From Styela clava (taxonomy: Eukaryota): a stretch of DNA of 64,000 nucleotides. Within the stretch, counting starts at the first letter, position 1. Every line of letters starts with the position of its first letter. Below, in pieces: positions 1-64,000 of this stretch. The position numbers and the translations under genes were made by a program. The notes beneath the pieces were generated by a model. That model ran no database searches and was not told the DNA's origin. It saw only the letters and a program-made list of their open reading frames with translations. Where the stretch lies: contig NC_135250.1 of the NCBI RefSeq assembly GCF_964204865.1, positions 7,750,001-7,814,000 on the forward strand. Direction: 5' to 3'.

Positions 1-109
1 TAAAATCACTTTTTCAAAGCTACAGAACTCAGTACGACACAATTTCCATTGGCTTAAATTACGTATTGGGCACGACACTAATGAAAAATATAATAAACAA
101 ATCTATTAC

Positions 110-3100
110 GTGCATAAACTCCGGGCGTAGCTTTCATCAGTGCAGGTCACCGTACCTCCAACTACTCGACCTCTATTTCTGCATTGCTGCCCTGTGATGG
201 TTTAATAAAATATATAGATTTTCATATCAAACAATTTAGCATTATTAAAGAGGGTGGGTTATGTTAACTTATGTACGCCAACTTGTACCTTTCCAAAATG
301 CGAAACTTGGCTAAATGTCAAAGTGTGGGTATATCTATATCACAAAAGTGTTCACTTGGAACGATTCATAAAATATAGGAATGCTTTCTGTCGCAATCTG
401 ACCCTAAATTTCCTACCAGACCCACAGTAGCGACAGAAGTAAACAAGAGAGCAATCAACAGCAAATTTCTGCGTGAAATATCGGGTCGCTTCATGTCGAG
501 TAAATGATTGGATGAAAAAAATTGAAAATACAAATTTTAAACGAATAAAACGACATTCACAATCTTACTCTGGCAAGCAGCAAGTGGTGCACTCCATTCT
601 CCCGAGTCTAAACATATGCTAACTGGTGTGTTGATTATTGTCCTGAAAAGTTCACACTCGACCCTAATAAAAGAAAAGCGTATGACATGGAGTATATATT
701 AATGTTTACCGGTTTAACCTTTCAGTTTTCACCAACATTTACTTAACACACTTACGTGCATATGCTTTTTGCTAAATTTCCATTCGTGCATTTTACTGTA
801 CCACCTTCCACAGTTCCTCGAGGTTCACAAACTATTTCTGAAAACGGACAGTGAAAATGACAGTTACTGAATCATTAGCGACATAAAACCTGCCCTTTTC
901 ATTGAAAGATTTTTTTGTAGTTATGGCCTAATATTGAAAAGAAATCGATGATGTATTTTAATAGTAGCCTTCCAGAAAATGTTCCACGTAATAGATACAC
1001 TTAGCCTGACACAATTGTCCATTGAGCATTGCAGAATAACACTATACGAAACCTCAAAAAAAAAATTAAATGCTAAAATTGTCAGATTTATCCTCGAAAC
1101 GAACAAGATTACTTACGTTCACATTCCGGCAGTGGATTGCTCCATTCCGTAGAATCTAAGCAAGTGCTTGACGATTCACCAGATAATCTTCGTCCTTTAT
1201 TGCATCTCGCTCTGCAGGAAATCCGCCAAATAAATATATTCGTACAATAAGTCTCCATTCGATTTACAAAGCTTTCTCACTATACTTAACATCACCTTAC
1301 TTACCTACAATTACTAGCAACAAAATTTCTGTTCGTGCACGTAACGTATCCATGTTCAAGTGGTCCCCGAGGTCGGCATTCTAATTCTGTTGAACGAATA
1401 AAAGCATGTGTATACGTAACAATATATGGGGATAATTTTGATCCACTTGGTTTTTGCACTCATTGTGCCGCATGTAGGTCATGTACGTTTTCTATTTTTT
1501 AACGCGACTCATTGGTTTACGCCAGTGGTCTACAACACGCGGGCCGCATGCGGCCCGCCAGGCATTTTTTTGCGGCCCGCGTCATCGTTGGGATTTTTCC
1601 ACAAAAACTATAGTAGTACAACTAATGTCAACTATTAGTAAGTTTTATCGTGATATTTCTCATCAAGAATCCGGTCCGACTGTGAAAAGTGAAGCAAAAA
1701 TTTCCCGCCCATTATCCATTTTCATGTTTTATTCTATGGTTATAATTCAATTATAAATTCAATAATTTCATTTCGCATGTTCATTGTGACGTAATAAACG
1801 AGTTTCGGTCAGTCCATTGTGCCCGAGAAAGGTTTACAAAGCCAATCGCACATTCACGTCGTATACATGCGATGTTTGGCAGTTCTTATATTAGCGAGCA
1901 GTTTTTTTTCCAAGTATGAAAGTTAGCCCTCCGCACTGGACTAACGGACGAGCATTTGCATGTTGTCTTAAGACTAGCAACCCAACGCAAAATAAGGCCA
2001 AACATCGAAACCAAATATCCAGCACAAGTAAATAAATATGCTTCATGGTTCGTTTGCTGTAAGATTGAAGTGTAATTTCAACACAGTACATTCAGATACC
2101 CATTTTTGTATCTATGTTCTTGGTTTGCGGCCCGCGTGGTCAATAAATTCCAAAAAGTGGCCCGCGACATGTTTTGAGTTGAAGACACCTGGCTTAGTTT
2201 CGTATGCCATTTAAACGTCATACGTAATAACATATTATTGTGTTTCTAAAATATTAAATCATTTGAAAGTATCAAATACATTTAATTATTCCAATAAATT
2301 CTTCTTCTCTACTTCGAGAGGATATTAATATTGCGTTCTGAATGAATAAATAAATTTTGAATGAATTCCTCTTAATTGGAATGATGAGTAGTTCAATTTA
2401 ACCATTGCTGTTACACCTATATGTGATGAACTTTGTGATTATCAGCTATATGTTGTCTAAATTGCAATGTAATTTCACTGACACGACGATCTGCTTAGCT
2501 ATAATATCTTCTTGTTGGCAATGTTCGGCCACGTAGAATTTAACAAATGCTCTTACTACGGACAATTTTACATCCTTGTCTGGACAAGAATGGTATTGAG
2601 ACAAAGCGAAATAAACTCGATGCAGGTGAATGTATATCTACGAACAGTTGGGCAAACTTGAAACATTGATATGTTCGTTTAAAAATCGTGGCTCAACTAT
2701 GATTCGAACTAGCTTGAAATCTGAAGACCGTTGCATTGCTAGCTTTACGCTTGTTTTGGAAAATATGCTGACAAGGTTTGTGACATGACGTAATAAATTA
2801 CACTAATTAATCGTGAGTCTAGACGCAAGGGACGTTGACGTATTTTTGTTTATATTTTCACATGCAATTAACAAAGTCTATTATTTGCAGTAGAAATTTG
2901 CATTCTATCCCGAAATTCAAATTTGCAAAGGTTTCGATCATTTAAGCACTACATGACAATCACTTTTTGAATAATTATATAATTAGAAAAATATATTGAT
3001 CAACTTACTTCTACATGCTGGCAACGAAAAGTCCCATTCTCCTTCCGATGAGCATGTGCTTTGCGCTTCTCCGACCATGAAATGCCCAGAATTACATTCA

Positions 3101-6100
3101 GCTCTATAATTTAAAAAGGGATATTTGCAGGCTTGTCCATGGGACATATTTTCGGTCCCATTCCCATCCCATAGCAATTATGCTTGTCCCATCCCATGGG
3201 ATTCACATTGAAATGAAATTTGTTAAATTTAGGTTTAGCGTCCACTATTTAGGACTACATGCACGAAGAGACATGCAAAACAACAAAATTTACGGACTTT
3301 ATAAACTTTATATCCATAACTTCTATATACATGTGCTAGAGCTAAGATCTGAAGCCCGAGCCCGACTCGACATTTCGGGTCGGGTCGGGCCTGAAATGCC
3401 AATCATTACGTTCGGGTCGGGTCGGGCTTCTCTATCGCTGACTTTTTTTGAAATAAATACTTAAACTATGTGTGGATACTAAACAAAGGAATACCTGTTA
3501 TAAAGGAAATAATTCGAATAAAACAAAGAAGAAGCTGTAATGGACCTTTCCTCGACCTTTAACCCCCGAAAATATTCTTCCTATACTTTACCATGCTCGG
3601 GTCGGGTCGGGCCTGCAAATCCAGTTTATTAGGCGGGCTCGAGAATGGTCGGGTTCAATACCCACGGGCCCCCGTCGGGTCGGGCCTGCGAATCCAGTTA
3701 AATTAGTCGGGCTCGGGTCGGGTCTGGTTTAATACCCACGGGCCCGGGTCGGGTCGGGCTGGAATTTTTTGGGCCGATCTTACCTCTAACATGTGGCCAT
3801 CAGACCCTTCACGAAGTATATTGTTAATGCTGCATATATTTTGCTTTTTATAACCGACAAGAGAGCTCTGCTCAAATGTATGCCCACGAAGTCGATAACA
3901 AAATGTTTTACCATCATTTTCCCGAGAATCATACGGTTTTCCTGTCCCATGGGATTTACAATTGTGTGCTATCCCATCCCATGGGAATACCATGGACAAC
4001 CCTGGATATTTGTAAAATTTATCTATATCTAATGAAGTCGCTATAGCTTTTCGTTATTTAACTGTTTCGGCCTCCAATTTTAAGTCGTAAAATGGCTCAT
4101 AATGATTAGATTGGAATATAAATCTATTCATTCATTAATGATTCGGTCTTTATTATGAGTTTGTTTGCTAAACCATGGCCATTTGAAGTTGAGCCATGCT
4201 GCTGTTTATCAGTATTATTTCAATTTCCTACTTGTAGCTTTTATATCACGATTTATAAAATGTACCTTTTAAAAGAAAGTTCATCTCTTAGTTCTCTCAT
4301 CACATTACATTGACAATAATGAATAAATAAATAGTTGATTCAAATATCAATACTGTACATATATATATATATATATTCATATATATAAATACACAGCAGA
4401 TAAATCAGTAATCACCTGCATATACTTTTAGTGAAAGATCCCATTGAACATCCTACTTTCCCAAACATAATGAAGCCTCTTGGCGGACACATTATTCCTA
4501 AAAAAATAGAACATCCATCAAGATTCAGGTTCAATTCATATAAATATACATGAGTTGCTTCTGTAACGATGTATCGAAAACGTTTAACAAATAAAAACCT
4601 CTGCATGGCTGTCTTTGCATTTGTTTTGCAGGTTGTTCACGTATGATCGAATAGGACTTTCCGATGTTCAGAACAGATAATTCAAAACAATATTAATCAC
4701 ATCCGATTTCGATTAGCTATTTACTTTTTCAATTACTGCATATGCAAATCAATTTGTCGTAAACACAAAAGAATAAAAAAATTTGGCATGTACGATCAAT
4801 AATAGATTTATCATTCATAAGATGAAAACGAACAAAAAGTGGGAATTATCATAAATCAATCTACTAAAATCTTGTCACGATTCAATAATAGTGCATGCCA
4901 ATGTTATCGGAAGTAAGTTTCTTGAGTATTAATCATAACAATCCTATTTAACTTTTATTACGTAAGATTGCTCAAATCGAAGCAAAGTCACGAACATCAG
5001 AAACATTGACGATAGCAAAGTGGCGAGTGTCCAATAACACACTTACTGCTACGTATTGAAGTCATGGCTCAGGAACATTATTTGAACTGAGTTCAGTTCA
5101 AACCCTCACTTGCTTATGATGTAAATGTATATAGTATACCGTGAATTGCAAATACCTAAATTATTTTACAATTTGAACTATTATAATGAGTTTACTTAGA
5201 CACATTGGCAAAGGACTACTCCATTTTCCATCGATTTGACAAATTGATGTAGAGTCTCCTCGCATTCGATAATCCCTGTTACACTTATACCTGATTTAAA
5301 TGAAAAATATAAAATTATCAAACCAATAATGATTAAATATGTAACTAAACGGCTTATTGAAATTTGTCCATGGGCATGAAACAAATTAAATATTTCAATA
5401 TATAAAAATGCAATCACATCAAACATCAACAACAGGCTGATGAGCGTCGATATGCTTGAAATTAATCCCTCCCACGGTCAAGTCAAGCTTATAAATCTAT
5501 CAAGTAATGATATTAATACTAACCGACAAATACTGTTTGCTGTTGTTCCTTTATTGCATGTTGTTGACCCGTGCAAGACTCTAGGTCTTTTTGGACAACT
5601 GATTTCTTAAAATAAATAAAAAGTTCGTGATAATATTTAGAAAAAATATATTTTGATTTTCAAAACCGCAATAGGTATAGTTTTTATATTTGTGCCAAGC
5701 TTTGTATTACCAAGAATGGTTATTGTAAAGTGGTGTTTAAATATATTCAATGAAAATATTGAAAATAAAATATAATTTTTTCTCAACAATTTAATTTTTG
5801 GTCCAGACAGCTACTCAATCAGGTATCCCAAAACAACTGTACATCTGATTGTTAATCGGAAAATCAATTGAAGTGACTGGCCGCTATGAAAACGAGGCAA
5901 TTCCATTTATACCAACCTTCACACACTGGCATCTTATGGCTCCACTTTCCATTTTCCTGGCAATGGCGTTCATTTAAACCTTTCATCGTTCTGTCCGGGT
6001 CGCATGTGAACCTAATAGAAGGCAAACGTTACAAATGTGGGACAGTAGTTGACTGATTGGCGCTAAATGTATTAATAGATATTGATAACGACCAATTATG

Positions 6101-9100
6101 AAGCTATTCCAATAAATTTTATAGCTTTTCGACTCAATTGTATAATAATTAATTGACCTGCATCTACTTTGTACTCTTCTCCCGTCACTGCATTCAGCAT
6201 TCCCGCCGATCAGTTTGTCAGAAATTGGACAAAGAATTGCTATAATATGTATGTATTGCTTATAATAATACATGCATTGAAAGAACATTAAATTTGTAGA
6301 TTCCATTTTCAATTCTGTTCAAAATAGTAGCATCAAGAAAAAGAGATTCTGAGCTATTTATGATATAAATAGCACAAAGTCCAGCAAATTCCAAAAATGA
6401 AATATTTGGCATGTGGAGGCATTTAATATGAGCGAAAGAGATTCCATATTGTTAGTGATAATATGAAATAAAACTTTTCACTTACGAACACAAAATGGTG
6501 GCCGCAAAGTCCACAATCCATACATTGTACATGTACTTTGTCTAAAACCTCGTAAAATATATCCTGGTCTACACTGTGCTCTGAATAAAATTGTATATGA
6601 AAGTGAGTACTTTTTGTTTATTTTATTTATATTAAGTGGGTACAAAATTTCCAATCGACATGTAAAAGGTCTTACATTACACAAATGTTATTGTGGCAGA
6701 ATTCAAGCAAACTTGGGTAATATATAAAAAATGATTTCATACGAACACGAATTTTGTTTGGAGTTCAGAATATTATTCGTACAAAAATACGCTACGATGG
6801 TTCACATACACTCACCGGCATTTGCTACCTGCAAAGTTTCCCTTTGTGCATGAATACCATCCGTTTCTTATATTAATTCGTTGACGGCATATAACATCTT
6901 AAATAAAAATTAAGTAGCCTATTCAAAATTTGTATTTTCAAACTGGCGTTTTTTATATTAAATTTCTGTGGCATATCTGGAAGTATTTAATAGTAATAAT
7001 GTTTTGCATCACAAACTGTTTTTATACTTTTTGTAAAAATTGACATATAGCGCCAATATGCTCCATTTGGGATCTGCTACTGTCTTTTCTTAGATTATTA
7101 GAAATAATATAAATGACCTATTTTTCTAGTTTCGTGAAAGTCAGACATTTATCCAACTTAAAGGGGGTAGTTGAAGAAGAATAGTTGAGAACCACATAGC
7201 ATACCAATACATGAATTTTTGAAGAAATTTACTTACCCCCGCAGCGCGCAAACGGATGACTCCAGTATCCATTCGACTTGCAATAATTTGTTTTCGTTCC
7301 GACCAATCTAGTGCCAGAGTTACATGTTGTGCTATAGCAAAAGTATAGGATAGATGTGATTACTTTGAATAATATTATAATTTCAATTTGCTTTAGCCAT
7401 AGCATACCTACATTGGCTGCCCGGTAGTCTCCCGTTTGAGCAAGAAATCATCCCTCGGTGAACGTAGTTTGGCGGATTAGGGCACATCACTTGTCCTAAA
7501 GTGAATGTTAAAAAGTAAGAAATTGTCTTTAATCAAAGTTTTGACGAAATGTGGAATGATTACAAAGTGTACTATCGTGTCCCACACTTGTCCTACTTAA
7601 CCCGCTTGTTCTGCCAAAGTATTACATCTATCCTAACTAAGAGCATAATTCACATATGCATACTTTAACCATTTGCTTCACAATAAATGTCTAACCCCAT
7701 TTCAGGACAATGGGACAAGCGCTAATGAGGGGACAAGTAGAACGTGATATTGTTGAGATACTGTGATAGCAGATTCACAACCAATGCCGCGCTACGAGCA
7801 ACATAAAAGTTCATGCTTACAAAAGGAACAATTCAGGCCAATATTATCAGAAAATATTTAATCGATCAATTATGAAATCAAATTTGACGTAATGCATTTT
7901 CATTTCTATTACAGTGAGAATACACAGAAGTCACTGTTGTATTGGCGGAAAGCCATGCAATGGTGATAACAACTGATTTAGGTCACAAAAAAAGAACATA
8001 GAAAAATAGCAAATATCCAATATTACCAAAACATTGCTCTCTGGCAATATTACACATGCTTGTAAAGCAGCAGCAACGACACACGGAGTTTCTTTCATAT
8101 GGATTGCATTGTGTGGGTTTCCAAGCGTCTCTTAGATTCTGTCAGTAATATATGTTGGATTAAATCACTACTATTAGGCAAACATGCTGTGACATTCGCT
8201 GAAAATCAATACATTGAGAGTAGCAGTCGACATACCTGAACGTGATTATTCTCACACGCCCTTGATTCCTTGCATTGCTTGAAAATTAATAATCCACCAC
8301 CCCATCCTCCATGATTACGAAGTTCGATTTCACAAGCGTCCTATCAACACAAAAAACTTAGTATGTATATATAATATAAATTGCAAACAGAAGAGTTACC
8401 CAAAGACCTCCAATGACAAAGAATCATCACTGAAGGTCTGTCGATAACCCTTCGTTCGGGCTATTTTTTTTTTATTATCAGTGATTACCGAAAACAATTT
8501 AACTTTTTAAAAATAGTGCAAATATATTTTGTACCTGTCGATATCCACATGTTCTAATTCTCCCAGTTGCACGACATTCTTGATCGGAACGAACACCAGA
8601 GCATTCCAAGCAAGTGATACCTAAATCGAAAGTAAGGCATGTTTGTAGAGACATAAATTTGTGAACAAAAATTGTTTTCATCTGGTTTGTATACGTTTTA
8701 AAACTGCAAAAGTACCCATGTTGGGCAATAGGATCAGTTAAGATCCAATCTCTCGTTTTGTATTTTCATTCTCTCGCTTTGAAGACGGACGTGTCTTTAT
8801 TAACAAGCAGTTACCTTCATCTGCAGAGCTAACTTTGTCTAATCCATGACCCATATCCCCAATTAGGGAGAATAGTGTGCGAGAACAGAAAATAGTGAAA
8901 CGGGAGTTGGATACCGAATTGTTTTGGCCCCAGTAATTCACTCAAGTCGACCTTATATTTCGCTTGACTTACATTTTACTCCCATCCAGTATTTACCAAT
9001 TCCGATTTGTTATCAAGATATAAAGAAAAATGTTTTAACAGAAATTAAGATTTTTACAAATATTTCCAGGAAACAAACGCTTAATTTGTGACAGAGAAGC

Positions 9101-12100
9101 ATCTGCAGTCCGCACTAAAAAAAAATTTTCGAATTCCCCTTTTATCACCTAATTTGCTGGACTTTCCTGTTGTCGAAGTGATCTCAATTTGAATAAAATA
9201 AAACATTCGATACAATTTAAGCTTAAACTGTGGCTTGCTGGCATGAGAGGCAAGTATTTGATATGAGATAGGAACTAAGATATTTCAGCACCAGCACGAA
9301 TACCACGTTATAATGCGGTTTACGCCCATGAAATTATGAAATGTTAGACTACTGGCTACGCGTATTTATTCCACAGCGAATAATACGAAAATGAATTCAA
9401 AGTTCGAGTTATACTGATTGTGAGATTATATCAAATTTATTCCCTTCGCAAAGCCAGAATTGTTTGACAAGTTAAGTCAGTCGAATATAATACGATTCAT
9501 CTGTGTCGTTAGGGTTCGCGGGTGATTGGTATTAAATGAATTCACTTTTTTTTTTACTATTCTTCGTTGCAGATGATAGATTAATGTCATCTAAAATGCA
9601 TTGAATGACGTCGAAACAATTTTAAATGATGACAACCTTATTTAAATATCATGATTAGGTATGCTAATACAAACGGTGTTGAATATAACGTACGAATTCA
9701 AAAAGGTACAATGACGTGGATCATATAACCCATATATACTATCGATCTGTTTATTGGCGCTTCAAAACCGGTTGAAATTTCAACCTTTATCTTCAGACGC
9801 ATCACTTGTTAATACACTCGTCATGTATATGTAAATCAAACACTCTTCTGATTGTCGAATTTAATATGATAGAAATTACCAACACGTCATGCACTCAGCT
9901 ATCGCACGTTTTTATCTATCTTATAGAATGATATGTTATTTGATGAATGTGTAAGATTTCTCAAAAATTCACCAACAAACAAACCCATGTACCGTTGAAC
10001 TTTCAATACTTGAGTAATTAGTAGATTACAGATTGAAACCGCCATCCCTTTTATATCTTATAATTTATTCTCATTTCCACTAGTTGCAAATTGCATATAG
10101 GAAAATTCATGTTAATTATAACACTAATTTTTAAAATGATTCGGACAAAACAATCGAAAGTTATCAATCACGTTCTAACTGCAAATAATTTACCTTTCAA
10201 GTGGTTGTCAAGAGTGGCAACAATTAAACAGAACCGGTAAACAATAATTTTCTATTTACATTTTCTATTTGTTTCTGGATATAAGCATTTTTGTTAGCCA
10301 TTAATTATAGGAATCTGCCGAATTTTAAACGTGACTTAGCACTTTTTCAACGACGAAAAGACTCTTGAAACAAAAACGGATCACGATTTGTTTCACGTGA
10401 AAACGCCATTTAATTTAAAGTATCTGTTATTACTGATACATTATCGCCAGTGGGACTATTATGAAGTGCTTCTGTAATAGCCGTTCCGAAGAACGCTGGA
10501 CAAAGGCTTGCTCTCTCAGTCTCGAGGAGGTCAGAAAAACCCGGCTCGTTTGGATTTTATACTACTTTCCACTATTTTGCTATCGTCTGTGGTCGATGTG
10601 GCGGATGTGGGTTTATCATCAGTCTTCCCCATTAGAATTTAAACCCGGGTCTTTATCGTCCAGAATTAATTATAAAACACGAACCGCGGATACTGTTCCC
10701 TTCACATATGACCAATATCTCGGCTCAAATATAAATATTTGAAAAAACTCAAACCCAAGTTACAGATTACCCGAAATAGATGACAACCAACTTGAATTTT
10801 CTCAAAACTATTAAATAAAAATCGCTGATGTAAAATATTTGTTAAAAATAATCGTTAGCTAGTTTCAAGCATGGTTGCGATTTCGAATTCCAGAACCTAC
10901 TTTACTCCTAAACTTTCGTAAATTCAATGTTTCGTCTTATTTAATTCTTTTCCAAGAAAGTTTAAGTAAATTTACTTCTGAAAGACAAAAGCCGTGCCTG
11001 TCGGAACGAAAGTTTCAAAATTTTATAAATTCGAAATATTTGATTATGATGGGAGGATCCGATTTACATTTCCGAATACTATTAGTTATTTTATTCAACA
11101 GTTAATCCCGCTTAGCACTACAAAGCTAGTGTAAATAAATAATAACACCGGTTTTGCGCTGAGCCGGGGATTAGACATGCTTCTAGGTTTTTGTATGATA
11201 GAATTTATTAAATTTATAGAAGAAACGGGTTTGTCACCGAATTTAGAAAAAAACATGTATTTGAGATTGAAAAATGCCCCGCGGAAAATGATGCAATCGT
11301 GCTATATTTGAACTTGTATCATACTCGCTTGGAGTGTAATTCTTGTGTTATGCGAAAGAAAGCATATAGTTCATATAGCACGTTTAACTGTGGATCATGG
11401 TCATCGAAATGATTTTCCTAGGAAAATTTCCATGCCATTAAAACTATTGTCCATTGATCCGGAAAAAACAAGCCATTCCCAAGTTTGATACGGCTCGCAA
11501 TTAAGCTTTTTAACAGTAATCAATCACAATGGCGATTTAACGAATAAAAATGAACTCAACTGATAGTGTCTGGTATCTAATGAATATTTTTCAAAAATAA
11601 ACAAAACATGACACAGCGGGTTACTTTGAGTTCAAGTTTTGGATTCAAAATAATTGATTGATTTGTTGCCCGCAAAAATTGTTTTTCGCCAATGGAACGC
11701 AGACTGTTGAGTTTTCATTATTTAGTGATATATTCTTGATGCAAAATCACGAAAACAGAGTGCACTGGCTGCCTTTGTGTATGGAGTTTCATTGATATAA
11801 TAATTGAATTCGTATGGTAAAGTTTCTATACAAAATGTTTAACAAGTTGGCAAACATATTACGAAAGGACGCGGGATTTGTTATAAGGTGTTTTCCATAA
11901 ATATTGAAGACTTTTATATTTTATTATAATAAATAATGAGGACTTTCATATTTCAATATTATAAATAATGAGGACTTTCAAATTTTACTAATTATCAATA
12001 AATCAATATTTTTTTTATATTCGCATAGTCCGATTCCAAATATAAATTGTTATTAATTTTCTCCAATTTTTTAATTCATACGTTATACATATACTTCGGC

Positions 12101-12486
12101 AAACCACCACATTCTTGGTGACGTACATGTCACCAATTGATACTTCCATATATCGGCGTGAACCTGATGATTTCAAATAAACTGATAATGAGATTAATTT
12201 AGGTTGAAAAATGCAAGATTTTCATACTAAATAGTAAAAAGTTTTATCAGATTGAACCCCAAGCGAATCGCATTTAATGCTATACCTGCCTATTTCCATA
12301 ATAAACCAATTCTATGATACAAAACAAAAATTTTATAGCATGTTTTTCATAACCTAGTATATCGTGTACGATAATATAATATATACAACTTAAAGATTAT
12401 AATTCAAAGCTATTACCTGAGGTTGTTTGTATGGTGAACATCAAAAGAAATCCACTTAGAAGCAACACACGACATACGATCATCAT
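110..12486 (-). CDS. Secreted Ly6/uPAR-like + multi-sushi (CCP/SCR) domain protein, 3'-partial (continues left of the window)
   Basis: Phase-consistent GT-AG exon chain. 12486-12417 is a signal peptide (MMIVCRVLLLSGFLLMFTIQTTSG). 8620-8535, 8340-8236 and 8138-8027 give ITCLECSG...DACEIE...KQCKESRACENN...PTQCNP...VCRCCCFTSMCN. CCP half-exon pairs follow: 7495-7408/7331-7237, 6897-6816/6580-6486, 6239-6158/6011-5917, 5605-5524/5290-5196, 4497-4416/3103-3009, 1386-1305/1211-1117, 837-756/663-569, then 191-110. Each pair has the four CCP Cys and the conserved W before the last Cys; no in-frame stops. Confidence 0.9.
1523..2191. mobile_element. Non-autonomous hAT (Charlie/Buster-like) element in an intron
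   Basis: Imperfect TIRs CAGTGGTCTACAAC ... GTTGAAGACACCTG and clustered GCGGCCCGC/GGCCCGC subterminal motifs at both ends. The flanking 8-mers gtttacgc / gcttagtt both have TA at positions 4-5 but have diverged. Confidence 0.7.
3128..4004. mobile_element. hAT-type MITE (CCCAT-repeat family), host of a nested insertion
   Basis: TIRs CAGGCTTGTCCATGG ... CCATGGACAACCCTG (14/15 match), a perfect 8-bp TSD GATATTTG (3120-3127 and 4005-4012), and subterminal TCCCATCCCATGGGA repeats. Confidence 0.88.
3337..3788. mobile_element. Nested hAT-type MITE (CGGGT-repeat family)
   Basis: TIRs TAGAGCTAAGATC ... GATCTTACCTCTA (12/13 match), 8-bp TSD ACATGTGC/ACATGTGG, and many CGGGT/CGGGC pentamer repeats internally. 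Confidence 0.85.
7586..7738. repeat. Small degenerate inverted-repeat (MITE-like) element
   Basis: The left end cttgtcctacttaacccgcttgttc pairs imperfectly with the right end ggacaagcgctaatgaggggacaag; the element is intronic. Confidence 0.4.
11902..11990. repeat. Short local tandem duplication (~32-bp unit)
   Basis: ataaataatgaggactttca occurs twice 32 bp apart, preceded by a degenerate third copy (tattgaagacttttata). Confidence 0.6.
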
Positions 12487-15169
12487 TTCTATGATTAAAT
12501 ACAACTATAGTATTATTATAAATTGAAATACTTTGTTGCCTAAGAAATATATAAAAATTTACGTTTAAAAGAGTAGTTCATTGTCCACCAGATGTGATAC
12601 AAGTATAAGACTCTAAAAATCCTCCTTGTATATCTGCTAAATACTCGCAAATAAACTCTGATTCTTCGGCAATCTATCCACAATTTTGTTTCTACTAATT
12701 CACAGTCTAATACAGCAATTTTGTTGTTTCCGTATTATTCATTTATATTTCAGTTGTGCGTGGCGTCACTGCCTGTTTTTGCTATTAGCATCTGGATGAA
12801 CTGTTATCCCCGCCGTATAGACAACACGACCGCCAGACGGAGATACGAAACCTCTTTACACATATATGTGGCATACACACAACTACAATAGATTGTACGC
12901 AAGACATGAAAATTGCCATTAACTTCAATAAACACGTCATATCTAGAACACTAATTGTTGTTAATATATTCAATTTCAGTAGACGAACGTGAAAAGTCAT
13001 TTAGCTATTATTAAAATAAAACAATCGACAGACGCGTCAGTCGGACGTTATAGTTTCCGCGCCAATTTTGAACGACTGCACATGTAAGTGTCCGTGCGAA
13101 TGAATATAACGTGATGGTAGTTTACACTAAATATGTAGAAAAAAAGTATTCTCAATCTTTTGATATAAAAATGAGAAATATTTAACACTTCAACTTTTGC
13201 TTATGTATGGTTGTACACGAGAGAAGTTTCAGTAACTTAGGACATTTTGCACAAATGTTATGTTCTGTACAATAGGTTACATATGGTCTGAGTTCTATTC
13301 TGGGGGGCCACTCTGTGTTTATGCTCTTTCTAGCATGCAATTGAGACAACGTTTTTCACAAACCTCTAATAAATATCTCTGAATTGGCATAGCCATGATT
13401 TCAAATAATTCACAATCGATTTTTATAATTGGTTGATTTAACCTTTAGCTATAGTGGCGAAAGTGGGTCCGATTGTTTAGAATTCATTTCAAAAAACTTT
13501 ATTCTCCGCTGGGCTTTTCCGATAGCTGCGCACAATACTGCACTAAATCTTCATAAATCTGGACGCAATCGATATAGAAGTGGATGTTTTCCATCCCATC
13601 ACTAATTCCTATATATTTAATTCAGCGATAGACACATAATTTGTACAAATCCTAAGGATATAGACAGGGTAGAGTCCAACTGCACATGGGTAGGTGGCAT
13701 ATGGCGATAAACCCCACGCCATGGTGGCGCTGCAATTTTGTTACAGATTAATTACACCTACAGATCGATCTGAGCAAATTTACAAATCACTACAAACATA
13801 AATATTGCAAACAAATTTCACGTACAACGCATGGCATCTTTTCTTCTTTAGAATTGATCAAATCAACAAAAATATACATTTTGAGTTTTTAAAAAAATTA
13901 CAATGAAATATTCTTTTATGCTCCAAACAAAAGTTCACCTCACCTAAATAAATCATTGTTAAACCAAATATAACGACAAAATAAATCATGTACCGGTTTC
14001 TATATTATGATATGCACGCTCGAGGCATTAAACTATACCACTCTAACATTTTCATGGTTAAAACCATACATGCCCATGTGTTGCGAGAATGCGTAATAAT
14101 GAACGTAATTCTACGCACGATTTTACGCAAAATAAAGCGTGAAACGTTATAGCGCTTTCAAATCAGTCAAAGCAGACGTTTGACATTGAACCTGATTAAC
14201 CTTGAATCGTGCTGATTGATGATTTTACACAAACTAGTTCTCATATACGTTATAATAATTAAAAAAAAATAATACTACATGCTATCCGAACACGTTGACG
14301 GTTTGTGCGTGGAGGATGGTATTTATTATCTCAAGGCCATAACAACACTGTTCTATGCGACGTATAAATCGTTATTATTTTTTAAATTATTATTTATGTT
14401 AGAATATTGTGAACCGCAAAGATTCTGCCAATTCAAACAGCGCCGGCTACCGATGAAAATCTTCATATGGTGGCTTTTACTATTAGGTTGTAAATAGAAA
14501 TGATAAAAACTAAATTAGGTAATAAAATTAGATATGAAAGGGTGCGTCACCCTATAAGACAAGCTTCACTTATACGGGTAATTTTCAAGCCAGCGATCTA
14601 AACCTTCGAGTGTATACTACTGGAGTAAGGAAGAGTATATGGCCCAATCGCTATCTAAATGTTCATCTCCGAAGCGGGTTCATTTGAATTAGGTATATAC
14701 AGAGGGCAGCAACAGATGATGTGTATTGGAAATTGCAATGATTCATGTAAAGACTTACTGTTTATATTATTTCAAATGTCTCTAACCTGAATTAATATTG
14801 GTGATAATTGTGCTAAGATTAGCGTGGTAAAGTTTGTCGTAAATATTTTACTGCACCAAAGTCAAATAGCCCAGATAAAAACAGCCGTCTTTTATAGATT
14901 CTAAAACTGATATTTACTTGGGGCAATGAATCAATACACATCCAGTTTTACTGAATCACAGTTCAAGGACGTGAAAGTTCGTCCGATTCTACTGGAAATG
15001 AAGTTTAACACCATTAATAAAACTGTAGAGATCGCAGGGCTTCCAAAGATATTCGCTTCGAAAACTTCTTCGTCTTTCTCAACATATAAGAGCCAGGTCC
15101 ATGTTGGGATCCGGTTCTAAAGCAGCATCAAATGGATCTCCACAATTCTTGAAGAAATGATTCAAACAT

Positions 15170-15320
15170 AGAGGTGACTCAGCTGATCACTCCCATGTTC
15201 TTCAATACCACGACGTCACACTGTCAGCTATTTCAAATGACGTAACGTTCAGCTGTTCCACATGGGGATTGCTGAATTTCTAAAACTAGGCCTTAACAAA
15301 TCTGTTGCTAAAGGTGAACT
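15170..15320. promoter_or_regulatory. Candidate muscle enhancer upstream of the myophilin-like gene
   Basis: Within ~150 bp there are two CAGCTG E-boxes (~15180, ~15250), CRE-like GACGTCA and TGACGT sites (~15212, ~15238), and T-box-like AGGTGA / TCACAC sites. Motif-level evidence only. Confidence 0.4.
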
Positions 15321-16763
15321 AATTCAGAAAAATTTGAACACCGATATGAATTGCAAAGATACGAACGCACGAAATTAGATGGAAAGTCAAATACTTCATC
15401 TGAGATGACTATTGTAACTGCAACGAATATAGAAAAAATATAACAGTCTGTCGAGAATTAAAAATAAAAATCATTCTACAAATCATCCCTTCTTTTATAT
15501 TCCAAGCCTAACATTTTCCTAGAAAATATATTTTAATCATTTGTTGTTACCCAGTTGCGGAAACATAACGTATTTACAATTATTCAAATGACAATTTTCT
15601 ACAAAATGTTAAAAGAATCTTGTTTCGGGAATCTTATGCAATCTTACAGATGATGTATTCATTTGAAGTAGTTCAATATTCATTGAAGACACTGATTATT
15701 ATGACCATGGATTACGATTTAAATTTTTAAAATTATCAAACAAAATCTCGAATCGGGAATAGTTTCCCCAAGCATTGCCCACAAATGGAGTCCACATCTT
15801 GGTTGCGTGTACGATCAATGGATCATGCTTGATGGTAATTGAATACATAACCCGACTGGGCTGTATTCAAAAATTAGTAATCACCGCATTTGAATACTTT
15901 TATACTCGTGGGATTTCCGCCTTTTTCCCGATAGCTTTGGCAAACATGATTATTTCTGGAAGATGAGGGAATCCTTTGCGCGACCCGTTTGTGGAGCAGC
16001 ACATATAAGGAAAGATCTCTTTCGAGATGCTTCCAATACCGACATACCAAATTCACCACTCGTCTGGAGAATGATGTATAATTGAATTTGTGTAACAACT
16101 CAAAGAGCAAAAGTTCCGAGCATTGGTAATATCGTCTTCATATTTGAGTAACTGCACCCTGATACTTTTGCTTAGCAGTTACAATTCGCAACCCAGTACT
16201 TTATTGTTAGAATTTTGGTAAACGTTATAACTCTACGCTAGGTATTGGTAGCAATCAGTTTATACAAGTTACAGATTGTTGTATTGAATTGGCTACAAAC
16301 AATACGTCGTTGAAAGGAATATTGTTTTATAGTTCCATTATTGGTGAATTGTCAATTGTTGTCTCCCAAATATTAAAACAGTTTTCTCAGTTAAATTTTT
16401 TCAGTAATTCAGAGTATGAACTTGAACAGATTAGTAAGCAGTTAATTTGGCGTTGATAAACTTCAATCGTCAAACGTCATGATATAATATTTCAGTATAC
16501 TCAGATGTATGCTGCAACTATTCTATTTAATTCAAGAGTCTTGCTGTAATCTAACACAAATGAAACGGTCAGACGAAACGCTACAAAAATACATTCGTGT
16601 TAGTGAGCAACAAGACTCGAATTAAAATGCACTCAAATAAATAAGTAGTTGACTGCATACTGCAGCCTAAAATCAAGATTTTTTTAAAAACCTTCCGCAC
16701 TTCGATTTATTTTTAGATCCATTTTTAGCATAGAATTATCTAATTAACTAATCAACTACCACA

Positions 16764-18921
16764 ATGGCCAACAAGGGATTCGCGTATGGCATGAGCGCTC
16801 AGGTCGCTAAAAAGGTAGGTATATTTTTTTGAAAAGTTCCTAGTTAAATTTGTACCATCTCTTTTACACATGACAGTCAATACTTGAACAATCTATGGCA
16901 AGTGGAATTGCTTATGTGATGATATGATGTGACGATTTCCTCCAATATTCCTACCATAGTCGTGAAAAATGATTTCAAACAAAATTTGTTAAACAAACAA
17001 AATGTTTTGTACTAGTCCAAGTGGGGCGATTTTAAGTTAATTTGATGTATATATATTCAATTTCTACATGAGCTGTAAAGGTTTCTGAGGTATTTGTATT
17101 TTAAATTCTTCTGGTTGTTGTTATATTATTACACAGTGTGTAGGTTGAAATAACCAATAGATTCCTGGTCAAATACAAGGCAAGGGTGAACAAATACCTT
17201 GGATTCGTGTCACTCCTGATCAAAGAATCAACAGTAAACGCAGAAATATAATAAAGTAGAAAGCAAAGCTATTGCTTATGTTGATAGTTGTTACGGAAAT
17301 TAAACCTTATTTAAATGAGTTGTACACATGTTTACACTTAAAGCACGACGTAAATAGGCAAATTTTATAAAGATAGTAAGATACAAGACTATATAAAAAT
17401 GAAGAAGCTCTGTTCATTTACTTCATAACCCTTTTTACCTAGATTGCTGGAAAGCGCGATACGGATGCGGAAGCCAAAGTGCAGCATTTTATTGAGACAA
17501 TCACTGGTCAATCTTTCGATTCTTCCAAAAGCTACGAGGAGAATCTTCATGATGGCCAACTCATATGCCAGTAAGCAATCCATATGTATTATCTCTTAAT
17601 TTTAAATTCAGTTAGTACAACCCTAGTTCAGTGTTAGGTAGAACCTTAGACGCAAGTCCAATCGAGTCAAGTACATCACTGAGTTAAGTCTCACTGGTGG
17701 TCAGTTGATGGCGAGTGACGTTTTTGGTAAATGGTCACCCGGGTTCAACTTGAGCCGTGTCAATCATTCTAGCCTCTCCAAATCAGGTAAAGCCAGGCAA
17801 AGCTTTTTTCTGGAATCCTATCATTCATTTAGTGTTTATTGTTTTTTCCAATGTGATTTACAATCAACATTTTCAACAGCTTGGCCAACAAATTGAAACC
17901 AAAATCAGTTAAGAAGATCCAAGAAAGCACAATGCCATTCAAAAAGGTAAGTATATCATTGTGATAAACGAGTGTTATTCTACCGGAAAATGAGATCGGG
18001 GTCTCAGTTAACATATTGTCACATTTTGTCACAGTTATCTTTATATATGGATGAGAGGCTTCAAATAAGTTAAAAGTGCAACATACTAGTTTATATATAT
18101 ATTTTTCTTACTTTATAATTTTTTTGTTTTTTTAGTTTTATTCTATTACTGAAAATCCACTGAATGTCAATTATAGGTGCATTTTAGCTCCGAAAGAAAA
18201 ATAAAATTTGTACTACTTTAGAATATTTAGTTCAAATGGTACAAAATAAGGTCAAGGCGGTTGAAATTGGCTACCACACTACAATAAACGGTTTTCAATC
18301 CGATTTCTCTAACTGGGGAAGGCATAAAGACTTGTTGTTCAATATATAATTTTTCAATAAGATGAGATTGCTCAATGGCTCAAACAGCATAAAAGTAATT
18401 ATTATTTGACTTCAGATGGAGAACATCGAAAACTTTTTGAAATTCGCCCAGGACTATGGTGTCCCAAAAGGCGACTTGTTTCAAACAGTTGATCTGTACG
18501 AAACCTCGAATATTCCTGCTTTCACTGCAACAATGGTCGCCCTTGGTCGCGCGGTAAGTAAAGTTTATATTTTCTGTGATTTGTTTGACTGTGGTAATGT
18601 GAATTGCCCCCCATACTGAAGATGTGAGATCACACTGTACTGTCATCACGCCAGAATGGATATATTGTACTTCAATTATAGTGATGGCTCATAGCAAATT
18701 GTTCTTTTCAGTGCCAACTGAAACCAGAATGGGATTCATCATCTTCCTCCTACCAAAAGGATTGGCCCGTTCTCGGACCCAAACCCTCGATTGAAAACAA
18801 ACGTGAATTTGACGAGAAAACTATCGCTGAAGGCAAAAATATTATCGGAATACAAGCCGGAACCAACAAAATGGCTAGCCAAGCTGGCCAGTCTTTTGGA
18901 GCAAGAAGACAAATCAATTAA
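16764..18921 (+). CDS. Myophilin / transgelin / muscle protein 20-like (calponin-homology domain + one calponin repeat), 197 aa
   Basis: Exons 16764-16814 (MANKGFAYGMSAQVAKK), 17443-17570, 17880-17946, 18416-18553 (MENIENFLKFAQDYGVPKGDLFQTVDLYE) and 18712-18921 (IIGIQAGTNKMASQAGQSFGARRQI). Total 594 nt, all GT-AG, phases consistent; AATAAA downstream. Confidence 0.95.
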
Positions 18922-20294
18922 CTTTGAATTTATTAGCAGTTATGGTGTTTTAACTATCCAAAATATTTTCTTTTTACTTTTGCATACGGTTCAACGCCAA
19001 AATGTTAATAAATGTTGGTCTCCCGGCTATTATTTTGCAATATTAAAAGATGCATATATATAAATAAAAAAAAATTGCGTCTCCTAAAAGTAGAGCCTCT
19101 CGTGTCAACACACGGGTAGTTATTTGCATCTCAGCTAATAATTAATCTTCTTTTTACCAAATACTAAAAATAATTATAATCTCCGAACAACCAGAAAAAT
19201 ATTGTGTCGTTTTCTGTATATGTTTAGGACATCATTTATTTCGTAATGTTTATCAAATCATAACAACGACAAAATACAGTATTTGCTAGATAATTTGGCA
19301 TTTTTTGTTTTAGAAGACTAAGTTAGGGCTTAGGATGAGCATAACTGTACCAAACGTACCCACGCTCAGTCTACACAAACAAAGGGGTGTATCATCAATT
19401 TCTCCCTTCTCGTTTTAGCCAAAAGATAGCATCTCGTTATAATTTCAAAAATTGAGGGATGACCCAAGTACTCAAAGCTGGGTATCTTTTGTAATTTAAT
19501 ATATATTACAAGTAGGCCACGAACTGGTTGGAATTTACTTAACACAATAGTTGTGACCAGAAGTACCTCTGATAATTCCCATGCTTACCGACTGAATAAA
19601 CCTATGTAACCTTTGATGATAACACATTGTAATAGCAATCAACATTTGTTCGACAACTTTTTTATTTCTTTGAGCTACACCCAAGGGAGGAACATGCTAC
19701 AAGCATGCACGCGAAGGCACGTTTGCATTTCTGTCAACACTTTAATGCAGTTTTGGAGTTTATGTCAGTACATAGGAATGTAGTTTAGTCCTTTGGGATA
19801 TAGGTCGAGACGACGGAAAATAGTGCCAATGATATAAATAGAAAAGACAGAATTGGCTGACTACGACGACATCCTTCAACAGAAGATAGAATATAGCGTA
19901 TGCATGCATATCGAAATCAAATTAAATTATTTACTGCTATATTTGGTTGTTTGCTATAGTAAATAATCAAACGCAAGAATTACCAATTTTTTTTACATAT
20001 AATTCGACTGCGCATTGCATAAATATGTATCCATATCCGCTACTAACCCCGACAGCTGCACCATGTCGATACTGAAATAAAATCACGACGTCATCATTGT
20101 CGCCAATATGTAGAAATTCTGAAAACGACACCTAAGACACATGTACGATACATCATGCCTTAATTCCTCATGATCAGTCAATAACGTTTCAATGCTCAAG
20201 CCGGTACTTGTTGAACACGAAATGAATCTATAGATTGTTTTGTCATTTCGTATTTTTCTCCTTGTTGTTTTTCTTTATCTACTGGACCAATTGC

Positions 20295-20972
20295 CAAGCT
20301 TATCCTTGGGGTATGTTTTTCTATCCCATTCCATAACAATTTATGCCTGTCCCATCCCATGGGATTCCCATACAACCCAATGAAAATTAGTAAATTTATG
20401 AAAATTCAGGTTTATTGTCTAGTGAATAAGACTACATGAAGGAAGAGACATGCAAAAGGACAAAATTTATTGACTTTGTTAACTTTAAAATTCAAAAGTA
20501 TTGACTAATTATATCAATTCAATATCACGGCCCTATCGCCAAACTACTCTGAAAACGACCTCTAACCACAAAATCATCCGAGTGTGACTTGGTTGATGTT
20601 TTGATTGGCAGGTATCCGGCTTAAAATTACAAAAACTTCTCTGGCCCGATCGCAATGAAAAATTTTCTGGGTTATGTGGACGCTATCCCAGACTAACACG
20701 CCGAGTTTCGTCCGAATCGGCCCGCCAGAATTGTGCTCGCACTCTATATATAGAATGTATTAATAATACCTATCACTTACGTCTAACGCCATACGTGCAA
20801 CAATTTTCGACTCTGACTGTATATAAGCATTATCGTGCTAACTCGTAAAAATCGCGCCGGTAAGAACATAATGGTAATTTTGTTGACGTACAAAGCATTA
20901 TCTTCTATGAAATTGTCTCACGTGTACTGCTTGTCCCATCCCGTGGAAATCCCATTCTCATGGTCAAGCCTG
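20295..20972. mobile_element. Second, older copy of the CCCAT-family hAT MITE
   Basis: The first ~190 bp align with 3128-3310 (tgtcccatcccatgggatt ... gactacatg...gaagagacatgcaaaa). Ends are CAAGCTTATCC ... GGTCAAGCCTG, with an 8-bp TSD CCAATTGC/CCGATTGC. Confidence 0.78.
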
Positions 20973-23900
20973 CCGATTGCTTTGAAATTTTCGGTGGTTA
21001 GAGATTGTTGTTGTCTCTAGAAGGCTATTATTTATTTCAAAAATGGTGTTGGCTCTATGGAATTCGTTTTTTACTTCAAATTTTTGTGTGAAGACGTCAT
21101 CAAAATTCATAAATCCGCACCATATATATCGTGTTTACGTGACCATATTTCACCGACCTAGTGGCTAGACTACCTGTAATGTAACAGTTTTGGTGCTAAC
21201 TCGTTTTCGCTTTCGTGTCCATATATTCGAGCGTGACCTTCTTGTTTCCTGTACGTAACGCTTCTCAAACCATTGGTTTTTTATTGTAGTAAATCGCCCA
21301 TGTTAAAAAATGTTCTTTGTTCCTCACAAAAACGAGCCGGGACAATGACCATGGTAAAAAGATCATGGCATATATTCATAGGGTAAACTCTTTTCGGTTA
21401 TATCCATGTTGGTCCAGTGGATGACAAGGTCACATATCTTTGAATTCATATAGTAGGAGCCATACGGCAATTATTGTAGGATTCCTATGGGCAACCTTGA
21501 AGCTTTACTTATACAAACTGTTTTATTTTTTCAGTCAGATCAACGACCCAGCTGTGTGCTCTAAAAATTCGATTCTCAATCAGTTGTTGAAATACTGCTA
21601 CAGATTATCATATCAATGGTCCAAATTCAGCAGCATTGTATATTGATGAGAAAATATCTTTATTCTGTCAGATATAAATCATTGTGGGGAATTATTTTTT
21701 TGACTAATGAGTTGTTTGCCTATGCGAAACTCAACCAACAGTAATATCGGACTTGTGAGAGAAACGGAAAACATTTGGGAATCGGGTTCGATATATTGTC
21801 CAGCCGTTGAATGGCCCCTGGAACGAGCGCTACTGTTGGTACAAGGAAACTGGCGTATTTATATACATGTCCTCATTTCATTCTACCAGGAATGTCAAAA
21901 ATTTCGAATCTGAACAATGCGTCCACAGCGTAAACGGTTTTCCGTCAAATGGTCAAAATAACTTATGTTGACAATATTTATGTGAATACTCAGAATAAGC
22001 AAACAAATAAATAATCTTTTCGACGAATCGAAATGAACAGTCATATTAAGTTCGAAGCAAACATTAAAAGTAACTGTAGAACAATATGCTATTGATGTAC
22101 TATATCAAGAATCAACGGTTTTTCAAAATGAGGTAAAAATCAACAATAAAAGATATAAATGAATGCAATATTAAATAAGCCGAAACTCGAAGCCAAATAT
22201 TCTCTTGATCAGAGCTGCGAATTTGATGTTGAACGTACATTCATAAAGAGTTTCAAACCAATCAATGGTTACAAATGGTTTCGATTCTCCACCTAATGGT
22301 TGCCTATATTCACACAAAACTGGGCTACGGGCTAACACCAAGATGAAAGTGCTACTACTAGTCTTGTGTGGTTTACTGTAAATTACCACGTTTTGTAATT
22401 GCTGTAAAATTTTCGGTAACAAGGCGGTGTATTATAGGATCGTGAAAACGATATAAATCAATTACAATTACTTTTGATTCAATTCAAGACTGACTTAAAT
22501 GGTATAAACGTAAAAAATTTTTTTTATGCATTTGATCTGAACCTCTTAGCAAAGTCACAATGTACCGTTGTCAAACAGCCTAATAGTAAGTGAAAATTTG
22601 TTATTGCGTAATATCATTTACCCCTCATGTGTATTATAGTACGAATTCTCGATATAACTAACGTGACACGACGCAATTCGTTCCTGTGTCATTACTCAAA
22701 AGACAACGTGGATCGTTTTATCAAGGCGGTTCTTAATGGGAAGGCTTCCGATATCTTGGATTGTTTGAATGAGCGTTCGTTATCAACTCCGTTTTGGAGA
22801 GTCAATATTGAACATAGCGACAAAATGATATACTCGCTACGTCACTCAAGAGTCCGTTATAAACAATAAACATAATTTTAATAAAGGCCCTTCATGAAAT
22901 CTTGAATTGGCCACATATGGACCTTATCAAATACACTAATATCATTAATATCTTACAGGGTTCTTGTGTGGTTTGAGTTTACTCTCTCGTCATCTTGAAA
23001 CAAGAACTGGCTTATCTTTGTGCGCCTCGTTATGTTTACCGTCAATTCGAAATAGCGACTTTGAGCAGATGCTTGTGACGGGAATTTTCACTTGTGACAT
23101 TGGACTGCCATTTCGTAGCTCTGACAACTGGTGTGAGATTTTAGTGAGGTACTGTTTTAAAAAAGAAACTTGGGGACTGGCACTTTGTTCTTTTGCTATC
23201 TGGGACCCATAAATGCGACAATCTTCGACGAAGTTTTATTATCTCGAAAAACGTACGGAAAAGAAGGAAGACTCAAACTCTGGCTATGGACGCCTTAACC
23301 TGAAAACCCGTTTGGTATGGTATGTGCATAAATCTGGTGCTGTGGATCCTCTTGGTACGTCATGTTTAAAATAGGAGTTGAATATTATAACAGTGAACAC
23401 TAGTAATGTTTTAATATTTTCAATAAAAACTAGAATAGCTTTAAAATTAGTCTAGACTGCATTATGAGGTAAGTTTGGGTAGCCGTTTTGTTCATTACTG
23501 CTTTTAAAAGATGAGTAGGTTTTTTATTGAAATTTTGATTTAAGGGTTTTTCTATAGATGAGCTTCAGTGCAAACGAACTACTAGATTTCTCCACGAGAA
23601 TGCTTTATTTAAACTGACTGAATCAAATTTGACATGGATAGAAATAGCCTAAAAAAAAACTATGTCGGTTTCGAATTGCTCCATATGCAAGGCACCTTCT
23701 TTCAATACACGAAGTGTAATGTCTATGGAAGCAGTATGTAACAGACACTATCACCACTAGTATTATAAGTTCAACCTTATTAAGTGTTGTGGAATTTTTT
23801 TCGTTTTTCATCACAAACAGATCCAATATAAAATGTGGCCTACCGATGAAGAACATGGAAATCAAATATCTATTCGATGATCTAATTCCTACATAAAAGA

Positions 23901-24159
23901 CTGAATTCAGGCAACTTGACCAGATAGACAATGGGCTTACAGGAAACTGCACTTTTTTTTTATCAAATATGACCTATATTGCTGCACTGGCCTACCGAGA
24001 CAAGTGACGCCAATCTTACCATAACAGTGACAATATTTACTTCATTATGCACGAGTTGCGGGAAAAGCACAAGTTACCCAATCCTTTTCCCTTTGTGAGT
24101 CCACGTCAGGGTGTTCGATACAAAAAATGAAGAAGTATCAAATATTCAAGAAACTAGAG

Positions 24160-24200
24160 CAGGGGTGGGCAAGGTTTTTGGATCAAGGGCCGAAAATTTT
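24160..24200 (+). mobile_element. Isolated hAT/Charlie-like terminus
   Basis: CAGGGGTGGGCAA follows CTAGAG, as at Charlie/Buster-type ends; no matching right end was found nearby. Confidence 0.4.
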
Positions 24201-24399
24201 CAACATATATACTGGATTTTTTTCATCTGCCAAATTTCAGTGCACTGTGTATGGAACTCGGGATTCTATTTATAACATTTTCCAATCTGTCGCTACAACA
24301 ATACCTTTGCCCAAATAATGCCTTTAATGTGATTTTTACAGGTCTACTGGCATTAAAACACCGATATTATTGTCATTTTATGCTTCAATTTTACTTAGT

Positions 24400-24688
24400 T
24401 GTCATGTAGTTTTTCCGCGATAGAGAAGCATTATTCAATTTTGGATGTTCATGCAAATGTCAACGTGAAATATTTGTTTGATTGATAGCTTGCTGCTCTA
24501 TTATTTTGTTGGAGATTGCACTATATCCAGCATTTGTGCCAAGTGTGCAAACTGCCGTCGTGCAGTCGAGTCACCAACTAGAGAACTAGCATCAGTTTGA
24601 GAAAACTGTCGATTTTTGCAATTTGTAAGACTCCCATTTTCCATGAAGAAACCAACCATTGATGCAAACACCGTCTCGTAACATTCCT
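24400..24688 (-). pseudogene. Degraded NXPE / SGNH(GDS)-type esterase-acyltransferase-like exon fragment
   Basis: The minus frame reads ECYETVFASMVGFFMENGSLTNCKNRQFSQTDASSLVGDSTARRQFAHLAQML then stops. This resembles the NXPE segment G-F/Y-F...C...F...GDSTxRQxF but appears to lack the usual CL...K spacer. Confidence 0.4.
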
Positions 24689-25367
24689 ATCCTAATTGGA
24701 GTTGAGCATGGTTTTAGAGCCGTCTGACTAGTTTATAGAATCGATGAACGCGAAGGAATATCTAGTCGATTATCTTAGTACTTTGAATTGATAAATGAAG
24801 CGTTCATAACTGTTTAATGTATTTAAACGATATTGAAAAAAAATAAAATTTGACAATTTGCAATATAAATAAAATGTTGATAGAAATCAAAAATGAGAAA
24901 CGGACAACTACAATGTTGTTGCATATCCAGTACGAAAATGGTATAATGCGTTGTCGCCACCTGTTGTAAATTTTCACGAGAAATCTTAAACATCATGTTG
25001 ATGTCAGTTTGCTAGAACAGGGTTTTAGACTCACTCTGCTTGTATGTTATCTTCCTTTGAATGAATTAAAGTTTTGAAGCAATTAGCTTGTACTGAGAGC
25101 AGTTTGGGCCTAACTATATTGGGGTATTACGTTGACTATTTCGAATATCATTTTTTCCGAAATTACCATGGACTTTAATCTTAATATAATGCTTCAAATT
25201 TACCTTCTTTTTTAAATAAAATAATATCGTTTCGATAGACAATACCTATTTATCGCAATTGCGTTGTAATATACACCATAACTAATACATGACGAGCAGA
25301 TTCGTTTTCGAATTCTTAATGTTATAGAAATGACATTTTTGATAATTGGCAAAAGCGATTGAAAACT

Positions 25368-28300
25368 TCAATGTTCAGGTTGCAGCGACTCCTTTCTTAC
25401 TAATTCCAATACTCTGTCCGGCAACTTGCTCTTTATATTTCCTCCTTTTTCTTTTAATTTTTCATGATATTGTAACCACATTTGTCTTCTCTTGTTCACA
25501 GTTTCAGCGAATTCAACGCCCGCTTTCCTTGCTTTCTTCAATTGCTTCACCTGAGTAAACAATAAAAATAAGTTACAACGCGATAACGTATTTGTGAGGT
25601 TTATTTTTGTTGAGCGCGAATCTAGCATTTCCAACACATATCGACCCAAATGTTTTTACCCATCTGTCACAAAATTGTTTTCACGAAAAAAATAATTTTA
25701 GGTGTGGCGGAACGCCTTAGTTTAGGTATTACTTGAGAGAAATCGCAAAAAGATTTCGAGGTATTTCCACAGTTTTTTTACCGACGGCGCAGCAACTATT
25801 CAAAATCTGATTTTGTGACAGTAAATTGATATTTTTCATGTTAAATTGTATAAGTCCATTCGTGGTTATTATACGTGACCCTAAACCTGATAGTATTTGA
25901 CCAAAAAATTTTAATTCGGATTGTAAGAATACAATAAAGACGCTGCTTCTATGAAAGGAACGAATTTCTCACCAAAATTTCGTCTTCGATTTCTTTCGTT
26001 TTTGCTCTTATTTCAAACCACCACTTCCACTGCAAAAGAGCTGCCCCATTTACATCCACGAGACTGCCTTTACATACATAACATCCAGGGTTTCGAAGAA
26101 TTCCGGTTATTGGAGATTTGATGTGTAATATTCCATCACCATTTTTAACAACCTCATTCATGTTCTTGTACGTTTTAGGCATAATTTTGGCTACACTTGC
26201 TGCATCAGAAGTATTGAGAAGTTTGACACGATCTAGGAAATAACATTAAAATTTATAGGCTCCAATATTGGACTTTTTTAGCTATCTATGAAGATCTTGA
26301 AGATGAATTTAGGGAGAATTTACTAGAACTTACTAGAGTAAACATTTCCTAGTGTATCCCATGTCCCCATTTCCTCAATATTTGCATGAACTTTTTCCTG
26401 TATGATTGCTCTAGAAATGAAATATAGGATTAGTTGAGTAATTCGATGCATTGTACGGAAGTATTAAGGCAACTTAAGCTTATAGACGTACTTTAACGAT
26501 GACATAGAACATATTTTGTTTCCATAAATTATGCAATTGAGATATGTTTAATTACAGTTATACTTTCAATTAATCACCAACGCAAGTAGAGTCTAATAAC
26601 AGTACAGATGAGCTACATTAAAAACAAAGCCTGTTTTGAAACTATGGTTTTTTCATTTAGTTACCCGTGACATAATCTCACCTGTGGGCGGTCATTATAT
26701 CTGAATTATAGTACAAAGTTGTGTTAATGTCGTAGAATATCTTTATTCTAAATTCAACAAAGTATGCGGGAGACGGACCTGAAATGAGTAAATTTGTTAC
26801 ATAAACAAAACCTGTTAAATACCAATCAAATTATAAGCATTGCTAGTCCTAAATGCGGGGTATTTAGATTAGAAGTACGCTTTGAGTCTGGGACGAAGCG
26901 TATTTATTGGTTACCAGTAGACTGGATAGTAATGAGTGGCAAAGTTGTTTGAATAGATATAAATTCAAGCCGCGACCAAGTATACGCCAAGCATGAACTA
27001 ACGGTTTTATATAATTTAAACTACTTGTTTCTACTATCTCGTCTTTCGAATATACATATCAACTTAGTTTTGACTTAAAATATATTTTTTTATTTTCTGC
27101 ACACTTTTCTATTGTATTTTAATGACAGTCAATATCATTTTAACCGTATCTGCTTTTCTTATTTTTACACAGCCAATGAAGAAACACAAGACATTTGGCA
27201 ACCCACGGTGATGTACTTATACCGCCCTGTTTTTTTTTAGTTCAATAATCATGACAGTCAAAAGTTATCTGATGCTATTGACAGATAACACATGCTGAGA
27301 AATTTTATGACAAAAAGACAGGGGTCAAAGCAGTATATATATATATATATTAAGTACGAGTCGGGCCTAGTAGAAGTTCCCATGCAACATTACTCCTGAG
27401 GCCTGGCCTGGATCACGGTAAATAGCGTGTGTATTGCCATCGTTAGGAGATAGTTTTGCTCGATTCTGACACTCTACAGTCTACATAATATTGAAGGCCT
27501 ATACAAATGCCTATTTGTCTAAATTCAGGCGGATTATCCTGCATTTGTCCAAGGCCTAGATGTTAAGGCATTCATTGTATTTCTATAGTTTACCAATAAA
27601 TCAAATAACTCAACAGTGTGTCTTATGTCTCTATTTGCTATACTCAAAACTTTTGTTCAATCTGGAGAATTGCTGCAATAATTCGCTAACAAACGACTGC
27701 ATGCGATTAACGAAATAGCAACTTACCTTTTTCAGCGTCACCCACCATTACAATAGGCTTAACGAAAAAATTGAGGTAACTGGCTGACCCTGGGCATGAT
27801 TTAGCATGAACTGAGAGTGTTGGATGATTCTCTATGACTTCCTCTTGCTTCACCATTCCCTGTAATCAAATACGGGAATATACGAAGATATAATTCGATT
27901 TCGTCTTAACATAAATAGTAACAGCAATATATATACACAATTTGCTCGCTGCTAGGACGTTATTAAGTCGGGCTCAAGAATTGTATGCTTGTATATAAGT
28001 ATGCAATATAAGCGGACCGAATAACTAATGCAATTATATATATGTAGCCCACATGGAGTAGCCTACCGGTAAATATTAAAATACGCGGTCGTTGAGAACC
28101 CGCTGGCAGTAATTTTCTGAACCAGGATAACAAGGGTTGTACGAAAACATTAGGAAAAGGACACAACACAGGAGAACTTTATAAAGATTGCGTTCGGGAG
28201 TTGGTGTTTGAGAAACCGCCTTGACTTACCTTTAAGTAGTGGAGATTCTTTTCATGCATAAATGCAGTAGAACGCAGTGAATACCGCCCAGGCATTTGTT

Positions 28301-31300
28301 CAACAATTGATCCACAATAAGATTGCATTTCATTACAAACTTTTTCAGCCTCTTCCAAGGTTTTGTACATACGACCGTATTTGACTTTTTCCTGGAGACA
28401 AACAATAATTGTTCAAGATGAAGGCTTAGTTTATATTGTGGATGTTGCGTTTATATGTTGACACAGGGAAAATTACAACGCACAGCAAAAATTCCTTACC
28501 CGAATTCCGAGAGTCTTGTTCACTGTTTTCCCGGTAAACTTTCTATAAAAACAGTTCATCGGAGCTGGGGTAATCGGTGACATCTGCGTTCCCTTTTCCG
28601 TCTCTTGTGACGGACTTGTAAATTCAAGATCCCCAACATCTCCATATCCATAAAAACGGACTGTTGCTTTCTCTACCAAGATTGTTCCTATGTAAAAAGA
28701 GACAATTTTTCTAATTTAATTCCTGTAATGCCGCCATATTTCCTGCTTCTCTATAAATATTTGTTTCGAATTTCGAATTCATTTTACCGGTGTCTATCCG
28801 GAAGTTTCCAGCCAATTTTTTGACCAATATACCCAGTATTTTCAAGGCCCAACTCAATTTTTTACTTTACTGTAGTCGTTAGCGGAAGAGTAGACCTTAC
28901 ATAAGTGTATGCATTCGTTGTTGCTGATGTTAACAATATTACCGGAAGTATTTAGCTAGCTTCTATGTTGATAGTGTGATCACTGTTGTTGATACTAATA
29001 GAATATCGGATCGGTATATACTTATAACTCACTTATATCAATTGTCATTTTAGTCCACAATTTATGTTGACTAGTGAATTTTAATGAATAACGAATATCA
29101 CCAAGCCCGCTGTTATCTATCCCTTTCACACTCCAATGTCTTCTCCTGTCAAATTTGAATACGAAAATTGTAATAAAAACATGACATCAATCAACAATAT
29201 TATAACAATAATATTTTAAGCCTTTGTAGGTTTATGAATGCTTCCATGACAATCTCGCACAGAGTGTACAATGACACGCCAAACGGAATGATATTAAGTA
29301 TACATCCAAATGCCAATGGCTCTGCAAAGCCTATATATAAATGTTAAGAGTTTAAGAGCTTTATATATACATATACTAATTTTTATATTGCTCAATATAT
29401 ATGAGTTACGGGTAAAACATTTGTGATGAATGCTGATATGCTAAAAAGAACCTCGAGAAATTGTTTCTATTGTAAACTGGTAACTAACTTTTAGTGGAAA
29501 ACATGATTATTTTTTATTTATTCCGGACTTGTAGAATGATTACATTCATCAGATGTTTACGTTATAAGTCAATTCTGATAATATGAAACTCACGAATGAA
29601 GATAGCTGCCTATCCCATATAACGGACTAAACCACCAGGGATGTTCATGAGGAATCATTTTGTATCTTCCATATGTGGTATTGGTTGAAACAATCACCAT
29701 TTTATTACGAGCAATTCTGAAAAATAACATTTTTAGGCTTGCTTAGTCATTGGTAAAAAAGAATGCTTGAACGGATCTCCGATCTGAATCTTATCAAAGT
29801 CAAGTGGGCCAAATCCAAGAAGTACGCAGAATATTTGTATGTTCATCTACTCAAGCGTGCTTACCAAAAGGGCTGTGCTGAAAAGTTCTATCCTAACAAT
29901 AAAAAAGAGTTAGAGAGGAAAAATGTAACGCGTCTACCGTTTAGTTTGCGCTTGAAAACTTAAGATAATTTTTACCAACTATCTTGCAGATGAGCATACT
30001 GAAAAATAATTCAGACTAGCAACAATCAGGCTATTAAATATCAAAGCCATTCTATGCTTACCTCATTTCCATATCGTTATCTTCTCCACCCCATCCCCAA
30101 AAATTGTTGCTGTGTCCGTTTGCTTTTATGTAATTTTTTACAGATATTGCAGTGACTCCGCCAAATCTCGTGCCATAGTTTAGAGTGTAGTTAAATTTGT
30201 CAATAGCTTAATTAAAAAATAAAAGAACAATAATTACTTTAATGACAATACTTTTAAGATTTGGACAAGTTTAAGGTGTTTAATTTTACAAAGAAGAACG
30301 ACGCTGAAAATGCGTCATGATGTCAACTCGCTCGCTTTGTTAAGCATTCTCTTCACTGGTAAGGGTCGCAGATGAATATATAATATATTTTTGAAATAAA
30401 TTTTATCCAGTGGTAAACTGACATAACTCTTTAATCGCATTTCTCCCTCTTTACTAACAGTTCCTCATTATTTTCGTGCAAATTATATTGACATGAAATT
30501 CCGATAAAACTTGAAAGTTTAGAAAAATTTCCACTCGACAATCGCTTAATAACAAATACTTTACAAAAAAATTCCCAATAGAAATAGACGAAAATCTTTG
30601 GAGTAGGATTGAAACATAAAAACACTTGGATTCCAGAAGTCAAATGATACCCATTTAGTTCAGTTTATATCAAACGAAGCAACTGTGGAATTTTACCCGG
30701 AGAAAGATGTTTTGGCATCTTCGAACACGTGTGTAAATTTCTGTCATCTTCCACAAGCATGTCTACATCATGAAAAATGACACAATCAAAATTAATTTTT
30801 GAAAATTTTATAATTTCCAGAAAAGCTGCATTCATCACACGCGCTTTATTGAAAGCTCCATTATCAAATTGCTCAGCAACAAAAATGCAGTATCGAAGTG
30901 ATTGCCGCTGAAAAATGATGAGAATCATAAATAAATTTGGGAAAGGATGATTTCACCGCACAAGATATAAAAAAGATATGGCGAATTGCCGTTTTCTTCT
31001 TTTGTTATTCTCTGTTGTTGCTTGTCAAATGTTAGTTCGTCATGATGACTACATTTCTGTAAATTTTTGAGCATCTAATTCGTTGACATAGTTTAAATGT
31101 TAACTTCGCTGTCATAGATATCACGCTGAATCATATTTGAACTGGCTAATTTTTGAACTTTAGCATTATATATTGCAAAAATATCCAATATATTTATGGT
31201 CTATGGATTTAGCAAATAATAATCGCACCTGTAAAATAGGGTTTAGATGATTCATCAACGTAATAAGATGCTCTTTTCTATCTTTATATGGTATAATGAT

Positions 31301-32709
31301 GGCCACAGTTTGACGTGCCACGCACCAAGTAGGTTCAAAGCAACCGTTCTCCATAGTTCCGCCTGACTTCATAGCTTCATCTTCGGTAGGAGAGTATGAT
31401 GCGTTCACTTGAAGAGGACCAACTGGAGAAGAAGATTTTATTATTAAAGAACACATTTGCAATATACGACGTTTTCACGGTTTATTGAACAACCACTAGA
31501 TCCGATAGTTTAGGACTGTCGGTCTCTCAGTGTGGCATATGAAAAGGTTCTTATGCTATCATAGGCATAATAAAAAGCGGCACTATGTATCAGTCTACGT
31601 CTTATACAGAAAGGCGGAGAGAGATTAGAAACCAGAAACTGTACTACACACATACTGACACGGAACCCGCATGGGTATTTTTCAGACAGAGGAAGTTCAA
31701 CTCAAAACATGCCAAATGTAGATATACTGCAACCACAGTAAGCCTTAGTACGGTCTTTATCAACCACTGTGTACAAAAATCTCATTCAATATCAATTAAA
31801 TGATATTATTTTCTTAAAGTTAGATATATATTTTCAATACCCAATAATTTCGAATATTCTGGGCAAATGGAAAGTTTGTTCGATTCGGCGGTAGCTCGTT
31901 TGGGTGATTCCGACTCTTGAGATTTGGAACGATTTTCCGTTTCTGGTGGTTCACTTTCATATGACCTGTAGATAGGCTTCTGCTCTGATGCGTTGTCAAT
32001 GCTGTCAGGCTCAATTGTCACTTCTTCATTCTGAAATATAGTAATGAAAGTTAGTATAACAGATTGGATGATAATTTGTCCACAGAACAAATAGCAATTT
32101 TGAATTACTACTAACGCCGATCCAGAAGATGGGAAAAGAAAAACATTCCATTCAGAGGAAATGAATCACAATTTACTTTTATTTTATGGTGAACTCATTA
32201 AACGATATAAAATTTTGGAGAAATTTTCTTGCACTAAAATAAGGGATGATTACACAACGCATCCTGATACCAATCTTGAGGATAAATTGAAAGATATATG
32301 ATGCGATTTCAAATCATAACGAAAACGAAGAGGTGGAGATTTGACTTACAGAATCTGCAACAATCTTGTCGCCATATCCCTCTGTTGGAATTTCAGTGCT
32401 GGTGTATTTCCTTGTATATTCCTTCGCTTTTTCCTGTTTTTCAGTATATTTCTCCATTAGTTTTTCATCTTGAACAGTGCTTTCCGAAATATCATTGCTT
32501 TCCGAAGTCGTTTCTTGATCTTCATTTTCATCATTATTTTCTGTATTATAATCTTTTTTTATAAAATTCCGCTCTTCGTAATGATCATTTCGTATTTGAA
32601 GAAAAAGTCTGTTTTCTTTATCAGTGTTTAGGTATATTTGCATTGCAACGAGCATCAACATAGTTGTCGCAAAAATAACAATCGCAAGATGCTTAAAAAG
32701 TTTCTTCAT
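25368..32709 (-). CDS. GT7 beta-1,4-galactosyltransferase-like type II membrane protein with long C-terminal extension, 788 aa
   Basis: Fourteen phase-consistent coding exons: 32709-32350, 32030-31841, 31422-31229, 30907-30697, 30206-30062, 29716-29594, 29145-29102, 28687-28500, 28391-28230, 27859-27727, 26778-26682, 26410-26334, 26232-25973, 25550-25368 (2367 nt). N-terminal TM helix and acidic stem; motifs CPEYSKLLVGP, AIIIPYKDRKEHL, FNKA, FHDVD (DxD), FGGVTA, WGWGGEDND and YKMIPH. Confidence 0.9.
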
Positions 32710-35700
32710 CTTGGAAAAGTTTTTGTTTCAATAAAAATCATAAAAACAAAATGCGCCAGGAAATCTTCAAGGATTCAATGTTGTTTCATTTTTTAATTTT
32801 TTAATTTGGTTATTCTGTAAATTTACATTAAGAGAAATTTATATAACACAAGCAGTATATATGTCCACGCACATAATTGAGCTTTTATTTAAATCATGGT
32901 ACAAATGTTCAACCTTAGCCTCCAGCCAAGCTTTTCCAGATCCAATCGAAAACGAAAGCTAAAATGCACACTGGACATTATTTAAGTCCGGTAACTCAAA
33001 TCCTAATATTTAAAATATAAAATTGACTTATAACGGTATGTTGTAAACAAAACATCTGTTCGCTCATATCAACCTCTAACCTTGACAGCATCACTTATCC
33101 CATTCTCATTGTAACAGCTCAACTTACTTTCACTGGTTTTAATTCAAGTTAGATTGGTGATAAATGTTAGATCGAAGTTTACATTGCTACTGAAATACAA
33201 TTTATAAACAATGAAATTGAAACTCTCAATGAAAATAACTTGAAATTCAATATGCATTGAAGATTTTTGCAACACTTAGTTTTTAGGTTCAATACTGAAC
33301 TACATATAACGCGGTTGCATAAAATTGGTTATCACCTATTAAAAGCATCAAATGAATTTACGTAAGAAGTGGTGTTGTTACTTCAACGTCCTTATTTTTT
33401 GATAATAGACATTTATGCTACAGGACACAGGCGATCTCACATATTACTGCCAAGCATATTTTCACTTTTACAGACTGCTACCAACCTCCAACATATTCAC
33501 AGAAACTAAAATGATCTGTACTAGCAATTGATATCACTGATATCTATATAACTAACCAGTAATATCTAATAAACTGTGCAGCATTTGATCTAATTGCTGG
33601 TCAACGGCTTCCACAATATCGTAAATGAAGGCAAATACCCCCAGGCAATACAAATTATCGAAAACGTGTTTTGCTTGTTATAGAATACGTATACTATCTT
33701 TTTTATTAACGTAATGGTTTGAGGTTTGGATCAAGCGTGACTTGCGTGTATATAATTGAAATACACTTCTTATCTATAGCTAGTGATTGGTGGGAGAAAA
33801 TATGGCTGTTTAATCCTTAAATTTTGGTTCAGGTATTTATAAACTATCCATGGATTAAAAGTTTATTAACCCTATGTTACATGGCTTTTTCGATCTATAC
33901 CGTCAATATGGTGAGGACTAATGAACTTGGAAGCTTAAAACCGAATTTGTTTATCGTTTTTTCCCGAAACATCAACGCCATCAGAACTGATATTTTAGGG
34001 AATATGGCAGCTTAGAGGTGAAATAACCCAATCATTTATATATTAGTTCTGGTCATTAAACTACCTATATATTAAATAAATTTATCTCATATAAGACATA
34101 CATCATATTGTTCTGATAAGATGATGACAAAAACATGTATGTAATCGCCACTTGACATTGGCTTGGCATCTATAAATAAAACTTGATTCCGTTAGACATA
34201 AATTCCGCAAAAATAAGACACAAAAATTCACATATCGTCCTTATTAAATATCAGCACATCCTAATTTGCTATATTTTAGAACCTGGTTGTTGAAGCATTA
34301 ATAAAATTGATAGCGTCTCAGCTAATTTAACACCCCTTTATCACAAACCAAATTAGCGAAAGCTTCGTTTTTAGAAGTTATATATGCAAGATGTCAAAAG
34401 TTTATTTGATGAATAAATATATTTAAATAAAAAAACTTGGTATATATGTAAATGATATGAATATTCCACCGTTAGTGCACCCTGCTGCTCACTGGAACGA
34501 CAATACGCCCGTAAACATGGTCCGAAGAATTAACTCATCGATGCCGCAAGGTGTCTCGCGTAATTGCCCACATAAAGAATGTGAACTTCCTGAAAAAGAT
34601 GTCGTTCGACTATTGTTATATTTGCTCGTCGAATTTTGTCTATTACAAGAAAGATACAGCTAATCTGAATCTTACAGTGAAGAAAGTACTTAGCCTGGTT
34701 TAACCAAATTGTCTAATAAACCTGTAAAATTCTATGTATTGTTATATGGTTTCAGTATTTGAATCAATTTTTCTTCAAACCTTGCTCTAATCAAAAAAAG
34801 GCATGAAGCAATTAAGCAAGCATTTTCAATGTCTCCAAAATAAACTATACCCAACCTGAGAGGATTGCATGAACCAACGTAACAGACTATGGTATATATA
34901 TACTTTTATTTACATTACATATATATTCACTAAAATTCTTACACACAAACAAACACAATAAATGAACAAACTACCCCACCAATTTCTGATGTGTTAATAT
35001 AAAACCTACAATTTGTATGTTGCTGACTTAAAATACGTTGTTGAATAAAACAAAATAATTAAATATTTAAATTCAAATTGTAGAAAACAATAACAAATTG
35101 TAAACTACATCCATAATGCAATTATAGTACGATATAATACATAAAGCAATTTCACATTTGCGAAATGGTTCAATAATAACACTGCAATAAATGCAAGCAA
35201 ATGGAGACTTAGTAGTATTACAATCGTTCTTAGGAGCGATGGTGTTATGGTTATGGCGTTGTACTGACTACGTTGGTATCGTATGGACATTCGACAGGTC
35301 ACGTGAGCGGGGGATCGCCAGGTATGATTACCTGGTATGATGATTCGGTGAGAATAAATTGGACCAATTTAAGAGATGAAAAACCCGCGCGTTGGTGTAA
35401 CTCTTCGAAATTAGCCAAATTTGGAATAGAACAATTGGCACTAATTAGGACAGTCCAAAAATAATTTGAAACCAAATCAAAGTAAAAAACTTTCAGAAAA
35501 CAAAACTATTCTACTGTGAACTACTTTAATTAAAGGAATTGGTCTAACAACTGCAGAAAAGAAGATGTTGTCAACAACATGAACAACAATACAGCAACAC
35601 TACTGTCTGCGAGTTGTTTCTGTAAATAGTCAGATTTTCAGTATAAAAAATGAAAAATCTCAAGGCTCAATTGGCCATACAGAAACATTTCACATCCAAG

Positions 35701-36848
35701 TAGGAACATTATCCAAACAAAGCATTTCCGTAACTAGTCAGGCTCGTCATAAGCCTCAAGGTGAAACCACCATGTCGTTGGAAACACTGTTGATTGAATG
35801 AATGTTATATGCTGGATTTTGATATTTGAAAACATTTATTAATGATGTTCTGTTGTTGCCTTAATTTTTGGTACAAAATAAATGAAAGATTGATAAATAT
35901 CGCCTAAAAATTTATGATAATTCATTCGGGAATTTTTGCAAAAATTGCTACAACACATTGTTTTTAACATACGCACGAATGTGAATCAATTGTTAAAATA
36001 TGGTACAATACTCGAATTTAGAAGATGACTGGACTTTTTATAAATAAATTAACCATTATTAATTCTCAGATTGACGTTATTTGTTATGCCCTAACCTTTG
36101 CTTTATCGGTGAGCTTGAACAACGGACTAGCCTTGGTTCGAGATCTTTAATACGAATGCGATACCAACATCTTATCCAAACGCACTAATCACTGAGTCAT
36201 CGCGACCAAAGTTGCGACATTATTGGCAGAGCATTCGGCTGCTTTCAAATTGGTAAACTTCGTAACATAGAACTATATATGTGCCAAACGGGGTTAAGAC
36301 TTTAAGGGTCTTTATATAGATGATAGATGCATTTGTCACTACGTTAAAACAGAATTAGAATCATAACACTGTAAGTTGAGAGGTACATCCTCCAACAATT
36401 ACTACTTATATGCATCTAGAATGAATATCCACCTAACAAGACCAGGTGTGGAGAATGGGCAAGCATTCGATTACCAGTGGGATAAATACAAAGTATAATC
36501 CTAATACTACCTATATAAAATACTATCGACACAGAGTTGTAAGTCGAGCCGAGTTTATCTGTACAGGATTGGGTGCGCGATTTAGTTTGATGGAAAATGA
36601 ACAAATTTGTCAATTATCAAATTCAACTAATTAACAGGTATTGAAATCCCCCATAAAGATTTGTTTTATTTATTAAATAATTTTACCAATTTCATTAAAT
36701 TTACAAATACAACAATTTTAATTCTGGATTGCGCTTGGAATTGTGAATTCTGGTCAAGTATATGGGTTAAAATCAGCTCGCTTACAACTCTGTGCCCCTA
36801 AATAGTCACTCACGCTCGCACTCAATCAATTATAATTAAACTTTTATG

Positions 36849-38424
36849 TTAATGTTTGCGATGTAAACCCAAGCATCGCGCAAATGGGAATAACAAGCAT
36901 TTCAGAAACTTGCTTGCTTTCTTCCCCTTTGCTTTCTGTCGAGGATGAACACGTCGGTGGTTACGACTTGTGTTGATTGACTCGTTTTCCATTTTCATGG
37001 GTTTCAGTTTTGCCTCCATTGCTTCCTCTGTTCTTGCTCTCTCAAGGCTGTAAAGAATTATATATATGTGTCAGATGGAACTCTGAAACAGGACTTTACT
37101 TGAACGCAAATTGAATCACTGTGTGCGTATATATGACTAGCCACTTGGCCAAAAGAACTTACACGCTGCTCTAGTCAAATATTATGTCGTGACTCTAATA
37201 AGTGTTACCATTACTGGCGTTTAAATTTACCCGTTAGTAGAAGCAGACGGGACATACGATTTTCTTATTATACATAACTCTTGATTCTACGTTATGAGAT
37301 GCTAAAACCGTCGTTAATTAGAAATAAATAAACACAAGTTAGTAATCACCATTCATCAATGAGTTTGTCAACCATCACGTTGAGAATTTCCGCTACGTTG
37401 CTGCAATATTCATACGATAAAAATATTTCTTCCGGATAATTCGGGATGGGGAAGGCGACTGCTTGTGGTTTAGGATCATGAAACGATTCTTGATCAAACA
37501 ATCCAAGAATGTTGTCCTCCAGTTGCAGGCTTTCCAAAGATCCTTTTTAAACAAAATATGTTCAATATAGGGCACGAAACTTGAACTTCCCAACGGTTAT
37601 TTCCATTCACAAACATTAACATTTTCGTTAAAATGTAGTTCCAGACGAGCCCTCAGCACCTTGGCTACAAATATGTAGGGCCGACCGGTCGGCTTTAATC
37701 TATAAATACGAGTATAGGTCATCACACTTATTTGTTCCTATACTACGCCTCAATATTGTTTCACATTTCACTCTGCTTACTCAAACTTACTTAAATTTGG
37801 ATAGCTGCGTGTCTCCATTATCGGAACAATTACCTGATCTTGCGTCATCACGATAGGTTCGCTAGCCATTTTCTCCATAATTTTCTGGTATTCGACATGC
37901 TTCGTTTCGAACAAACCTGGGAATTTATAGCTAATTTTTTAACATCTATATTTTAAAATTCCATTACATATTTTAAAAAATATACTTACTCAAGATGCAA
38001 GGTGAACTTTGAGTGCTCAGCCAGCATTCCTGCTTCGGTTTTTGAATGATTGATGGATTGAGATAGTACTCGCTTCTCCACTTTTTGGTTGTCGTTAGTG
38101 GTGAGATCTATGTAAATTAAAATAAATTGTACCGTGGACATTTTAAATAGTAGTGATACAAATATCATGCCCAAAATGAAGCGAAAATTCAGAAAGATGA
38201 TATGTAGTAGTATATTCGGTAAACTAATAGCGAAGAGGTTTGTTAACGTTTACGCTATCTTAACTTCACCCTAAATAACTCTTTTCTACAAAAAAGTAGT
38301 CAGCTGATGTACAAGATTAATGATAGGTTTATAATCTTTTGTGAGAAAGTCTCCCATATTCTTTTGTAGAAAAAAAAATCGACACAGTTATCGCATTATT
38401 CATTCTCGACTGCATAATTTTCAT
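36849..38424 (-). pseudogene. Array orphan gene, copy 1: exon-1 splice donor deleted (probable pseudogene or altered 5' end)
   Basis: Exons 2-5 are intact (38107-37990, 37916-37791, 37542-37350, 37047-36849). A ~76-bp block containing ...GGGGATATGATG|GTAAGC, present in copies 2-5, is missing at ~38395. Confidence 0.65.
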
Positions 38425-41400
38425 CTAGTTGTTCACGCGGTGAAAACTGTGCAATTGATATTTTCTCAAAATATAAATCAATTTTAATAAAATTGTTACG
38501 TTTATGACGTCACAATAACCAAATACACTTCGCCGGACGTCCCATTGCTTGTGGCATTTTATACTACTATATTTGTTTGCCGTTTAAAGTGATTTCCAGA
38601 ATAAGTGTTAGATAAAATTAAAATAAAAAAGCAGCTTTCCACCTCATGAAACAGGATTGTTTTCGTGTACACCGTAATTGTGTGCGGGTCGCTGACGACG
38701 ATTTCGCCACTCGTTTGCCTTGCTCATAACTGTATTAGCACGGACCGCGGCAATGAAGTCCAAACAGACTTCATAATGGCGCCAAGCAAAGTGATTAGTT
38801 CTTTTCTAAGCGCCTCATAGTGTTGTGCTGGAAGCCTGCTTAGTAAATTGGTTTGCAGCTCAGGAATCGGTGGACACTTGGTTGTGTTATCATACGGACT
38901 TCAAACTGAGGTTACATGGTTTAAAAAGATCGGTAAGTTCTGAATTACGTCAGGTTTATTTGTGTTTGTTTTATGTTAATGCACTAATGTAGTATTGCGG
39001 TACAATACTTTCATATGGAAGGGCTATTCGTACACTAATGAATTGTTGTGACCTAAGTGACAGAATTTCCGTACTTCATTGGGACTGAGAATATTCTGCC
39101 AACCGTATTTTCATGTAAAACTGACCTTCGCACTATTAATGCTTTCAAATAACAAAGTGTCCACACGATCCTCATTTGCTGCAAAGCTAGACAATGTATT
39201 TTACGCTACAAGCATTTTTATTACTCAGTAAAATCACATATTTAAGCAAATTAAATGAGACGGTCAAAGAACAACACACCACAGTTGGCAGAAATATTCA
39301 TGTACAGGAACGGCACTTCGATATCGAATAAGAAACATAGGGTGTAACAAAATGAAAATGATTACGTAGTCTAATTATCGCGTTTTTAGACTTTAGTTTG
39401 GTTCTAATTTCAATGTCCGAGTCAAATTGGTATTATTTTGAGTTAAAACACGTCCAATAAATGAATATAATCTGAGATAAGCAATTGCATTTTTGAAGAT
39501 TCTTGTAAATAGCAAATACTTAATCAATAACCTTGAACGTTGTTTCGGATGTTTTTAATAAGATAGTTGTATATATAATGAAAGCGTGGATTAATGTTAA
39601 AATATTTTTGCTAAATTTTTTGTCGATATATATAAATATATATATATATGTAGAATTATATGAACTGGGATTTTGCCGTACACGTAAGATACGGTCAAAT
39701 TCCAAATGGAATGTGGAGATTCTAAATATTAAATAAATTTATCTCATAAGAGACAAACAGCATATTGTTCTGATAAGACGGTGGAAAACATGTATGTAAT
39801 CGTCACTTGACATTGGCTTGCCATCTATAAATACACATTGATTCCGTTAGACATAAATTCCGCAAAAATAATACACAAGAATTTACATATCGTCCTTATT
39901 ATATATCAGCACATTTTAATTTGCTATATTTAAGAACCTAATTGTTGAAGCATTAATAAAATTGATAGCGTCTCAGCTAATTCAACACCCCTTCATCACA
40001 AACCAATCTAGCGAAAGCTTCGTTTCTAGAAGTTATATATGCGAGTTATATATGTCAAAAAATTAGTTGATGGATAATTATATTCAAATAAAAAAAACTT
40101 GGTTAATATGTAAATGATATAAACTTTCCACCGCTAGTGCGCCCTGCTCAATGAAACGACAATACGCTTGTAAACATCGTCCAAAGAATTAACTCCTCAT
40201 GCCGCAAGGTGTCTCGCGTAATTGCCCACATAAAGAATGTGAACTTCCTGGAAAGGTTGTCGTTCGACTATTGTTATATTGGCTCGTCGAATTTTGCCTA
40301 TTACAAGAAAGATACAGCTAATCTGAATCTTACAGTGAAGAAAGTATTTAGCCTGGTTTAATCAAATTGTCTAATAAACCTGTAAAATTCTACGTCTTGT
40401 TATTTGGTTTCGGTATTTGAATCAATTTTTCTTCAAATCTTACTCTACTCAAAAAAAGGCATGAAGCAATTAGATATTAATCGCGGCTGTTGGAATAGTT
40501 TACATGAAACTATTTGCCATTGAGTAACGCTTTATTAGTTTTCGCAAGCGGGAAGCATGATCTTTTTGTCATTTTCAATGTTTCCAAAATAAACTATACC
40601 CAACCTGAGTGGATTGCATGAACCAACGTAACAGACTATGGTATATATATACTTTTATTTACATTACATATATATTCACTAAAATTCTTACACACAAACA
40701 AACACAAACACAATAAATGAACAAACTACCCTACCAATTTCTGATGTCTTAATATAAAACCTACAAATTCTTTGTTGCTGACTTAAAATACGTTGTTGAA
40801 TAAAACAAAATAATTAAATATTTAAATTCAAATTGTAGCAAACAACAACAAATTGTAAACTACATCCATAATGCAATCATAGTACGATATAATACATAAA
40901 GCAATTTCACATTTGCGAAATGGTTCAATAATAACACTGCAATAAATGCAAGCAAATGAAGACTTAGTAGTATCACAATCGTTCTTAGGAGCGATGGTGT
41001 TGTGGTTAAGGCGTTGCACTGACTACGTTGGTATCGCATGGACATTCGACAGACCACGTGAACGGGGGATCGCCAGGTAATCATACACCGTTCGGTGAGA
41101 CTAACTTGGACCAATTTAAGGGATGAAAAACCCGCGTGTTGGTGTAACTCTTCGAAATTAGCCAAATTTGGAATAGAACAATTAGCACTCTTTAGGACAG
41201 TCCAAAAATAATTTGAAACCAAATCAAAGTAAAAGACTTTCAGAGAACAAAACTATTCTACTTTGAACTAAAGGGATTGGTCTAACAATTGCAGAAAAGA
41301 AGCTGTTGTCAACAACATGAACAACAATACAGCAACACTACTGTCTGCGAGTTGTTTCTGTAAATAGTCAGATTTTCAGTATAAAAAAAGAAAAATCTCA

Positions 41401-42581
41401 AGGCTCAATTGGCCATACAGAAACATTTCACATCCAAGTAGGAACATTATCCAAACAAAGCATTTCCGTAACTAGTCAGGCTCGTCATAAGCCTCAAGGT
41501 GAAACCACCATGTCGTTGGAAACACTGTTGATTGAATGAATGTTATATGCTGGGTTTTGATATTTGAAAACATTTATTAATGATGTTCTGTTGTTGCCTT
41601 AATTTTTGGTACAAAATAAATGAAAGATTGATGAATATCGCCTAAAAATTTATGATAATTCATTCGGGAATTTTTGCGAAAATTGCTACAACACATTGTT
41701 TTTAACATACGCACCAATGTGAATCAATTGTTAAAATAAAGTACAATAATCGAATTTAGAAGATGACTGGACTTTTTATAAATAAATTAACCATTAATAA
41801 TTCTCAGATTGACGGTATTTCTTATGACCTAACCTTTGCTTTATCGGTGAGCTTGAACAACGGACTAGCCTTGGTTCGAGATCTTTAATACGAATGCGAT
41901 ACCAACATCTTATGCAAACGCACTAATCACTGAGTCATCGCGACCAAAGTTGCGACATTATTGACAGAGCATTCGGCTGCTTTCAAATTGGTAAACTTCG
42001 TAACATAGAACTATATATATATATGTGCCAAACAGGGTTAGGACTTTAAGGGTCTTTAGCTAGATGATAGATGCGTTTGCCACTACGTTAAAACAGAATT
42101 AGAATCATACCACTGTAAAGTTGAGAGGTACATGTTGAGAGGTACATCCCCCAACAATTACTACTTATATGCATCTAGAATGAATACCCACCTAACCAGA
42201 CCAGGTGTGGAGAATGGGCAAGCATTCGATTACCAGTGGGATAAATACAAAGTATAATCATAATACTACCTATATAAAATACTATCGACACAGAGTTGTA
42301 AGTCGAGCCGAGTTTATCTGTACAGGATTGGATGCGCGATTTAGTTTGAATGGAAAATGAACATAATTTTCAAATATCAAATTCAACTAATTAACATGTA
42401 TTGGAATCCCCTATAAAGATTTGTTTACATTATTAAATAATTTTACCAATCTCATTAAATTTACAATTACAACAATTTTAATTCTGGATGGCGCTTGCAA
42501 TTGTGAATTCTGGTCAAGTATATGGGTTAAAATCAGCTTGCTTACAACTCTGTGCCCCTAAATAGTCACTCACGCTCGCAC

Positions 42582-44252
42582 TCACTCAATTATAATTAAA
42601 TTTTTCTGATAATGTTTGCGATGTAAACCCAAGCATCGCGCAAATGGGAATAACAAGCATTTCAGAAACTTGCTTGCTTTCTTCCCCTTTGCTTTCTGTT
42701 GAGGATGAACACGTCGGTGGTTACGTTTTGTGTTGATTGGCTCGTTCTCCATTTTCATGGGTTTCAGTTTTGCCTCCATTGCTTCCTCTGTTCTTGCTCT
42801 CTCAAGGCTGTAAAGAATCATATATATGTGTCAGATGGAACTCTGAAACAGGACTTTACTTGATCGTAAATTGAACCACTTGTGCGTATATATGACTAGC
42901 CACTTGGCAGAAAGAACTTACACGCTGCTCTAGTCACTTATTATGTGGTGACTCTAATAAGTGTTACCAGTACTGGCGTTTAAATTTACCCGTTAGTAAA
43001 GGCAGACGGGACATACGACTTTATTATTATACATAACTCTTGATTCTACGTCGTTAAAAAACGTCGTTAATTAGAAATAAATAAACGCAAGTTAGTAATC
43101 ACCATTCGTCAATGAGTTCGTCAACCATCACGTTGAGAATTTCCGCTACGTTGCTGCAATATTCATACGACAAAAATATTTCTTCCGGATAATTCGGTAT
43201 GGGTAGGGCGACTGCTTGTGGTTTAGGATCATGAACCGATTCTTGATCAGACAATCGAAGAATGTCGTCCTCCAGTTGCAGGCTTTCCAAAGATCCTTTT
43301 TAAACAAAATATGTTCAATATAGGGCACGAAACTTGAACTTCCCAACGGTTATTTCCATTCACAAACATTAACATTTTCGTTAAAATGTAGTTCCAGACG
43401 AGCCCTCATCACCCTGGCTACAAATATGTAGGGCCGACCGGTCGGCTTTAATCTATAAATACGAGTATAGGTCATCACATTTTTTTGTTCCTATACTACG
43501 ACTCAATATTGTTTCACATTTCACTCTGCTTACTCAAACTTACTTAAATTCGGATAGCTGCGTGTTTCCATTATCGGAACAATTGCCTGATCTTGCGTCA
43601 TCACGATAGGTTCGCTAGCCATTTTCTCCATAATTTTCTGATATTCGACATGCTTCGTTTCGAACAAACCTGGGAATTTATAACTAATTTTTTAACATCT
43701 ATATTTTAAAATTCCATTACAAATTTTAAAAAAATATACTTACTCAAGATGCAAGGTGAACTTTGAGTGCTCAGCCAGCATTCCTGCTTCGGTTTTTGAA
43801 TGATTGATGGATTGAGATAGTACTCGCTTCTCCACTTTTTGGTTGTCGTTAGTGGGGAGATCTATGTAAATTAAAATAAATTGTACCATGGACATTTTAA
43901 ATAGTAGTGATACAAATATCATGCCCAAAATGAAGCGAAAATTCAGAAAGATGATATGTATTAGTATATTCGGTGCACTAATAGCGAAGAGGTTTGTTAA
44001 CGTTTACGCTATCTTAACTTCACCCTAAATACCTCTTTTCTGCAAAAAAGTAGTCTGCTGATGTACAAGATTAATGATAGGTTCATAATCTTTTGTGAGA
44101 AAGTCTCCCATATTCTTCTGTAGAAAAAAAAATCGACACAGTTATCGCATACCGCAGGCATGTGCATACTGGCATTTAAATTTCAATTAATTGCTTACCA
44201 TCATATCCCCAGAAGCTTTCACAATATTCATTCTCGACTGCATAATTGTCAT
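42582..44252 (-). CDS. Array orphan protein, copy 2 (stop-loss, 238 aa)
   Basis: Exons 44252-44199, 43861-43744, 43669-43544, 43295-43103 and 42807-42582; junction phases 0,1,1,2 are consistent. TAA>TAT adds YQKNLIIIE. Confidence 0.75.
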
Positions 44253-46064
44253 CTAGTTGTTCACGCGGTGAAAACTGTGCAATTGATATTTTCTCAAAAT
44301 ATAAATCAATTTTAATAAAATTGTTACGTTTATGACGTCACAATAACAAAATACACTTCGCCGGACGTGTCATTGCTTGTGGCATTTTATACTACTATAT
44401 TTGTTTGCCGTTTAAAGTGATTTCCAGAATAATTGTTAGATAAAATTAAAATAAAAAACGCAGCTTTCCATCTCATGAAACAGGATTGTTTTCGTGTACA
44501 CCGTATCTGTGTGCGGGTCGCTGACGACGATTTCGCCACTCGTTTGCCTTGCTCATAACTGTATTAGCACGGACCGCAGCAATGAAGTCCAAACAGACTT
44601 CATAATTGCGCCAAGCAAAGTGATTAGTTCTTTTCTAAGCGCCTCATAGTGTTGTGCTGGAAGCCTGCTTAGTAAATTGGTTTGCAGCTCAGGAACCGGT
44701 GGACACTTTGTTGTGTTATCATACGGACTTCAAACTGAGGTTACTTGGTTTAAAAAGATTGGTAAGTTCTGAATTACGTCAGGTTTATTTGTGTTTGTTT
44801 TATGTTAATGCACTAATGTAGTATTGCGGTACAATACTTTCATATGGAAGGGCTATTCGTACACTAATTAATTGTTGTGACCTAAGTGACAGAATTTCCG
44901 TACTTCATTGGGACTGAGAATATTCTGCCAACCGTATTTTCATGTAAAATTGACCTTCGCACTATTTATGCTTTCAAATAACAAAGCGTTCACACGATCC
45001 TCATTTGCTGCGAAGCTAGACAATGTATTTACGCTACAAGCATTTTTATTACTCAGTAAAATCACATATTTAAGCAAATTAAATGAGACGGTCAAAGAAC
45101 AGCACACCACAGTTGGCAGAAATATTCATGTACAGGAACGCACTTCGATATCGAAACACAGGGTGTAACAAAATGAAAATGATTAGGTGGTCTAATTATC
45201 GCGTTTTCAGACTTTAGTTTGGTTCTAATTTCAATGTCCGAATCAAATTGGAACTATTTTGAGTTAAAACACGTCCAACTGTTAACTTAAGTTGGTTAAA
45301 TTAACCCAATATGCTATGAGAGTACAATGATATCTCAGTTTACAAACATCCATGTGCATGGTATCCACAGCCATAAATATAATGACAAATACACATATCA
45401 CTGAACAAAATAAATTGAATTTAGTCCCAGCGCAAAATGAATATATTCTGAGATTGACTTTTTGAAGATTCTTGTAAATAACAAATATTAAATGAATAAC
45501 CTTGAACGTTGTTTCGGATGTTTTTAATAAGATAGTTGTATATATAATGAAAGCGTGGTTTATTGGTAAAATGTTTTTGCTAAATTTTTTTGTCGATATA
45601 TATATATATATGTAGAATTATATTAACTGGGATTTTGCCGTACACGTAAGAGACGGTCAAATTTCAAATGGAATGTGGAGATTCTAAATATTAAATAAAT
45701 TTATCTCATAAGAGACAAACAGCATATTGTTCTGATAAGACGGTGGAAAACATGTATGTAATCGTCACTTGACATTGGCTTGCCATCTATAAATACACAT
45801 TGATTCTGTTAGACATAAATTCCGCAAAAATAAGACACAAGAATTCACATATCGTCCTTATTATATATCAGCACATTTTAATTTGCTGTATTTTAGAACA
45901 TAATTGTTGAAGCATTAATAAAATTGATAGCGTCTCAGATAATCTAACACCCCTTTATCACAAAACAAGCTAGCGAAAGCTTCGTTTCTAGAAGTTATAT
46001 ATGCAAGATGTCAAAAAATTAGTTGATGGATAAATATATTTAAATAAAAAAACTTGGTTAATAT

Positions 46065-47945
46065 GTGAATGATATGAACTTTCCACCGTTAGTGCGCCCT
46101 GCTGAATGGAACGACAATACGCTTGTAAACATGGTCCAAAGAATCAACTCCTCATGCCGCAAGGTGTCTCGCGTAATTGCCCACATAAAGAATGTGAACT
46201 TCCTGGAAAGGTTGTCGTTCGACTATTGTTATATTGGCTCGTCGAATTTTGCCTATTACAAGAAAGATACAGCTAATCTGAATCTTAGAGTGAAGAAAGT
46301 ATTTAGCCTGGTTTAATCAAATTGTCTAATAAACCTGCAAAATTCTACGTCTTGTTATTTGGTTTCAGTATTTGAATCAATTTTTCTTCAAATCTCACTC
46401 TACTCAAAAAAAGGCATGAAGCAATTAGATATTAATCGCGGCTGTTGGAAGAGTTTACATGAAACTATTTGCCATTGAGTAACGCTTTATTAGTTTTCGC
46501 AAACGGGAAGCAAGTTATTTTTGTCATTTTCAATGTTTCCAAAATAAACTATACCCAACCTGAGTGGATTGCATGAACCAACGTAACAGACTATGGTATA
46601 TATATACTTTTATTTACATTACATATATATTCACTAAAATTCTTGCACACAAACAAACACAAACACAATAAATGAACAAACTACCCTACCAATTTCTGAT
46701 GTGTTAATATAAAACCTACAAATTGTTTGTTGCTGACTTAAAATACGTTGTTGAATAAAACAAAATGATTAAATATTTAAATTCAAATTGTAGCAAACAA
46801 CAACAAATTGTAAACTACATTCATAATGCATACATAGTACAATATAATACATAAAGCAATTTCACATTTGCGAAATGGTTCAATAATAACACTGCAATAA
46901 ATGCAAGCAAATGAAGACCTTGTAGTATTACAATCGTTCTTAGGAGCGATGGTGTTGTGGTTATGGCGTTGCACTGACTATGTTGGTATCGTATGGACAT
47001 TCGACAGGCCACGTGAACGGGGGATCGCCAGGTAATCATACACCGTTCGGTGAGAATAACTTGCACCAATTTGAGGGATGAAAAACCCGCGTGTTGTGTA
47101 ACTCTTCGAAATTAGCCAAATTTGGAATAGAACAATTGGCACTAATTAGGACAGTCCAAAAATAATTTGAAACCAAATCAAAGTAAAAGACTTTCAGAAA
47201 ACAAAACTATTCTACTTTGAACTAAAGGGATTGGACTAACAATTGCAGAAAAGAAGCTGTTGTCAACAACATGAACAACATTACAGCAACACTACTGTCT
47301 GCGAGTTGTTTCTGTAAATAGTCAGATTTTCAGTATAAAAAATAAAAAAATCTCAAGGCTCAATTGGCCATACAGAAACATTTCACATCCAAGTAGGAAC
47401 ATTATCCAAACAGAGCATTTCCTTAACTAGTCAGGCTCGTCACAAGCCTCAAGGTGAAACCACCATGTCGTTGGAAACACTGTTGATTGAATGAATGTTA
47501 TATGCTGGGTTTTGATATTTGAAAACAATTATTAATGATGTTCTGTTGTTGCCTTAATTTTTGGTACAAAATAAATGAAAGATTGATGAATATCGCCTAA
47601 AAATTTATGATAATTCATTCGGGAATTTTTGCGAAAATTGCTACAACACATTGTTTTTAACATACGCACCAATGTGAATCAATTGTTAAAATAAAGTACA
47701 ATAATTGAATTTAGAAGATGACTGGACTTTTTATAAATAAATTAACCATTAATAATTCTCAGATTGACGGTATTTCTTATGACCTAACCTTTGCTTTATC
47801 GGTGAGCTTGAACAACGGACTAGCCTTGGTTCGAGATCTTTAATACGAATGCGACACCAACATCTTATGCAAACGCACTAATCACTGAGTCATCGCGACC
47901 AAAGTTGCGACATCATTGACAGAGCATTCGGCTGCTTTCAAATTG
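46065..47945 (+). pseudogene. Decayed plus-strand exon-like segments in the array unit (shown for unit 3; present in every complete unit)
   Basis: ORF 46065-46316 shows several synonymous differences between copies (ATT/ATC, AAG/AAA, TTG/CTG, TTC/TTT) but TGG>TGA in most copies. AG...GT-bounded blocks at 46944-47031 and 47763-47945 (IDGISYDLTFALSV..., two internal stops). Confidence 0.3.
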
Positions 47946-48562
47946 GTAAACTCCGTAACATAGAACTATATATATATATGTGACAAACAGGGTTAAGAAT
48001 TTAAGGGTCTTTAGCTAAATGATAGATGCGTTTGCCACTACGTTTAAACAGAATTAGAATCATACCACTGTAAGTTGAGAGGTACATGTTGAGAGGTACA
48101 TCCCCCAACAATTACTACTTATATGCATCTGGAATGAATACCCACCTAACCAGACCAGGTGTGGAGAATGGGCAAGCATTCGATTACCAGTGGGATAAAT
48201 ACAAAGTATAATCCTAATACTACCTATATAAAATACTATCGACACAGAGTTGTAAGTCGAGCCGAGTTTATCTGTACAGGATTGGGTGCGCGAATTAGTT
48301 TGAATGGAAAATGAACATATTTTTCAATTATCAAATTCAACTAATTAACATGTATTGGAATTCCCTATAAAGATTTGTTTACATTATTAAATAATTTTAC
48401 CAATCTCATTAAATTTACAATTACAACAATTTTAATTCTGGATGGCGCTTGGAATTGTGAATTCTGGTCAAGTATATGGGTTAAAATCAGCTTGCTTACA
48501 ACTCTGTGCCCCTAAATAGTCACTCACGCTCGCACTCACTCAATTATAATTAAATTTTTCTG

Positions 48563-50205
48563 TTAATGTTTGCGATGTAAACCCAAACATCGCGCAAATG
48601 GGAATAACAAGCATTTCAGAAACTTGCTTGCTTTCTTCCCCTTTGCTATCTGTTGAGGATGAACACGTCGGTGGTTACGTCTTGTGTTGATTGGCTCGTT
48701 CTCCATTTTCATGGGTTTCAGTTTTGCCTCCATTGTTTCCTCTGTTCTTGCTCTCTCAAGGCTGTAAAGAATCATGTATATGTGTCAGTTGGAACTCTGA
48801 AACAGGACTTCACTTGATCGTAAATTGAACCACTTGTGCGTATATATGACTAGCCACTTGGCCAAAAGAACTTACACGCTGCTCTAGTCAATTATTATGT
48901 CGTGACTCTATTAAGTGTTACCAGTACTGGCGTTTAAATTTACCCGTTAGTAAAAGCAGACGGGACATACGACTTTCTTATTATACATAACTCTTGATTC
49001 TACGTCGTTAAAAAACGTCGTTAATTAGAAATAAATAAACACAAGTTAGTAATCACCATTCGTCAATGAGTTCGTCAACCATCACGTTGAGAATTTCCGC
49101 TACGTTGCTGCAATATTGATACGATAAAAGTATTTCTTCCGGATAATTCGGTATGGGTAGGGCGACTGCTTGTGGTTTAGGATCATGAACCGATTCTTGA
49201 TCAGACAATCCAAGAATGTCGTCCTCCAGTTGCAGGCTTTCCAAAGATCCTTTTTAACCAAAATATGTTCAATATAGGGCACGAAACTTGAACTTCCCAA
49301 CGGTTATTTCCATTCACAAACATTAACATTTTCGTTAAAATGTAGTTCCAGACGAGCCCTCAGCACCCTGGCTACAAATATGTAGGGCCGACCGGTCGGC
49401 TTTAATCTATAAATACGAGTATAGGTCATCACATTTTTTTGTTCCTAAACTACGACTCAATATTGTCTCACATTTCACTCTGCTTACTCAAACTTACTTA
49501 AATTCGGATAGCTGCGTGTTTCCATTATCGGAACAATTGCCTGATCTTGCGTCATCACGATAGGTTCGCTAACCATTTTCTCCATAATTTTCTGATATTC
49601 GACATGCTTCGTTTCGAACAAACCTGGGAATTTATAACTAATTTTTTAACATCTATATTTTAAAATTCCATTACATATTTTAAAAATATATACTTACTCA
49701 AGATGCAAGGTGAACTTTGAGTGCTCAGCCAGCATTCCTGCTTCGGTTTTTGAATGATTGATGGATTGAGATAGTACTCGCTTCTCCACTTTTTGGTTGT
49801 CGTTAGTGGTGAGATCTATGTAAATTAAAAAAAATTGTACCATGGACATTTTAAATAGTAGTGATACAAATATCATGCCCAAAATGAAGCGAAAATTCAG
49901 AAAGATGATATGTATTAGTAGATTCGGTGCACTAATAGAGAAGAGGTTTGTTAACGTTTACGCTATCTTAACTTCACCCTAAATAACTCTTCTCTACAAA
50001 AAAGTAGTCAGCTGATGTACAAGATTAATGATAGGTTCATGATCTTTTGTGAGAAAGTCTCCCATATTCTTTTGTAGAAAAAAAATCAACACAGTTATCG
50101 CATACCGCAGGCATGTGCATACTGGCATTTAAATTTCAATTAATTGCTTACCATCATATCCCCAGAAGCTTTCATAATATTCATTCTCGACTGCATAATT
50201 GTCAT
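48563..50205 (-). CDS. Array orphan protein, copy 3 (229 aa)
   Basis: Exons 50205-50152, 49815-49698, 49623-49498, 49249-49057 and 48761-48563; open frame with GT-AG junctions. Confidence 0.78.
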
Positions 50206-53200
50206 CTAGTTGTTCACGCGGTGAAAACTGTGCAATTGATATTTTCTCAAAATATAAATCAATTTTAATAAAATTGTTACGTTTATGGCGTCACAATAAC
50301 AAAATACACTTCGCCGGACGTGCCATTGCTTGTGGCAATTTATACTACTATATTTGTTTGCCGTTTAAAGTGATTTCCAGAATAAGTGTTAGATAAAATT
50401 AAAATAAAAAAAGCAGCTTTGCATCTCGTGAAACAGGATTGTTTTCGTGTACACCGTATCTGTGTGCGGGTCGCTGACGACGATTTCGCCACTCGTTTGC
50501 CTTGCTCATAACTGTATTAGCACGGTCCGCAGCAATGAAGTCCAAACAGACTTCATAATGGCGCCAAGCAAAGTGATTAGTTCTTTTCTAAGCGCCTCAT
50601 AGTGTTGTGCTGGAAGCCTGCTCAGTAAATTGGTTTGCAGCTCAGGAATCGGTGGACACTTGGTTGTGTTATCATACGGACTTCAAACTGAGGTTACATG
50701 GTTTAAAAAGATCGGTAAGTTCTGAATTACGTCAGGTTTATTTGTGTTTGTTTTATGTTAATGCACTAATGTAGTATTGCGGTACAATACTTTCATATGG
50801 AAGGGCTATTCGTACACTAATGAATTGTTGTGACCTAAGTGACAGAATTTCCGTCCTTCATTGGGACTGAGAATATTCTGCCAACCGTATTTTCATGTAA
50901 AATTGACCTTCGCACTATTTATGCTTCCAAATAACAAAGCGTTCACACGATCCTCATTTGCTGCAAAGCTAGACAATGTATTTTACGCTACAAGCATTTT
51001 TATTACTCAGTAAAATCACATATTTAAGCAAATTAAATGAGACGGTCAAAGAACAACACACCACCGTTGGCAGAAATATTCATGTACAGGAACGGCACTT
51101 CGATATCGAATAAGAAACACAGGGTGTAACAAAATGAAAATGATTAGGTGGTCTAATTATCGCGTTTTTAGACTTTAGTTTGGTTCTAATTTCAATATCC
51201 GAATCAAATTGGAATTATTTTGAGTTAAAACACGTCCAACTGTTAACTTAAGTCGGTTAAATTAACCCAATATGCTATGAGAGTACAATGATATCTCAGT
51301 TTACAAACATCCATGTGCATGGTATCCACAGCCATAAATATAATGACAAATACACATATCACTGAACAAAATAAATTGAGTTTAGTCCCAGCGCAAAATG
51401 AATATAATCTGAGATAAGCAATTGACTTTTTGAAGATTCTTGTTAATAACAAATATTAAATCAATAACCTTGAACTTTGTTTCGGATGTTTTTAATAAGA
51501 TAGTTGTATATATGATGAAAGCGTGGTTTAATGTTAAAATGTTTTTGCTAATTTTTTTTGTCGGTATATATATATATATATATATATGTAGAAATATATG
51601 AACTGGGATTTTGCCGTACACGTAAGAGACGGCCAAATTTCAAATGGAATGTGGAGATTCTAAATATTAATAGACATAAATTCCGCAAAAATAATACACA
51701 AGAATTTACATATCGTCCTTATTATATATCAGCACATTTTAATTTGCCATATTTAAGAACCTAATTGTTGAAGCATTAATAAAATTGATAGCGTCTCAGC
51801 TAATGTAACACCCCTTTATCACAAACCAATTTAGCGAAAGCTTCGTTTCTAGAAGTTATATATGCGAGTTATATATGTCAAAAAATTAGTTGATGGATAA
51901 ATATATTCAAATAAAAAAAACTTGGTTAATATGTAAATGATATAAACTTTCCACCGCTAGTGCGCCCTGCTCAATGAAACGACAATACGCTTGTAAACAT
52001 GGTCCAAAGAATCAACTCCTCATGCCGCAAGGTGTCTCGCGTAATTGCCCACATAAAAAATGTGAACTTCCTGGAAAGGCTGTCGTTCGACTATTGTTAT
52101 ATTGGCTCGTCGAATTTTGCCTATTACAAGAAAGATACAGCTAATCTGAATCTTACAGTGAAGAAAGTATTTAGCCTGGTTTAATCAAATTGTCTAATAA
52201 ACCTGTAAAATTCTACGTCATGTTATTTGGTTTCAGTATTTGAATAATTTTTCTTCAAATCTTACTCTACTCAAAAAAAGGCATGAAGCAATTAGATATT
52301 AATCGCGGCTGTTGGAATAGTTTACATGAAACTATTTGCCATTGAGTAACGCTTTATTAGTTTTCGCAAGCTGGAAGCATGATCTTTTTGTCATTTTCAA
52401 TGTTTTCAAAATAAACTATACCCAACCTGAGTGGATTGCATGAACCAACGTAACAGACTATGGTATATATATACTTTTATTTACATTACATATATATTCA
52501 CTAAAATTCTTACACACAAACAAACACAAACACAATAAATGAACAAACTACCCCACCAATTTCTAATGTGTTAATATAAAACCTACAAATTGTTTGTTGC
52601 TGACTTAAAATACGTTGTTGAATAAAACAAAATAATTAAATATTTAAATTCAAATTGTAGCAAACAACAACAAATTGTAAACTACATCCATAATGCAATC
52701 ATAGTACGATATAATACATAAAGCAATTTCACATTTGCGAAATGGTTCAATAATAACACTGCAATAAATGCAAGCAAATGAAGACATAGTAGTATTACAA
52801 TCGTTCTTAGGAGCGATGGTGTTGTGGTTATGGCGTTGCACTGACCACGTTGGTATCGTATGGACATTCGACAGGGCACGTTAACGGGGGATCGCCAGGT
52901 AATCATACAACGTTCGGTGAGAATAACTTGCACCAATTTGAGGGATGAAAAACCCGCGTGTTGGTGTAACTCTTCGAAATTAGCCAAATTTGGAATAGAA
53001 CAATTGGCACTAGTTAGGACATTCCAAAAATAATTTGAAACCAAATCAAAGTAAAAGACTTTCAGAAAACAAAACTATTCTACTTTGAACTAAAGGGATT
53101 GGTCTAACAATTGCAGAAAAGAAGCTGTTGTCAACAACATGAACAACATTACAGCAACACTACTGTCTGCGAGTTGTTTCTGTAAATAGTCAGATTTTCA

Positions 53201-54430
53201 GTATAAAAAATAAAAAAATCTCAAGGCTCAATTGGCCATACAGAAACATTTCACATCCAAGTAGGAACATTATCCAAACAGAGCATTTCCTTAACTAGTC
53301 AGGCTCGTCACAAGCCTCAAGGTGAAACCACCATGTCGTTGGAAACACTGTTGATTGAATGAATGTTATATGCTGGGTTTTGATATTTGAAAACAATTAT
53401 TAATGATGTTCTGTTGTTGCCTTAATTTTTGGTACAAAATAAATGAAAGATTGATGAATATCGCCTAAAAATTTATGATAATTCATTCGGGAATTTTTGC
53501 GAAAATTGCTACAACACATTGTTTTTAACATACGCACCAATGTGAATCAATTGTTAAAATAAAGTACAATAATCGAATTTAGAAGATGACTGGACTTTTT
53601 ATAAATAAATTAACCATTAATATTTCTCAGATTGACGGTATTTCTTATGACCTAACCTTTGCTTTATCGGTGAGCTTGAACAACGGACTAGCCTTGGTTC
53701 GAGATCTTTAATACGAATGCGATACCAACATCTTATGCAAACGCACTAATCACTGAGTCATCGCGACCAAAGTTGCGACATTATTGACAGAGTATTCGGC
53801 TGCTTTCAAATTGGTAAACTTCGTAACATAGAACTATATATATATATGTGCCAAACAGGGTTAAGACTTTAAGGGTCTTTAGCTAGATGATAGATGCGTT
53901 TGCCACTACGTTAAAACAGAATTAGAATCATACCACTGTAAGTTGAGAGGTACATGTTGAGAGGTACATCCCCCAACAATTACTACTTATATGCATCTAG
54001 AATGAATACCCACCTAACCAGACCAGGTGTGGAGAATGGGCAAGCATTCGATTACCAGTGGGATAAATACAAAGTATAATCCTAATACTACCTATATAAA
54101 ATACTATCGACACAGAGTTGTAAGTTGAGCCGAGTTTATCTGTACAGGATTGGGTGCGCGATTTAGTTTGAATGGAAAATGAACATATTTTTCAATAATC
54201 AAATTCAACTAATTAACATGTATTGGAATTCCCTATAAAGATTTGTTTACATTATTAAATAATTTTACCAATCTCATTAAATTTACAATTACAACAATTT
54301 TAATTCTGGATGGCGCTTGGAATTGTGAATTCTGGTCAAGTATGTGGGTTAAAATCAGCTTGCTTACAACTCTGTGCCCCTAAATAGTCACTCACGCTCG
54401 CACTCACTCAATTATAATTAAATTTTTCTG

Positions 54431-56074
54431 TTAATGTTTGCGATGTAAACCCAAGCATCGCGCAAATGGGAATAACAAGCATTTCAGAAACTTGCTTGCT
54501 TTCTTCCCCTTTGCTTTCTGTTGAGGATGAACACGTCGGTGGTTACGTCTTGTGTTGATTGGCTCGTTCTCCATTTTCATGGGTTTCAGTTTTGCCTCCA
54601 TTGCTTCCTCTGTTCTTGCTCTCTCAAGGCTGTAAAGAATCATGTATATGTGTCAGTTGGAACTCTGAAACAGGACTTTACTTGATCGTAAATTGAACCA
54701 CTTGTGCGTATATATGACTAGCCACTTGGCCAAAAGAACTTACACGCTTCTCTAGTCAATTATTATGTCGTGACTCTATTAAGTGTTACCAGTACTGGCG
54801 TTTAAATTTACCCGTTAGTAAAAGCAGACGGGACATACGACTTTCTTATTATACATAACTCTTGATTCTACGTCGTTAAAAAACGTCGTTAATTAGAAAT
54901 AAATAAATACAAGTTAGTAATCACCATTCGTCAATGAGTTCGTCAACCATCACGTTGAGAATTTCCGCTACGTTGCTGCAATATTCATACGATAAAAATA
55001 TTTCTTCCGGATAATTCGGTATGGGTAGGGCGACTGCTTGTGGTTTAGGATCATGAACCGATTCTTGATCAGACAATCCAAGAATGTCGTCCTCCAGTTG
55101 CAGGCTTTCCAAAGATCCTTTTTAAACAAAATATGTTCAATATAGGGCACGAAACTTGAACTTCCCAACGGTTATTTCCATTCACAAACATTAACATTTT
55201 CGTTAAAATGTAGTTCCAGACGAGCCCTCAGCACCCTGGCTACAAATATGTAGGGCCGACCGGTCGGCTTTAATCTATAAATACGAGTATAGGTCATCAC
55301 ATTTTTTTGTTCCTATACTACGACTCAATATTGTTTCACATTTCACTCTGCTTACTCAAACTTACTTAAATTCGGATAGCTGCATGTTTCCATTATCGGA
55401 ACAATTGCCTGATCTTGCGTCATCACGATAGGTTCGCTAATCATTTTCTCCATAATTTTCTGATATTCGACATGCTTCGTTTCGAACAAACCTGGGAATT
55501 TATAACTAATTTTTTAACATCTATATTTTAAAATTCCATTACATATTTTAAAAATATATACTTACTCAAGATGCAAGGTGAACTTTGAGTGCTCAGCCAG
55601 CATTCCTGCTTCGGTTTTTGAATGATTGATGGATTGAGATAGTACTCGCTTCTCCACTTTTTGGTTGTCGTTAGTGGTGAGATCTATGTAAATTAAAAAA
55701 AATTGTACCATGGACATTTTAAATAGTAGTGATACAAATATCATGCCCAAAATGAAGCGAAAATTCAGAAAGATGATATGTATTAGTAGATTCGGTGCAC
55801 TAATAGAGAAGAGGTTTGTTAACGTTTACGCTATCTTAACTTCACCCTAAATAACTCTTTTCTACAAAAAAGTAGTCAGCTGATGTACAAGATTAATGAT
55901 AGGTTCATAATCTTTTGTGAGAAAGTCTCCCATATTCTTTTGTAGAAAAAAAAATCGACACAGTTATCGCATACCGCAGGCATGTGCATACTGGCATTTA
56001 AATTTCAATTAATTGCTTACCATCATATCCCCAGAAGCTTTCATAATATTCATTCTCGACTGCATAATTGTCAT
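54431..56074 (-). CDS. Array orphan protein, copy 4 (229 aa)
   Basis: Exons 56074-56021, 55683-55566, 55491-55366, 55117-54925 and 54629-54431; open frame. Confidence 0.78.
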
Positions 56075-59000
56075 CTAGTTGTTCACGCGGTGAAAACTGT
56101 GCAATTGATATTTTCTCAAAATATAAATCAATTTTAATAAAATTGTTACGTTTATGACGTCACAATAACAAAATTCACTTCGCCGGACGTGCCATTGCTT
56201 GTGGCATTTTATACTACTATATTTGTTTGCCGTTTAAAGTGATTTCCAGAATAAGTGTTAGATAAAATTAAAATAAAAAAAGCAGCTTTCCATTTCATGA
56301 AACAGGATTGTTTTCGTGTACACCGTATCTGTGCGCGGGTCGCTGACGACGATTTCGCCACTCGTTTGCCTTGCTCATAACTGTATTAGCACGGTCCGCA
56401 GCAATGAAGTCCAAACAGACTTCATAATGGCGCCAAGCAAAATGATTAGTTCTTTTCTAAGCGCCTCATAGTGTTGTGCTGGAAGCCTGCTTAGTAAATT
56501 GGTTTGCAGCTCAGGAATCGGTGGACACTTGGTTGTGTTATCATACGGACTTCAAACTGAGGTTACATGGTTTAAAAAGATCGGTAAGTTCTGAATTACG
56601 TCAGGTTTATTTGTGTTTGTTTTATGTTAATGCACTAATGTAGTATTGCGGTACAATACTTTCATATGGAAGGGCTATTCGTACACTAATGAATTGTTGT
56701 GACCTAAGTGACAGAATTTCCGTCCTTCATTGGGACTGAGAATATTCTGCCAACCGTATTTTCATGTAAAATTGACCTTCGCACTATTTATGCTTCCAAA
56801 TAACAAAGCGTTCACACGATCCTCATTTGCTGCAAAGCTAGACAATGTATTTTACGCTACAAGCAATTTTATTACTCAGTAAAATCACATATTTAAGCAA
56901 ATTAAATGAGACGGTCAAAGAACAACCTACCACAGTTGGCAGAAATATTCATGTACAGGAACGGCACTTCGATATCGAATAAGAAACACAGGGTGTAACA
57001 AAATGAAAATGATTAGGTGGTCTAATTATCGCGTTTTTAGACTTTAGTTTGGTTCTAATTTCAATGTCCGAATCAAATTGGAATTATTTTGAGTTAAAAC
57101 ACGTCCAACTGTTAACTTAAGTTGGTTAAATTAACCCAATATGCTATGAGAGTACAATGATATCTCAGTTTACAAACATCCATGTGCATGGTATCCACAG
57201 CCATAAATATAATGACAAATACACATATCACTGAACAAAATAAATTGAGTTTAGTCCCAGCGCAAAATGAATATAATCTGAGATAAGCAATTGACTTTTT
57301 GAAGATTCTTGTAAATAACAAATATTAAATCAATAACCTTGAACTTTGTTTCGGATGTTTTTAATAAGATAGTTGTATATATGATGAAATCGTGGTTTAA
57401 TGTTAAAATGTTTTTGCTAATTTTTTTTGTCGATATATATACATATATGTAGAAATATATGAACTGGGATTTTGCCGTACACGTAAGAGACGGTCAAATT
57501 TCAAATGGAATGTGGAGATTCTAAATATTAATAGACATAAATTCCGCAAAAATAATACACAAGAATTTACATATCGTCCTTATTATATATCAGCACATTT
57601 TAATTTGCTATATTTAAGAACCTAATTGTTGAAGCATTAATAAAATTGATAGCGTCTCAGCTAATTTAACACCCCTTTATCACAAACCATTTTAGCGAAA
57701 GCTTCGTTTCTAGAAGTTATATATGCGAGTTATATATGTCAAAAAATTAGGATAAATGGATAAATATATTCGAATAAAAAAAAAACTTGGTTAATATGTA
57801 AATGATATAAACTTTCCACCGCTAGTGCGCCCTGCTCAATGAAACGACAATACGCTTGTAAACATGGTCCAAAGAATCAACTCCTCATGCCGCAAGGTGT
57901 CTCGCGTAATTGTCCACATAAAGAATGTGAACTTCCTGTAAAGGCGGTCGTTCGACTATTGTTATATTGGCTCGTCGAATTTTGCCTATTACAAGAAAGA
58001 TACAGCTAATCTGAATCTTACAGTGAAGAAAGTATTTAGCCTGGTTTAATCAAATTGTCTAATAAACCTGTAAAATTCTACGTCTTGTTATTTGGTTTCA
58101 GTATTTGAATAATTTTTCTTCAAATCTTACTCTACTCAAAAAAAGGCATGAAGCAATTAGATATTAATCGCGGCTGTTGGAATAGTTTACATGAAACTAT
58201 TTGCCATTGAGTAACGCTTTATTAGTTTTCGCAAGCGGCAAGCATGATCTTTTTGTCATTTTCAATGTTTCCAAAATAAACTATACCCAACCTGAGTGGA
58301 TTGCAGGAACCAACGTAACAGACTATGGTATATATATACTTTTATTTACATTACATATATATTCACTAAAATTCTTACACACAAACAAACACAAACACAA
58401 TAAATGAACAAACTACCCTACCAATTTCTGATGTGTTAATATAAAACCTACAAATTGTTTGTTGCTGACTTAAAATACGTTGTTGAATAAAACAAAATAA
58501 TTAAATATTTAAATTCAAATTGTAGCAAACAACAACAAATTGTAAACTACATCCATAATGCAATCATAGTACGATATAATACATAAAGCAATTTCACATT
58601 TGCGAAATGGTTCAATAATAACACTGCAATAAATGCAAGCAAATGAAGACTTAGTAGTATTACAATCGTTCTTAGGAGCGATGGTGTTGTGGTTAAGGCG
58701 TTGCACTGACTACGTTGGTATCGTATGGACATTCGACAGACCACGTGAACGGGGGATCGCCAGGTAATCATACACCGTTCGGTGAGAATAACTTGGACCA
58801 ATTTAAGGGATGAAAAACCCGCGTGTTGGTGTAACTCTTCGAAATTAGCCAAATTTGGAATAGAACAATTGGCACTAAATAGGACAGTCCAAAAATAATT
58901 TGAAACCAAATCAAAGTAAAAGACTTCCAGAAAACAAAACTATTCTACTTTGAACTAAAAGGAATGGACTAACAATTGCAGAAAAGAAGCTGTTGTCAAC

Positions 59001-60269
59001 AACATGAACAACATTACAGCAACACTACTGTCTGCGAGTTGTTTCTGTAAATAGTCAGATTTCCAGTATAAAAAATAAAAAAATCTCAAGGCTCAATTGG
59101 CCATACAGAAATATTTCACATCCAAGTAGGAACATTATCCAAACAAAGCATTTCCTTAACTAGTCAGGCTCGTCACAAGCCTCAAGGTGAAACCACCATG
59201 TCGTTGGAAACACTGTTGATTGAATGAATGTTATATGCTGGGTTTTGATATTTGAAAACAATTATTAATGATGTTCTGTTGTTGCCTTAATTTTTGGTAC
59301 AAAATAAATGAAAGATTGATGAATATCGCCTAAAAATTTATGATAATTCATTCGGGAATTTTTGCGAAAATTGCTACAACACATTGTTTTTAACATACGC
59401 ACCAATGTGAATCAATTATTAGAATAAAGTACAATAATCGAATTTAGAAGATGACCTGACTTTTTATAAATAAATTAACCATTAATAATTCTCAGATTGA
59501 CGGTATTTCTTATGACTTAACCTTTGCTTTATCGGTGAGCTTGAACAACGGACTAGCCTTGGTTCGAGATCTTTATTACGAATGCGATACCAACATCTTA
59601 TGCAAACGCACTAATCACTGAGTCATCGCGACCAAAGTTGCGACATTATTGACAGAGCATTCGGCTGCTTTCAAATTGGTAAACTTCGTAACATAGAACT
59701 ATATATATATATATGTGCCAAACAGGGTTAAGACTTTAAGGGTCTTTAGCTAGATGATAGATGCGTTTGCCACTACGTTAAAACAGAATTAGAATCATAC
59801 CACTGTAAGTTGAGAGGTACATGTTGAGAGGTACATCCCCCAACAATTACTACTTATATGCATCTAGAATGAATACCCACCTAACCAGACCAGGTGTGGA
59901 GAATGGGCAAGCATTCGATCACCAGTGGGATAAATACAAAGTATAATCCTAATACTACCTATATAAAATACTATCGACACAGAGTTGTAAGTTGAGCCGA
60001 GTTTATCTGTACAGGATTGGGTGCGCGATTTAGTTTGAATGGAAAATGAACATATTTTTCAATTATCAAATTCAACTAATTAACATGTATTGGAATCCCC
60101 TATAAAGATTTGTTTACATTATTAAATAATTTTACCAATCTCATTAAATTTACAATTACAACAATTTTAATTCTGGATGGCGCTTGGAATTAATCAGCTT
60201 GCTTACAACTCTGTGCCCCTAAATAGTCACTCACGCTCGCACTCACTCAATTATAATTAAATTTTTCTG

Positions 60270-61913
60270 TTAATGTTTGCGATGTAAACCCAAGCATCGC
60301 GCAAATGGGAATAACAAGCATTTCAGAAACTTGCTTGCTTTCTTCCCCTTTGCTTTCTGTTGAGGATGAACACGTCGGTGGTTACGTCTTGTGTTGATTG
60401 GCTCGTTCTCCATTTTCATGGGTTTCAGTTTTGCCTCCATTGCTTCCTCTATTCTTGCTTTCTCAAGGCTGTAAAGAATCATGTATATGTGTCAGATGTA
60501 ACTCTGAAACAGGACTTTACATGAACGTAAATTGAACCACTTGTGCGTATATATGACTAGCCACTTGGCCAAAAGAACTTACACGCTGCTTTAGTCAATT
60601 ATTATGTCGTGACTCTATTAAGTGTTACCAGTACTGGCGTTTAAATTTACCCGTTAGTAAAAGCAGACGGGACATACGACTTTCTTATTTTACATAACTC
60701 TTGATTCTGCGTCGTTAAAAAACGTCGTTAATTAGAAATAAATAAACACAAGTTAGTAATCACCATTCGTCAATGAGTTCGTCAACCATCACGTTGAGAA
60801 TTTCAGCTACGTTGCTGCAATATTCATACGATAAAAATATTTCTTCCGGATAATTCGGTATGGGTAGGGCGACTGCTTGTGGTTTAGGATCATGAACCGA
60901 TTCTTGATCAGACAATCCAAGAAAGTTGTCCTCCAGTTGCAGGCTTTCCAAAGATCCTTTTTAAACAAAATATGTTCAATATAGGGCACGAAACTTGAAC
61001 TTCCCAACGGTTATTTCCATTCACAAACATTAACATTTTCGTTAAAATGTAGTTCCAGACGAGCCCTCAGCACCCTGGCTACAAATATGTAGGGCCGACC
61101 GGTCGGCTTTAATCTATAAATACGAGTATAGGTCATCACATTTTTTTGTTCCTATACTACGACTCAATATTGTTTCACATTTCACTCTGCTTACTCAAAC
61201 TTACTTAAATTCGGATAGCTGCGTGTTTCCATTATCGGAACAATTGCCTGATCTTGCGTCATCACGATAGGTTCGTTAACCATTTTCTCCGTAATTTTCT
61301 GATATTCGACATGCTTCGTTTCGAACAAACCTGGGAATTTATAACTAATTTTTTAACATCTATATTTTAAAATTCCATTACATATTTTAAAAATATATAC
61401 TTACTCAAGATGCAAGGTGAACTTTGAGTGCTCAGCCAGCATTCCTGCTTCGGTTTTTGAATGATTGATGGATTGAGATAGTACTCGCTTCTCCACTTTT
61501 TGGTTGTCGTTAGTGGTGAGATCTATGTAAATTAAAAAAAATTGTACCATGGACATTTTAAATAGTAGTGATACAAATATCATGCCCAAAATGAAGCGAA
61601 AATTCAGAAAGATGATATGTATTAGTAGATTCGGTGCACTAATAGAGAAGAGGTTTGTTAACGTTTACGCTATCTTAACTTCACCCTAAATAACTCTTTT
61701 CTACAAAAAAGTAGTCAGCTGATGTACAAGATTAATGATAGGTTCATAATCTTTTGTGAGAAAGTCTCCCATATTTTTTTGTAGAAAAAAAAATCGACAC
61801 AGTTATCGCATACCGCAGGCATGTGCATACTGGCATTTAAATTTCAATTAATTGCTTACCATCATATCCCCAGAAGCTTTCATAATATTCATTCTCGACT
61901 GCATAATTGTCAT
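60270..61913 (-). CDS. Array orphan protein, copy 5 (229 aa)
   Basis: Exons 61913-61860, 61522-61405, 61330-61205, 60956-60764 and 60468-60270; open frame. Confidence 0.78.
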
Positions 61914-64000
61914 CTAGTTGTTCACGCGGTGAAAACTGTGCAATTGATATTTTCTCAAAATATAAATCAATTTTAATATAATTGTTACGTTTATGACGTC
62001 ACAATAACAAAATACACTTCGCCGGACGTGCCATTGCTTGTGGCATTTTATACTACTATATTTGTTTGCCGTTTAAAGTGATTTCCAGAATAAGTGTTAG
62101 ATAAAATTAAAATAAAAAAAGCAGCTTTGCATCTCGTGAAACAGGATTGTTTTCGTGTACACCGTATCTGTGTGCGGGTCGCTGACGACGATTTCGCCAC
62201 TCGTTTGCCTTGCTCATTACTGTATTAGCACGGTCCGCAGCAATGAAGTCCAAACAGACTTCATAATGGCGCCAAGCAAAGTGATTAGTTCTTTTCTAAG
62301 CGCCTCATAGTGTTGTGCTGGAAGCCTGCTCAGTAAATTGGTTTGCAGCTCAGGAATCGGTGGACACTTGGTTGTGTTATCATACGGACTTCAAACTGAG
62401 GTTACATGGTTTAAAAAGATCGGTAAGTTCTGAATTACGTCAGGTTTATTTGTGTTTGTTTTATGTTAATGCACTAATGTAGTATTGCGGTACAATACTT
62501 TCATATGGAAGGGCTATTCGTACACTAATGAATTGTTGTGACCTAAGTGACAAAATTTCCGTCCTTCATTGGGACTGAGAATATTCTGCCAACCGTATTT
62601 TCATGTAAAATTGACCTTCGCACTATTTATGCTTCCAAATAACAAAGCGTTCACACGATCCTCATTTGCTGCAAAGCTAGACAATGTATTTTACGCTACA
62701 AGCATTTTTATTACTCAGTAAAATCACATATTTAAGCAAATTAAATGAGACGGTCAAAGAACAACACACCACCGTTGGCAGAAATATTCATGTACAGGAA
62801 CGGCACTTCGATATCGAATAAGAAACACAGGGTGTAACAAAATGAAAATGATTAGGTGGTCTAATTATCGCGTTTTTAGACTTTAGTTTGGTTCTAATTT
62901 CAATGTCCGAATCAAATTGGAATTATTTTGAGTTAAAACACGTCCAACTGTTAACTTAAGTCGGTTAAATTAACCCAATATGCTATGAGAGTGCAATGAT
63001 ATCTCAGTTTACAAACATCCATGTGCATGGTATCCACAGCCATAAATATAATGACAAATACACATATCACTGAACAAAATAAATTGAGTTTAGTCCCAGC
63101 GCAAAATGAATATAATCTGAGATAAGCAATTGACTTTTTGAAGATTCTTGTTAATAACAAATATTAAATCAATAACCTTGAACTTTGTTTCGGGTGTTTT
63201 TAATAAGATAGTTGTATATATGATGAAAGCGTGGTTTAATGTTAAAATGTTTTTGCCAATTTTTTTTGTCGATATATATATATATATATGTAGAAATATA
63301 TGAACTGGGATTTTGCCGTACACGTAAGAGACGGCCAAATTTCAAATGGAATGTGGAGATTCTAAATATTAATAGACATAAATTCCGCAAAAATAATACA
63401 CAAGAATTTACATATCGTCCTTATTATATATCAGCACATTTTAATTTGCTATATTTAAGAACCTAATTGTTGAAGCATTAATAAAATTGATAGCGTCTCA
63501 GCTAATGTAACACCCCTTTATCACAAACCAATTTAGCGAAAGCTTCGTTTCTAGAAGTTATATATGCGAGTTATATATGTCAAAAAATTAGTTGATGGAT
63601 AAATATATTCAAATAAAAAAAACTTGGTTAATATGTAAATGATATAAACTTTCCACCGCTAGTGCGCCCTGCTCAATGAAACGACAATACGCTTGTAAAC
63701 ATGGTCCAAAGAATCAACTCCTCATGCCGCAAGGTGTCTCGCGTAATTGCCCACATAAAAAATGTGAACTTTCTGGAAAGGCTGTCGTTCGACTATTGTT
63801 ATATTGGCTCGTCGAATTTTGCCTATTACAAGAAAGATACAGCTAATCTGAATCTTACAGTGAAGAAAGTATTTAGCCTGGTTTAATCAAATTGTCTAAT
63901 AAACCTGTAAAATTCTACGTCATGTTATTTGGTTTCAGTATTTGAATAATTTTTCTTCAAATCTTACTCTACTCAAAAAAAGGCATGAAGCAATTAGATA

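Follow-up and report, generated by a model that had tools for sequence, protein, structure and literature searches.

An ascidian GT7 glycosyltransferase gene with a predicted RhoGDI-like sandwich and nested PAN-like module in its C-terminal extension

Gene structure and transcript

The gene LOC120338849 of Styela clava lies on the minus strand of the window, the 64,000-nucleotide stretch of contig NC_135250.1 analysed here. Its 14 exons, joined across GT..AG introns, form an 811-aa frame with zero internal stops (exons 1-7: 32709-32350, 32030-31841, 31422-31229, 30907-30697, 30206-30062, 29716-29594, 29145-29033; exons 8-14: 28687-28500, 28391-28230, 27859-27727, 26778-26682, 26410-26334, 26232-25973, 25550-25368). 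The same protein, also of 811 aa, is on record as 'uncharacterized protein LOC120338849 [Styela clava]'. From the N-terminus it has a type II anchor, then the GT7 domain, then an extension of 366 aa (aa 446-811); the features are collected in Table 1. A sequence-only reading had placed seven exons beyond the one encoding RRHWSVKGIDN, which the 14-exon model bears out, and had put the length at about 788 aa, which is too short. It had also counted FYGYGDVG to the catalytic C-terminus, but TKMTIDI (aa 445) closes the GT7 domain, and FYGYGDVG falls within the extension.

Table 1. Features of LOC120338849, in positions of the window
Feature	Position	Strand	Evidence
Exon 1: start codon, short cytosolic tail, hydrophobic anchor (~aa 7-27), start of acidic stem	32350..32709	-	Hydropathy; RNA joint 32030-32350
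Exon 2: stem, disordered, with the first cysteine of GT7 (C176)	31841..32030	-	RNA joints; pLDDT <50 at aa 98-170
Exons 3-7: GT7 (B4GALT-like) GT-A catalytic domain, aa ~176-445	29033..31422	-	Pfam, structure
DVD metal-binding motif, D295-D297	30761..30769	-	B4GALT1 alignment via paralogue
WGGED: E360 and likely catalytic base D361	30079..30093	-	Motif comparison
RhoGDI-like sandwich, strands 1-2, aa 446-472; exon 8 begins at R446	28608..28687	-	Model alignment, profile
S/T/P-rich flexible linker, aa 473-490	28554..28607	-	pLDDT <50 at aa 474-485
PAN/apple-like module C491-C584 (C491, C527, C534, C584), exons 8-10	27794..28553	-	Structure matches
Remainder of sandwich with helical insertions, aa 585-740, ending PGCY...WKWWFEI, exons 10-13	26006..27793	-	Structure, profiles
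Long helix at the C-terminus (aa 744-785), then a short helix in the tail and the stop codon; exons 13-14	25368..26005	-	Model; RNA joint 25546-25969

Contigs of X2, X3 and X5 show all 13 intron joints, and those of X1 show 12 (two studies); runs X1-X5 are taken as RNA because of the GT-AG joints in them, no record labelling them so. LOC120338849 is thus an expressed ascidian gene with GT7 domain and tail in one transcript, as had been proposed from the sequence. The joint of intron 7 decides between this fusion and a stop at ISEL*. Read-through of the exon-7 donor meets that stop after four codons, where a GT7 protein usually ends, and the gene could be pictured as a normal-length B4GALT followed by exons of a separate gene. 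Against such an artefact, the intron-7 joint is seen in four of four runs, and a single 2320-nt contig of X5 spans both halves, its listed pieces running from exon 14 to exon 4. Moreover, two intronless Styela paralogues carry the complete fusion in one ORF, a third carries it up to a frameshift, and Clavelina has a fused 766-aa record. As an account of the main form the artefact is ruled out with scarcely any doubt, while a short isoform ending at ISEL* may exist as a minor form.

Catalytic domain and specificity residues

Pfam identifies PF13733 (E 2e-44) and PF02709 (E 4e-22) in the protein, the Glyco_transf_7N and 7C scores of 150.7 and 78.1 bits passing their cut-offs of 27 and 23, and the catalytic domain matches the structure of B4GALT1 with Z 19.4. 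The sole hydropathy peak is N-terminal (windows starting at aa 2-11) and suggests a single type II membrane anchor. The DxD motif (D295-V-D297), the xED base (E360-D361) and the C-terminal metal-binding histidine (H390), whose roles in GT7 enzymes are described in PMC7185993, are all present. By analogy with GT7 enzymology, Mn2+ and the UDP-sugar would be bound at DVD, and D361 would serve as the base of an inverting beta-1,4 transfer. With these motifs intact, the protein is likely a Golgi-resident, active GT7 enzyme.

The residues that select the substrates depart from the B4GALT1 type. The donor-site positions of B4GALT1 Tyr289 and Arg228 are occupied by R332 and K269, the former position being R, G, G, G, K, D, I or E across the relatives. 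Asp319 in the GGEDDD motif of B4GALT1, a residue with an acceptor role, is replaced by Asn, Ser or Thr in all nine tail-bearing sequences (Asn after WGGED in LOC120338849); 16 of 19 other Styela motifs have Asp there. Since both donor- and acceptor-selecting residues differ, the name 'galactosyltransferase' is unproven; the sequence-only reading had used it, and it is not established, because Arg stands at the Tyr289 position. The donor is probably a sugar other than plain Gal. Lysine at position 228 might have marked the family as using a glucose donor, but this idea was dropped, since 11 of 21 GT7 motifs elsewhere in Styela have it too. In the full model the acceptor-side GT7 loops have pLDDT <50, and the position of the PAN module relative to the active site is not fixed by it.

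A predicted discontinuous RhoGDI-like sandwich

The extension is modelled as one compact unit (pTM 0.81). No linker separates its sandwich from the last GT7 strand, and the sandwich is discontinuous: it is formed by aa ~446-472 and ~592-740, with the PAN module inserted between them. The modules had earlier been described as standing in a row, and this nesting corrects that order; the helical tail described with them does appear in the model, as a long C-terminal helix. Among 48,161 chains, the best structural match of the extension model is RhoGDI (Z 9.9, 127 of 137 residues aligned), and for LOC120338849 itself the match to RhoGDI has Z 10.8 over model residues 443-742 (134 of 138 aligned, rmsd 2.6). 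The sandwich had been suspected to be of an Ig/ML type. An Ig-type sandwich is supported by the model, with RhoGDI as its closest match; proteins with ML domains are absent from the 50 listed structure matches and from the listed profile and Pfam matches, with RhoGDI placed first.

Sequence comparisons point the same way. In a profile search of the PDB, RhoGDI accounted for 21 of 21 matches, each weak (E 0.05-0.9) and confined to one stretch of 22-29 residues, and it was the single non-GT7 family matched by the profiles. With the PAN module removed, at cut points picked after the structure had been seen, the alignment of the profile with Styela's own RhoGDI runs from end to end (17-20 bits, an equal score in 0 of 5000 shuffles), and HHalign gives 88.6% against RhoGDI. 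For the lineage-A profile, the score was reached by 31 of 5000 shuffles with the N-terminal half alone and by 1 of 5000 with the full profile including PAN. One paralogue, C13, is likewise colinear with RhoGDI once its PAN is taken out (score 52, a value that 0 of 2000 shuffles reached, the best of them scoring 51). Two C13 introns may agree in position and phase with those of vertebrate RhoGDI, a resemblance given no weight here; the coding region of Styela RhoGDI is intronless.

A generic Ig-like domain, whose likeness to RhoGDI would be convergent or reflect a very remote kinship, is an unlikely source of these similarities, and would be compatible with either function considered below. It would fit the structural identity of just 10-15% to vertebrate RhoGDI, the match of an Integrator subunit domain to the same sandwich (Z 8.6), and the Pfam family Rho_GDI (PF02115) being found in a single one of 29 members, below the cut-off with E 0.06. 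It fits less well with RhoGDI ranking first in structure and sequence searches alike, with both domain ends coinciding with RhoGDI residues, R58 (where the match starts) and K188, or with the profile searches naming no other Ig-like family at E<=10. The sandwich is therefore likely RhoGDI-derived, judged from model and sequence. It is not called a RhoGDI, because it lies below the Pfam cut-off and its match, starting at RhoGDI residue 58, does not include the N-terminal GTPase-binding arm.

Pfam named no family for single exons or for the tail, the Atlas feature search had no matches for the paralogue tail or for aa 586-745, and the Atlas structure matches for aa 586-745 were all at TM <0.4. 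A three-sequence profile had a single match in the PDB, judged to be chance. C715/C718 (PGCYVC) was rejected as a disulfide or zinc site, position 718 being C, C, C, I, M, C, T, F and V in nine sequences.

The PAN/apple-like module

The inserted segment matches the HGF N-domain (Z 7.0, 78 of 91 residues aligned, rmsd 3.6) and leech anti-platelet protein (Z 6.6). Four PAN-type chains and mimivirus R655 align to the same segment, 53-158, of the extension model. These scores (Z 6.2-7.0) are middling and fall in a range that the tool describes as common. The Atlas gives PAN leads of 0.83-0.89 with TM of about 0.6, six of ten structure matches being apple-named or PAN_1-bearing clusters, while Pfam returned no PAN family at E<=10 in 29 members. 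Taken together, the structure matches and Atlas leads support the PAN/apple-like four-cysteine module that had been read from the sequence. C527, C534 and C584 are invariant in nine of nine sequences, and the disulfides would pair C491 with C584 and C527 with C534. The canonical PAN pattern has three disulfides. PAN domains are described with four to six cysteines, and protein or carbohydrate binding has been suggested for them (PMC9249922, in part). The overall arrangement, a RhoGDI-like sandwich with an inserted PAN domain, is a prediction from model and sequence.

Paralogues, relatives and selection

Tail-bearing relatives can be named in all three ascidian orders (Clavelina, Ciona and Styela). 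Word-based protein searches returned Styela proteins only; they also missed the Clavelina relative and are hence uninformative on range. Between two paralogues, dN/dS is 0.31 in the tail, 0.38 in the GT7 domain and 1.29 in the N-terminus, so that, by this sequence measure, the tail is under purifying selection. The alignments make PAN the best-conserved part of the tail: in four of six homologues it has 41-44 identities in 93-94 positions, while the sandwich of these four has 36-50 in 148-155.

In the C13 paralogue there are two PAN exons, which are 30% identical over 53 aa. The frame is kept with only one at a time, and both together shift it, which rules out a tandem duplication within one protein. 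The 3' joints of both are present in RNA; no upstream joint into the second was found among the matches listed. As read from the gene sequence, the two exons are alternative and frame-incompatible, which would make PAN a swappable module.

Proposed function

We give an even chance to the proposal that this likely active Golgi GT7 enzyme carries a RhoGDI-derived sandwich whose inserted PAN likely selects the acceptor, an analogy-based reading of the model. The sandwich, continuing the last GT7 strand, would serve as a stand. On it, PAN would bind a protein surface or a glycan that the substrate already bears and that may be sulfated, much as the PA14 lectin domain does in B4GALNT3, and this binding would compensate for the diverged acceptor loop. 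A sulfated ligand is not generally indicated, since the net charge of PAN varies from -1 to +7 across the sequences compared. Substrate targeting by the extension, suggested earlier from the sequence, is a plausible role.

A purely structural tail, without substrate selection, is possible though somewhat improbable: it would stabilise the catalytic domain, or form dimers or Golgi complexes through PAN and the 40-residue helix. The linker-free junction and the compact model agree with this, as do the presence of the long terminal helix in the full-length homologues and the part of PAN domains in protein contacts and dimerisation (PMC9249922, in part). It leaves unexplained, however, why two highly divergent alternative PAN exons should sit on a constant scaffold, and conservation of the helix is low (3-14 of 45 positions).

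It is quite unlikely that the sandwich keeps the RhoGDI lipid pocket, lifting the tail of a glycolipid or lipid-linked acceptor from the Golgi membrane and presenting its head group to the GT7 domain. The tail-bearing clade does lie nearer to L051, which we take to be a B4GALT5/6-like gene, than to other Styela groups (bootstrap 85). RhoGDI draws a geranylgeranyl chain into its pocket (PMC8622166, in part), and the pocket-lining W194, L196 and I198 of RhoGDI1 (PMC9313812, in part) align with W735, F737 and I739 of the last strand, all hydrophobic. Yet the first of these varies among the relatives (W, W, W, F, W, Y, T, T, W), and the adjoining W736, polar in RhoGDI, is invariant in nine of nine, a combination that points to new outward packing and not to a kept pocket. 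The missing N-terminal arm also speaks against it. A bolder combination is just as doubtful: a tunicate fusion would have moved the prenyl-extracting domain of RhoGDI to the Golgi lumen with its pocket kept and a PAN lectin inserted, so that the GT7 enzyme grips a lipid and reads a glycan, one paralogue switching by mutually exclusive PAN exons.

Significance

No description of a GT7 enzyme with a RhoGDI-like/PAN extension was found in the literature searched, and the family would add such an architecture in the sister group of vertebrates. Accessory domains are described as key regulators of Golgi glycosyltransferases, many of them uncharacterised (PMC13018970, in part). Here the secretory pathway seems to have taken over a domain of cytosolic signalling, into which a second domain has been inserted. 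The changes at the donor- and acceptor-selecting positions suggest that the enzyme forms a glycan linkage unlike those of the B4GALT1 pattern. This bears on the tunic, as section 3.2.3 of PMC7540406 credits synthesis of its polysaccharide to beta4GalT genes purely by annotation. The two natural PAN splice forms of C13 offer a ready experiment on the role of the module.

Comparison with known systems

LOC120338849 shares with B4GALT1-6 and the invertebrate beta4-GalNAcT (CAZy GT7) the type II anchor, stem and GT-A fold (32-35% structural identity, Z 18-19), and keeps DVD, WGGED and the Met/His metal-loop residues. In contrast to B4GALT1, it has Lys, Arg and Asn in place of R228, Y289 and D319 respectively, the sequence HEHPWWF instead of the acceptor loop, and the added 366-aa tail; the 12 other Styela GT7 ends located finish 3-43 residues past the last strand. 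It had been held that B4GALTs end at the catalytic domain, which needs the qualification that the PA14 domain of B4GALNT3 is a known GT7 accessory domain (PMC13018970, in part). B4GALNT3/4 likewise join GT7 to a non-catalytic module, PA14 binding glycans and governing activity on glycoproteins (same source). The accessory folds of LOC120338849, which has no Pfam match to PA14, are instead a RhoGDI-like sandwich and PAN, and are C-terminal.

The ricin lectin domain of ppGalNAc-Ts (PMC7185993, in part) and the lectin domain of MGAT4 are also C-terminal accessory domains of Golgi GT-A enzymes. Their folds are unrelated, and LOC120338849 nests one domain inside another, with a putative binding role. 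With the C-terminal geranylgeranyl-binding domain of RhoGDI (PF02115) it shares the whole-domain structure, colinear sequence and the G-x-Y...D...W-x-W terminal hairpin, whereas its own domain is predicted to be lumenal, not cytosolic, has PAN and helical insertions, and keeps the pocket residues in part. PAN/apple domains such as the HGF N-domain, plasminogen and leech anti-platelet protein resemble the module in modelled fold (Z 6.6-7.0) and four-cysteine core; unlike them, it would lack one of the three canonical disulfides and lies inside another domain of an enzyme.

Gene structure and relatives

The gene of which the sequence-only reading covered the 3' half lies on the minus strand. Its 14 exons, with canonical splice sites and all joining in frame, encode 811 aa, of which aa 446–811 (the 366-aa tail) lie C-terminal to the GT7 domain. 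That reading's claim that the frame runs past GT7 is borne out by RNA contigs from four sequencing runs (two studies): three runs carry all 13 exon joints and the fourth carries 12; a single contig spans exon 14 to exon 4. Read-through at the exon-7 donor would, from the frame, give a protein of normal GT7 length, and transcripts stopping after the GT7 exons had been named as the case against a fusion; the joint at this donor is spliced in all four runs. The fused feature is real, conserved and expressed. The database record is an uncharacterized Styela clava protein (LOC120338849), and its only Pfam domains are the two GT7 ones. Three of the 17 exonic variants examined fall in the tail exons or last GT7 exon (two silent, one T/S), and those in the stem are mostly replacements. 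Pfam found no match for the seven ORFs of one unit of the neighbouring tandem array.

The tail profile gave 25 matches among 1.84 billion representatives; 20 of the 24 new ones were examined singly. Clavelina lepadiformis and Ciona savignyi are the relatives named to species, and together with Styela they represent all three ascidian orders. Every sufficiently long match has the tail joined to a GT7 end, except protein P0027. This unrelated 537-aa protein has five repeats of the four-cysteine PAN variant found in the tail, and is a stand-alone model for the PAN-like module. Of 28 partial GT7 rows projected on a profile of the tail-bearing family, 27 entered a tree with vertebrate sequences absent (stretch L063 was omitted as too short); the eight tail-bearing rows form one group in it (bootstrap 97). 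The data suggest that the GT7-tail fusion is confined to tunicates.

Features of the window and of the Styela genome (L-numbers are fetched genomic stretches)
Feature	Location	Strand	Remarks
Fused GT7-tail gene	window 32709-25368	-	14 exons
Tandem array	window 34065-64000		~five 5.9-kb units, 90-98% identical; starts 1.4 kb upstream of gene
Calponin/transgelin-like gene	window 18410-18918	+	CH domain, calponin repeat
Complement-control-like gene	window 2986-7447	-	exons with Sushi/CCP repeats
Intronless fused-gene copies (3)	L006:6247-4055; L006:2151-421 with L005:8457-7969; L008:2009-4150		contig C17
PAN-encoding exons (2)	L047:4702-4173; L047:3958-3345	-	contig C13
RhoGDI	L080:1492-2070		contig C19

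Fold and origin of the tail

The model of a C17 paralogue tail (27 sequences) is confident (pLDDT 83.7, pTM 0.81); the full window-protein model scores 71 overall, mostly >85 in the tail, with poor GT7 loops. Foldseek ranks RhoGDI first. Among 48,161 chains, VIA aligned RhoGDI2 across residues 1-305 of the C17 model (Z 9.9, 127 of 137 residues) and PAN-type chains (HGF N-domain, leech anti-platelet protein) to residues 53-158, and the window protein matches a RhoGDI structure over residues 443-742 (Z 10.8). The models thereby place the start of a beta-sandwich at the first tail residue, with PAN predicted between its second and third strands. Atlas leads for aa 488-588 are also PAN (scores below 0.9). 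Of the PAN-like and Ig/ML-like modules first proposed, the former is supported; for the latter, the models support an Ig-type sandwich whose closest match is RhoGDI and which is predicted to enclose the PAN.

Sequence and structure agree on RhoGDI. All non-GT7 matches of the tail profile in the PDB, 21 of its 29 rows, are RhoGDI, with E 0.053 at best; for a profile of the last-exon region the count is 21 of 21. A PAN-less profile aligns with residues 58-188 of Styela RhoGDI (score reached by 0 of 5000 shuffles; HHalign 88.6%). The match is less strong for the N-terminal half by itself (31 of 5000 shuffles), and PAN gave none in this profile comparison. Without PAN, the C13 paralogue leaves 148 aa colinear with RhoGDI, the best local match being in the N-terminal strands (0 of 2000 shuffles, by a margin of one point). 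The coding region of the sole RhoGDI match in the Styela genome is intronless. W735/F737/I739 correspond to the RhoGDI lipid-pocket residues W194/L196/I198 named in PMC9313812; the invariant residue among relatives is W736, and W735 varies. The sandwich probably descends from RhoGDI, and the window protein would thus be RhoGDI-derived, not a RhoGDI.

Paralogues and alternative PAN exons

The three C17 copies, one frameshifted in this assembly, are likely retro-derived; between two of them, constraint on the tail equals that on the catalytic domain. A genomic fragment of similar type, P0014, apparently has introns. GT7 is expanded in Styela (48 exon-level matches in the genome), as seen on C1, C3, C6, C16, C18 and C19 (L049-L077), with tandem clusters and diverse donor-site residues. 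Among 34 stretches around other GT7 loci (~10-30 kb each), the tail profile matched only an intron-bearing paralogue on C13.

In that gene, two adjacent exons each encode a PAN module and the next sandwich strand (30% identity across 53 aa). Either alone keeps the frame (867 or 895 aa); both together break it. The downstream joint was found in RNA runs X1, X2 and X5 for the first exon and in X1, X2 and X4 for the second, whose upstream joint was absent among the RNA matches listed; exon use varies by run. PAN varies while enzyme and scaffold stay constant, which fits a specificity module.

Catalytic domain

Since DVD, E360-D361, M387 and H390 are retained, the enzyme is likely active. In B4GALT1 numbering, Arg228, Tyr289 and Asp319 are replaced by Lys, Arg and Asn. 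For the bovine enzyme, PMC7185993 reports a shift in favour of glucose with R228K and of GalNAc with Y289L. Lys228 is frequent among Styela GT7s and position 289 varies within the tail-bearing family, so donor-site residues do not predict the donor sugar. The window protein is a GT7 member; a B4GALT1-type galactosyltransferase activity is putative.

Comparison with known systems

A domain of mimivirus R655 (PDB 9crz chain B, residues 237-312) also matches the PAN-like module (Z 6.2), which would make another, separate pairing of an enzyme with PAN should R655 prove to be a glycosyltransferase. No paper on a GT7 plus RhoGDI-like/PAN architecture, a prior description of which would have undercut the proposal, was among the literature matches listed, a scope mostly outside subscription journals. 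Golgi enzymes with accessory domains have been described before, a GT7 enzyme with PA14 among them (PMC13018970), which makes the principle an old one; what appears new is the RhoGDI-like scaffold with a nested PAN.

What the first reader, a model, noticed from the sequence alone, without database searches (positions are those of the whole stretch)
36849..61913. Recently amplified 5-exon orphan gene hidden in the 5.85-kb tandem array
Seen: exons of 54+118+126+193+199 nt join in phase into a 229-aa protein, MTIMQSRMNI(V/M)KASGDMM|ISPLTTTKKWRSEYYLNPSIIQKPKQECWLSTQSSPCIL|SLFETKHVEYQKIMEKM.SEPIVMTQDQ.IVPIMETRSYPNL|RSLESLQLEDD...IDE|CLERARTEE...LGLHRKH. The ORF track shows exon 2 in the wrong frame. 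Several inter-copy changes are synonymous only in this frame (TCA/TCC, TAC/TAT, GAG/GAA, CCA/CCG). I recognise no known domain. Inference: a young, dosage-amplified lineage-specific gene family; such ampliconic orphans are often germline, drive or immunity related.
Basis: partly seen in the sequence, partly recalled or inferred. Interest (0 to 1): 0.8.

Follow-up and report, generated by a model that had tools for sequence, protein, structure and literature searches.

The report
Sea-squirt orphan gene, nine tandem copies
A sea squirt carries nine head-to-tail copies of a real, spliced gene for a protein with no detected relatives in other species; the protein is predicted to be floppy and likely clips onto the inside of the cell membrane, and the extra copies likely drift with little selection rather than being kept for higher dose.

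Summary
The gene is real. Five minus-strand exons (54+118+126+193+199 nt) give 229 aa; all four introns are spliced out in contigs of three public runs, and RefSeq already lists the products as uncharacterized Styela clava proteins. The array has nine units, four beyond the window; DNA depth is about 11 times the flank. The array is young, the family is not: two intact five-exon paralogues on C8 are 39% identical with dN/dS about 0.4, and eight broken copies are scattered over five contigs. No relative was found outside this species. The synonymous-change argument fails: 13 of 43 changes are synonymous, no more than in other frames; among units 2-9 dN/dS is about 1.1; three units have splice-site lesions. 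Best reading: a likely disordered, membrane-anchored adaptor gene with a conserved CRE-like promoter site, amplified from one tandem duplication by unequal crossing-over under relaxed selection. Germline, drive or immune roles are untested.

The parts
34065..64000 (.). Tandem array of about 5.85-kb units; units 1-5 and the start of unit 6 lie in the window; nine units in all, ending at G000:C1:7837667
36849..38424 (-). Copy u1, the most divergent (about 4.3% from the rest); a 74-bp deletion at 38396/38397 removes the end of exon 1 and its donor; exons 2-5 open
42582..44252 (-). Copy u2, stop codon lost, 238 aa; equals RefSeq P0004 over the first 229 residues
48563..50205 (-). Copy u3, intact 229 aa (RefSeq P0009; exon-3-skipped 187-aa model P0001)
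50152..50205 (-). u3 exon 1 coding part, 54 nt (an RNA-type contig reaches up to 50286)
49698..49815 (-). u3 exon 2, 118 nt; holds the best conserved motif of the family (KP..E.WL.TQSSPCILSL)
49498..49623 (-). u3 exon 3, 126 nt, frame-neutral cassette; KM.SE and T.S.PN motifs
49057..49249 (-). u3 exon 4, 193 nt; acidic; ends in a predicted amphipathic helix that is longer in this sub-family than in the C8 paralogues
48563..48761 (-). u3 exon 5 coding part, 199 nt; basic stretch and C-terminal amphipathic helix with two cysteines invariant in the three intact lineages
46450..48562 (-). About 2-kb 3' untranslated region of u3-type transcripts, covered by several RNA-type contigs; AATAAA at 46614 and 46491
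54431..56074 (-). Copy u4, intact 229 aa (RefSeq P0006)
60270..61913 (-). Copy u5, intact 229 aa (RefSeq P0005)
56155..56162 (.). Palindrome TGACGTCA (CRE-like; name recalled) 81-88 nt before the ATG; also at 38505, 44333, 61994; one-base variant at 50286; kept in 7 of 9 units and in both intact C8 paralogues
51075..51658 (-). Duplicated last codons and 3' untranslated region of the neighbouring sulfotransferase gene, carried in every unit; the unit junction lies at its right end
29032..32833 (-). Left neighbour outside the array: spliced glycosyltransferase family 7 (beta-1,4-galactosyltransferase-like) gene

Best explanation
This is a spliced, lineage-restricted Styela clava gene in nine tandem copies whose product is predicted to be a mostly disordered protein that likely binds the inner face of a membrane by its basic, two-cysteine C-terminal helix and likely acts as an adaptor through short conserved motifs, while the copies likely arose from one duplication and now likely drift under relaxed selection. 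Shown: gene structure, splicing, copy number, one shared junction, purifying selection on old paralogues, near-neutral change among young copies. Inferred: unequal crossing-over as the amplifier; membrane anchoring with palmitoylation of the two cysteines; phosphorylation and 14-3-3-type binding at the serine motifs; transcription through a CREB/ATF-type factor at the conserved promoter palindrome.
For: Splicing. Nine units, all eight internal junctions with the same breakpoint inside the last exon of the sulfotransferase neighbour, six of them sharing one further deletion; edge units u1, u2, u9 most divergent, u6-u8 0.5-0.8% apart; 871 of 2278 pairs of informative sites fail the four-gamete test, so units recombine. 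Relaxed selection: u1-private changes 8 synonymous and 8 non-synonymous against 5 and 22 in u2-u9 (Fisher p=0.043); changes hit residues invariant in the deep paralogues 8 times against 8.0 expected; u1 lost a donor, u7 an acceptor, u8 gained a competing donor-like GTGAGT 4 nt upstream and is annotated as a 159-aa model; 2 of 9 units changed the promoter palindrome; eight broken dispersed copies. Old function: C8 paralogues with the same five exons and phases, dN/dS 0.40 (95% bootstrap 0.25-0.61) and 0.41 (0.23-0.61). Protein: AlphaFold2 mean pLDDT 46 and 41, the C-terminal helix is the best-scored part of the C8 protein (block mean 70); that helix has the highest hydrophobic moment in all three lineages (0.56-0.59) and the last 41-54 residues carry net charge +10 to +14.
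Against: No experiment and no known relative supports the membrane or adaptor role; low pLDDT from a 7-10 row alignment can reflect a shallow alignment, not disorder. The 14-3-3-like pattern (recalled) occurs three and two times in the C8 proteins but once in the array protein, and I ran no chance control for it. Some constraint on the array remains: 30 non-synonymous changes against about 50 expected from the non-coding spectrum (p=0.002), 0 stops against 3.8 expected (p=0.02), 0 indels wholly inside coding exons against 4.8 expected (p=0.008; p=0.14 if the two exon-edge deletions count), so 'drift' is partial. Counts are small and recombination makes them non-independent. Coding exons are not less variable than introns plus 3' UTR (p=0.22).
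Confidence: 0.5

Rival explanations
1. The array was selected for dose in the germline (sperm competition or meiotic drive), as ampliconic testis genes are.
For: Recent amplification to nine or more copies; repeated births and deaths elsewhere in the genome; a CRE-like palindrome kept across lineages with dS above 1, and in mammals CREM drives spermatid genes through CRE sites (PMC8753101, start of abstract in a search listing only). RNA-type contigs and two older-assembly proteins lean to u1/u2-type alleles, which hints at different copy sets in other animals.
Against: No tissue data. No excess of amino-acid change (dN/dS about 1.1 in u2-u9, 0.57-0.73 in all nine); three of nine units have splice lesions and two a changed promoter site. 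CRE sites serve many somatic genes (recalled). Tandem arrays are common in this genome (PMC7540406 passages; unchecked scan notes).
Confidence: 0.12
2. The gene is a cAMP- or stress-inducible somatic response gene (haemocyte or epithelial signalling), expanded like other stress families of this invasive species.
For: Conserved CRE-like site; 2-kb 3' UTR with 13 ATTTA pentamers (no chance control); tandem Hsp70 expansion described in this species (PMC7540406 passages).
Against: No immune domain, signal peptide or diversifying selection seen; no induction data.
Confidence: 0.15
3. The array sub-family is a small membrane-bound A-kinase anchoring protein: its exon-4 helix binds the dimerisation/docking domain of PKA regulatory subunits or of sperm RIIa-domain proteins.
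For: Residues about 143-177 are predicted helical and amphipathic (moment 0.52); weak Pfam match to Radial_spoke_3 (E=0.093, 12.6 bits, cut-off 26.4); AKAPs use such helices (PMC10990152 passage).
Against: A loosened, recalled AKAP pattern is met by 21% of shuffled copies of the protein; both C8 paralogues lack the extended helix, and the one scanned (P0014) lacks the pattern; the Pfam match is far below cut-off and absent for the full-length protein.
Confidence: 0.08
4. The unit is transposon cargo or an assembly artefact.
For: Eight degraded copies dispersed over five contigs.
Against: DNA depth 11.1 and 11.6 times the flank in two runs of one sample; units differ by 0.5-4.5%; no transposon protein match; dispersed copies keep introns and show no common end points in the BLAST ranges; the unit ends cut through an ordinary neighbouring gene.
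Confidence: 0.03

Closest known systems
RefSeq Styela clava uncharacterized LOC144428322, LOC144421085, LOC120339203, LOC120339219, LOC144425240, LOC144425255, LOC144428286 (array) and LOC120328705 (C8 paralogue)
   Same: These records are the very proteins: same lengths and sequences as units u2-u6, u8, u9 and the C8 gene.
   Different: They carry no function; five identifiers searched in full text gave 0 papers. The second intact C8 paralogue (L022, 217 aa) was returned by none of the protein searches.
Birth-and-death tandem gene arrays and taxonomically restricted gene families (e.g. the tandem Hsp70 cluster of S. clava, PMC7540406)
   Same: Tandem amplification, recombination among units, pseudogenes, lineage restriction.
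   Different: The amplified gene has no known domain; the whole array traces to one junction in a neighbour's last exon.
Ampliconic germline gene families of mammals and flies (recalled)
   Same: Many near-identical, recombining copies of a fast-evolving gene without a known fold.
   Different: No germline expression, sex linkage or positive selection shown.
Vexin (PF15505), C5orf47/DUF4680 (PF15730), Bearded/ESM4 (PF15952)
   Same: Nearest by language-model features to the C8 paralogue (0.80, 0.81, 0.75): small, low-complexity animal proteins.
   Different: All scores are under 0.9 and reached by a third of shuffled proteins; no Pfam match at E up to 10; no match of PF15505 or PF15730 in the own genome, a blank that the tool marks as weak.

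Membership tests
Protein-coding spliced gene | Predicted introns removed in transcripts | tested here: met
   4 of 4 joints in X1, X2, X3; 3 of 4 in X5
Protein-coding spliced gene | Purifying selection on the reading frame | tested here: met
   dN/dS 0.40 and 0.41 between intact deep paralogues, intervals below 1; third pair saturated
Taxonomically restricted (orphan) gene family | No homologue outside the lineage | tested here: inconclusive
   Only S. clava proteins; none in 89, 91, 92; but no other ascidian genome could be searched directly, and one search missed a true 38% relative
Birth-and-death multigene family | Young duplicates, old intact paralogues and pseudogenes side by side | tested here: met
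   Nine array units, two intact C8 genes, eight broken dispersed loci
Dosage-selected ampliconic gene | Copies kept intact and constrained, or positively selected | tested here: inconclusive
   Three of nine with splice lesions, dN/dS about 1.1 in u2-u9, yet no stops or internal indels
Dosage-selected ampliconic gene | Germline-biased expression | not testable with these tools
   Runs carry no tissue label and are contigs only
A-kinase anchoring protein | Amphipathic helix of 14-18 residues | tested here: inconclusive
   Helix predicted at low confidence; pattern met by 21% of shuffles
A-kinase anchoring protein | Direct binding to a PKA R-subunit docking domain | not testable with these tools
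   Needs an overlay or pull-down; see Tried and rejected
Vexin / DUF4680 / Bearded | Match to the family profile | tested here: not met
   No Pfam match at E up to 10 for P0002, P0001, P0013
Transposon-encoded protein | Match to a transposase, helicase or retroelement domain; element termini | tested here: not met
   No domain match; unit ends cut a host gene; termini of dispersed copies judged only from BLAST ranges

The most novel reading that the evidence does not exclude
A sea-squirt-specific, CRE-driven germline scaffold protein gained an acidic docking helix in one sub-family, which then amplified in some populations only, as a sperm-competition or drive locus with copy number differing between animals.
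Probability: 0.1. Interest if true: 0.7.

Novelty: new member of a known kind. Interest (0 to 1): 0.3.

Why it matters
As it stands it is an ordinary case of a lineage-restricted family in birth-and-death turnover, already annotated as uncharacterized proteins. It is a tidy example, with one traceable junction, a visible loss of constraint after amplification and old constrained paralogues, and it is a candidate copy-number marker in an invasive species. It would matter more if expression proved gonad-specific and copy number affected transmission or fertility, since I know of no such ampliconic system in tunicates (recalled; searched only through).

Tried and rejected
No RNA holder was on record as RNA in the run search; the spliced joints come from runs guessed to be RNA. 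Pfam, NCBIfam, PDB sequences (19, 54; best E 0.65 and 0.057), the ESM Atlas, phages, metagenome and viral contigs: nothing usable. Complex prediction of residues 138-180 with two copies of an RIIa-domain protein of the same genome (a stand-in, because the PKA docking domains appear split by introns): score 0.08, no answer, neither for nor against binding. Fold searches were not run, as both models have pTM under 0.2. Frame comparison of synonymous changes did not single out the coding frame. Vexin and DUF4680 profiles found nothing in the genome, a weak blank. Identifiers: 0 papers; 0 hits in the one supplementary file of PMC11988888, which may use other gene names; supplements of other S. clava papers were not searched and may hold expression data under other identifiers. 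Contig depth was not used to rank expression. A profile search of the own genome was not available, so the paralogue count rests on two single proteins and one DNA query and is a lower bound. Ancestral state of the u1/u2-type RNA alleles: the C18 outgroup covered only 5 of 13 sites (3 of 4 u1/u2-type alleles matched it), too few to decide.
Full report
Observation. Self-comparison shows a head-to-tail array from 34065 to the end of the window with units of 5.65-5.96 kb. A search of the own genome and the adjoining stretches show nine units, ending at window-equivalent 87667 (G000:C1:7837667). On the minus strand each unit holds five coding exons of 54, 118, 126, 193 and 199 nt with GT..AG ends that translate to 229 aa. 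Laid on unit 3, contigs of runs X1, X2 and X3 skip all four introns exactly and X5 three of four; X4 and X6 show intron 4, and X6 intron 3, on unit 1, while the DNA-like runs X10 and X11 do not among the joint rows printed. The tool only guesses that these runs are RNA. An exon-4 search returned RefSeq proteins named uncharacterized, Styela clava; the cluster holds models identical to units 2, 3, 4, 5, 6 and 9, a 159-aa model that fits unit 8 (it also equals unit 6 over that stretch, but unit 6 has its own full model), two 187-aa isoforms without exon 3, and three proteins of an older annotation. Median contig depth over the array is 11.1 and 11.6 times that of the single-copy flank in two runs of one sample; the tool warns that this is no copy number, but it excludes a single copy and fits nine or a few more.

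How the array arose. All eight internal junctions share one breakpoint: the right end lies a few codons before the stop of a sulfotransferase gene (PF00685, E=8e-12), the left end between the orphan's 3' end and a family-7 glycosyltransferase gene. Each unit therefore carries the sulfotransferase tail and 3' untranslated region upstream of the orphan promoter. Six junctions share one more deletion of about 120 bp. Unit 1 differs from the rest by 4.2-4.5%, unit 2 by 2.0-2.6%, units 6-8 from each other by 0.5-0.8%; 871 of 2278 pairs of informative sites are incompatible with one tree. One non-homologous duplication followed by unequal crossing-over and conversion explains this (inference).

Selection among copies. 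Changes private to unit 1 are 8 synonymous and 8 non-synonymous; the rest are 5 and 22 (dN/dS about 1.1; Fisher p=0.043). Variable residues fall on positions invariant in the deep paralogues 8 times against 8.0 expected. Unit 1 lost the exon-1 donor (74-bp deletion), unit 7 the exon-4 acceptor (32-bp deletion), unit 8 gained a donor-like GTGAGT 4 nt before the exon-2 donor, unit 2 lost its stop, and units 3 and 9 changed the promoter palindrome. Against pure drift: non-synonymous changes number 30 against about 50 expected (p=0.002), stops 0 against 3.8, and indels wholly inside exons 0 against 4.8. The expected values rest on all non-coding columns, of which the intergenic part is the most variable; exons are not less variable than introns plus 3' UTR (p=0.22). 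Constraint looks relaxed, not absent.

The family is older than the array. Searches with the protein, with a relative and with DNA found ten more loci. Two on C8 are intact with the same five exons and intron phases: LOC120328705 (216 aa, found at E=1.6e-23) and a 217-aa gene in L022 that no protein search returned. They are 59% identical to each other and 39% to the array protein, with dN/dS 0.40 (0.25-0.61) and 0.41 (0.23-0.61); the third pair is saturated. The other eight (C18:16.25 Mb, C1:14.17, C2:14.12, C2:27.31, C6:2.08, C8:21.547, C17:19.00, C17:18.89) keep intron remnants but have stops, deletions, insertions or missing exons. A weak hit at C6:6.85 Mb (E=0.97) lies beside a tandem repeat and was dropped. 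No protein outside S. clava was found: 2 hits among 76 and 145 candidates, 3 among 1549 with a profile, 2 in an unindexed search of 1.84 billion representatives. Other ascidian genomes could not be searched, so restriction to one species is not shown.

What the protein likely does. AlphaFold2 gives no folded domain (mean pLDDT 46 and 41, pTM under 0.2); in the C8 protein the C-terminal helix scores best. Three lineages share 63 invariant residues, bunched in short motifs: W.SE, KP..E.WL.TQSSPCILSL, KM.SE, T.S.PN, E.EP...R.N.RR and KCL..P..RC.G. The last motif is the most amphipathic 14-residue window in all three proteins and ends a tail of net charge +10 to +14, after an acidic middle. A basic stretch plus an amphipathic helix with cysteines is a common way to hold a soluble protein at the inner membrane leaflet, often with palmitoylation (own knowledge). 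The serine motifs fit a 14-3-3-type pattern (recalled) three, two and one times; I ran no chance control. I therefore read it as a membrane-tethered disordered adaptor, at about even odds. The palindrome TGACGTCA lies 47-96 nt before the start in all three lineages, where synonymous sites are 40% identical or less between the array and C8; its background rate is 14 in 213 kb of loci held. This points to a CREB/ATF-type input (name recalled), which fits a germline or a somatic inducible gene equally.

Copy sets may differ between animals. Of 36 RNA-versus-unit-3 differences taken from the 40 rows printed (of 110; four rows in the sulfotransferase tail left out), 23 restore the majority allele, 12 match alleles seen only in units 1 or 2 (some shared with 5 or 9), and 1 matches units 4-9 only. 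Two older-annotation proteins also carry A75 and F115, the unit-1 states. This hints that the central expansion is absent or less expressed in those animals; contigs drop variants, so it is a hint only.

Comparison and verdict. The proteins are already in RefSeq without function, and five identifiers gave no paper. Tandem expansions are described in this species (PMC7540406, passages read). AKAP background came from passages of PMC10990152 and PMC7140648; CREM background from a search listing only. Language-model neighbours (Vexin, C5orf47, Bearded) scored under 0.9 and failed profile tests. The finding is a correct gene call and a new member of a known kind: an uncharacterized, lineage-restricted family in birth-and-death turnover. 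The dosage, germline, drive and immune readings remain open but have no positive support beyond the amplification and the promoter site. Interest 0.3.

Noticed in passing
L022:4576-6136 (-), G000:C8:15366576-15368136: An intact five-exon, 217-aa paralogue with the conserved promoter palindrome that none of the protein searches returned; it may be unannotated.
   Followed up: partly
G000:C1 about 7824410-7825330 (unit 7, L012): An insertion of about 920 bp flanked by TTAA on both sides, with ends that recall a non-autonomous piggyBac-type element (label recalled).
   Followed up: no
L013 about 5640-5800 (-), right of the array: Last exon of a cytosolic sulfotransferase gene; RNA-type contigs of X1, X3 and X5 run from it into the last unit, so its 3' untranslated region is part of the repeat.
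   Followed up: partly
window 29032-32833 (-): Spliced glycosyltransferase family 7 gene, six joints in run X4.
   Followed up: partly
window about 50225-50240 (-) and the same place in both C8 paralogues: A conserved acceptor-like stretch ending in ACAG about 25 nt before the start codon; it may be a trans-splice or upstream-exon acceptor, though one RNA-type contig reads through it.
   Followed up: no
L032:1501-1653 (-) and L033 about 1498-1650 (-): Two single-exon RIIa docking domains, resembling sperm-protein-17-type genes (label recalled); the two other RIIa matches (L034, L035) appear split by introns.
   Followed up: partly
L028:5548-9000: A tandem repeat of about 178 bp covering more than 3.4 kb on C6.
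   Followed up: no
window 25368-26245 (-): Exon-like open frames of a further gene, with only weak Pfam matches (E 0.009-0.025, below cut-off).
   Followed up: partly
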